Notes: generated from the letters alone by a model not told the origin. 64,000 bases of DNA from Macrostomum lignano (GCA_002269645.1 NIVC01000208.1:124001-188000), one strand, 5' to 3'. Positions 1 to 64,000 are shown, counted from the stretch's first letter. Numbers and translations are program-made.

Positions 1-1213
<1,213 letters not shown>

Positions 1214-3213
1214 GGCTAATATGGTTTGCTCTCCTAAGAAAATAGTTTTTATTACTACTTAGACTTGCTTTTTACAGTTCAGAGGTGTTGGTTTGGTGTA
1301 GTTTCGTGTCCGTGCTACAAGAATTATACACTCAATACGTTTCTGAGCCAATCAGCTTCTTAGCCTCTGAGATGCCAATCCGAACATTGCATTGCCTCAA
1401 AATTCTTAGAGCCAATGGTAGCCGGAGCAAAACGGTTGCAGCTGGTCCACCTGTGTGTCTGAACTGCGACCGTTGTTCCTATCCTGCCATATAGCCTCCC
1501 AAACACTACACTTATCTGACAACTGCCATTTAGCAACATGACCGGCTAAAACTTGAATCTAGTCAGGAAAGTGGCATCGATATACATTATGCGAAAATGC
1601 AACTCAGGAAGTATCATGCCAATATTTTGTCACAGTCATGGCTAGATTACATCAATGCGTATTGTTTTGCTTTTATTTATAGGAGGTTTCACTGTTTCAG
1701 CACAAAAAGTTAAATTGCTTTTGATAGGAGGCATACCCAGTTTTCATCTTTTGAGATGTCCTGCATTTCTTATGGCTCTACAAGCTGTTGAAACCCGCGG
1801 ATTCTGAACCCGCTGAATTCCAATCCCCGGAACTATTTCGACCTGCATTCTTAAATCTGAAGTCATACCTAAAAAACTCGCTAATACTTAGGATAGAGGT
1901 AGACATAAAATGAAGTAAATTCGTGTTGCATGAAGATTTGAGTGAAGCATTGATCTCGTCGGCTGGGGTACAGCGCAGAATGTCAGGCAACGTCTGTCTA
2001 AAGCAGGCATTGGCAAACCCGGTCTCTGGCCCCTGCCTCTCTCTACGTCCCTTTAGTCCTTTGAAACTTCTCTATCTTCTCATCTCATCTCTCCTTTCTT
2101 CTCTTTTATCTTTGCTTTCTTATCTCTTCTCATCTCTCTCTTCTCTTTTCTCTCTCATTTCTCTTTTCTCTTTCGCCGACCCCTGCTTCGAAAGCCGGTT
2201 TTTGGAACGGATTACTCTCATGGTTGCTTCATTCCGTTAGCCTCTTGCTGACTGCTTCGATCACGTCATCTTTCTGGTCAATTTGCAGCCCTGAAAGGAA
2301 TTTGTGTATCACCAGCTCCACTGCAGTCTGCAGCAGTCTTACAATCAAGGAAATGCACATTTCTTTGAAGGCATTTAAATTTTAAAGTATCTTTAAGTGA
2401 GACTTTGTGTTAAAATTTCCATGGCGTCAAAATTTGGTAGGTTTGTATTGTAATCGCTTTTTTATAAATTTTTCGCTTTTACAAAACCATGCTGCATTGC
2501 CTTGATTTGCCATCCACTGGTAAACTGCTGCAGAGTTTGCTGCCTGTGTTAGAATTCCTTTAACCTAGCGAGCAAGATTGTACACACAGTTTTTATTTTT
2601 ATAGTTAGAGAAGATTGATATTCATAGAGCTTTCCGTCTAGAAGCCAAAAGCAGGCACTTAAAGACAGCTGAGCACACAAATTTATTCCGCTCGTCCAAA
2701 AAAACCTCCAGAAATCCTCTGGTAGGAAAAAAAGACGAGCGGCTTGCATGGGACGTCCGAGTGCTTTCAGTATTTATTAGTTCGTAATTAGCCGGAATTG
2801 AAAACCTTTTGAGTTGTCTGACTGCAAAGTCAGAAGCAGTTAAAGATTCAATAATCAGTTAAATAACAGTTCAGTTTGACGTGATTTCAGGAAGAAAACA
2901 GCAAAATGGTTTTTAAGCATGAAAGCGAAGCTGATCAGAAATCTAACAAATCTTGAGTGAAAGTCACAACGATTCGCCTTGACATCGCTTGGGTTTCAAG
3001 CTATGCACTTTAAAATGCGCATACACTACTAGTGATTCGAAGTTGGTGAGTAGTATTGAAACTGATTAATTGGTTTAACAGCATAATGTAAAAATTGATT
3101 ACATATAGAAGAGCGCTCTAATCAAATTAAGGGTTGTGAATATCCTAAACAGTGACCGTCAGAGTAAAAATATTACTGGCCAATCCCCACTTCAACAAGC
3201 GGTTGCAGTGGCA

Positions 3214-4681
3214 TCAGGTGCGCGAGTCGCAGGCGGCCGACTCCAGAAGCACGGACACGAAGCCCTGGTCGACGGTCCAGGTGCTGCCGAACACGCAGCC
3301 GCCCCTGCAGAAGGAGCCACCGCCGCCGCCGCTGTGGCCGAAGCTCAGTCCGGCTCCGCCACCGCTGAAGCCTCCGCCAGCTCCAGGGGCGCCTTTCAGT
3401 GAGCTGGTCCTGCTGCCGCCTCCACCGCCTCCTCCGAAGCCTCCATGGCAGACGCTGCCGTCTCCAGCGCTGCCGCCGACCAAGCCGTCGGCCAGACTGC
3501 CGCCTCTCTCTCCGTCCGAGGAGCTCCGTCTGGGGCTGACGGCCCTGCCGAGCCAGCCGGCGCCGCAGCCGCCGTGGTTGCTTTTGCTTGGGGTGCTAGC
3601 GGGGCTGTTGGAGCCCGGCTGACCGTTGGTGCCGCCGAATCCCGCGTGTGCGCTTTTGGCGCCCTTGCTGTCGGAACCGTTTCTGCCGGCCTCTCCTTGT
3701 TGTCCTACATTGACATCAATCAAACTGCTGATTGAAACGGTTGTGGATTCTTTTAATTTACCATTTAAGAAACTGTTGTTATTTGACCTAACCATTTCTA
3801 TTCCAGGAAGCTCCGCCGCCTCCGCCGGCAGCCAGCAGCAGCAGCTGGTCGACCGTCCGGTACACGAAGCTGCCGCCGCCTCCGCCGCCTCCTTCGTAAT
3901 CCAACGACGTCGAGCCGCCCATCTGGCCCACAACGATGCTCAGCTGGGTGCCGGCCGTCAGGTTGACTCTGGCGCTCACCTGGGCTCCCTGGCCTCCGGA
4001 TGTGTTCGTCAGTAAGTTGTCGCCACCTCTGGCGCCGGCAGCTCTGATCAGGTAGCAGCCGGTCGTGTTGATGAGGACGCTTTGGATTGAGCCGTTGCGG
4101 CCTGTGCTGCTGTCTGCAATGGAACAGCGTCAGCGAGTTACAAAATTGGATTGAATGCAATTTCGGTCTCTGCCGACATCATGTAGCCATCCACAACAAT
4201 GCATTGATGACTCACTCCGAAGCTGCACTGCAGGCGAAGGCCAGTCGCTGTCGTCCGCCTTCCACACCTTCGCACCGACCTGAGATCCGATGACTCGCTG
4301 CACCTGATTTGCTGAGATTGACAGCTTGGCGGTTGCTATGGTGACCATCTCGCACGTGGCATTGCTCTCCACCGAGACGGCAGCGCTGCAGCTCACCCTC
4401 TGGCACTTTGCTAGACAGTCGATTACAGTAGTGGCCTTGGTTGTAGTCGTGACGTTGTTGTAGTCGTTCAGAACGGCTTTGAGCATGTGAAGCTGCTGCT
4501 CTGAGCACACAGAATAGGTCCGCACACTGGTGGTGCCTTGTACTCGAAGCACGAGAGAGCAGCAAACTATGTAAATAATAAACAGCATGCACTGAATAAC
4601 TGAAAAACGGTTTTTAAGTTCAGGTGGCAGTTACTTACCGAATAGGGCAAGTAATTGTGAAGACAAAACTTTTTCAGTCAT
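3214..4681 (-). CDS. Secreted PAN-like + ALK/LTK-type glycine-rich domain protein, copy G1 (401 aa, 4 exons)
   Basis: Exons 4681-4639, 4566-4216, 4113-3793 and 3704-3214 total 1206 nt and give an open frame with consistent phase-1 GT-AG introns. Signal peptide MTEKVLSSQLLALFVCCSLVLRVQG; PAN-like DCLAKCQRVSCSAAVSVESNATCEM; glycine-rich-domain motifs GSIQSVLINTTGCYLIRAAGARGG, LSIVVGQMG, GGGGGGGSFVY, LLAAGGGGGA, GGFGGGGGGG and GGGGGSF...GFVSV. Exon 3's donor (GTTAGG) is weak. Confidence 0.8.
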
Positions 4682-5089
4682 GATTGCAGTTGATAGGTTG
4701 ATTGTCAGTCTTCAATTTGTTGCGATTCTTCGTGAACAAAGACTTAAGAGATAACTATTTTACCTGGCTTTTGACTGTTGAAATCCCAAATCAATTACTC
4801 ATACGACGTATAGAGTTTACACTTGCAGGAGGGAAGCAGATTTCGTTTGCTGCTAATTGTTTCTTGCTTGCTCGCTTCTGAGAAGAGGCTTGCTAGAGAC
4901 TATATCAAATAGATGTGGAAGAAAGTTTGAGCAGTGTCGGGTTCGCAGCCAATCCCAGACGGCTGTCCTAGCTCATGGCTCAGGAGCTTTATCTACCGAT
5001 GATTCTTGAGCGCTGCTCTGCGACAGTTTCTAAAATAATAATTGCAGGAGGATTGTCGTCCGACCATTAAATTGGGCAGACGCCAATAC

Positions 5090-5152
5090 TGTACACACGC
5101 TCTCACATGGTGTACAGCGGCCCTGACTTTCTAATCGTCAGACATGTACACT
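5090..5152 (-). mobile_element. Internal fragment related to SINE family 2
   Basis: tgtacacacgctctcacatggtgtacagcggccctgactttctaatcgtcagacatgtacac aligns by eye with the middle of the SINE at 17873-18233. Confidence 0.5.
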
Positions 5153-7984
5153 CTAGACATGTAGTCCTCGACTGCATCGCACAGTGTCGTAGACCCGCCT
5201 CGAACTGAATCGAACCAGGGTTCGTGGCGGCTTCGTTGCGCGAGAGCTACACTTGTTTACTAGTTTTAGAACTTTCTTAGACCAAAGAGAAGCTGGCCTT
5301 ACAATGTGGAGCTGTTTTGTAAGAACTTTTTCTTCAACTTGCTGAAAAAGCTTCAAATTTGCTAAAAGTTTTCTAGAAACTTCGAATTAGATAACGTCTG
5401 TTCGAATAGTTCCATGCAATGCAAAACCTGATTTTTTTAATTAGTTGTGAGATTCGATGACTTGATTCAAGGTGTCTGTGTGAATGAACCTTCAGACATA
5501 GGTTGGCTGATACGTCCAATGATTTGCATCTCAGTTGAGCAGCAACGGTGTTGGAGGATTGCACTTCACCACAGAACAACTTGCAGTTGCACAGCTCGCA
5601 GCAGGTACATTAGCATGCATGCAGGATGTCATCGCTGTCCGCAGTTATTTTCGGGATTAGCCTCAACTAAAAGCACATGCAAGAGAATTCGTAGGCATGA
5701 AATAAAAAACATCATGCTGAAAATCTAGAAGAGTCAATATCTTTTCATACTGGATTTTTTTACACATCGTTACGACGGCAGCTGAACAAAATTAACAACT
5801 TTGTATAGACATGCGACAGACATCCTGAGTTGTGTGAGGTGCCCTGCTTCAGTGAAGTGCCGCCAGTAATGAGTGGGGACTTGCAGCAGCTGCAGTCAGG
5901 AGCACCGAAGTCGCAGAACAACCTAACTCTCAGCCAGCTCCATCAATAGATGATTCTGTGTGCTGCTACTCAGAAATGAGTTCCATTGTTATCGGCAAAT
6001 TTTGCACTAGGGCTGAGATAATTGGCGTCCGACTTGAAAATGAGATAATGCACAGTAAGATAGATGAGACACCTGCTCCAACCGGCATGAAGATGAGTAG
6101 ATACATAACGAGAAAGATGAGATACCTGCTCCCACAGACTTTCAGATGAGGAGATTGGCGTCAATGTTAAAGGATAAAGCAGCACCACTGCAGTCTATAG
6201 GTCTAATTGGAGAGATAAGAGGGTAGGCAGGTAATTTGCGGAGGAGCAGACGGGTAGGCCGGGTGCACAGTCGCCAACCATAATACCGATAATTGCCTAC
6301 CGGATAAGCCTGGCCTTCACTGAGTACTTGAAAAGGCGTGAAGGGAGTATGCAATTCTTAAAGAAGTCACATGGGAGCCTTAGCAGCTACTAAGCTGCTG
6401 TATGCTTGTATAAATATGCTCATTTAAACTGAAAAGGCAGCCTGGCATTATACCTGCAGAGGGTGAGGTGCTGTGCATTTGGAGTGAGACGTCCCGTTGC
6501 GCCAATGTTCTTATCAACCGCCTTCCCCACTCCGTCATGAGGGTATAAAAGTTGATGAACTGTGAGGAGTTTATGAAACTCATGCACCCATGCCACTGCA
6601 GCAAGTTGTTCTGCTTCTAAGAAGTATACTAAAGTAAATACGTGAGGTTGGGTGCGGTTTTCAAAATAGGACTTGAAGGTAATGGCAACTCGTCTGCGTT
6701 CGAACTCACGCGTTTCAAATCGGAAAATTTGGCGAAATGTACTCTTTGAATCCACCTGGTTACTCCGTCTGCCGGGTCCTCAATTCCGGGCGGAGGGTAT
6801 AGTAGAATCGTAGTCGAGCGGTCGCTAGCATTGTCGTTCAGGCTTTCAGACACCGATTTGATCTCGGTCGATTTTCTCGTATGCTTACTAAGAGTAGCGT
6901 AGTGCTGCCGCCACCGTAATTAAAGTATAGGGACCGTTCGTTCTCAGAGCTTCTTCGAGTTGAGAATTTTAAGTTTTAGGTCCCGTGGGGAAATAATTTA
7001 CAAACAAAACTATCAAGTCAACGATAATTAAATATGAGTTTATTGGGTTACTTAGGTTTTCTGAGAGAGAAACGGCAGTGCCACGGCGCGGGAGAAGCTA
7101 CAAGAAAAAGCAAGGAAAAGGGAAAAGTTGAAAACTGACCTGTTTACTGCGGGTTTTAAATGACGCAAAAGGGTTCCGGGAGTCGAACTCACAGTTTCTT
7201 TTCGATGGGGCATAGAGTGCCCAGAAAATTTGGCGAAAGGTGAAAATCGCAAAATGTCGTAAAGGAGAAGCCAAAGGGAATCCAGACTGAGGACAAGTGG
7301 AGTCCAGCAGCGGGATGGCGAAAAGTCCCGACGGGGGAGGGAGAGAAATCCCGGCGGTGGGCCCTCCGGATGACGAAATTTGACGTCATTGAGGTCCTTC
7401 CTGTGGTTACACAAATTTCAGCATGCACTAAATAAGCAAAATTTAACTAGAATAAAAGTCATAGTGGTAGGCCCACTACCACATGCTCACCGTGTGTGCT
7501 ATCAGAGTTTTTTTGGGCCAAGCCACTAAAGACTAAATCAGCTGGAGAAGTGAGGTTAGCCTGGAGGAGAGCACAGAGCGCGTACACCGCGAACAGTTCG
7601 CTCAGACCATGAGGGGAAAGAATTCATAAACTCGAGCTTTCGTCAGAGCCGCATAGGAAATTAACCTCTAGAGTTTAATTGAAAACAAATCTCAATCTTA
7701 CTCTCAGTCTCAGTCTCAGTCTCAATTCGAATCAATTCGAATCAATTCGAATCAATCAGTCAGTCACACCGCGTAGAGGCTAAAGTATTCAATTATCGAA
7801 AGTCCAGAAATCTAAATTGTTGTAGTCTATTCTATTTCTAATGTACATCAAACTAATGTACATGCAGATTCACAGTATTTTAGTGCACGTTGCTCTCTGA
7901 ACAAACTCTTTGGATCTCATATAGATAAATCGCAAAAAATGCCCAAGTGTGGGAGTGGGACCAACTTCTTATTCAGCAAACCTT

Positions 7985-9050
7985 CCTGGAATCCTGCTGA
8001 GATGTCAAAGCTTACAGCTGAGGGAATTGCTGGGATGTCAAGGCTTACAGCTGAGGGAATTGATGGGATATCAAGGCTTACAGCTGAGGGAATTGATGGG
8101 ATGTCAAGGCTTACAGCTGGGGGAATTGATGGGATGTCAAGGCTTACAGCTGGGGGAATTTCTGGGATGTCAAGGCTTACAGCTGTTGGGATTGCTGAGA
8201 TGTCAAGGCTTACAACTGGGGGGAATTGATAAGATGTCAAGGCCTATTATGGAATTGCTGAGATGTCAAGGCTTATGGGGAATTGCTGAGATGTCCAGGC
8301 TTACAGGGGGAATTATTGAGATGTCAAAGCTTATTGGGAAATTGCTGGGATGTCAAGGCTTACAACTGGGGGGAATTGATAAGATGTCAAGGCTTACAGC
8401 TGGGGGAATTGCTGAGATGTCAAGGCTTACGGGGAATTGCTGGGATGTCCAGGCTTACAACTGGGGGAATTTCTGGAATGTCAAGGCTTACAGCTGAGGG
8501 AATTGCTGGGATGTCAAGGCTTACAGCTGGGGGAATTTCTGGGATGTCAAGGCTTACAGCTGTTGGGATTGCTGAGATGTCAAGGCTTACAACTGGGGGG
8601 AATTGATAAGATGTCAAGGCCTATTATGGAATTGCTGAGATGTCAAGGCCTATTATGGAATTGCTGAGATGTCAAGGCCTATTATGGAATTGCTGAGATG
8701 TCAAGGCCTATTATGGAATTGCTGAGATGTCAAGGCTTTTGGGGAATTGCTGAGATGTCCAGGCTTACAGGGGGAATTGTTGAGATGTCAAGGCTTATTG
8801 GAAAATTGCTGAGATGTCCAGGCTTACTAGGGAATTGCTGGGTTGTCAAGGCTTACAGTTGGGGGAATTGCTGAGATGTCAAGGCTTACAGCTGGGGGAA
8901 TTGCTGAAATGTCCAGGCTTACAGGGGGAATTGGTAAGATGTCAAGGCTTGCAGCTAAGGGAATTGCTGAGATGTCAGGCTTAGTGGGGAAATTTTTTAG
9001 ACTTCAAGGCTTAGCTGGGGGAATTACTGAGATATCAAAGCTTATTGGAA
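7985..9050. repeat. 33-bp minisatellite (GAGATGTCAAGGCTTACAGCTGGGGGAATTGCT, with 29-30 bp variants)
   Basis: Tandem units are directly visible; the MSRLTAGGI-type ORFs are translations of it. Confidence 0.95.
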
Positions 9051-9619
9051 GTATGGCTCTATTCTTTAATATTTTAGCAATGTTTTCATTTTCTTTTTTG
9101 CACTCCCCGAACGGGCTGGATTGCTAGTAACAACTAAAATTGAAGGACGCGATACTCAATTTTTTTAGAAATGAACGGGAGGCTGCTAAGGAACGCATAT
9201 TTGTCTTATCGTTCATTCATAAAAATAGTCATGTGAACTTATGAAATACATGTACTGTAGAGTGTTCCACCTCCCGTAAAAAAGACATAAAAATGGTCAC
9301 TGTACTACTCACACATTTTATTCAGTAGTATACTAAATAGCATGTATAAAGATATGCGCTGAACCAGACATATATTTTATTCAACCAATCAAAAGAGAGA
9401 AAAGTCGAACATGTTATTTTTGGCAACCAACCAATCATGCGTGACCTACAATTGTCGAGTTAAATCCCATTTGCGATTCATCATTGGCCACGTGCAACCT
9501 ACGTTTGTCAGTTCAAACCCCACCTACGATTCGTCATTTGGCTTGCACCCGGTCTGCACCGGATGAACCAATCAAACGCGACAGAAAAACACCAGATACG
9601 GTAACTAATCATGTGTGTT

Positions 9620-10320
9620 TTACAGTAGACTAGTTGCATAACTTTCTGCCCTGTCATGCTTGACAACCACTGAATCGTGACCCTTTGACATTTGCGAAGA
9701 CAGTGATGTACGACCTCGAGAGAGGCCCGAACGCCTATAAATACAAGTGGTCCGGAACGGACCTGGAGCCAACAATTTCTCCTCGAGAGAAGAGCTCCGA
9801 AGAGGAAGCCACAGTCGGACTTCCTGGACCAAGACTCGGTCGAGTTGTTGCGGTAAGCCTTCCTTATTTGCGCCCGTTGTTGTTAGAGATGTCTCACTCA
9901 AGTCCAGTGTGACTTGAGTTTAGTTTGAGTCGGTTGAGACTCTTGAGTCTGTTTAGACTCTACTGGTTGCAGTCTCCAGAAGGACTGCCCCTGATAGATC
10001 TTAGAAGACTATCAGTGGTTTCCGGAGCTATTCCTAGAGAGCATAGAGGCACTGCTAGAAGGAGGCTTAATTAAGACCGCAGTTTGGCGCAGGGTACCCA
10101 TTGTAATTGGAAGCTTCCCATTGGTCCGAACGATAGATTCCGGCCGGAACTACTTCTACGGAAGAGAAGGGAACTCGGACCTGATCTACGAACACTAGAC
10201 GTCTAGAAGCCGGCGAGATCTACTATCAGATCTGCACTGAGGACTACACCGAAGTCTGCTCAAGAAGCATCGAGACTACTAATCCGGATTTAAGGTAATT
10301 AAGTACCTGCAGTTAACTTA
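9620..10320 (+). other. Possible retroelement LTR/leader-like segment (unclassified)
   Basis: CCAAT boxes upstream (aaccaatca), cctataaata at ~9734, a transcribed-looking leader and donor-like sites (gcggtaagc, aaggtaatt). No partner LTR or coding domain was found. Confidence 0.25.
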
Positions 10321-11163
10321 CTGGGTTGCCTAGCTACAGAGCTAGAAGTGATTGTTCCTTGATTACAGTTGAGGACTGGTAATAAGGAACACATCAGTAC
10401 ATGCATACTCTCGTAGTTTAGAGAAACATTGAGCAAGAGTTTAAAGCATTAAGGTGTGACAGTGTGATTCGCTGAGGCATGTATCATATCGTATTTCATT
10501 GTGTCGCACGCATACCGTACTTGTAATCATTCATTCATTTAACAATATTCTATACTTATTAATGTTGCGCTTATGTTACTTTTGTATTTGTAGTTATTTG
10601 TCGCCTCGTATGTATTTATTATATTATTAAAATTTCATGCCTATCGTCTTACTTCTCGTAAAGTAGTACCTATCTATGTACATGTATTTACTTTGCAGTA
10701 TTCTAGCACGATATTTTATCGATTTGTTTGTACATTTCGCCTGGGGGTTTGTCTGATCAGCTAGGGCTTGTTTTCGGATTAGGCTTGTTTATCAATTGCT
10801 ATCATATTTACATGTTCATTATAAATATACACTTGCAGGAGTTGCAGTCAGCGCCCGCTTGTTCACTTCTTCTCTGCTCGCGGGCCCTTAGCCGTCTGGC
10901 TTTCCTCGCCCTCACAAGTTAAACCTTCCGCCGCCTACCTAGGCCCACCAATCAGCAGGGTCCCGACCGGCCTTCGCCAGGCGCAACCAGAGCCCATTGC
11001 AATTAAGTTTATTAAGAACCAATTTACATTACGCTAGTGTGAAATTGCGGCTGCTGATCTGGATCGTTGACTCAATCAAATTAATTAAATTTATCCGCTA
11101 CACAAAAGTCTTCCGCATTAATCGTCACAGGTAGGAGTTGTCTCAGGACGATCCTGGGATGTA

Positions 11164-11479
11164 CTTTGACTTACTTGACTTAGCTACAGGGCGTCCCAAG
11201 ACGCAGCGGGGAGGCGAGCGTCGCCCATTCCGCTATTCCCTGAAAGGCCGGCGTAGGCTAGGGGCGCGGGGCCGGTCAGGGAGGTCTGCCGGTCCTGGCT
11301 GCAGCGTTGTCTTTTGTGGGGAAGACGGAGGCTCGTTTGGTGGCCCGGAGGAACCGGATGAGCCGTGGGATGTTCTCGGGCCAGCAAGCGTCGTCCAGGA
11401 AAGGGTTGGGCCCGAGGTGGTTGAGCCGGTCTCGGTTGAAGACCGGGCAGTAGCAGACGAAGTACTTGGCGTCTTCGCT
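11164..11479 (-). mobile_element. 5'-truncated non-LTR retrotransposon (LINE 3' end, 316 bp) with 15-bp TSD
   Basis: Direct repeat CGATCCTGGGATGTA at 11149-11163 and 11480-11494. Minus strand reads EDAKYFVCYCPVFNRDR...LG...L...P...LIRFLRATKR, resembling the C-terminal zinc-knuckle region of LINE ORF2, then a short UTR and an AAGTCAAGTAAGTCAAAG tail. Confidence 0.7.
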
Positions 11480-12317
11480 CGATCCTGGGATGTAGGAGTA
11501 CAAGATAAGGAGAAATAGGGTGCTCTAGAGAAGCACAGAAACTATCGACTATAACAAGGATATTGTAGAAGTAAAATGATTTGAAGATAAAAAATCATAG
11601 TAAATTAAGACCAATGCGTTTAAAACATACGCAGATAAGAGGTCTTTGACTTTATAACAAAGCAAATTTAAAAGTAAAGACGAGTTTTTCACATAATTCT
11701 GGATAAAGATAGAATTCTAGAGTTGAGACGTGAAATTTCGGGAAAAAATAGTTGAGAGCAAAAAGAAACGCTTTGATACACATTTTCTACGATGTAGCTG
11801 CATGAATTACCAGCTCCTGTGTGTCTGATGCACCTCAATGCTTTCCTATTCTCATGAATTCTTTTCGCTGTATCGTTCCGCCTGTGGATTTGGTGACAGG
11901 CTTGTCATCTTTCCCAGTATTTTTTTAGGATAGAAAAGCCTATGAAATTCAATCGGGATCTCACTCACGCGTCTTGTCTGTGCCCGCCTTTTGTATTTCT
12001 TTTCCTGCACTCAAGCCCGCCCTTAAAAAGCCCCTTGTGCCGCTCACAATTCACAGCCATCAGCAGTTGCCAGCAGCTTTTCTAACTTTCGCATACTTCA
12101 TCCCGATATTATCTTCAACCTAACCACGTCAATCCCACATTTACATTTTTGCCCAGCAGTTTATTTTTGCTGCTTGTGTTAGCAGTTCTCAGAAAAGCTA
12201 GCCAGAAGTACGCTCGTACCTCATAGTAAGAAAACCAAATACGAGTATTACTGAGTGCTACGATGACCACAAAGTGATAGCAATAGTTGACTTCACAGCT
12301 GACCGTTAGATTCGGAT

Positions 12318-12982
12318 TTAAATGTTAACGCACGTTTTCAGAGCTGCTGACCACTTTGTTCCAGACCCACAAGTCTTTTGCACATATTTACTACCGTCGC
12401 ATTGAAGAAATTTTGTTTCACTGGTGCAATCGGCCAGATAGGAGTTATCGAATGTGCAAGGCTGGTTGGCTAGAGAGCAGGGAAGCTGGCTGGTAGTGGA
12501 AACTGCAATTTCATGGCTAGTTGGAGCTGTGACACTGTTGGAGGCTGCAACAGACTCAATACTGTCGGTTGTATCAGTGACCAATCTCCTCTCATCTACA
12601 ACCTAAAGGAAACGATTGCATACGTCAATTTCTGTTACAATGTTTGGCTAATACAATTCATAATAAGAAATATTAACACAAGACAAAAAGAAATGACAGA
12701 GAGCCAACTGACCTCGCTGCTGCAGTCCAGGGGTCTCCACAGCGCCTCATGCTGAGCGGCAGTGGCCAGATAGCAAGTGCCGTCTCGCTTGAACACGGCG
12801 GTGCAGTTGGGTCGTACTGCGCACTCCACCGAGCAGGCGCGAGGGTCTCGGACTCCGCTGACCTGCGACAGGCCGGTCACGTTTCCGGGGCAACCGGAGA
12901 CGACGCGGAAGCGGACGCAGACACCGGACGCAACGGACAGCAGGCTGAGCAGGCAGCCTGCAACTTCTAGGCGTGAAAACAT
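12318..12982 (-). CDS. PAN/Apple-mucin family copy P2: signal peptide + PAN-like + short S/T linker + 6-Cys chitin-binding-type-2-like module (184 aa)
   Basis: Exon 1 12982-12713 (90 codons, GAG|gtcagt). Exon 2 12602-12318 (tttag|GTTGTAGAT, VVDERRL...CSLANQPCTFDNSYLADCTSETKFLQCDGSKYVQKTCGSGTKWSAALKTCVNI*). Phase 0, frame intact. Confidence 0.85.
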
Positions 12983-15059
12983 GGCTATTATGGCTTGCTT
13001 TCCTAAGAAAATAATTTTTTAGTACTCAGACTTGCTTTTTAGAGCTGGGACGTGTTGGTGTAGTTTCATTTCTGTGCTGCACGAATTATATACTCATAAT
13101 ACGTTTCTGAGCCAATTAGCTTCTCAGCCTCTGAGATGCCAATCAGAAGATTGCATTGCCTTAAAATTATTGGAGCCAATGCCTGCCGGTGCAAAACGGT
13201 TGCAGCTGGTCTACCTGTGTGTGTGAACTGCGACTTTTAACCGTTGTTCCTAGCCTGCCATATTCTCCTACGTGTAGACAAACCGCACCTAACTGACAAC
13301 TGCCATTTAGCAACAGGAATTGAACTAGAGGGGCGCAACGAATCTGCAGTGTAGCTAATGAAGACATCAACTTAGTCAAAAAACAGGAAATATGCAAAAT
13401 GTCAGAAAGCTGAGATGGATCAATGCCAGTAAAAAGAATAATACTCCATTTTGCAGCGATCACTAAAAGCTCAACGCGCTGTGCAAACTCTCAGGTTGTA
13501 CAAACAGAGCAGCTGCTGAATGTAGATTCTTTGTTTGAGTTTCACAACCGGATCTGAAATTCGCTCAAATAATGGAGCCTATCCTAGTTTTGGACTGGGA
13601 TCAAATGGCTCTAAACGAAATTTGCACAACTTTTTCAAATAGCGCTTCATCGGTGCAGTCAACTGACATATCCAGACCAGGTTCTCCAAAGTGAATTTGA
13701 AATGAGGATATTGACAAACATCCAAAAATTTATGAATACAAAAATTTATATTGGATTTACTTTATTCTATTGGAAGAAACATGGCTTGTATGAATTCGAG
13801 ATAAGCGCTGCGAAGTTTTCATGCTTATGACAGTAGTATGATTGTGGTAGGTGGATTTAATTATTATAAACTATTCCACCGATGTCACCAAGTTGTCGGA
13901 GGGGTATTTAAACTGAGTTGGGAATCCTACAATTGCCACCAAATTGTGGTAGTGCTCTGAAGCTCTAAATTTTTATTCTAATAGCTGACAACAAGTTGTT
14001 GTAGGTAATTCTTATGCTTATTCACAATTTCACTGCTATTACCAAGTTGTGCTGGGGTGAAATTTGCTATAATTCTAGAATTTTATAAATTAGCTATTCG
14101 ATGCGTTATAAGTTACTAAAATATTGGGTCACGGGGTTAGGATTATGGGCTTTCACGTAAGCACGGATTGCCCTGGTAGCGCGCAGTGCCCGAGCGGCAA
14201 GACACTGTTCAGCTAGGGGGAGAGGGGGGGTGACTAAGTCCTATAGCAGCGTCCTCCAATGGATCGAGTTTGCCCGGTGAATTTCAATTTCCTCTTACGG
14301 ATTTGCTTTTGTCATATACGACTTTCCATTGGTTGTTCAGTTCGAACAGTTTATTTGGATATTTTTCCTCTTTCTATTGGCTGATTACGCCTCTGCTCTT
14401 TGCTAGTACGCTATTGGCTCTTCGACAATTCGTCTCTTGCTCTTGGTAATTTCTACCTCTAGTCCAATGAGCATTCGCTCTTAGTTTTTAGCAAATGAAG
14501 GAAAGTTTGGAACACTTCTTCGATTTTTATAGGCAATTCACCTATGAATCAAAAGATCTAAACTTCGGTTAGCCTCTCTGGGCGCAAAATTCGCTTGTAT
14601 TTATAGGAAAATTGGGGTGGGGGGCAAGACACGTTCAAACTAAGTTTTTCTAAAATTTACGTTTCCATGGTGAAGGCGGGAATTTGAAACTCGGCCTCTC
14701 TCATGATTTCATATTTCACAAAAGCGAACGTTCTGTAATAAATTTACAAACTAATAAATAGCTATAAAATAAGCTATTTTGAATCCGCAATGTTCTAAAA
14801 TATGGATTTTGAACCCGCAGAATTCAAATACCCGGAACTATTTAAAATGCATTCTTAAATCTGGTCATACTCAAACAAAAACTTGCTAATACTTAAGATA
14901 GAGGAAACATAAAATGGAGTACATTCGTGTTAAATTAAGGTTTGAGTGAAGCATTGATCTCGTCGGCTGGGGTGCCGCGCAGAATGTCGGGCAATGTCTG
15001 TCTAAAGCAGGCATTGGTAAACTCCGGTCTCTGGCCCCTGCCTCTCTCTACGTCCCTTG

Positions 15060-15548
15060 AGTCCTTTGAAACTTCTCTATTTTGTCATCTCAACTCTCCT
15101 TTCTCCTCTTATATCTCTGCTCTCTTATCTCTTCTCATTTCTCATCTCATCTCACCTCTCTCCTCTCTTCCCTCTTGTCTCTGCTGTCTACTCTATCTTC
15201 TCTCACTTCCCTCTTCCCACTCCTCTCTCCTCTCTTCCCTCTTCTCTCTTCTCTCAAATCTCTCATCTCTTTTCCATTCTCTCTCTTCTCTTCTGTCTCC
15301 CCTCTCTCTCCTCTCTTCTCTCTCGTCCTTTCCTCTCTCATCTCTTCTATATTCTCTTTGATCTCTACACTCTCTTCTCTCACTCCCCTCTTCTCACTTC
15401 TCTCTCCTCTCTTCCCTCTCGTCTCTCCTCTCTTTTCTCTCCTCTCTTTTCTCTCCTCTCTTTTCTCTCCTCTCTTTTCTCTCCTCTCTCCCGTTTTCTC
15501 ACTTCCCTATTCTCTCCTTTTATCTTCTCTCCTTTCTCGCCTCTCCTT
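15060..15548. repeat. CT-rich low-complexity tract (expanded relative to the paralogous tract at 2040-2175)
   Basis: Degenerate (CT)n/(CTT)n sequence. Confidence 0.9.
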
Positions 15549-17872
15549 TTGTTAAACAGTGCAAGTCGAGAGCAAAGAGTTTGCGAGGCGAGACGAAAGT
15601 GCCAAGAGCACTGGCATACAACGATATTATAAGCGACGTTTATTAGCAGCCCCCCCCCCAACACAAGGGCTAAAACACCTACAGTGTAGATTAAAGTCAC
15701 GATAGAGCAGAGACGTGCAAAGAGCGTGAGCACAAACAAAGGGCGCACGTACAGGGTTAAAATCACAAACGATACACGGAATAAAAGCCCACGCCCAACC
15801 CCCCACGCAGCAGGCCCAACACCTTTCTTTACTAATCTTGTATTATTTCTCCTTTCCACTCTCATCTGGCCCGCAGCCATGAGCTGGACTCTTCATCTGG
15901 CCTTTGAGGTAAAATTCTGCCGACCCCTGCTCCGATAGCCAGTTTTTGGGACGTACTCTCATGGTTGCTTCATTCCGTTAGCCGCTTGCTGACTGCTTTG
16001 GACACGTCATCTTTCTGGCCAATTTGCAGCCCGATAGGAATTTGTGTATTACCACTGGTGATCTCTGGTCATCACCAGCTCCAGTGCAGTCTGCTGCAGT
16101 CTAACAAATTCAAGGAAATGCACATTTCTTTGAAGGTCATTTAATTTTTAAAGTACCTTTAGGTGAAACTTGGTGTCAAAATTTCGATGATGTACCTAAC
16201 TTAGTCAGATTGTGTTGTAATCGCTTTTTCATAAATGTTTCGATTTTAGTTTTACAATAACCATGATGCTGCATTGCCTTGATTTGCCATCCACTGGTGA
16301 ACTGCTGCAGAGTTTGCTGCCTAGGTTAGAATTTCTCACTAAACTGTCATGGCTAAACGTAGCCTCTCCACGAAGGTGCAGAGAAGGCTATATATAAAGT
16401 CATTCCAAAACATTGTACATTGCTATGTACATTCAGCCCTATCGCCTGACCCTTGGTGAGCGGGAGCGGGAATGTATGGGTGAGCGGCCTAACACCAGAA
16501 AAAGCAGAAAAACTTCACATTTTACTGTTTCTGTTTTGATTAAGTTACAGAGTCGAGACTTTATATTTAGACAGAGAATGAGTCAATGAAGAATTGTGTC
16601 AAGTTTGAAGTCAATCGCTTAACGTAGAGCAAACTTATGGAAGCCGAATTTTTAGTCAATTTTGAAAACCCATTTTTCCACACCTGGCCATGCCAGATAA
16701 GGGGGAGAGAGAGGCGGAGATTAGGGTGGTTGTCTCTCTGACAAAAAGCAGACAAAGTTTAAAAGTGCACAGCGCCGTTCAAGATTAACTCTGAGATTTT
16801 TAAATTTTACACGATTGTGTCAAAATAGTTGAAAAATTTTTGGTTGAAATGTGAAGATTGGTAAAACTGGAGCGGCGCTATTGAGGATTTAGTAAAAAAT
16901 CGCGCATTTTGAGCAGTTTTTTTTCACTTTTAGGTAGAAAGACTTGGATTTAGGAAACTTTAAGGTAGCCTAAGAAATTTTCCGTAGTGTATGAAGTTAG
17001 GGTGGTGTGACAGTTTGTGTAATTTGGTTTAGCGGTTTGGAAGTCCATAGTCAACAAGATTGTGTAGAGAGTTATTAAACCATACCGCAATGCCCTACTT
17101 AGAGTAATATTCTAAGAAATTCAATTTATTCTAGAATGAGTCATATCTATTTTTAGGAATCATGCGCAAACAGAGTGATTTGGAACCCCACGTGGGACCC
17201 CACGGTTTCATCAAGGAACCGGTTTCCAACAGCTGTATTTGCTTAACCCCATATATGGTAATGCTCAAACATACATGACAGCTTAATCAAGTATGAGTGA
17301 CCTAAGTAAATATCCGACCCCAAACCGGTTTTTCCCCAAAAGTTTGCTATAAATATAAGTGAAAATCCGAGTAAAAAAATCAGACTCAGAGCGGTCTCTA
17401 AGAAGACTCCGAAGGAACAAAGAATAAGACCAATCTCTGAGGGACCACACTTGTCTAATTGGAAAGCGCTTACCAGCTTTAGTTCTTTCATTGTTAGCGT
17501 TAATAAGTTGATTAATTGAGTTTAGGAGAGCCGTTTATTGTCGGAACATTTGAGAAAGGCCTCCTTGTTTCCTAGGATATATTAATAGAGGATTTATTGA
17601 TTTAATTGACTTATCCGTTACGTTTCGGACGTAACGAAAAAAACGCCCTTCAGGAGGACCTGTCACAGAAACTCGATCGATTCGATTGTTCTTTAGGGCG
17701 CACGTTCTATTGTTAATTCCGAGCTCGAGGACCGTCAAGAAGTTCTGATTCGCTCTCGTTTTTGGTCAACCCCCAGATAAAAGTCGAGGACTCCCGGAGG
17801 TAACGAGTCACCAAGCCAAACCAAGCCGTCTACAAGCCACTAAGGATCCGCTGCAGTAAGAGCTATTTGACA

Positions 17873-18233
17873 TTTTTTTTAGAGGCAGGGGGGCTGTGTG
17901 CACCCTGGCGCAATTTAAGCGTCATTGGCACACAACCGGCGAGAGGCATTACTGCCCATTCCGCCGACTCCCCTGAGCAGGCATACAAGCGCGCGGATAC
18001 GTTACGCAGGCACACACTCACACAGGAGTGTACAGCGGCCCTAACTTTTATCAATTGTTAGGCATGTACACTTTACTGCGCCTTGGGGGGTTGGCTCTCA
18101 AGGCCGTTAATTGCACGAGCAGAGCCAAGCCGAGATTCCAATCCAGCCCCAAATTAATGTGGCTGCACTTGGAATCGAGCCTGGGTCGCGGCACACCAGA
18201 GCAGCTGCGCTACCGCTGGGCTACGGCCCCCCC
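17873..18233 (-). mobile_element. tRNA-derived SINE family 2, full length, 11-bp TSD
   Basis: Reverse complement of 38997-39358. TSD GCTATTTGACA at 17862-17872 and 18234-18244. Poly(A) tail appears as a T-run at 17873-17880. Confidence 0.85.
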
Positions 18234-19076
18234 GCTATTTGACATTACTAATACCTAGGCACTTGTTCCCAGTGTCTAGAAGTGGGGGTTTTTGAGTGAC
18301 TGATCACCACTCTTAAACTCTTCAATTGCACACACACACAGTTTTTATTTTTATAGTTAGAGAAGATTGATTTTCATAGAGCTTTCCGTCTAGAAGCCAA
18401 AAGCAGGCACTGAAAGACAGCTGAGCACACAGATTTATTCCGCTCGTCCACAAAAAACCTCCAGAAATCCTCTGGTAGGAAAAAAAGACGAGCGGCTTGC
18501 ATGGGACATCCGAGTGCTTTCAGTATTTATTAGTTCGTAATTAGCCGGAATTGAAAACCTTTTGAGTTGTCTGAGTGCAAAGTCAGTAGCAGTTAAAGAT
18601 TCAATAATCAGTTAAAAAACAGTTCAGTTTGACGTGATTTCAGGAAGAAAACAGCAAAATGGTTTCTAAGCATGAAAGCGAAGCTGATCAGAAATATAAC
18701 AAATTTTGAGTGAAAGTCACAACGATTCGCCTTGAAATCGCTTGGGTTTCAAGCTATGCACTTTAAAATGCGCATAATCTACTAGTGATGAGAAGTTGGT
18801 GAGTAGTTAAATTTACATGTAACTCAACTCTAAAGTCCAGCACTAGTCACTATGTTCTCATCCCAAGCAGTAGTATTGTGCGAATATGTTTGAATTCAAA
18901 GTTCTGCGAATTAAGGTATTGAAACTGATTAATTGGTTCAACAGCATAATGTATAAATTGATTACATATAGAAGAGCGTTTTAATCAGATTAAGGGTTGT
19001 GAATATCCTAAACAGTGACCGTCAGAGTTAAAGTATTACTGGCCAAACCCCACTTCAACAAGCGGTTGCAGCGGCA

Positions 19077-20583
19077 TCAGGTGCCCGAGTCGCAGGCGGC
19101 CGACTCCAGAAGCACGGACACGAAGCCCTGGTCGCCGGTCCAGGTGCCGCCGAACACACAGCCGCCCCTGCAGAAGGAGCCGCCGCCGCCGCCGCTGTGG
19201 CCGTAGCCCAGTCCGGCTCCGCCACCGCTGAAGCCACCGCCAGCTCCAGGGGCACCTCTCAGTGAGCTGGTCCTGCTGCCGCCTCCGCCGCCTCCTCCGA
19301 AGCCTCCATGGCAGACGCTGCCGTTTCCGGCGCTGCCGCCGACCCAGCCATCGGCCAGACTGCCGCCTCTGTCTCCGTCCGAGGAGCTCCGTCTGGGGCT
19401 AACGGCCTTGCCGAGCCAGCCGGCGCCGCAGCCGCCGTAGTTGCTATTGCTTGGGGTGTCAGCGGGGTTGTTGTAGCCCGGCTGACCGTTGGTGCCGCCG
19501 AATCCCGCGAAGGGGGCGTGGCTACCCAGGCTGTCGGAACCGTTTATCCCAGTCTCTCCTGGTTTTCCTGCGGTGAAATCAGCCAAACTGCTTATCCGAG
19601 TGGATTTTGCTTATCATATTTTACAATTTCTAGCAACTGCAGCTACTAAGCTCACCATTTGTAAAGCTGGAAGCACCGCCGCCTCCGCCGGCAGCCAGCA
19701 GCGGCAGCTGCTGGTCACCCGTCCGGTACACGAAGCTGCCGCCGCCTCCGCCGCCTCCTTCGTAATCCAACGACGTCGAGCCACCCATCTGGCCCACAAC
19801 GATGCTCAGCTGGGTACCGGCCGTCAGGTTGACTCTGGCGCTCACCTGGGCTCCCTGGCCTCCGGATGTGTTCGTCAGCAAGTTTCCGCCACCTCTGGCG
19901 CCGGCAGCTTTGATCAGGTAGCAGCCGGTCGTGTTGATGAGGACGCATTGGATTGAGCCGTTTCTACCTGTGCTGCTGTCTGCAATGGGACCGCGTCAGC
20001 GAGTTACAAAACTGGAGTGAATGCAATTTCTGTCTGTGCCAAATAATGGTTACCACTCAACACTAAGACTATGCATTGATGACTCACTCCGAAGCTGCAC
20101 TGCAGGCGAAGGCCAGTCGCTGTCGTCCGCCTTCCACACCTTCGCACCGACCTGAGATCCGATGACTTGCTGCACCTGATCTGCTGAGATTGACAGCTTG
20201 GCGGTTGTTATGGTGACCATCTCGCACATGGCATTGCTCTCCACAGAGACGGCACCGCTGCAGTTCACCCTCTGGCACTTTGCTAGACAGTCGATTACAT
20301 TAGTAGCCTTGGTTGTTGTCGTGACGTTGTTGTAGGCGTTCAGAACGGCTTCCAGCATGTGAAGCTGCTGCTCTGAGCACACAGAATAGGTCCGCGAACT
20401 GTCGCCTTGTACTCGAAGCACGAGAGAGCAGCAAACTGCGTTTGGGCAATGAAGTCAGTATAGAACAGAGTGCAATTAAAAGCTTTAATTTAGACGGTCT
20501 TAAATATGATTAACTAATGAGCTGCATTTTAGTCACTTACCGAATAGAAAAGCAAGTTTTAATGACAAGCATTGCTCAGCCAT
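19077..20583 (-). CDS. Secreted PAN-like + ALK/LTK-type glycine-rich domain protein, copy G2 (401 aa, 4 exons)
   Basis: Exons 20583-20541, 20435-20088, 19979-19656 and 19567-19077 total 1206 nt in frame. Donors are gtaagt, gtgagt and gtgagc; intron 3 is 88 bp as in G1. Signal peptide MAEQCLSLKLAFLFVCCSLVLRVQG; same motifs as G1. Confidence 0.85.
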
Positions 20584-21164
20584 GGCACTGCAGAGCTAGT
20601 AAGATTATTTTCGCTTTCAAATTCTTGTGATTCTAATTGTAGGACGATACAATTTTTGGAAATTCTTCAGCAGTGATTTGGCAACCGGGTTGCGACCGGG
20701 TTTTTTATGAGCTGCTGTCGGATGGCAATTCCATTGGGACAGGGGAGAAAGTCTGTGAAAGGCGGGATCGCAGCCAATCGTAGAGAGCAGACTTCTTGGC
20801 TCTCATGCGCTTCATTTTAGTCGATAGTCTGGGGGCGGGCTTCTCTGCTTGAGTTCCTTTGTTTCGGAGCTTTCTCCTGAGATCAAAGACATTGCTGCCT
20901 GTATTTACTCAGAGTTTATATTTAAAAGATTTTTACTTTATCTTTGACAAAAATGCTTTAAAACTTCAAACAGTGTTCACACATCCAATTAGTTTACTAT
21001 CAGAGCTTTCTTGGTCTCCGTTCTGGGATTTAACTGCAAAGAAGGAAGAAATGTGTTTGGTAAAACAAGTTTTACTCGCTAAAAGCTTCGCACCGTCAAG
21101 TCACTCACTAGCATCTCAGCAACTCCGCAGTGAGCATTGGTATAATGTTTCTTTGATGTTTGAC

Positions 21165-22150
21165 GTGACGCTTCTTTTACGTTTGACGTGACGCTTCTTT
21201 TACGCTTGACGTGACGCTTCTTTTATGTTTGACGTGACGCTTCTTTTATGTTCGACGTGACGCTTCTTTTATGTTGGACGTGACGCTTCTTTTATGTTTG
21301 ACGTGACGCTTCTTTTATGTTGGACGTGACGCTTCTTTTATGTTCGACGTGACGCTTCTTTTATGTTGGACGTGACGCTTCTTTTACGTTTGACGTGACG
21401 CTTCTTTTACGCTTGACGTGACGCTTCTTTTATGTTTGACGTGACGCTTCTTTTATGTTCGACGTGACGCTTCTTTTGTTTGACGTGACGCTTCTTTTAT
21501 GTTGGACGTGACGCTTCTACGTTTCTTTTATGTTTGACATGACGCTTCTTTTATGTTCGACGTGACGCTTCTTTTATGTTCGACGTGACGCTTCTTTTAT
21601 GTTTGACATGACGCTTCTTTTATGTTCGACGTGACGCTTCTTTTATGTTCGACGTGACGCTTCTTTTATGTTTGACATGACGCTTCTTTTATGTTCGACG
21701 TGACGCTTCTTTTGTTTGACGTGACGCTTCTTTTATGTTGGACGTGACGCTTCTACGTTTCTTTTATGTTTGACAGGACGCTTCTTTTATGTTCGACGTG
21801 ACGCTTCTTTTATGTTCGACGTGACGCTTCTTTTATGTTTGACATGACGCTTCTTTTATGTTCGACGTGACGCTTCTTTTATGTTCGACGTGACGCTTCT
21901 TTTATGTTCGACGTGACGCTTCTTTTATGTTTGACATGACGCTTCTTTTATGTTCGACGTGACGCTTCTTTTATGTTCGACGTGACGCTTCTTTTATGTT
22001 CGACGTGACGCTTCTTTTATGTTGGTCATGACGCTTCTTTTATGTTCGACGTGACGCTTCTACGTTTCTTTTATGTTTGACATGACGATTCTTTTATGTT
22101 CCGACGTGACGTTTCTACGCATCTTTTATGTTCGATGTGATGCTTCTTTT
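21165..22150. repeat. 23-bp minisatellite (GTTTGACGTGACGCTTCTTTTAT), about 42 copies
   Basis: Tandem units are directly visible. Confidence 0.95.
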
Positions 22151-22697
22151 ATGTTTTTTCTTTCCTTGAGTTTTCGTCACATTATAAAAGCTTTAAATAG
22201 AAACATTGCACTCAAAATTCGAACCTTTGTCGCTGCATTAGCAGTTCAGCCTTGCCACATCTGGGCTAGCTCTCATCGAATCGATCTATTTATTGGCATT
22301 AGCATCTCAGCAACTGCCCCACGAGCCCTGGCATCTCCCTAATCCTAACTATAGCTCTTCCCTAGAGCCATAACTATAATTTTTGGGAATCCAGACAGAA
22401 TTTTTTAAGATTTTCGCTTAAGATGATAAAATTCAACTTCGGTAGCAACAGCAAATTTGTTCGGACATTCTGCCTTGAGACGGAACGTCCTGGTTGCATA
22501 ATTACCTGGTTTTATAATATCGATTGATATTAAGATATTAAAAATCAGCTTTAAGGGGTTTACAAAAGAAAAAAGAAAAATCTACAAATTTTCAATTCGT
22601 CTAATTTTTTAGTCAAAAACGTAAATTTTTTTCGCATTAATTTAAATTCGAACATTTTCAGTAAAGATTTAATATAGACCTAAGCATACTTACATAC

Positions 22698-23072
<375 letters not shown>

Positions 23073-23777
23073 CGAAACCTAGGTTTTCAGGCAGAAAAGC
23101 TGGATAAAACTGCGTGGGTGCCAACTGCAGTGCACCGATCAGGTTCCACAAAGTAAATTTAGAGTGTGGAAATTGACAAACGTAGGGCTGCAGGTGGAGA
23201 ATAGAAAAATTAATACTAGATATGCTTTTTCTAGGAAGTAAAATGGCTTGTCGAAATTTGAGAGAGCTCTGGAAGATTTGCAGGCTTATGACAACAGTGC
23301 GATTTTACTGATTATATCTTCATGATAGCAGTTAAACCATAAAGCAGAAAATTCAGCTTATCTGCCAGAATAAATAGACAGAGGAAAATACCCGGAAACC
23401 CAGAGTCTGCTACTTAAACTGACTATATGATGCACTTGACTTGGTCTTTTGGTAACCCTGATTTGGCTGATCGCCACTTGAATTGAATATGTCGAACTTG
23501 AAATGAGTTACGAGCGTATTTATGAGCTTATTAAGTTGGCTATTTTGCTACTTTTTCTACTAGTCCGTTCGATGATTAAAGAATAAAAAATGGATTTCAA
23601 CAAAAGTACGCATGTAAAGTACTTTTTTGTAGGTAAGGAATACCAGCCTCTCCTGCATTACCTAGAAATGTGACACCGGAAATATGAACAGATAACCTAC
23701 CAATATTAAATTAAAATCAAATTGATGAACTTTATATTATCAAAGATTTTTCTCTTGAAAACATCTCGAAGAACATA

Positions 23778-23851
23778 CTGACGCAGTCCAGGGGTCTCCA
23801 CAGCGCCAAATACTGAGCGGCAGTAGCCAGATACCAAGTGCCGTCTCGCTT
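23778..23851 (-). pseudogene. P3: isolated ~75-bp fragment of the PAN exon 3' end
   Basis: ctgacgcagtccaggggtctccacagcgccaaatactgagcggcagtagccagataccaagtgccgtctcgctt matches [22 protein letters not shown] of the paralogues. Confidence 0.8.
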
Positions 23852-23994
23852 TAGTGCAAATCAGGCATTCTGATTCAGTGACTTTGTTTTTGCAATCTTA
23901 TTTCCCAAAGTCTCAGCCTACTGCTGGTATATTGTTAACGAAATTTGAACGCCTTTCTAGATTAATGTTTGATACTGTGCTGTAGCCTAGCCTA

Positions 23995-24312
23995 GGGGGT
24001 TGTAGCTTAGCGGTTAAAGCGTCGGAATCACGACTTTAAGGTCGCGGGTTCGATTCCCGATTTCACTGGGACAATTCGTGTCCTTGAGAAAGACACTTAA
24101 CTCTGCATTGCTTCAGTTCACCCAGCTGTAAAATGGGTGCCAGCATTAGCTGGGGTACGCTCGTAATTGAGGCTGTGTGGGGCGACCCCCCAGTCCTTGG
24201 AATGAACAGCCGTACGCAGCCTTCAGATGCGCCGCGCAATAGCTGCGGCTGAGCTGTCGGTTGCACATCTGGCCCAATCGGGGCAGGTGTAATCAATTAT
24301 TATTAATTATTA
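23995..24312 (+). mobile_element. tRNA-derived SINE with CORE-like central domain
   Basis: A box TAGCTTAGCGG and B box GGTTCGATTCC, then gtgtccttgagaaagacacttaactctgcattgcttcagttcacccagctgtaaaatggg, which resembles the MIR/CORE consensus (recalled, not searched). (ATT)n tail. Confidence 0.75.
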
Positions 24313-24974
24313 CTCGTGTTATATTTATAATGATGATAATAGTAATGAATTGATAATACGTACATCACCCCCCTGCCCCGCGTTGTCGTTGAAACCCCCC
24401 CTTTCTTTTGATTGGCTGAGGTTTGTTACATATTGTATTTTTGACCCTCTGGCGTGTCGCGATTGGCTTGGGGTGGATTGTTTGCGCTAATGCTGTCTGG
24501 CGTGGGACCCTAGGGCTTACGCCAGGCAGCCTAAATATAATGAGAATCGCTGGCGGGGAGCAGGGGGGCGCGCGGTCCTGCAACTCAAACTAGGCCATCA
24601 ATAGAATACCTTCTACCGAAAACTATCCACTAGCTAATCACGCAACCTGCTCTCCGCTGAGTCGTGCATACACTGAATTGATCATCGCCAGTAAGTTCGC
24701 GTGTTTGAGTTACTACTTTCGGAACTGTGCTGGGCTTGGCAACAGTACTTGGGAAGTTTAGGGACGGACTTTCGACGCTTCTTGACGCGACCTCCGCTCA
24801 GGATCGAAGCTCAGTCCGGCCAGCGGATTGAAGCGAACCCGCTCAATGCTCAGAAGCGAACAATGCTCAGACGGCCTGTCACAACAAAAATATTTCATGT
24901 ATACTTTTGTTTTAATTTTTATTCACGATATCTACAGCTTGCCTACTAACGAGTAGTATGTCAAACTCTTAGCG

Positions 24975-25231
24975 ATGAAGCCATTGTTGCGAATCTGCTG
25001 CCTGCTCAGCCTGCTGTCCGTCGCGTCCGGCGTCTGCGTCTGCTTCCGCGTCGTCTACGGTTGCCCCGGAAACGTGACCGACCTGTCTCGGAGTTCGAAA
25101 TTCTTGCACCTGCTCGGTGGAGTGCGCGGTGCAACCCAACTGCACCGCCGTGTTCAAGCGAGACGGCACCTGCTATCTGGCCACTGCCGCTCAGTATGAG
25201 GCGCTGTGGAGACCCCTGGACTGCATCAGCG
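24975..25231 (+). pseudogene. P4: PAN exon-1 pseudogene
   Basis: MKPLLRICCLLSLLSVASGVCVCFRVVYGCPGNVTDLS, then a frameshifting deletion. The downstream nucleotides still match [37 protein letters not shown]. No normal donor and no exon 2 found. Confidence 0.8.
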
Positions 25232-25379
25232 TGGTTTTTTTCTGCTTTATGGTAAACTTTTTTCATAAATAAACACAACTAATACCAGTTCATCCGATTG
25301 TCTTTTTAGGTAGTAGATTAACGGCCGACCTCTGCTAAGAATTCGAGCATGAAGTCTGTGGCTGATCAATTGCCCCCGC

Positions 25380-25958
25380 GGGGTGCCCTTGAATTTAGTA
25401 ACCGAAATTTAGTAACCGTGAATTTAGTACCGCCTGAATTTAGTACTGCCTGAATTTAGTACCGCCTGAATTTAGTACCGCCTGAATTTAGTACTGCCTG
25501 AATTTAGTACCGCTTGAATTTAGTACCGCCTGAATTTAGTAATGCTTGAATTTAGTAACGCAACAAATGGTGCAGCTGAGAGATATTCCCTATGTATTAG
25601 TACAATACTAATACATTAGTACTATACTAGTGTATTATACATAGTATACATGCATAGTATAATACATAGTATAATACATTAGTATAGTACTTCCTGAAGG
25701 AAAGGAAGTGAATATGAAGTGAAGGAAAGTTCTATTGTTCTGCAACTTCACTATATATATATTATACATTAGTTTTATACATAATATATTTTGTGCCTAC
25801 ATATATGTGCGTTACTAAATTCAGGCGTTACTAAATTCAGGCGTTACTAAATTCAGGCGTTACTAAATTCAGGCGGTACTAAATTTAGGCGGTACTAAAT
25901 TCAGGCAGTACTAAATTCACGGTTACTAAATTTCGGTTACTAAATTCACATAGACCCC
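25380..25958. mobile_element. Foldback-like MITE: long terminal inverted repeats made of 16-bp tandem units around an AT-rich core
   Basis: Left arm ggggt..gaatttagtaaccgaaatttagtaaccgtgaatttagtaccgcct(n) at 25380-25560. Right arm is its reverse complement at 25812-25958, ending acccc. No TSD seen. Confidence 0.75.
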
Positions 25959-26298
25959 TTTCTAATCAGGTTCAACTGCCCTGCCCCCACGCTGATTGCC
26001 TGAAATCTTGGGGGAAAAGCAACAACTAGAAGTCCCAGAAACATCCAGCGAAACATTGGTATTTTGATACGGTTTGGATCATAACCTGTTTTGTTAACAA
26101 ATTCCAAACTCAACTTTACACAGGTCCCTTTGATTATGGTCAATAGACATTGCTAATCTTCCGCGTAGGCCCGTGAATGTAAAACTGCGCATGTCTATTC
26201 TGTTAAAAAGCGTTTAAAAGGTATAATAAATATAAGGTTACCGAGACTTCAGTCTTTTCCATGCATCAAATTCTATAAGGACTGTATTCTCAAAGCAT

Positions 26299-27359
26299 TC
26301 AAAAAGTGTCAGCTGTTGTTGGAGCAGTGTCAGCTGTTGTTGGAGCAGTGTCAGCTGTTGTTAGAGCAATGTCAGCTGTTGTTGGAGCAGTGTCAGCTGT
26401 TGTTAGAGCAATATCAGCTGTTGTTGGAGCAGTGTCAGCTGTTGTTGTAGCACTGTCAGCTGTTGTTGGAGTAGTGTCAGCTGTTGTTGTAGCACTGTCA
26501 GCTGTTGTTGGAGTAGTGTCAGCTGTTGTTGTAGCACTGTCAGCTGTTGTTGGAGCAGTGTCAGCTGTTGTTGGAGCAGTGTCTGCTGTTGTTGGAGCAG
26601 TGTCAGCTGTTGTTGGAGCAGTGGTTGAGGCGGAGCAGTGGTGGTGGTTGAGCTGGAGCAGTGGTTGAGGCTGGAGCAGTGGTTGAGGCTGGAGCAGTGG
26701 TTGAGGCTGGAGCAGTGGTTGAGGCTGGAGCAGTGGTTGAGGCTGGAGCAGTGGTTGAGGCTGGAGCAGTGGTTGAGGCTGGAGCAGTGGTTGAGGCTGG
26801 AGCAGTGGTTGAGGCTGGAGCAGTGGTTGAGGCTAGAGCAGTGGTTGAGGCTGGAGCAGTGTCAGTCTCGGAACTTTTTTCCTCAGTAATCTTGGATAGA
26901 AGCCGATCCTCAACGACCTAAAAATGAGTGAAATTGACTCAAAAAATTCCGAAATCTCAACTTGTTTTAAAGAAATTGTTTCATTTGCAGGTAAAATACT
27001 TGTTGCATTACCCCAGCACGCACTTTTGCTTTTTTGCTGCAAAAATTATCTAAAAACAATTGAATCACAAGGCAAGAGATACCGACTGACCTGCAGTCCA
27101 GGGGTCTCCACAGCGCCTCATACTGAGCGGCAGTGGCCAGATAGCAGGTGCCGTCTCGCTTGAACACGGCGGTGCAGTTGGGTCGCATTGCGCACTCCAC
27201 AGAGCAGACGCGAGGGTCTCGAACTCCGTTGACCTGCGACACGTCGGTCACGTTTCCGGCGCAACCGTAGACGATGCGGAAGCGGACGCAGACTCCGGAC
27301 GCGAAGGACAGCAGGCTGAGCAGGCAGTAGGCCCGACCAAGCATACCGTAACGATTCAT
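26299..27359 (-). pseudogene. P5: PAN + ASTTAP and TAPTTAD mucin repeats, frameshifted
   Basis: Exon 1 27359-27091 lacks 7 nt at its end (TGCAG|gtcagt, phase 2 rather than phase 0). Exon 2 starts at 26917 (tttag|GTCGTTGAGGAT, VVEDRLL) with 18-bp then 21-bp repeats and two further 1-nt losses near 26630-26650. Stop at 26301-26299. Confidence 0.7.
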
Positions 27360-28335
27360 GTATGTGTAAGATTATTTTTCTTTAACTAGATCTAGTGTAT
27401 TAATTAATTGGGATAAACTGCATGTCGAACCTTACAGATTGAATGAGCGACTTTCGGCCGATGCTAGTAGCGAGAATTTAAAGCTTGCTGCAACGTTTAG
27501 GTTGAGCGAAACTTGTTTGCAGCGTTGTCTGGCATTCCTCTCTGAGCTTCGAAATGTATTTTTGGTCACGGATGCTGCTCTGTGCCTGTGCAGCATTGTC
27601 GCAACTGTCACACTGTAGGATTGGAGCGCATCATTTTCTGCTTGCTTAGAGAGGCGTGACAAGTAGCGCATGTCAATCCTGCAAACATGCATTGGGTTTT
27701 CATTGTTTCCACTTGGTTATAGACAAAAGCATTAAAACAAAGGCAATACTCTAGCAACAAAAATATGAAATTTGGAGACTTGCTCTTGAAACTAACAAAC
27801 AACTTTTTGCAAGAATTTCGTGCCCCTGATATAATTTCAATGCGTAAGCAAATACAGCAGCAGAAGCAGAAATTGACGTAGATTGTTTGCAAAGAAAAAT
27901 ACGAGCTAGTAGAAATTTCATTTTTGGCGAAAACTCAGAATTGCATACCCTTTTTTGTGATGATTCCTCATTTGCTTTGCCATAAACCATTAACAAAAAA
28001 ACTGCTAGAAGAAAATTTCTATCGTATGAGGTGTGACGTTGTTATCCGTCGATGTAATGTAAGAATACATATTTTTCATCGACGTCGATGTCGTCAAATT
28101 GCTGTACGGAAAAGTGGATGACATGATTTTGTTTTACCAAGATTGGGCTAAATTTGGGGAGCTCAAAAAACTAACATGGCATTTCGACCTGTCGGATATT
28201 TGATGTAACTCACTTTAGTAAGCTTGTTTTAAAGGCAAAGTCTGAATTACCTTTCGGAAGAAAATAATTTATAATACGTTTTTCCATCCAATAACGTTAA
28301 TTATCAAAAAACATTGCTCAATTACTTGTACTGGC

Positions 28336-28569
28336 ATGAAGCCATCGTCGCAGGCCAGCGTCTCCTACCGACTCCGCGTCGTCTCCGGTTGCCCCGGAAA
28401 CGTGACCGACCTGTTTCAGGTTAACGGAACTCGAGACCCTCGCGTCTGCTCGGTGGAGTGCGCAGTGCGACCCAACTGCGCCGCCGTGTTCAAGCGAGAC
28501 GTCACTTGCTATCTGGCCACTGCCGCTCAGTATGAGGCGCTGTGGAGACCCCTGGACTGCAGCAGCGAG
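28336..28569 (+). pseudogene. P6: PAN exon 1 with the hydrophobic core of the signal peptide deleted in frame
   Basis: [78 protein letters not shown]|gtcagt. All six Cys are retained; exon 2 was not located. Confidence 0.7.
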
Positions 28570-30094
28570 GTCAGTCGGTCGCTCCGGCTTCTGTGTGATT
28601 TGAGTGATTCACTTGGGCAAGTATTCATTGTGAGACATTGAGCCAGTGCCTTTTTTGGTCGCTTAGGATCAGCTTCTTTCGGGTATTACTTAGTGAATAA
28701 CATTCAGTCTGAGACTGCTACCGCCCTGGAAACAGCCACTACTCGAGCTTCATCTAATAAGTGAGTTTGATCCGAACAAGCAATGTTTATCTTCCGTGCT
28801 CTGAAAGCCGAGCCTCCCTGGTAGCATGTATGTATTATTTTTGGCTTTATGCTTCCAGTTCCGGAGATTTCAGTTTTGGAGAGTTGTGTTCTGTAGATTC
28901 CATTTCAGCGGAAATGCATACACAAGTCAGCTTCAAAAGTACATGCATCTGATATCAGATAGGGTCAAATTGGTCTCTGCTAGAGCGTCCTTAGATCCGT
29001 GCATGTACAACCAAAGATCGCCCCGTTCTGTCACTAAGTTCAAAGCAAAACTCTCGATGTAGCCTGGGACATCTTCAAACAGCATGGTGAATAGCATTTA
29101 GCTCATATTTCTCACTGTGGATCCCCGACAACTGAAACAGAAGAAGCAGAAGAGGAAATAGGAAAACAAAGAAGAGAAGACAGAGAACCGGGCCGGATTG
29201 CTATTGTGAAATTTCAAGGAGCCGGGGCCGGATATAGAGAAGCTTTGCGGCCCGGAATTGCCCGACCCTTGCATTAGTAAGATAGAAAGTTTTCAGTTTT
29301 TGGCTCTAAACTAGCAATCTGTTTGGAAGGCAACAAAAAAAGAATAAACTTTCTTGAATAGGCTGCGTGTCAGGTTTTGAATTTGTAAAGTCGCTATTGT
29401 TAGTATTCAGAGGAAAATAATGTTGAAATATTAAAGCCTAAACCTAGGCTTGCTGGGAGCGGAAATTTACATAAAACTTTCTCTACATCTCAGAAGTAAA
29501 ATATTTTCGATAAAATTTCTTCAAGGAAGTAAAATTACTTGTCTAAATTCGAGATAAACGCTGCGAAGTCTGCATGCTTATGGCAATACTCGTAGTGTGA
29601 TTTTATTTGTTGTTGTTAAAACGCATTGACCTAAGCGGTCGCGGGTCAGCCCTTGGGGGGGGGGGGGCTCTGCCGCAATAAATATATTTATAAAATTTTT
29701 TTAAAACGAGTAAATTAATTTGCGAAATAGTATTTAATATTTATATAGTATTTAACTTTATGTGGTGTAAAACTAAAATCAATGAGATTGAAAATAAAAT
29801 AGAAGTAAAAAGTATTTTGTAATATTTTAATATTTTAAAATTTTGAGAAAATTTTGCTCAAGGAAGGAAAATATTAGGGATAAAAAACAGGGGAGGGGGT
29901 TCCTTATGAGCTGGGATGGATTTTTTAAAAACAATTTTTAAAAAGATATTTGTAGATATTGTAGAAATAAAAGAAACAATTTAATTGAAATTTGAAAGGA
30001 TTATTTGTTAGGCAGTCATAAATATGCATCTAATCAAGCTCGAAAAGAAAAAAGGAGTGAGCTGTGCATTGCTCCAGCCCAAATGGTGACACTT

Positions 30095-31549
30095 TAATTA
30101 TCTTACCATTCTTGTTTTTTGGTAATTTTTGAATTTATGAAGATTTTTGTAGCTTTTTTTCCCAAGATATTACTGTAAGTAGTGAACAGTCGAGGAAATA
30201 CCTGAGTCGGGTTCAGACGCTGAATGCGTGATTTTTTCGTGGGTATATAAAGGAAATCGAAACGTAGACAAGAGCACAGATAAGCAATTGTCACTGGGCA
30301 CAAGATAAGGGCCTTTCGAGGTCTGCCAGGTTAGAGTCTGCGAGCTCGATTCGGGTTCCTGGCTGAAATCGTCCCCGCGACTGAGTGACAATGCAGGATA
30401 GGTTATCCACAGTGTGGGACCTGAGCATCGATTCACCGTGTGGATCTAACTTGGGCGCCGTTCTGACTCTCTTCGGCAAGTTTTTTTTGCTTGTTGTTCG
30501 TTACCTTCACTATTGCTTAATGTTCTTTTTGCCTTATTTGCTAGTCTAAGTTGGGTCGAGGTTGCAGCGGCTGCCCGTTCCCTCTGTTTACCCCATAGCT
30601 TGTTTAAGATCGGGGGATTTCCCTGGGCTGCTCTGGGTAGTTCCGGTTCAATCCGAAAATCGTGAAGGTTTGCATTATGCGCCTTATTGAGCCAGCCGAT
30701 GCCCAGGTCTAGTATCCTATCTGCAACCATAGGCATTTCCGCTAGCTCATGTAAGAATTTAGTTTGCGTGTAACTGGGAGCACCATAGCATAATCTCAGG
30801 GCTAGATTTTGGGTTTGTTGGAGTTTGGTAATGCTGTCATTTCTGAGTACTTGGAGAATTGGTGCCCCATAGGTCATGGTGCTCTCAACATATGCTCTGT
30901 AGAGCATTTTTAGTGTCTCACTGCTGAGTTTAGTAAGTTTGGAGATTCGATGGATTGACATAACAAGTGCCCTGCATTTGGTGATTACAGCCTCACAGTG
31001 GGGTTTCAGGGTGAGTTTATAGTCAAGGTTGATGCCCAGAAATTTCACTTCTTTTTGGTAGATTAAGGACGCGTCACCTAGTTTCAGTTCTGGCCTAATG
31101 TCCCTTCTAGTCGGGTTCGCTGGGGCATAGGAAAAAACTATGGCTTGACTTTTACTAGCGTTTATTTTGATACCTTGTTCTCCGCACCAGGCCCAAAGGC
31201 TGTTTAGGTAGGGTTGAACTACATTTCGGAGTTCTCCGAAAGACTTGGCAGATGGCCAGATGGCCATGTCATCTGCAGATTGACTTTTCCTAATGTTTGG
31301 ACGACCCGTATGGGGCATTGTGCTAATGAAGAGCAGGTATAAGAAGGGGCTGAGTATACCTCCCTGGGGAACGCCTGCCATAATTTGAAACGAGTCACTA
31401 AGGATGTTGTTAACCTTGACCCGAAAACTCCTGTTCTCAAGGTAGTTGGAGCAGATCCTGGTGATGGCTGTTGGCAAGTCTACGTGGAACATTCTATACC
31501 TAATATAGTTGTGGACCATCGTGTCAAAGGCACCCTCCACATCGAGAAA
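30095..31549 (-). mobile_element. 5'-truncated LINE reverse transcriptase (Jockey/I-like group), RT motif A to C-terminus
   Basis: ORF 30446-31645 contains FLDVEGAFD, GVPQGGILSPFLY, SADD (for Y/FADD), KFLGINLD and the typical thumb region LYRAYVESTMTYG...LQQTQNLALR. The sequence upstream of FLD belongs to the adjacent inverted-repeat arm. The 3' boundary is approximate. Confidence 0.9.
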
Positions 31550-33461
31550 GCCCCCCACTCTTGTCAGATGGTCAGCCCCATGGTAGCTTGATCGTGTGGC
31601 GAGCAGTCTAGGTCCTATAGCTAAGAGAGGGACAGCGAGAGACAAGCAAGGAGAATTTTGAAGGTAGAAATTAGCTAATCCGCAGACTAAGCTAACTCGC
31701 TGCCACCAGCCCGTGCGTCCTGGCTCACCACACCGGGACTCTCGAAATCGGGCTTCCGACTAGAAGGGGCTTTGCACTTACCTGCCAACTAGTGTCTTTT
31801 TGCTGTCTATCTCTAAGTCATAGCCGATGATAAGGGACACTGCTGGGACTAGATCGCATTGGCCATGCAGGTACAGAGGGGACTTGTGCAGGGGTTTCTT
31901 GCAGTGGCGAGTCTATGGGGTAGCTACATGTACTATTATATTGCTAAATACGAAGATATGTACTTTTGGCCCTCAACGCGCCAACTAGCCTCTCATAGCG
32001 CTGATGATAGACTAACTCGAACTTCAGAGACCGCATGATTCATTACCCGAGCCGCTTGGCTAGCCTAGAGTGCACAAAGTACAGCTCTGGCGCCGATTCT
32101 GCACTTCTGGCAGTTTTGCTCACTGATTTGATAGATTGATCGACTGAGAACCGCCTCGCCATTGGTCCACTGTGACGGGCGCCTACTAGCTTAGCTACTC
32201 ATCTGAGCCATCGGCGAACAAAGAAATAAAACCGATAAAAATAACTGTCAGATTTAACCTTCTCCTTAAATCACTTCACACCTCAGATTGAATTGGAGTT
32301 TCAGACTACTAGCAGTATTATTAAGTGATTTCTGCCTCCGTAACAGCACTACTGAACAAAATGAGCAAAAGTGTGCGCCTAATCCAGCTACTGAAACAGG
32401 GGACAGACAGGGAATCACCCAATCAAGCAAGTCTAGGTAGCCTCTCACCCAACCAATCAGAAACTAAACAGCCGGAGACCAGGTAATCCACAGTGACCGA
32501 ATCGGCTTGATGCTCTGTAGCTGTAGACTCGGGATGATGCTGACACAATCTTCGCTGATAGCTAGCAGGTGATGATCTTCGCTTGATGTTCGCTGCTGAC
32601 GACCGGGTGATTCGTCCTTGATGATGATGGGGGGAAGTCGCAATCCGGGGATCAAGAAACGACGGTCGCGCTCCGGGAACCAGAAGTTGCGTGCTGGGCC
32701 CGAGCAAGTGAGAGATGCGTCCGAGCGGGCCAAAAACTCCGGTTTAAATAGCCGCCAACTGGACCGCAGTTTGTTATAACGGAACACGTCGATTCTGATT
32801 GGCTGAGCCGTTTTGTTTAAACGAGCGCCGAATTTTCTGATTGGCTAAGCTTGTTGCTACCCAGAATCACGTGACCGAGAGATCCTATCAGTTCCCACAA
32901 GGTCGTAAAAAGATGACAGGTGGGGCATAAATCACTCAAAATCGCAACAAAATGATTTATGACTTTTCGCGTAGGATTGACAGAAATTAATGAAAAAATA
33001 TACATTAGAAAGCTCTTATTAAATAGAAAGTGAAGATAATAAAGAGAAATTGCTAATCGCTAATCCCAAAGTACTTTTAGGGGTAAAACGCATAGCTGTC
33101 AAAGCTGTCACACGCTTGAGTGAATCCGAACAATAGGCTCTGACCTCATAAATCTTGATGGCCTGTCAAAATGATGAGAAAAAAGCTACCGCCCGCATCC
33201 TCTCAGACCATCTGGCGCCCGTCTCAACACTGAGTGAGGCGCAGGTGGCTGTCAGACCAGCTTCGAAAGCGATGATTTATGACCCAAAAAGCAATGCCTA
33301 TGTTATTATGACTACTAGTATGGCCAGACATTATATCTAGTATAGATTCTATGACAATTTGCAGAAAAAGGATAAAAATGCCCATTGCCCACTGTTAGTA
33401 GGCTAGTAAGTTCAGAGCCCATGTGCTGGCGCGGGATTTGGGAAAAAGTGCGTCCTCATCA
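31550..33461 (-). repeat. Left arm of a 1.9-kb inverted repeat (reverse complement of 36473-38388)
   Basis: End-to-end reverse-complement match with few substitutions; identical short ORFs appear on opposite strands (33155/36594, 32464/37228, 32266/37486). Confidence 0.95.
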
Positions 33462-34402
33462 GACAGACACACACAAGTGTGCAGAAGTAGAATTATCGCT
33501 GCTTGTCACGATTGGGTTGTCACCATATTGACATCCGATTGTTCTATGCTATTGTTCAACATTGTGAATAGCTTTCTTGCACGCATTCAAGCTTTGTGGA
33601 AAAACATTCACCTTGACATTTTGCGTGGATGCTGCTGAAAATTCCCACTGGGATTCAATCCTTCAAACTGCAGTGAACTGAAACAATAGGCTGAAAAATC
33701 TGAACGCCTCACTGAACGCCTCAGCTGAATTTGGCAATCGGGAACTACAACAGCAACGCATCATCTAGTGAAAGCAAAGCTGCTGCCATGCCAAGAGTTG
33801 AAACATTTTTACCACTTATTTTTTCACTGAAAGCTTCCTGCATCAATGAATTTCCCTGTTCACGTGACAATATTTTGTTGGCCTCCAAAAGAGTTTTTTT
33901 AATTTTCCAACAAAAAAATTCCCATGGAATTCTGTTCCGCATAAAAGCTGTGTCAGGTTGGTCGGTAATTTCCCCTTTTCACTCCATTAAGCAAAATTTT
34001 GACGTAATTGACGTCCGCCGGCTCGTCGCTGGCAAATGGGTATTTTTACAAATGCCTACAGATAACGACGTTATACTGCGGCTCAAGGTTCAGCGAAATG
34101 CAGAAGTTCTCATTTACCAGCAACTTTGTTTAGCCGTCAAAAAAGTTGTTCGAATTCGCCAACATTGAATTGGGTTGCCATATTTTTGAACAATGCGATA
34201 TAACGACACCAACTCGACTTCCCATGGCTACTACGTCGAGCATATATTTAATATTTCTGACCGTTTTAAACAATCTATGCAGTCATGAAATTGATTCGAC
34301 GGTGACTGTATATTAAATTCTCCCAATGCAACTGACCCAACGGAAAACGGATAACAAAAGTCTAATCAACCAAACATAGAACCTTATTGTCTGCGACTAA
34401 AG

Positions 34403-36008
34403 TCAAGGGCATGTGCCAGCGGACCAGCTTGTTCCGGGAGAGCACTGTCTCTGAATGTACTTAGAGTTGGAGCATTGCATATAATGAACATCACTGCTGC
34501 AATGCTGCTGGTATTTGCCTTCGATCCCGCAGTATTGATCTGCTGATGCGCACGCAGTGCTGCTTGCTGAAGCAGTGGTTGGGGCTGGAGCAGTGGTTGA
34601 GGCTGGAGCAGTGGTTGAGGCTGAAGCAGTGGCTGAGGCTGGAGCAGTGGCGGTGGTTGAGGCTGGATCACTGGCGGTGCTTGAGGCTGGAGCAGTGGCG
34701 GTGATTGAGGCTGGAGCAGTGGCGGTGCTTGAGGCTGGAGCAGTGGCGGTGCTTGAGGCTGGAGCAGTGGCGGTGGTTGATGCTGGATCACTGGCGGTGG
34801 TTGAGGCTGGAGCAGTTGTTGAGGCTGAAGCAGTGGCGGTGGTTGAGGCTGGAGCAGTTGTTGAGGCTGAAGCAGTGGCGGTGGTTGAGGCTGGAGCAGT
34901 GGTGGTGGTTGAGGCTGGAGCAGTGGTGGTTGTTGAGGCTGGAGCAGTGGCGGTGGTTGAGGCTGGAGCAGTTGTTGAGGTTGGAGCAGTGGCGGTGGTT
35001 GAGGCTGGAGCAGTGGCGGTGTTTGAGGCTGGAGCAGTGGCGGTGGTTGAGGCTGGAGCAGTGGCGGTGGTTGAGGCTGGAGCAGTGGCGGTGGTTGAGG
35101 CTGGAGCAGTGGCGGTGCTTGAGGCTGGAGCAGTGGCGGTGGTTGATGCTGGATCACTGGCGGTGGTTGAGGCTGGAGCAGTTGTTGAGGCTGAAGCAGT
35201 GGCGGTGGTTGAGGCTGGAGCAGTTGTTGAGGCTGAAGCAGTGGCGGTGGTTGAGGCTGGAGCAGTGGTGGTGGTTGAGGCTGGAGCAGTGGCGGTGGTT
35301 GAGGCTGGAGCAGTGGCGGTGCTTGAGGCTGGAGCAGTGGCGGTGGTTGATGCTGGATCACTGGCGGTGGTTGAGGCTGGAGCAGTTGTTGAGGCTGAAG
35401 CAGTGGTGGTGGTTGAGGCTGGAGCAGTGGCGGTGGTTGAGGCTGGAGTAGTGGTGGAGACAGAGTCAGTCTCAGCACTTTTTTCCTCAGTAGTGGTGGA
35501 TAGAAGCCGACCCTCAACGACCTACAAAAAGAGCGGCATTGGCTTGAAGCGTATCGCATTTTTATCTTTGTATTATAGACGTTGCTTTATATAAGTTGTT
35601 CTAGGAAATTTCAATGCAATACTTTTTGCATTCGCTCAGTTTGCAGTTTTGATTGTTATGTTGCCCCATTTGCCTCAAATTACCCAAAAACAATTTTTAA
35701 TCACAAAGCAAGATAGACCGACTGACCTCGCTGACGCAGTCCAGGGGTCTCCACAGCGCCTCATACTGAGCGGCAGTGGCCAGATAGCAGGTGTCGTCTC
35801 GCTTGAACACGGCGGTGCAGTTGGGTCGCATTGCGCACTCCACAGAGCAGACGCGAGGGTCTCGAACTCTGTTAACCTGAAAGAGGTCGGTCAGGTTTCC
35901 GGTGCAACCCGAGACGACGCGGAAGCGGACGCAGACTCCGGACGCGACGGACAGCAGGCTGAGCAGGCAGGAGGCCACAGACAGCATTCTGTGATGTGGC
36001 AGGTGCAT
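34403..36008 (-). CDS. PAN/Apple-mucin family copy P7: signal peptide + PAN-like + ~320-aa T/A/S/P stalk + 6-Cys chitin-binding-type-2-like module (466 aa)
   Basis: Exon 1 36008-35727 (94 codons). Exon 2 35521-34403 (tgtag|GTCGTTGAGGGT, VVEGRLL; ASTTATAP repeats; ends ACASADQYCGIEGKYQQHCSSDVHYMQCSNSKYIQRQCSPGTSWSAGTCP*). This frame is not in the ORF track because it lacks an upstream start codon without splicing. Confidence 0.85.
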
Positions 36009-36472
36009 CTTCTGAGATGTAAGGATCGAAATTTCGGTATGAATGGAGGTGTAGCTTTTAGAAGAGCTAATTATATTTTTAATTTAAACAACGCGTGTTT
36101 AATGTGTCGGTTGCTTATTCTTTGCCGATGGAATTGAAGAAAAATGTGTCCACCTTATGCTTCAAGCGACAAACCTCAGTTTTATCTTAGCTTTTTGACT
36201 GGCGTTTCACCGAGCAAAAGTTCTACGATAGGCTGAGGTTTGCGGACTTTCCGTTAGAGTACCAAAAGCTCTTGTATGTTCTATTTGAATCAATTTCTCG
36301 CATTGAATCGGCAGTTCTTAATGCCTGCTTTTCTTGATATTTTTATGGCAGGATGCTAAACGGGCTCAAACGATGCCACGCATTGGTACTTCTGGTAGAG
36401 ATGGAATATTGGTATTGGGAAGGCAAAGTATTGCGCGGCTAATTCTGTATGTGTAGTATAAATTCCATTTAA

Positions 36473-38388
36473 TGATGAGGACGCACTTTTTCCCAAATCC
36501 CGCGCCAGCACATGGGCTCTGAACTTACTAGCTTACTAACAGTGGGCAATGGGCATTTTTATCCTTTTTCTGCAAATTGTCATAGAATCTATACTAGATA
36601 TAATGTCTGGCCATACTAGTAGTCATAATAACATAGGCATTGCTTTTTGGGTCATAAATCATCGCTTTCGAAGCTGGTCTGACAGCCACCTGCGCCTCAC
36701 TCAGTGTTGAGACGGGCGCCAGATGGTCTGAGAGGATGCGGGCGGTAGCTTTTTTCTCATCATTTTGACAGGCCATCAAGATTTATGAGGTCAGAGCCTA
36801 TTGTTCAGATTCACTCAAGCGTGTGACAGCTTTGACAGCTATACGTTTTACCACTAAAAGTACTCTGGGATTAGCGATTAGCGATTTCTCTTCATTATCT
36901 TCACTTTCTATTTAATAAGAGCTTTCTAATGTATATTTTTTCATTAATTTCTGTCAATCCTACGCGAAAAGTCATAAATCATTTTGTTGCGATTTTGAGT
37001 GATTGATGGCCGCACCTGTCATCTTTTTACGACCCTGTGGGAACTGATAGGATCTCTCGGTCACGTGATTCTGGGTAGCAACAAGCTTAGCCAATCAGAA
37101 AATTCGGCGCTCATTTTAACAAAACGGCTCAGCCAATCAGAGTCGACGTGTTCCGTTATAACAAACTGCGGTCCAGTTGGCGGCTATTTAAACCGGAGTT
37201 TTTGGCCCGCTCGGACGCATCTCTCACTTGCTCGGGCCCAGCACGCAACTTCTGGTTCCCGGAGCGCGACCGTCGTTTCTTGATCCCCGGATTGCGACTT
37301 CCCCCATCATCATCAAGGACGAATCCCCCGGTCGTCAGCAGCGAACATCAAGCGAAGATCATCACCTGCTAGCTATCAGCGAAGATTGTGTCAGCATCAT
37401 CCCGAGTCTACAGCTACAGAGCATCAAGCCGATTCGGTCACTGTGGATTACCTGGTCTCCGGCTGTTTAGTTTCTGATTGGTTGGGTGAGAGGCTACCTA
37501 GACTTGCTTGATTGGGTGATTCCCTGTCTGTCCCCTGTTTCAGTAGCTGGATTAGGCGCACACTTTTGCTCATTTTGTTCAGTAGTGCTGTTGCTGAGGC
37601 AGAAATCACTTAATAATACTGCTAGTAGTCTGAAACTCCAATTCAATCTGAGGTGTGAAGTGATTTAAGGAGAAGGCTAAATCTGACAGTTATTTTTATC
37701 GGTTTTAGTTCTTTGTTCGCCGATGGCTCAGATGAGTAGCTAGCTAAGCTAGTAGGCGCCGGTCACAGTGGACCAATGGCAAGGCGGTTCTCAGTCGATC
37801 AATCAATCAAATCAGTGAGCAAAACTGCCAGAAGTGCAGAATCGGCGCCAGAGATGTACTTTGTGCACTCTAGGTTAGCCAAGCGGCTCGGGTAATGAAT
37901 CATGCGGTCTCTGAAGTTCGAGTTAGTCTATCATCAGCGCTATGAGAGGCTAGTTGGCGCGTTGAAGGCCAAAAGTACATATCTTCGTATTTAGCAATGT
38001 AATAGTACATGTAGCTACCCCATAGACTCGCCACTGCAAGAATCCCCTGCACAAGTCCCCTCTGTACCTGCATGGCCAATGCGATCTAGTCCCAGCAGTG
38101 TCCCTTATCATCGGCTATGACTTCGAGATTGACAGCAAAAAGACACTAGTTGGCAGGTAAGTGCAAAGCCCCTTCTAGTCGGAAGCCCGATTTCGAGAGT
38201 CCCGGTGTGGTGAGCCAGGACGCACGGGCTGGTGGCAGCGAGTTAGCTTAGTCTGCGGATTAGCTAATTTCTACCTTCAAATTTCTCCCTGCTTGTCTCT
38301 CGCTGTCCCTCTCTTAGCTATAGGACCTAGACTGCTCGCCACACGATCAAGCTACCATGGGGCTGACCATCTGACAGGAGTGGGGGGC
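36473..38388 (+). repeat. Right arm of the 1.9-kb inverted repeat; promoter/leader-like internal structure
   Basis: Matches 31550-33461. Contains tandem agccaatcag boxes (~37089, ~37131), gctatttaaa (~37183) and a GC-rich leader. Confidence 0.95.
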
Positions 38389-38996
38389 CAGGACTCTAAT
38401 TGATTTATTTCTGAGGCCTGAGGCCCGAAGGTTTCCTCACAAGGGGCCTGAAAGGTCGAAACCCATCATTAAGTATATTAAACTATTCAGGCAAGATGAC
38501 TAAGAGAGTAGAAATCGTCTACTGAAGAGTAGAAACTATTGAATGTGTCTTTAATATTGCTTTAGTCAATCTCCTGTTGGCTGGTATCATGTTTTAGTTT
38601 ATGGATGTTCTGCAGATAATTTCCTGCAGACGTTGACTACGGAACAACAACCAGAGTAACACTGGTCGTAGTCCTTGAAGACAGATCTATTTTTGGAATA
38701 TAATAGGTAAAACTGTAAAATATCCAACAGGCAAACATGACCCTACACCAAGACTGTAATGTTTATCATTGTTTCCATACTTGTAGCATGCAACTACATG
38801 TACATGTACAATCAAGTCTTCGCAGAGACGAAACGCTTCCTGGTCGATTTGGAAAGCCTCGAAACACCAAGCGACCCGTGAGTCGGCACCAAACGTCGAG
38901 GGCATCCAACGACAGCAGGATAAGCATTAGTTCCTGATGTGACAAGTGTCCGTCTGGTCATCTCAGGGCAAAAGTCTGTAGTGATGTGCGTGCCAA

Positions 38997-39358
38997 GGGG
39001 AGCCGTAGCCCAGCGGTAGCGCAGCTGCTCTGGTGTGCCAGCGACCCAGGCTCGATTCCAAGTGCAGTCACATTAATTTGGGGCTGAATTGGAATCTCGG
39101 CTTGGCTCTGCTCGTGCAATTAACGGCCTTGAGAGCCAACCCCCCAAGGCACAGTGAAGTGTACATGCCTAACGATAATATAAAGTTAGGGCCGCTGTAC
39201 ACTCCTGTGTGAGTGTGTGCCTGCGTACGTATCCGCGCGCTTGTATGCCTGCTCAGGGGAGTCGGTGGAATTGGCAGTAATGCCTCTCGCCGGTTGTGTG
39301 CCTATGTCGCTTAAAGTGCGCCAGGGTGCACACAACCCCCTGCCTCTAATAAAAAAAA
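38997..39358 (+). mobile_element. tRNA-derived SINE family 2, full length, 14-bp TSD
   Basis: A box TAGCCCAGCGG, B box GGCTCGATTCC, poly(A) tail; TSD GATGTGCGTGCCAA at 38983-38996 and 39359-39372. Confidence 0.9.
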
Positions 39359-39981
39359 GATGTGCGTGCCAACCGAAATTGAGGTTGCAGTTTTGCGCTA
39401 GGCGCTGATGGACAGGCGACTGAACTTGCAAAGTTTAGAAATATTTAAAAGTAGCATAAATAGCTACTTCAAATAGCATTGGCTTTTTTATACACAAAAG
39501 GAATCAACCTTATGCGCAAGGGAATGCTGTACCAGTGCATTTTTCTTGAAGCGTATGTCAACAACTGAAGCAGAAGAGTTTAAATGTACTAAACTTGTGA
39601 CATTTGACTATCCATCAATCAGTAAATAAATCGAATTTCTTCCATTTTAGCAAAAAAAGAGACAGGAATGCAGTGAATAGGAGAAAACAGCGCTTAAGGA
39701 ATTCAACTCAGCCATTTTTTATTGACGGCATTTTGAAATCTTGAGTAGCTTCTTATTTGAATTGAGAGAAGCATTCATGACATCATCATTGCCCACCTCT
39801 TTCAAACTTTTTGGGAACTAAAGCAAATAAAAAGATGGAAACCAGACATCTCTACAGCAGATGCTATCATCGAAGGTGCATGGTATTTTTCCTTGAATAA
39901 AATTTCGAAAACAAGTTCGGCATAATTCATTTTTGCTGATCACTTGAATCTTGTCGTAGTTAATTTGTAGTTTTCCTTTGA

Positions 39982-41455
39982 CTATCCAAGCAAGAAATCT
40001 CCAACTTTCTCCAAAATTCCCTTTTCATCACTTTTCATCGTTGTTCTACGAAAAGCAGCTTCCCGAACGGCAGTTGTTGGCTTGGCGACTTCAGCAGGTT
40101 TTGTTGTTGCTTCTTTGTAGGCAATGAACACAGTACTCGATACAGTCGGTGTCGAAACTTCGGAAGCTGTCTTATCGTCGGCATTTTCAACCGCTGTTGC
40201 AGCTAGAGTTCCGCCATCAATTTTGACTTCCGGTTTTGAAGCTGTGGTTGAGGCTGGAGCAGTGGTGGTGGTTGAGGCTGAAGCAGTGGTTGAGTCAGGA
40301 GCAGTGGTTGAGTCAGGAGCAGTGGTTGAGTCAGGAGCAGTGGTTGAGTCAGGAGCAGTGGTTGAGTCAGGAGCAGTGGTTGAGTCAGGAGCAGTGGTTG
40401 AGGCTGGAGCAGTGGTTGAGTCAGGAGCAGTGGTTGAGGCTGGAGCAGTGGTTGAGTCAGGAGCAGTGGTTGAGTCAGGAGCAGTGGTTGAGTCAGGAGC
40501 AGTGGTTGAGTCAGGAGCAGTGGTTGAGTCAGGAGCAGTGGTTGAGTCAGGAGCAGTGGTTGAGTCAGGAGCAGTGGTTGAGTCAGGAGCAGTGGTTGAG
40601 GCTGGAGCAGTGGTTGAGGCTGAAGCAGTGGTTGAGTCAGGAGCAGTGGTTGAGTCAGGAGCAGTGGTTGAGTCAGGAGCAGTGGTTGAGTCAGGAGCAG
40701 TGGTTGAGTCAGGAGCAGTGGTTGAGTCAGGAGCAGTGGTGGAGTCAGGAGCAGTGGTTGAGGCTGGAGCAGTGGTTGAGTCAGGAGCAGTGGTTGAGTC
40801 AGGAGCAGTGGTTGAGTCAGGAGCAGTGGTTGAGTCAGGAGCAGTGGTTGAGGCTGGAGCAGTGGTTGAGTCAGGAGCAGTGGTTGAGGCTGTAGAAATG
40901 GTTGAGGCTGGAGCAGTGGTTGAGGCTGGAGCAGTGGTTGAGGCTGGAGCAGTTGTTGAGGCTGGAGCAGTGGTTGAGGCTAGAGCAGTGGTTGAGGCTA
41001 CGGGCAAAGTGTTGGCAAGCTCCAAACCTTTTGTTGTTCCCTCGGCAGAGGTGAAAGGAAGCCGATCGTCAACGACCTAAAAAATCCGGACATAAAATAG
41101 CGCAGTTCACAGTTATGCCTGACTGATGTTTGGCCTGATGAAATTACACAAAACTGGTCCAACAGCAAAGGTGGAAAAGCCAACTGACCTCGCTGCTGCA
41201 GTCCAGGGGTCTCCACAGCGCTTCATACTGGGCGGCAGTGGCCAGATAGCAAGTGCCGTCTCGCTTGAACACGGCGGTGCAGTTGGGTCGCACTGCACAC
41301 TCCACAGAGCAGGCGCGAGGGTCTCGGACTCCGCTGACCTGCGACAGGTCGGTCACGTTTCCGGGGCAACCGGAGACGACGCGGAAGCGGACGCAGACTC
41401 CGGACGCGACGGACAGCAGGCTGAGCAGGTAGGAGACACCCAAAGACAAATTCAT
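39982..41455 (-). CDS. PAN/Apple-mucin family copy P8: signal peptide + PAN-like + DSTTAP stalk + non-Cys tail (453 aa)
   Basis: Exon 1 41455-41189 (89 codons, GAG|gtcagt). Exon 2 41076-39982 (tttag|GTCGTTGACGAT, VVDDRL; (D/A)STTAP repeats; ends KSDEKGILEKVGDFLLG*). Frame intact. Confidence 0.85.
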
Positions 41456-41807
41456 TGTAAGGACTGTGATCAGTGTATCTGAGTAATCCTGATTTTATTC
41501 GTGCAGATGTCATAAACAGTAGCAGCTGCGGAATTTAGTACACGGTAAATACTGTTTCTGTGTTAGGTTCTGCTTTTATGGGACTAATGGGATTCGCTCT
41601 CCCCAAGTTATTTCCTCATCTGGTTTATTCACAATCAAGTCGGGGCAATGGAAAGCTCTTTAGATGCTAAAAGCTTCATCATGTCCACTGAGAGGAAGCA
41701 TTTACGGTGTAAACACAACAGCTACACTGTTTTAGGCGATGTTTCTTATAACACTGTCGGAGGGCGTCAGTTATCAGAAAAAATCCTTCTTCGCGAATGA
41801 TAGAGCA

Positions 41808-41827
41808 GATAGATCGATCGATCGATC

Positions 41828-41902
<75 letters not shown>

Positions 41903-41903
41903 G

Positions 41904-41954
<51 letters not shown>

Positions 41955-41979
41955 GGATAGATAGATAGATAGATAGATG

Positions 41980-42034
<55 letters not shown>

Positions 42035-42035
42035 G

Positions 42036-42094
<59 letters not shown>

Positions 42095-42119
42095 GGATAG
42101 ATAGATAGATAGATAGATG

Positions 42120-42150
<31 letters not shown>

Positions 42151-42171
42151 GGATAGACAGATAGATAGATG

Positions 42172-42206
<35 letters not shown>

Positions 42207-42231
42207 GGATAGATAGATAGATAGATAGATG

Positions 42232-42306
<75 letters not shown>

Positions 42307-42331
42307 GGATAGATAGATAGATAGATAGATG

Positions 42332-42367
<36 letters not shown>

Positions 42368-42368
42368 T

Positions 42369-42399
<31 letters not shown>

Positions 42400-42436
42400 C
42401 ATAGATAGATACATATATAGATAGATAGATAGATAC

Positions 42437-42469
<33 letters not shown>

Positions 42470-42520
42470 CAGATAGATAGATACATGTAGATAGAAAGAT
42501 AGAAGATAGATAGAAACTAT
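41808..42520. repeat. (GATA)n microsatellite with GGAT variants
   Basis: Directly visible. Confidence 0.98.
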
Positions 42521-42898
42521 TTAAACATCATTTTTCCAGTTTTCAGATGGTGAAGATGTTTCCAGTTTATGCAAACATTTGAAACGGATTTCTCATAGAA
42601 AACCCGCGCGAGAAAACAGAAAAGATAGGGAACAGCTGAAGCTCACTGGAACTTTTCTTTGTCTTCTGGTGGTCTCTCTGGCCAGTAGCATGTGAAAAAA
42701 TAGCGTGATAAACTGGGGAGTGCATCTGAAATAAGTAGTTGCTCTAGCAATTGGACAGTTGAGAAAGTAAAATATTGGGAATTTAGCGCTAAAAACTTCC
42801 CAGCCAATGTCCACATGGTACTACTAGTTATAGTAAAATCCCAGTAGCATTACTAAACAGCAGAAAGTTTTGAGAGTTTTGCTATCTGGTTCACTTAC

Positions 42899-44627
42899 CA
42901 ATTAATAAATTGGTATAATATTGTGGTTGAGGCTGGAGCAGTGGTTGAGGCTGGAGCAGTGGTTGAGGTTGGAGCAGTGGTTGAGGCTGGAGCAGTGGTT
43001 GAGGCTGGAGCAGTGGTTGAGGTTGGAGCAGTGGTTGAGGCTGGAGCAGTGGTTGAGGCTGGAGCAGTGGTTGAGGCTGGAGCAGTGGTTGAGGTTGGAG
43101 CAGTGGTTGAGGCTGGAGCAGTGGTTGAGGCTGGAGCAGTGGTTGAGGCTGGAGCAGTGGTTGAGGCTGGAGCAGTGGTTGAGGCTGGAGCAGTGGTTGA
43201 GGCTGGAGCAGTGGTTGAGGCTGGAGCAGTGGTTGAGGCTGGAGCAGTGGTTGAGGCTGGAGCAGTGGTTGAGGTTGGAGCAGTGGTTGAGGCTGGAGCA
43301 GTGGTTGAGGCTGGAGCAGTGGTTGAGGCTGGAGCAGTGGTTGAGGCTGGAGCAGTGGTTGAGGTTGGAGCAGTGGTTGAGGCTGGAGCAGTGGTTGAGG
43401 CTGGAGCAGTGGTTGAGGCTGGAGCAGTGGTTGAGGCTGGAGCAGTGGTTGAGGCTGGAGCAGTGGCTGAGACCTCAAGCAGTGGTTGAGGCTGGAGCAG
43501 TGGCTGAGACTGGAGCAGTGGTTGAGGCTGGAGCAGTGGTTGAGGCTGGAGCAGTGGTTGAGGTTGGAGCAGTGGTTGAGGCTGGAGCAGTGGTTGAGGC
43601 TGGAGCAGTGGTTGAGGCTGGAGCAGTGGTTGAGGCTGGAGCAGTGGTTGAGGCTGGAGCAGTGGTTGAGGCTGGAGCAGTGGCTGAGACCTCAAGCAGT
43701 GGTTGAGGCTGGAGCAGTGGCTGAGACTGGAGCAGTGGTTGAGGCTGGAGCAGTGGTTGAGGCTGGAGCAGTGGTGGTGGTTGAGGCTGGAGCAGTGGCT
43801 GAGACTGGAGCAGTGGTTTAGGCTGGAGCAGTGGTTGAGGCTGGAGCAGTGGTGGTGGTTGAGGCTGGAGCAGTGGTTGAGGCTGGAGTTGTGGTTGAGG
43901 CTGGAGCAGTGGTTGAGGCTGGAGCAGTGGTTGAGGCTGGATCAGTGGTTCAGACTGGATCAGTGGTTTAGGCTGGAGCAGTGGTTGAGGCTGGATCAGT
44001 GGTTCAGGCTGGAGCAGTGGTTGAGGCTGGAGCAGTGGTTCAGGCTGGAGCAGTGGTTGAGGCTGAAGCAGTGGTTGAGGCTGGAGCAGTGGTTCAGGCT
44101 GGAGCAGTGGTTCAGGCTGGAGCAGTGGTTGAGGCTGGAGCAGTGGTTCAGGCTGGAGCAGTGGTTGAGGCTGAAGCAGTGGTTGAGGCTGGAGCAGTGG
44201 TTGAGGCTGGAGCAGTGGTTCAGGCTGGATCAGTGGTTTAGGCTGGAGCAGTGGTTGAGGCTGGAGCAGTGGTTGAGGCTGGATCAGTGGTTCAGGCTGG
44301 AGCAGTGGTTGAGGCTGGATCAGTGGTTCAGGCTGGAGCAGTGGTTGAGGCTGGAGCAGTGGTTCAGGCTGGAGCAGTGGTTGAGGCTGGAGCAGTGATT
44401 GAGGCTGGAGCAGTGGTTCAGGCTGGAGCAGTGGTTGAGGCTGGATCAGTGGTTCAGGCTGGAGCAGTGATTGAGGCTGGAGCAGTGGTTGAGGCTGGAG
44501 CAGTGGTTCAGGCTGGAGCAGTGGTTGAGGCTGGAGCAGTGGTTGAGACCTCAAGCAGTGGTTGAGAGAACCACTGAGCAGTGGTTGAGGCTGGAGCAGT
44601 GGTTGAGGCTATAGAGCAGTGGCGTTT
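42899..44627 (-). repeat. 1.7-kb array of the 18-bp ASTTAP unit with higher-order junctions and stop-codon variants; possible disrupted exon 2 of P9
   Basis: Same unit as the P-gene stalks. Junction GAGACCTCAAGC recurs at ~43468, ~43687 and ~44547. Many TCA>TGA/TAA variants at 43800-44520. A consensus GTAAGT donor lies at 42898-42893 and a candidate acceptor at 44628. Confidence 0.8.
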
Positions 44628-45164
44628 CTGAAGGAAGCTCAAGCGCTATTTTGATCTGAGATTGTTTAGGATCCCTATCTTCTCATTTACCAGATTAGGC
44701 ACTCTTAGCCAGGGCAAAATCCAGTGCTTTCATTTCCCAGAACGCATGCAACCATTGACACGTGCCTTTTTTCCTGAAAACGCTTGTTCATGGCACTTAG
44801 ACGCACATAAAAAGTCAAAAAGCGTGTGTTTCGCAATTTTTTATATTTTTCTTAATTCTATTGCGAATGGAATCTGCACTGATGCGAGCAGCTGAATTGT
44901 GGCCTGCATGCAGACAAGCGGAGTCGGTGAGACGTCAACGCGTTATTTATAATATTGCCTACTGCTTAGATAGATATTGTTTTTTCGCATCTGCAATTTC
45001 TAGTAAAGCTAGAAAAATTATTTTCGCTTTCGTCAAGCTAGCTAATCTGCAGCAGTTGTCTTTTAACCGAAAACAATTAACAGAACCGGTTGCTGTGATA
45101 AGGATCGTTGCGTTTTAGTTAGAGTCTAGTAAATGTGGAAAAGACAGCGTAAGTCGTTTTGACT

Positions 45165-45415
45165 ATTCTTAGCAACTGGTGACTCACAGCTAATCAATAA
45201 TAGCTAGAATGTACATAGATCTATTTTTAGTAACTGGTGACTCAGCTAATCAATTATAGCTAGAATGTACACAGATCTTTTTTAGCAAATGGTGAATCAC
45301 AGCTAGTCAATAATAGCTAGAATGTACATAGATCTATTTTTAGTAACTGGTGACTCAGCTAATCAATAATAGCTAGAATGTACACAGATCTATTTTTAGC
45401 AATGAGTGACTCACA
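45165..45415. repeat. ~58-60-bp tandem repeat, about 4 copies
   Basis: ttagcaactggtgactcacagctaatcaataatagctagaatgtacatagatctattt repeated. Confidence 0.9.
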
Positions 45416-45769
45416 CCTAGTCAATGCAATAGTTTCTCAGCGTCTTTTTGATTGTACAAAGGAAAAACCCAATTAAAGTTAATGCAACACAATAACAAGG
45501 TATATTGTTAAATGTATTTAACTTTCTGTTAATTTATTATCACGATATGCTTACAAAAATACAAAGAAAAGAAATAGCTATATTTTTTGTCTCGCAGCTT
45601 TGTAAGCAAAATTTCTGGCCCATACATGTCTTAATTTTGGCTTCAACGCCAAGACATTACTCAGTTCGTAAGGTATAACAATGATAAAAGACACTAATTC
45701 GTAATAAACACCCGAGTACCGTGCGCAGTTCGTTCGAAAATTTTTTTAAATCCTAGTTTAAATCTTCAC

Positions 45770-46087
45770 CTGTGTAGTGCAGTTACCAGCCGTAGAATTC
45801 CACAAGCCGCTGCTCCGGTATTGGTCCTGACTAGCCATGTAGCACGAACCGGCCCGCAGGAACACGGCAGAGCAGTTCGGCCGCAGTGCGCACTCAACTG
45901 TACAGGTGCGATCGCTTGTCACCCCGGTAATCTTGGCGAGCTGAGCTGCTTCGATGGGGCAGCCAGACAGGCTGTTGTAGCGAACGGGGTTGCTCAGAAC
46001 AGCTGGCATAATCAACAGAGCGATGAGAAGGCTACAGCAGGTGACAGACACCACAAAATTCAATCTATTTCTGCTAATTGTTGCCAT
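45770..46087 (-). CDS. P9: divergent PAN/Apple family exon 1 (signal peptide + 6-Cys module); downstream exons uncertain
   Basis: MATISRNRLNFVVSVTCCSLLIALLIMPAVLS-NPVRYNSLSGCPIEAAQLAKITGVTSDRTCTVECALRPNCSAVFLRAGSCYMASQDQYRSSGLWNSTAGNCTTQ|gtgaag. Same Cys spacing and phase-0 donor position as the family. Confidence 0.75.
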
Positions 46088-46733
46088 TTATTGATTAATA
46101 AAATAGCAGGTAAAGCCTTGTTAGCAGCGTCTGCTCAGGTGAACCTTGCGAGGATTTTAATCTCTGAGGATTATGTACAAGTGTAGTATTATTCTCGCTT
46201 CAAGTTGGTTGGCCAGCCAATCCTCGCATTAGCTTCGGAACCGCCCTTGTAGCTTTCCTGCCCCCTTTCTCAGTGACCTGTAGCTCCGATCATCCAAAGA
46301 TCCAAGTATTGGGCTTAAACTCCACATCTAGCCCGTGATTATAGATGCCATGACTCAAGTGAGATTTGCTAGGGCGGTATGATGCGCTTGTGATGCTATT
46401 AAAATATGTTCGACATCAAATTAAAAAAAATACAGCTAAACATTATTCAGACTGGCAACGGCTAAAAAGCTTGTTTCTTTATTGCTTTGCAATGCTCAAG
46501 GGAAAACAAAGGAAGCAAGGACTGCACGCTGGGCGGTTGCTTTCATTTACTGTTCATAGCGGATGCCCTGGCAGGAAACTGTCCAAATATCACAATACCA
46601 GCAAATACCAGCACTTCCTACAGTTGCCTCCAAGCGAAGCCAATATTAGTTGGAAAACTTTTTTGCAAACTTCCTCCTGCATCAAGTCCGCATTGTGCTG
46701 TAAGGCACAAGTCAAGAAAGTAGGCAGGCGTGC

Positions 46734-47238
<505 letters not shown>

Positions 47239-47558
47239 TCGCGTACTTATCTTAGGAGCGCGTATGAGCAGTAATCCCGAATGCAGTCACCATTCATGCA
47301 CATAACTTTATACTAATGGCAAAACAAACTCGAGAAGCGGTTCTGAAAGCTTGCCACAGTTTTCAGTCGGCAGTCCACATAATTTCGTTAGGCAAACCCA
47401 CGTCATCAACAGAAGGCAAACCTGCGGGCACCGGCTTAGGAATTTCATGCCCACGGCAGGCCAAATGAAATAGAAAAACTGAGAAACAATTAAGTCCAAA
47501 GTAAAATGGCGCTTCTATTTGCTTTTCAATTAGTTAGGCATCAATAAATTCAAACTGG

Positions 47559-47588
47559 TTAGGGTTAGGGTTAGGGTTAGGGTTTGGG
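47559..47588 (+). repeat. Short interstitial (TTAGGG)4 plus TTTGGG
   Basis: Directly visible. Confidence 0.85.
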
Positions 47589-47616
47589 ATATTGACATTT
47601 AAATATTGGATCAGAG

Positions 47617-48279
47617 ATGCAACTTCCACGCTGCATCTGCTCAGCCTGCTGGCCATGGCGTCCGGCATCACCGTTGGACTCCGCGTCGTCTCCGGTTGCC
47701 CCAGGAACGTGACCGAACTGTCGCAGGTCAACTGCACCGCCGTGTTCAAGCGAGACGGCACCTGCTATCTGGCCACTGCCGCTCAGTATGAGGCGCTGTG
47801 GAGACCGCTGGACTGCGTCAGCGAGGTAAACTTTCTTGTTTTATAACCTCGTAGTTTTTTTTGAGAGTCAAGTTGACAACGAGATCATATTCTACGAGAT
47901 ATTCTTTGGTTGGGAAGCTCCTTTAATAGGGAACGCTCGATTGAATGTTTTGTTTACCTTTACGGCGAAAACAGGTATGCAGGTTTTAAATTTAGGATTG
48001 CTTGATGCCTTTGAGCTGCACACTAGTATTGTCTTTGCCTCTACTCAGTGAAAAAATGACTTCTAATTGAATTCGCAAGTAATTATCGACAGGTTAACTG
48101 ACGGGGAAACTACTACAAGTACTACAGCGTCTCATTTCACTCAGACAGCAGTAAATGCGGCAACCACACGTCCAACAACAGCCATTAATGTTCGAAATGA
48201 TGACGGTGGCGATACAGAAAAAGACAGTAAATACTGGGAAAAAGTCATTAATGCCATCAAAGAAAGAGAAAACGATTGA
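47617..48279 (+). pseudogene. P10: PAN-mucin pseudogene
   Basis: The ATG at 47617 is out of frame with LLSLL. A 17-codon in-frame deletion (SQV/NC) removes two Cys. Exon 1 ends at 47825. The exon-2 acceptor appears mutated (gcaa|GTAATTATCGACAGG, VIIDRL). The tail RPTTA...YWEKVINAIKE resembles that of P8. Confidence 0.75.
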
Positions 48280-48659
48280 TGCTTTAAATCTTGCTTTAAG
48301 CTGGAAGCTTACCATGAAGCCAGTGATAGGTCTTGTATCAACTGATGCTTATGTTCTAAGGAACTACATCTATAAAGAAAATATACTTGTAAAAATTTAC
48401 TTTCGTTGATTATAAAATTTAACCTCCAACCTGTCGTTTTTGACAGTTGATGATAAGGAGCAGAATCTCACTATTATCTTTTTATGATGCGTATTACCAT
48501 ATTTTTGTAGGTATTTATTAATGATAATACTATAGCAACAGCAGCAACAATTAAAGGAGCTTTCAAATATAGAACAAACAGCTTTGCCTAGATTCTTACC
48601 GTTTACTATCAGTAGTGTGTAAAGAAAGCAGACCAGGAATTTTGACGTGATTCACACCA

Positions 48660-48865
48660 TGAGGGTCACCCCGCCAAGGCACAGAGAGTGTGCATGCATG
48701 AAAATTAGAAAGTCAGGGCCGCTGTACATCCTATGTGAGCGTGTGTACCAGTGCTTGCCTGCGTACAGTATGTGCTCAGGAGGCAGAGGAATGAGCAGAA
48801 TCACCTCAACGCTGGTTTTGGGACATTTCGCTCAAAGCGCCAGGTGCCCGCTGCCCTTCTGCAGT
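48660..48865 (+). mobile_element. Diverged 3' part of a SINE-family-2 relative
   Basis: ccaaggcacag...gtcagggccgctgtacatcctatgtgagcgtgtg...gctcagg...gcgccaggtgc aligns loosely with 39140-39345. Confidence 0.55.
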
Positions 48866-48920
48866 CATAATGAAATTATTAGCACTCATAGAGTAAATCG
48901 TGTAAATGTAATATAATACA

Positions 48921-49016
48921 TTTGGAGAAAAGTGCACGAATGCAATCCCAACGGTGAATGTCAACTGAATCCCGAACTATAGTTAGATAGTTAGTTAGTA
49001 AGTTAGATAGTTAGTA

Positions 49017-49047
<31 letters not shown>

Positions 49048-49048
49048 G

Positions 49049-49089
<41 letters not shown>

Positions 49090-49117
49090 GTTAGTTAGTT
49101 AGTTTGTTAGTTAGTTC

Positions 49118-49189
<72 letters not shown>

Positions 49190-49197
49190 TTTAGTTA
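48921..49197 (+). repeat. 66-bp leader followed by a (GTTA)n array, copy 2
   Basis: Same leader as 46734. Confidence 0.9.
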
Positions 49198-50064
49198 ATG
49201 TAAAAAATGTAACATAAAAAAGTTAGATTTTTCACGTTTAAAGATGCACTGCGTGCCTTGACGTTTGCTTAAGGAACCTCGCCAATTAAAAAGCATGACC
49301 GCATCCGCATGAAAATGATTGCAAAAACGAATTCAAGCTCAGTCAACTCGGTCTCTATGGTGCGGTAATCCAAAGAAAAGAAAATTTCAGCTCGATCGAG
49401 TCAATATGGCATTGGTAAACATCAGCCTGCAGGAAGCTGACGGGTTTGCAGAGCGTGATTGATACTCTACAGTAAAAATCAGGGACTATCAAATGCCTGC
49501 TACCAAAAAGAAAGGGCTGTAAGACTAAACGCCACGGAAAAATCAAAATGCAACTTGTTCATTACTAGGAGAATTATAATTGTACGGATATACGAGCCGT
49601 ATACTCAAGCCGGTTGTGACCCTGAAGCTTGTGCTTGCACAGTCAGGCCAATGATTTTTACGCGTATAAAGAGACTGGAAAAATGTACTCTGAGCGCTTT
49701 GCATCAGGTTCGTTCTACGAGTACTTCGTATAATACTGACTATAAGTTACAGAAGTAAGCCTATAGATGTCAATTGACGTTTGAGAAAGAAATATAAGCC
49801 GAAGTGCTTTCCAAGGCATGCTTGAATAAGCTACTAATTTATGCGAAGTTGTTATATTTTATTTATTTAACAATATTTAACAATATTTATATTTAACATA
49901 AATAAAAATGACACACTTGCAGACTAGTATCCGAGCTATGTAACTTTTTAAAGAACTGCCGCCAAATTAGTCAATTTTGGTTCATTAATTTTCTAGAAAA
50001 TTTTGACATCGAGGCTACTCTGTTTAGCCGAAAATCCTGGCTTTAGGCATGGCTGAAAGGCATG

Positions 50065-50104
<40 letters not shown>

Positions 50105-50480
50105 AGATCTATAGTGACAATTGCATACATGTAGCAATAAAGCAGAGGGCTGTAATGCTTCTGGCTCCCTACAAAACATTCACAGCCTCATTTGCCAACT
50201 GAAAATTTCCTCATGCCTGAGTCACAACAGGGCGCTTTCAATTTCCGTGGCGGCGACAATTGCTACAGGAAAGTGAAGGCCTAAGACCCGTGCATTAAGC
50301 GCTTTTGTAGTCAAGACCCATCTCAGGAAAGAAGAAGCAGCCACTAAACACGCTCGCTATTCAAGTCGGCTCCCATTCGCTCATTCTCAAAAAATCTCTC
50401 TGTTTAATACGTACTTGCAGCTTTTTATAGTTACAATTCATCTGAGGACATCGCTCGTGAGACAGCTGCCACCGAGACCC

Positions 50481-51089
50481 ATGCATCTGCCAGCTCAAAG
50501 AATGCTGGCTGTGGCCTCCTGCCTACTCAGCCTGCTGTCCATCGCATCCGGCGTCTCCGTCCGCTTCCGCGTCGTTTCCGGTTGCCCCGGAAACGTGACC
50601 GACCTGTCGCAGGTTAACGGAGTTCGAGACCATCGCGCCTGCTCGGTGGAGTGCGCAGTGCGACCCAACTGCACCGCCGTGTTCAAGCGAGACGGCACCT
50701 GCTATCTGGCCACTGCCGCTCAGTATGAGGCGCTGTGGAGACCCCTGGACTGCGTCAGTGAGGTCAGTCGGTGCTCAATACATCATTAAAATCAAACTGA
50801 TCCATGAATGTCCTTAAATTTTGGTTAAGAAACCTTTCTAGCTCTGTTGATTGTTGCACCCACTCAGGTGGTGGAAGACAGACTGGCCATCACGACTTCA
50901 CCTCCGAACTCCGGTGCCGGCCTGAGCACCACCACCAGCTCCGTCTGCTACACAGATGGCCAGGACTGCACCATCGACTTCATGAGAGACTGCAGCAGCG
51001 ATGTGCACTACCTGCGCTGCAATCATGGAGCCTACGTTCAGATGCCGTGCTCAGCTGGCACATCCTATTCCGCTGGCACCTGTCCGTGA
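50481..51089 (+). CDS. PAN/Apple-mucin family copy P11: signal peptide + PAN-like + ~20-aa linker + 6-Cys chitin-binding-type-2-like module (167 aa)
   Basis: Exon 1 50481-50762 (94 codons, GAG|gtcagt). Exon 2 50868-51089 (ctcag|GTGGTGGAAGAC, VVEDRL...CYTDGQDCTIDFMRDCSSDVHYLRCNHGAYVQMPCSAGTSYSAGTCP*). Confidence 0.85.
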
Positions 51090-52381
51090 GGATGCCCACC
51101 ACTGAAGACAATCCGACCAAACCAAACCGATTTGAAGCTATCAGATATTCAGATCTATTGAAGTGACGCCTGCTTGAAGAAACTCGCACTTTTGATAAAA
51201 GACATGTCCAAATGTACTACACTCATGTTTTTCAATGGTTGGTAGAGAATATCATGCACTTGCTTTGTTATTTCGAAAAACAATTTTTGTTGGCATGCCA
51301 ATTCAGAAAACGAACATTCAAAAGTTGCAAAACAACAGAATAAAGTCAAGTTGGGCCATAGACAGCACACAACTTCCTGACTGAGAACCTCCACTGAGAG
51401 ACAATTGTCATGCAGTCTAGGACTGGACACCCAGACTTGCACTTTATGCCACAAAGTTTTGTCAAACACTGGTCGACTAGCCAGCGTAATTCAAAGAAGC
51501 GAATGTTTGCACCGCGGATACCGTGAACTTTCAGTTGACTGCAACAACAGTTTGAAGTTAGCAACAGAAGTTTACGCACTTTCCAGACTTATCGTTCAAA
51601 ATATAGGCTCCTATATTGCAACTTATAAGTTCGGATGTCCATATCAGCTTGGGCTTAGTCGAGTTTTAGTTAGAAATTTGTCACGCACTGGGACCGCTGA
51701 TTATTTATCCATCGCAAAAGCAATAGCAAACGCTATTATGTAAGTCTGTCTTTTTTCTTCTTTTAGAAATTGGGTAGGCAAATGAATGTTTTAGTGTTTC
51801 CTTCACTAAAACTATGTTGCAGGCATCTTGAGAAGCAGAATTTTTGTTTCACTGCATCATCGCCATGGGAACTCATCAGCCACCCGAATCTATGTAAGGT
51901 ATAAAAGCTGCATCTGGGATGATAATAAGCGTTATCGGTTAAAAATGAAAGCTATGCGGGACTAGCTATTATATATATGCAGATATAGGTAGGAGAGTTT
52001 TAAATTAGATGAAAAGATTGGAACAAAAAATCAAACGCTCTGGGCTTCTTTTGTTTTATTTCAGGAAATATAGCTTGTATGCATAATTGTAGAAATGGCT
52101 TGTTTCTGCTGCAAGCCATGCAAATACATGTATGCAGCTCGTCCCTACATGGCCTTGGTCTTCTTGCGATCAATCCAGCAAACAATAGCGCCAAATCCAT
52201 TTCCTTAATTGCTATGCAATTGCAATGCATGTTTTATCGGTAAAATAAGATGCGGTTGGTGGGATAAAGAAGGGATGGCTTATACAATGGCAAGTCTCGC
52301 GATCAGGAGTCATTTTACCCTATAGTGAAAATGCACGTTTATTATAGCTTCCCTATGAATGCAGCAAGTGAAGTACAGTAC

Positions 52382-55300
52382 TGTGGTGTTCGTGTGGCCA
52401 AGCAATCTGAAGTTTCTCTTGGCGGTCGCGTGTAATATAAAGAATAAGTATAAGATATTCTATGGGTTTTTCGGTCGGTATTTCACTTAAATCCCTCGAG
52501 CTAAACTACTTTAATTTTGCGGGATGTATTCAGATAAATCCCGGAGCCATACTTGTATGTCTATGGTTGAAGTTGGGGATGGGGGTGTGGGGGCGAAGCC
52601 CCCACATTCTTACCATAGTCCATAGACAATTTTATTAAGAAAGTTCTTGAGTCACGAAAGAAGAGAAGAGAGAAGCTCGCTTATTTAGATACATACAACT
52701 ATCCTTGCAATATGTCCGGGAAAGTGATCGATTAAATCCCGCAAAATAAAATCTATGTCAATAACCTCCATGAAAGTATTTACAAGTATGTTACAAGCAT
52801 AGATAAATGAAAATGAACAGTCAGTCTGGGGATACCACATCCCTCCACCTTTAGTAAAATCAGTTCATTGTAGGGAAACGAATTGGCCTCCTCAGTACAG
52901 TCTGTGGTCTGCAACTCCTCTTCAAAACTTGATCCGTTCAAAATTCTGGACCTTCTGATTACTTTGTTCAATGTCTAATTGAATCTTTCCACCTCCCCAT
53001 TTGCTGCTGGGTGATGCGGAATTATCCGTGAGTGAATTACGCCTTGTCTGTTAAAGTATTCGTCAACGAATTTCGAACAGAAATTTGTTCCGTTGTCTGA
53101 GACGATTTGTTTCTTTGGTCCAAATAGTGAAATCACTTTCTTTAGAATTCGCACTACGTCGCTCGCTTCTGTGCGCTTCATGATGAACACTAGAGGAAAT
53201 CTCGAGTGGTAGTCGATGAAAACTAGCAGGTTGCTACCATTCGGAAGTGGTCCTTTAAAGTCCATTGCCACTTTGTCCCACGGCTTATCCGGAAGTTCCG
53301 TTGGCACAATTGGGATCCGACTTCCTTTTTTCGTTGTGTGGATGCATAACGCTCGTATTGCATTTCTTGCAAAAGATCTCCACGTCTTTGCTTATACCAG
53401 GCCAAAATACGGTACTTCGCAGTCGTTCTTTGGCTTTGGAGATGCCTTGATGTCCTTCATGGGCAATTAACAGAGCTTTTTGTCGCAGACTCTTCGGCAA
53501 GACAATGCGGTCTTCGTACAGGAGAATTCCATTCTGCTCCGACAGCTTATTTCTTTCTGCAAATCAAGTTCCTGATACTGTTGATTCCAATGCCTCAACA
53601 ATTTCATCATCAACCGCAGATTTTTTCAAATCTGCTCTAAGCTCAGAGCTGTGCTCACTGCGCTCTCAAGTTTGCTGTTAATGAATGCGATATCGCGTCG
53701 ATTGTAGAGTGTGTCGTTTGGTGTTTTCACCGATTGTCTCGACAAAATATCTGCCTCGTTGGTGTCGACGAGTTGGTATCTTAAACTTGAATGGTTGCAA
53801 TCTCATTGCCCAACGCTCAATTCTTGGTGGTGGTTATTACCGTGATTATTACCGTTATTACCGTGAATTCGGCTGCTCCTTTGAGAAAGTTTGAAAATTT
53901 CTCGCATCCCCATTTTATTGCCAATGCTTCTCGCTCGATTTGACTGTATCGTGTCTCCACATCTGTGAGAGTTCTACTGGCATAGAAAACTGGCTGCAGA
54001 TTTCCATCTTTCTGCCGCTGAACCAAGATCGCACCAAGACCGACAGGACTAGCGTCTACTCGCATCTGTGTTTCTCGCCATGTTCCAAAGTACGCGAGTG
54101 TTTCTGTTGAGCTGATCGCTACTTTGATGCTGTTGAAAGAAGTCTCTTATTCTGGACCCCATTCCCAGGTCGTTCCTTTCTTCGTGAGGTCATTCAGAGG
54201 CTTTGACAAGGTTGCTAGGTTTGGTACGAATCGAGCAACAAATTGTGCTAGACCAAGAAACGATTTAACTTTACTTGGATTGCACGGTGGTTTGAACATT
54301 TGAATAGCTTCTGTTCTATTCTCATGGATGGTTATTCCCTTCTCGGTCAGAATAAATCCCATAAAAGTGGCTTTACTCATTCCAAATTTGCATTTTTACT
54401 TTCCAGCGGTCATGCCGTTCTCCACGAGCCTTGCTAAGACCTGCTTTGGCCTGTTGATGTGCTCCTTGACGTCCTTTCCATACACAATTATATCATCCTG
54501 AATATTTAGTAGTCCTTGTAAACCAGCCAAAACTTTTGTCATGTCGGCTTGAAGATAGAATGACGAGTTGACCCAACCCATCGGCAATCGTTTGTACCTG
54601 TATAGCGGTTGTCCAGGGATTTCTGTTGAGAACGTTGTCAGATGTCTAGATTCACTGTCCAGTTCAATTTGATGGAACATTTTCTTGCCATCAATGTAGC
54701 TGAAGCAGCTTGCTTCTCCCATATTTGTGAGCTGATCATTTAGAGATGGGATATAGGAAATTGTAGTTTTTTCGCTGCCTCGTTTAACTTTCGTAAGTCA
54801 ACGGTCAGTCGTACCTTACTAGTCTTTCCTTTTGGGACGACAACTAGCCGCGAAAGCCATGCACTGGGACCAGCGACTTTCTCTATGATTCCTGAGTTTT
54901 CCTGCTCTTCCAATTCTTGTAGGTGTGCTTCTCTGATTGGGCAGCTACTCTTGATATCGATTGTGATGTCGGCGTGCTTCCTTCCTTCAGAGCAATGGTC
55001 ACTGCTGGCTGCGTGGTCAATCTACTAACTCCGTGAAATACCTCCAGATGATCTTTCAGAATTCGTTCGATTTCTTCGTTCTTCTTCTCAATCTGATTGA
55101 TCATTATTTGCAGCAGATTTAAATCGATGCTGTCCTGACATCCGAGTATTGTCTCACCGTTGATATTGCACGTCACAGTAAATTTGATTCCCTTCACGCG
55201 AGTCAATTTGGAGTCTCAGCCACCACAACCAGTGTTGTCGTTCCCAAGACTTCCAGCGCCTTTTTCGACATGTAGGCATATAGTCTTGGCTTTTCTGATC

Positions 55301-56520
55301 TGTTTAGGACAGTATCCTTTGACTTCACTGACTCCCATGATTTCATACTTATCAAACTTGCTGAGGATCCGGAGTCAATGAGCACTGTACTCTCAATACC
55401 ATTGATCTTCACTTTGGCTCTTGCGCATTCGTTTGGTCGTTGCCCCTTCGCTCTTCCGGTTGCTCAGACATCTGGATATTTCTGGTGTTTATTCTGCTCC
55501 CTGTCTTTAGACATAGTCTAGATGCTTGCTTGATGTGCCCTTTCTTATGGCAAAATTTGCATTCCATGTTACGAGCGAAACAGTCCCAGGGACGGTGACC
55601 TTTCCTGTTGCATCTGTAGCAGACTCGATCGCACTTGTTTGTGTTTAGAGTTGATGTCCGCTTGTCAGTCTGTTTGAACTGTAGCTTGCTATAACTTGGT
55701 CTGTTGTCGATTTTGCTGACTGTGTTGCGCGCCTCATTGGTTGGTTTTTCAATGTCTTCAGCCTGTGTTTTTGTTGCCTCGAAATTCTTGCTGATGTCTA
55801 CGGCTTTCTTTAAGGTGAGGTCAGAGCCTTCCTTTAGCAGCAGAATCCTTAGCGGCTTTGACGTGCTCTTTAGGACTATCAGATCGCGTAGCAGACAATC
55901 CTCGAAGCTGAGCTTCACTGTGCTCTCATTTCCTAGCTCCTCCAGGCTTGTACTCGACGTGCAAGTTACAGTACTTTGCTGCACTTTTTAGACGACTGTA
56001 GAAGTAATCAAATGGTTCTCCCTCAATCTGGCTAACTGACAGCAGCTTGTACATGTAAGTCTCGTGGACGCTGTTGGTTGCACCTTGGAATGGAAGGCCT
56101 CGTAGCCTTGTTCATAGCTTACAGTCTGCAACAACTTTCGGATTTTCGGCCCTGCTAGAAGCAATAATGTTGCTTGCTTCTTTTTGTCAGCTATTCCTTG
56201 CACTTCCATGAACAGCTCGACTTCCTGCAGATAGTCGTTCCACTTATCTGCATTGTTGAGCGAATCTTCGTCTGGATCGAAATGCTCAATGCTGTAGAAC
56301 TGTGCTGAGGCCATCCTGTACGGTATTTTCTTAATAGTACATCCTCTAGTTGCGAGCGTACATGTAGCTTTTCTCTTTTCACCGCTGCCACCAATGTGGT
56401 GTTCGTGTGGCCAAGCAATCTTAAGTTTCTCTTGGCGGTCGCGTGTATTATAAAGAATAAAATACTCTATGGTACAAGCATAGTTAAATGAAAATGTACA
56501 GTCCGTCTGGGGATACCACA
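52382..56520 (-). mobile_element. Decayed Ty3/Gypsy LTR retrotransposon (Mag-like), both LTRs present
   Basis: 5' LTR 56395-56520 (126 bp, TGTGGT...ACCACA). 3' LTR 52382-52839 with a nested insert. TSD AGTAC at 52377-52381 and 56521-56525. PBS TGGTGGCAGCGGTG (complementary to a tRNA-Leu 3' end, recalled). PPT at 52840-52851. Fragments of gag (KWNDYL..VELFM; two CCHC knuckles), PR (LIDSGS), RT (IQDDII), RNase H (DASPVGLG) and integrase (HEGHQG, DFKGP, NGEVERFN), broken by frameshifts and stops. Confidence 0.95.
52465..52790. mobile_element. ~325-bp palindromic insertion inside the 3' LTR
   Basis: Absent from the 5' LTR. Internal inverted motifs ttttgcggga/tcccgcaaaa, central hairpin gggggcgaagccccc, possible TATG duplication. 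Boundaries approximate. Confidence 0.65.
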
Positions 56521-58059
56521 AGTACTACTAAATGTGATCCATATAACACCTAAGTGTAAACTATATGCGGAGTAAATAAGTATATTTGGGTACCCTTAAA
56601 ATACTGCACCTGGCAGCCCAGTCTTTTATATCGTTAAATGCACGCTTGCATTTATGATTTCATTATTACATGTACCTCTATATCATGCCAAGGACAACTT
56701 AAATTACTTGTTTGAGTCGTCCCTGGCTCCACTATAACTGATTATTTAGACGATAAACCACTACATTTACTTGTACATATAAAATATATACATTTGTCCT
56801 TCGTTGTATGTCCTGTACATCATATATTCAGGTACATATGCATGCTACATGCAGTACGTGCACATAAAAATTATTAAAATACTAGAATGTCGAAAGAATC
56901 CAATTCAATATGAATTAATCCATCGCGATAATAACTTTTTTCGTCAGTTGTTTTAATCACAGTATAACAAACCAAAACTAATTTTGTGATTATGCAGCCT
57001 AATAAAAAAACGCGTGAAAAGTAAAAAAAGCAAAAAATTAGAGCAGTAAAAATACTGCAAAAAATAATGTAATAACATTTGTGTTACTCCTGAAACTAAG
57101 ACCCTTTTAACTTTTTCATTTACTCCGAAATTATATGCATTGAATGGTCTATATTCTAATTATAAATTATTTTCGTCTATATGTTACCAATTATGAAGTT
57201 TGACGTCACGAAAGGTTTCCTTCACTAAAAACAACAAATAAACCACTTTTATTATCTATACGGAGTCCAGAATGATATAAATAACAGTAATATTAAAATT
57301 ACATCAGTTTAAACTACCACTAAATGTCTTGTCCAGGACTCCAGCAGGGCATATCGTAAACGTAGGACAGCCTTAAGATTAGTTATAAGATTTTTTTAAC
57401 TTAAATACTGCATTATGTTATATTATATTATATTATTCAATTTTCACGTTTAATTTTTACTTTTTTGGCCCAGAAAAAGCAGGGCGAAGATTTTATTTAA
57501 TGTTTAATTTCAGTGTAAGGATACATCAGTTTTAGAAAATCTGCTGCATGCATTTAACTACAAAATAAAAATAAAAATATGGCGGTGACAAATTAATTAA
57601 ATTTTGGTTATTTTTTTTAAATTAAACTTTTTTATTATAATTGTACATTTCTTGCATTTTCCCTGGAAAAGTATACCTTTTAAATTTTGCATAGAGACTG
57701 GAGCATTTAAATTGCCACAGGTCATAGTTTTGCAGAAACATAGCTTTCTTTTAAGAAAACATTTTTTATCTTTTAAACCTTAAATATTGAGACACTAAAT
57801 AGCTGCCAACTATAACAAGAGTATTTAGACTTTGAATTAAATTGTGTCATTAAATAACACAGATTTAGTCTACAATATGCAAATAAACTACAGGTTAACC
57901 AATAGTTAAGAATTAAGTTGAGAATAAGCAATCCTGTATGATTTAGAAAGCTAGGATTTTAAATTTTCGTGTGTTTTTGCTTAGCAAAAGTTTTTGACAA
58001 CCCAACTGATAACCATATCAGAGAAGCACTTAAGTTATCGCTTTTATCCTTCATGAATC

Positions 58060-61066
<3,007 letters not shown>

Positions 61067-61449
61067 GTGAGTAGCGTATTTAAAAATCATTCAATTAAAA
61101 TTGAACTAACCGGTGCTTTAACTTGAAATTGAAATAATCTTATTCATCGAATTTTCCTAGAAATGCATGATATATTGGAATGCGCTCGTAAACTTATTTT
61201 CTAACAAGAATATCAACCTATTTCTAATGGTAGAAGTACGCGTTTTGTCAAGTATTTCGATTTTTTTAACTGCATATTTCAGCTTACAAACTTGACCCAA
61301 TGGCTTTGAAACTGTATGCGGAATATGCAGGTGATCATTTAGAGACAATTTGATTTGTCAACCAGTTTAAATGTTTTGCTTTTACCGACATAAATCCCGA
61401 AAACCGCGTTAAAGTATCACTTATCTCATTCCAATGGCATCCAATCCAT

Positions 61450-62090
61450 CCGCGTCACTCCAGTACCACCCACCTCAATCTAGTACCACCCATCTTATTC
61501 CAGTACCCCTCACCCCACTCCAGTCCCACCCACCTGACCCCAGTACCACCCACCTCACTCCAGTACCATCCACCTCACTCCAGTACTACCCACCTCACTC
61601 CAGTACCACCCACCTCACTCCAGTACCACCCACCTCACTCCAGTACCACTCACATCACTCCAGTACCACCCACCTCACTCCAGTACCCCTCACCCCACTC
61701 CAGTCCCACCCACCTCACTCCAGTACCACCCACCTCACTCCAGTACCACCCACCTCACTCCAGTACTACCCACCTCACTCTAGTACCACCCACCTCACTC
61801 CAGTACCATCCACCTCACTCCAGTACTACCCACCTCACTCCAGTACCACCCACCTCACTCCAGTACTACCCACCTCACTCCAGTACCACCCACCTCACTC
61901 CAGTACTACCCACCTCACTCTAGTACCACCCACCTCACTCTAGTACCACCCACCTCACTCCAGTACCACCCACCTCACTCCAGTACCACCCACCTCACTC
62001 TAGTACCACCCACCTCACTCTAGTACCACCCACCTCACTCCAGTACCACCCACCTCACTCCAGTACTACCCACCTCACTCCAGTACCACC
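61450..62090. repeat. 20-bp minisatellite (CAGTACCACCCACCTCACTC) in CFAP251 intron 4
   Basis: Directly visible. Confidence 0.95.
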
Positions 62091-62316
62091 TAGCTTACAT
62101 GTATTACTTACTTTTTTATTAAATTGAACCATAATCCACCCTTAGCTTTTACTGAAAGAAAATTATGCATCTTTAACAATATATTACTAAAGTCCAGTTT
62201 ATAATAAAATATATGCATGAAATTGTTGTCAGGGTTGTTAAATCAGTGTGTAAAAATGGGAGTTTTATGGTGCTTTTGTATTATATTTTGTCGTACACTA
62301 ATATTATTGTTAATGA

Positions 62317-64000
62317 TGTAACCACGCTCTGGTCGCGGGATAGGGCATGGGAACTTTTTTGAAAGTGCCTCCTATCCCGTGCACCCTCTGCACAGAGCTG
62401 TCGAGACTCGGCCAGGTCTCCGACCGGGCCTGGAGACTCCCGCTCTGCTGCACCCCTCCTGCTGCCTTGGTCCCGTCTCTCCTGCCGCCACACCTGCCTT
62501 TCCGGAGCCCCTACCCCTTTCTGTACCTCCCCCTCTACCCTATCTCTTCTGTTCCCGCCCTATTCTTCCTGTACTTTCTCTACCTCCTCCCTTTTTTTGT
62601 CTCCCTCTGCACTCTTTTCCTGCGCTGTCCCCTCTTTCCCTGTGTCTACTTACAGTACTTTGTGTGCTCACCGTCTCCCCATCCCCTCTCAAACTCCCAA
62701 ACGGTGACGCAAGTCGTGTGACCCCTTCTCCCCCTCGGTGACTCATCGATGACTCATCCCCCTCTCTTGCGCAACCTTTTCTCACGCTATTGTTCTCCTT
62801 CCCAAATTTCTCATGTGACACCCACCCCACCTCCGCTTCTATTGTTCTCGTTTTTGCTTCTTTTGTTCTCTCGACCCCCACCAATTATCACATTTTCTCC
62901 GATTTTCTCTTTCTTTTGTTCTCGTTTTCGCACCTAATTATCACCTTTTCTCCAATGTTTACTTTTCCATTGTTCTCAGTTTTCCCCAATTATCCCCGAT
63001 TTCCAATTCCTTTGTTCTCGACCCCAGCCCTATTGTTCTCAATGTTTGCTTGCGCAACACTTTCGCGACCACCCGCTGCGCCAATTATCCCCCACCCCAC
63101 CTCCGGATTGCGCAATTTCCCGATTTCTCATGTTGCTATGCCGGTCTCATGCTTCTCATCATGACTCATTCTGACGTCATTCTGCCGGCAGCCAATCAGA
63201 GAGAGGGAGCCATGGTAACGACCTTGAGGAGGCGGCTGTGAGGTCTATAAAAGGAAGCGATTTCGGCATGAGAATACTCAACTGAGTTTATCTCTGTTCC
63301 TCTCCTCGTCCTTCTTTGGACTTGCTGTCAGATTGAGTTCTGACCCATTCGTCTATAAGACGAATCCCTGCCGGTCCGCGGTCTGTTACCGCCAAGTCAT
63401 CCTTAGCTCCCCAAGTGAGCTCGCCTATCGGCCAGCGGTCTGATACCGCCCAGCATCATCAGCATCGCCTGATCTACATCAGCGCCTCGTCGCTCCAGCG
63501 CATCGCCGCTTCACCGTCTGCCTGACTGCAGCCTACAGCCGCCCTCGGTCACTCCGCCTCTCTCTCTCTCTGTGCAGCTGCCGGTAAGTTCCTGCTACTA
63601 ATTTGTGCTCTAATTGCCTGTGCTTATCCGGGGTTTGCCTATTTTCCATTGTCTGATTAGAGAGCTGAGCCAATTGTGATACCGTATCTTTTGCTGTATT
63701 TTACTCAATAGTGAAGCTGCCTAATTGCCTGCTTATTTGCCTAAGGGCCTAATTATTAACTATTAACTAACTTCATCATTATTCAATCTTTCACCATCAT
63801 TTAACTCATGGCTTGCTAAGCCTTTCTCCCGGGGTGGCAAAGCATAAGGAAGTTTGGGTAAGCTAATGGCCTCTCCCCGTGCAAAGCCCGCCTGTGAGTG
63901 CGTGCTGCGGGGCCGCGTGTGCGTGCAGTAGAGGGATTAGCGAGTCTTGGCACAGAATGGCAGTAGGAAGGTTGCAACCCCATGCTAACGCGTCCCTTCG
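62317..64000 (+). mobile_element. Putative retroelement LTR/leader (unclassified), intronic, runs off the window
   Basis: Begins TGTAACC; CT-rich U3-like region; gccaatcag (~63190); ctataaaagg (~63245); GC-rich leader; donor ccggtaagt (~63582). No coding domain in the window. Confidence 0.35.

Follow-up and report, generated by a model that had tools for sequence, protein, structure and literature searches.

Two related genes, G1 and G2, lie on the minus strand of the window, by which we mean the whole 64-kb stretch of Macrostomum lignano DNA that was analysed. Both G1 (3214-4681) and G2 (19077-20583) consist of four exons separated by three GT..AG introns, all in phase 1, and both have a coding sequence of 1206 nt, specifying 401 amino acids. 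The spliced minus-strand models confirm the earlier description of two 401-aa products with equal intron phases, although the equality in length is partly a coincidence, since the alignment of the two proteins (349 of 402 aligned positions identical, 87%) contains two single-codon indels of opposite sign. In G1, exon 1 (4639-4681) opens the signal peptide with 14 codons, the ATG among them, plus 1 nt and ends at a GTAAGT donor, exon 2 (4216-4566), which is symmetric (phase 1-1), encodes the end of the signal peptide and a cysteine-rich head (aa 15-131), and exon 3 (3793-4113) encodes the N-terminal half of a TNF-like/glycine-rich (TG) module, in which TNF-like strands are accompanied by the first runs of polyglycine (GGGGGGGSFVY, AAGGGGG). 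Exon 4 (3214-3704) completes the module, supplying its variable loop region, the other polyglycine helices and the two final TNF-like strands (DQGFVSVLLE), after which comes the TGA stop codon. The G2 exons lie at 20541-20583 (ATG and first part of the signal peptide), 20088-20435 (signal peptide end and head), 19656-19979 (N-terminal half of TG) and 19077-19567 (C-terminal half and stop codon), and exon 1 of G1 is homologous to that of G2, with equal length (43 nt), phase and donor. Database models give G1 an alternative 5' end, an ATG at 4588 (MLFIIYIV...) inside intron 1, and a signal peptide is found there too.

G1 and G2 are part of a tandem segmental duplication. Copy 1 (873-4568) takes in a P-type PAN-mucin gene (291-1262, minus strand), with G1 upstream of it, and copy 2 (12641-20437) a P-type gene joining PAN to a chitin-binding module (12318-12982, minus strand), G2 and extra insertions. 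Five colinear blocks of copy 1 (873-1538, 1799-2141, 2172-2556, 2582-3054 and 3053-4568) are 82-97% identical to copy 2. Secreted PAN-mucin genes and a PAN-chitin-binding gene surround G1 and G2; Pro/Thr/Ser-rich (PTS) tandem repeats are absent from G1 and G2 themselves, the 18- and 24-nt PTS repeats being located in other genes.

The only hydrophobic stretch in either protein is formed by the N-terminal 25 residues (2.0-2.1 on the Kyte-Doolittle scale, 19-residue window), a predicted signal peptide, as the original prediction had it, whose end (...RVQG) is consistent with the -3/-1 rule. Past this point hydropathy does not exceed 1.1 and the C-terminal 25 amino acids average 0.25, so that the same 19-residue window detects no single-pass transmembrane helix beyond the signal peptide. 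The NxS/T motif occurs at 8-9 sites per protein. The stop codons (TGA at 3216-3214 in G1; 19079-19077 in G2) are inside exon 4, where the last TNF-like strand is followed by only about 10 residues with one Cys, and exon 4 contains no GT[AG]AG donor able to bypass them. No EGF Pfam match was found after the TG module in G1 or G2, and tblastn with a kinase-domain query detected no tyrosine-kinase exon in the whole 64-kb window (best E 1.3). In-exon TGA, hydropathy, Pfam and tblastn thus agree with the claim that a stop immediately follows the glycine-rich domain, without the kinase, the single-pass transmembrane helix or the membrane-proximal EGF after TG that mark an ALK/LTK receptor tyrosine kinase. 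Database models of G1 and its paralogs also stop at the identical residue. A hydrophobic ORF of 166 aa downstream of G2 (15380-15880, minus strand) was considered as a possible transmembrane exon and rejected, since the insertion that contains it is missing from the G1 copy and the ORF continues into a simple repeat.

Comparisons of sequence and predicted structure support the view that exons 3 and 4, which encode the C-terminal 270 residues, specify a true ALK/LTK-type TG module in its entirety; the evidence comes from Pfam, from searching PDB sequences with a profile, and from Foldseek. The Pfam Gly_rich profile (PF12810, gathering threshold 24.5 bits) matches G2 at aa 148-373 with 33.9 bits (E 4e-8), while G1, 87% identical to G2, scores 20.2 bits and stays below the cut-off. 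When a profile of the family was compared with 177,635 PDB sequences, only ALK (4e-16), SCD-2 (2.5e-11) and LTK (3.8e-11) were retrieved, and the alignment to ALK reaches the closing strand, pairing GhGeVnIkh (GHGEVNIKHYL) with DQGFVSVLLE. The motifs quoted in the original prediction (GIQ..V..TG.Y.I.A.GA.GG and GGGGG) align in register with LTK and ALK, as G-I/V-Q..W/V..G.Y.I.A.GA.GG, GGGGGGSFVY and AAGGGGG. Glycine makes up 28-30% of the TG region, which inflates compositional similarity (the HMMER bias terms are large), but the non-glycine motifs align as well.

Structural comparison relied on the AlphaFold model of a paralog, P0001 (identity 85.6% with G2, 88.4% with G1), rather than on models of G1 and G2 themselves. 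Its pLDDT is 82-97 over most of the TG module, with one block dipping to 67, and positions equivalent to the closing strands are also predicted as strand. The top 21 Foldseek matches in the PDB were all TG modules of ALK, LTK or SCD-2 (E 1.5e-11 to 6.5e-7, 314-354 columns, target-normalised TM-score 0.44-0.63), and the next match had an E value of only 0.08. The likeness to the ALK/LTK ectodomain that the original prediction had proposed was thus recovered, and, as far as sequence allows, no splicing to transmembrane or kinase exons was seen. G1 and G2 would accordingly have in common with human ALK (PDB 7N00, 7NWZ, 7LRZ), human LTK (7NX0, 7NX1) and Caenorhabditis elegans SCD-2 (7LIR), the only significant PDB matches by profile or Foldseek, the predicted TG fold, the non-glycine motifs and the order of elements (N-terminal TNF-like strands, polyglycine runs, two closing strands). 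In contrast to these receptors, with which they are 19-27% identical, they are soluble 401-aa proteins with an unrelated N-terminal head, and lack an EGF-like module, transmembrane helix, kinase, MAM and LDLa.

The head had been described as a PAN-like module with 4-5 Cys. We found five, four of them invariant across the Macrostomum family with the spacing C-x3-C-x4-C-x11/12-C, which aligns with the pattern of coral PAN domains (C-x3-C-x5-C-x11-C), and a predicted helix followed by a hairpin is located where a PAN core would place it. The assignment to PAN itself has weak support. None of the PAN families (PF00024, PF14295, PF08277) matched the heads, or full-length paralogs, even at E<=10, where Pfam gave spurious matches only, and hhalign of the G heads against coral and P-type PAN heads returned E values of 0.026-0.051 with probabilities of 1-2%, which is not significant despite the correct Cys register. 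In the full P0001 model, Foldseek aligned 70 columns locally to the HGF N-domain (E 0.33, prob 0.97), and there was also a local match to the Sarcocystis lectin SML-2. A model of the head alone (G2 exon 2, 13 sequences) reached a pLDDT of 50, which makes its Foldseek matches (phytochromes, E>0.1) meaningless. Positive evidence for a PAN-like head is hence confined to the HGF N-domain match and the name "Apple domain" given by UniProt to paralogs, and weakly supports such a fold.

It had also been suggested that PAN heads were shuffled locally onto three effector modules. We rejected this idea, as a BLASTP comparison of the G head with the P-type head next to it yields no alignment at E<=100. 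Moreover, a search of 5.8 billion proteins with a profile of the head retrieved only TG proteins of M. lignano, with no other partner, and in dispersed M. lignano paralogs, with identities down to about 20%, the G-type head occurs in fusion with TG only, which indicates that the union of head and TG is old.

Proteins of similar architecture occur in corals, namely Porites harrisoni ABFA07_017308 (P0049) and Stylophora pistillata AWC38_SpisGene21703 (P0083), together with the EGF-containing isoforms P0089 and P0061. As in G1 and G2, a signal peptide and an N-terminal Cys-rich head precede a terminal TG module, module limits coincide with exon limits, and those coral proteins which score above both cut-offs (PAN_1 and PF12810) end just after TG. 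The coral TG is locally 44-47% identical to that of G2, and Stylophora P0083 is 33% identical over 93% of G2. Unlike the flatworm heads, those of the corals pass the Pfam PAN_1 cut-off. A short COLFI-like piece, in some cases with EGF, comes after them, the coral TG has an insertion of about 25 residues, and a single terminal exon encodes it in Porites instead of two. The TG profile matched 6,501 representative clusters, many with TG at the extreme C-terminus, and in sampled clusters its partners were EGF, C-type lectin, PAN_1 or further TG copies. Kinase-less TG proteins are therefore common, and by sequence G1 and G2 are placed in a large, functionally uncharacterised family of secreted head-plus-TG proteins.

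We consider it probable that G1 and G2 are tandem-duplicated genes for soluble, secreted two-module proteins which belong to this old kinase-less family and probably act as extracellular binders. The products would be N-glycosylated and would combine a small two-disulfide head, carried by one symmetric phase-1 exon and possibly a very divergent PAN/apple fold, with a complete ALK/LTK-type TG at the protein terminus, predicted to be a TNF-like β-sandwich braced by a lattice of polyglycine-II helices. As they contain no catalytic motif, they probably act purely by binding, perhaps in recognition or cross-linking in mucus, matrix or surface defence. Recent copies evolve fast, with a dN/dS of 0.75 between G1 and G2 at a dS of 0.11. 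Variability is concentrated at aa 236-280, and specificity may come from this hypervariable loop of TG and from the head. The family appears to be shared with cnidarians and to have expanded in Macrostomum, and its members do not look like recently truncated receptors.

Two other known systems resemble G1 and G2 in part. C1q-domain proteins are secreted, have a C-terminal TNF-like jelly-roll globular module with variable loops and have undergone lineage-specific expansion; the likeness to G1 and G2, which lack a collagen stalk, would be one of functional analogy only. The polyglycine-II tips of phages (cyanophage Pam3 fibre, PDB 7YPX; phage S16 gp38) use a glycine-rich lattice as a binding scaffold, as TG may do. 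Pam3 was the best Foldseek match of the P0001 model outside ALK/LTK/SCD-2, at the non-significant E value of 0.08 given above, but it has no TNF-like sandwich and is of different origin.

Another explanation, unlikely but with some claim to attention, is a structural role, in which mucus, rhabdites, eggshell or another secreted matrix would be built from the rigid lattice of polyglycine-II helices, with head and odd cysteines acting as cross-linkers. The glycine content of TG and the position of the genes amid mucin-like genes with PTS repeats and a chitin-binding gene fit this idea, as do the 11 Cys of mature G1, an odd number that could allow intermolecular disulfides. However, the number of Cys in G2 is even, both proteins are small and globular, without repeats or polymerisation motifs, and the variable loop patch suggests recognition and not bulk structure.

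The original prediction had raised the possibility of decoys or of lectin-like mucus components. A ligand trap or decoy, in which soluble TG binds a flatworm ALK-type ligand (Jeb/HEN-1-like or ALKAL-like) and damps ALK signalling, is in our judgement quite improbable. TG is the ligand-binding region of ALK and LTK, it is kept whole in G1 and G2, and both proteins are predicted to be soluble and secreted. Nevertheless, their TG is far closer to the secreted coral TG than to ALK/LTK (44-47% versus 22-27%), which argues against a recent receptor-derived decoy, the many paralogs with diverse heads are not what a dedicated decoy would look like, and ALKALs are ligands of vertebrates.

It is very unlikely that one or both copies are drifting duplicates without maintained function, even though the dN/dS of 0.75 would also fit a relaxation of constraint in one of the two. 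G1 has the weaker splice signals (GTTAGG donor in intron 3, TAG acceptors) and falls below the PF12810 threshold, and the adjoining P gene (291-1262) is frameshifted relative to its paralog. Against this, neither 401-codon ORF is disrupted at a nucleotide divergence of about 10%, the indels are of whole codons, every family-invariant residue is retained in both, and intron 3 (61% identical) is much less conserved than the exons on either side of it. Least credible of all is that the 401-aa models are fragments of longer transcripts, with undetected downstream exons or with an upstream P-type PAN exon as in P0127 (A0A1I8IUV7, 493 aa), which uses an acceptor near 4591 to connect such an exon, mapping to 46009-45791 of the window at 97% identity, with a body like that of G1 and ends in ...AACDSRT as G1 does. 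That exon is 41 kb upstream and is part of another gene, which has a signal peptide and a donor of its own, the intermediate piece of P0127 is frameshifted in the 64-kb window, the fusion looks like a chimeric gene prediction because it would bury the signal peptide internally, and, at the other end, the stop is in-exon without a bypass donor and the next feature downstream is an independent gene.

Returning to the reading of G1 and G2 as secreted binders, we tentatively suggest, as a possibility that is still doubtful, that TG, which the literature regards as the hallmark of ALK/LTK receptors, may be an ancient autonomous secreted recognition module. The head-TG proteins of flatworms and cnidarians would then be soluble proteins for pattern recognition or ligand capture, forming a class not yet described, with the loop at aa ~236-280 as specificity determinant, and the ligand-binding region of ALK would have been drawn from that pool.

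The unusual TNF-like/glycine-rich module has otherwise been studied only in the cancer-related receptors ALK and LTK, and structural papers on these treat it as a curiosity peculiar to them. Only ALK and LTK are entered for the TG type in a catalogue of polyproline-II bundle domains (bioRxiv 10.1101/2023.11.25.568672). Placing the module at the end of small secreted flatworm proteins, with coral relatives and thousands of kinase-less ones, raises the questions of what TG binds where there is no kinase and whether the receptor borrowed it. The question of binding is addressable in M. lignano, a tractable model in which RNAi, in situ hybridisation and transgenesis are established. Our literature search found no paper on kinase-less TG proteins; in a sea-anemone multi-omics paper, Gly_rich and PAN_1 occur only among the abbreviations.

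Proteins of this type are already present in databases, and the family is functionally unstudied. UniProt A0A1I8GD17 corresponds to G1 (100% over 338 aa), whereas G2 has no exact entry, and A0A1I8IUV7, A0A1I8HRN4 and about 20 further M. lignano clusters are paralogs or alleles with 79-92% identity. The M. lignano database models are truncated or chimeric and are automatically named 'Apple domain-containing protein' or 'receptor protein-tyrosine kinase'; entries with the latter name are 190-340 aa long, and in the precomputed Pfam annotation those listed carry no domain other than PF12810. Some of the paralogs are named by UniProt with WSC and F5/8-C heads.

G1 (3214-4681) and G2 (19077-20583) are two neighbouring minus-strand genes of this eukaryotic window, whose models were rebuilt by hand and checked by script. 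The exons of G1 lie at 4681-4639, 4566-4216, 4113-3793 and 3704-3214, and those of G2 at 20583-20541, 20435-20088, 19979-19656 and 19567-19077. All introns are GT..AG and in phase 1, and the coding sequence is 1206 nt (401 aa) in both genes, in agreement with the original prediction of two 401-residue proteins with the same intron phases. The general point that modules are carried on symmetric phase-1 exons also holds. Of 402 aligned positions, 349 hold the same residue in both proteins, and the lengths match because a one-codon insertion and a one-codon deletion cancel out. UniProt A0A1I8GD17 from Macrostomum lignano is 100% identical to G1 over 338 residues; the database model of G1 agrees with ours in introns 2 and 3 and begins at ATG 4588, within intron 1 of the rebuilt gene, either start giving a signal peptide and an identical mature protein. 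No exact database match was found for G2, the best being 91.8% identical.

The glycine-rich module encoded by exons 3-4 is a real and complete TNF-like/glycine-rich (TG) module of the ALK/LTK type, as had been proposed from the sequence and as Pfam, profile search of PDB sequences and Foldseek all indicate. Against PF12810 (ALK_LTK_GRD, cut-off 24.5 bits), G2 scored 33.9 bits, above the cut-off, and G1 20.2 bits. In a single-sequence search of PDB sequences LTK was the sole match (E 0.015), aligned in register at the GxIQ...GxYxIxAxGAxGG motif, and a profile built from 84 family members matched only ALK (4e-16), SCD-2 (2.5e-11) and LTK (3.8e-11). The profile alignment begins at the first strands of the module and continues to its closing strand, where GHGEVNIKHYL of ALK corresponds to DQGFVSVLLE; in ALK, an EGF-like module starts directly past this strand. 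A structure model was made for P0001, an M. lignano paralog sharing 85.6% identity with G2 and 88.4% with G1 (mean pLDDT 78; most of the TG at 82-97, with one block down to 67). Foldseek returned 21 significant PDB matches for this model, with E from 1.5e-11 to 6.5e-7 over 314-354 aligned columns; every one is a TG structure of ALK, LTK or SCD-2, and the best match beyond these was a cyanophage fibre (E 0.08). Because conserved non-glycine motifs and beta-strands also align, glycine bias is insufficient as the sole explanation of these matches.

From their sequences, G1 and G2 are predicted to be soluble secreted two-module proteins without a catalytic or signalling part, and we regard the earlier claim of kinase-less secretion as solid. 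The N-terminal ~25 residues form the only hydrophobic stretch (hydropathy 2.0-2.1; elsewhere at most 1.1), the C-terminus is not hydrophobic and there are 8-9 NxS/T sequons. The stop codon lies within exon 4, ~10 residues past the last predicted strand, and this exon contains no GT[AG]AG donor. UniProt models of G1-type paralogs share the terminal residue of G1, the first feature past the end of G1 is a separate PAN-mucin gene, and a tyrosine-kinase domain query found nothing in the whole 64 kb (best E 1.3).

The identity of the head, the Cys-rich module of ~105 residues encoded by exon 2, is less firm. Its four family-invariant Cys are spaced C-x3-C-x4-C-x11/12-C, and no Pfam PAN match was found at E<=10. 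Alignment with hhalign to coral and P-type PAN heads (the latter from the neighbouring PAN-mucin-like genes) gave E 0.05 and 0.026, at a probability of 1-2% and with the Cys in correct register. Local Foldseek matches of the full-length P0001 model included the HGF N-domain (E 0.33, prob 0.97) and the apple-domain lectin SML-2; a head-only model had a pLDDT of 50, too low to use. Some paralogs carry the UniProt name "Apple domain-containing". With this weak evidence, a PAN fold of the head is no more than possible. The original prediction also suggested that PAN heads may have been shuffled locally onto three different effector modules. BLASTP gave no alignment between the G head and the neighbouring P-type heads at E<=100, tblastn of G2 recovered none of the 10 P-type exons in the window, a head profile search retrieved M. 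lignano TG proteins only, and the head-TG combination also occurs in paralogs whose heads are merely ~20% identical. Local shuffling is therefore unsupported.

The closest relatives outside flatworms are coral proteins of 450-540 aa which score above the cut-offs of both PAN_1 and PF12810, have a TG 44-47% identical to that of G2 and likewise stop directly after it; in Porites the TG is encoded by one terminal exon. An exhaustive search with the TG profile against 1.84 billion representatives yielded 6,501 clusters at E<=1e-3, 2,242 of them at E<=1e-10, many with the TG at the extreme C-terminus and some with up to 8 copies. Sampled architectures included EGF and TG, EGF repeats with a C-type lectin and TG, and tandem TG, as well as a PAN_1 and TG combination that was a fused gene model; UniProt names of M. 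lignano paralogs include WSC and F5/8-C heads. Kinase-less TG proteins are therefore common in sequence space. In the accessible literature the fold is treated as ALK/LTK-specific (bioRxiv 10.1101/2023.11.25.568672), and we found no paper there on a secreted TG family; databases already contain the ALK-type TG in a soluble head-TG arrangement, as uncharacterised entries. UniProt labels paralogs of 177-341 aa (P0003-P0005, P0011-P0013, P0015, P0020 and P0122-P0126) 'receptor protein-tyrosine kinase'. Their precomputed Pfam annotation is PF12810 alone, and the misleading kinase names therefore appear to derive from the glycine-rich domain.

G1 and G2 probably act through binding in the extracellular space, as judged from their fast evolution, the clustering of their differences and their gene setting. 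They are recent, fast-evolving copies (dN/dS 0.75, dS 0.11), and the differences cluster near the exon 3/4 junction (aa 236-280) and immediately ahead of the first Cys of the head, a pattern which fits a specificity-determining surface. Their surroundings comprise PTS-repeat mucin-like genes and a chitin-binding gene of the PAN + CBM_14/CBM_19 type. It is also possible that G1 and G2 are structural material, as components of a secreted matrix, or that one or both are drifting duplicates without a maintained function. A decoy role, with the soluble TG trapping an ALK ligand, is less likely, because the TG resembles the secreted TGs of corals much more closely than it does the TG of any receptor, and because the family has many and diverse members.

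A tandem segmental duplication with colinear copies (873-4568 versus 12641-20437, blocks 82-97% identical) contains the two genes, and downstream of G1 or G2 each copy also has a gene whose PAN head is of the different P type. One block of 473 bp (2582-3054 versus 18334-18807), 160-630 bp past the stop codons, is better conserved than the coding regions (96.6% versus 90.7%) and could be part of a 3' UTR, a regulatory element, the product of gene conversion or a young repeat common to both copies. An insertion at 15148-15914, present in the G2 copy and not downstream of G1, holds a CT-rich 177-bp repeat and a hydrophobic 166-aa ORF (15380-15880, minus strand). Between the two genes, 7995-9044 is occupied by ~34 tandem copies of a 33-bp unit, organised at a higher order in units of 377 bp; several frames are open on both strands.

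The P-type PAN head exon, containing CSVECAVRPNCTAVFKRDGTCYLA, occurs in ~10 copies in the window, on the minus strand at 891-1124, 12734-12916, 27108-27287, 35748-35930, 41210-41392 and 45791-46009, and on the plus strand at 25090-25209, 28369-28548, 47688-47801 and 50559-50741. Several are followed by Pro/Thr/Ser/Ala tandem repeats with units of 18 or 24 nt (455-841, 34629-35454, 40268-40996, 42923-44610), and together they form a PAN-mucin-like gene cluster. Downstream of G2, the gene at 12318-12982 (minus strand) encodes a signal peptide and a P-type PAN head that PAN_1 matches below threshold (E 0.02); its last exon exceeds the Pfam thresholds of both CBM_19 and CBM_14 (chitin-binding peritrophin-A) and closes with a stop. 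In the PAN-mucin gene that follows G1, the reading frame differs at 1130-1262 (minus strand) between the signal-peptide segment (...VASGVCVRFRVISG) and the PAN segment (CPGNVTDLSQ...), whereas the two are contiguous in the paralog at 12635-12982; a sequencing error, a frameshift or a pseudogene could account for this. UniProt A0A1I8IUV7 (493 aa) fuses the P-type exon at 45791-46009, which lies 41 kb upstream of G1 with a signal peptide of its own (MATISRNRLNFVVSVTCCSLLIALLIMPAVLS), to a G1-like body (joined at 4565-4594, minus strand), and is probably a chimeric gene prediction.

Two further minus-strand features appear to be transposon remnants within the cluster: a 399-aa ORF at 30446-31645, by eye resembling a non-LTR reverse transcriptase, and a Gag-like ORF pair at 55409-56521 with CCHC zinc knuckles (CYRCNRKGH...CKFCHKKGH). 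On the plus strand, a 450-aa ORF at 58060-59412 includes ~34 copies of a 24-nt unit that encode a long acidic repeat of EEKAEETA, and the non-repetitive end segment of this ORF may mark the beginning of a beta-propeller protein.
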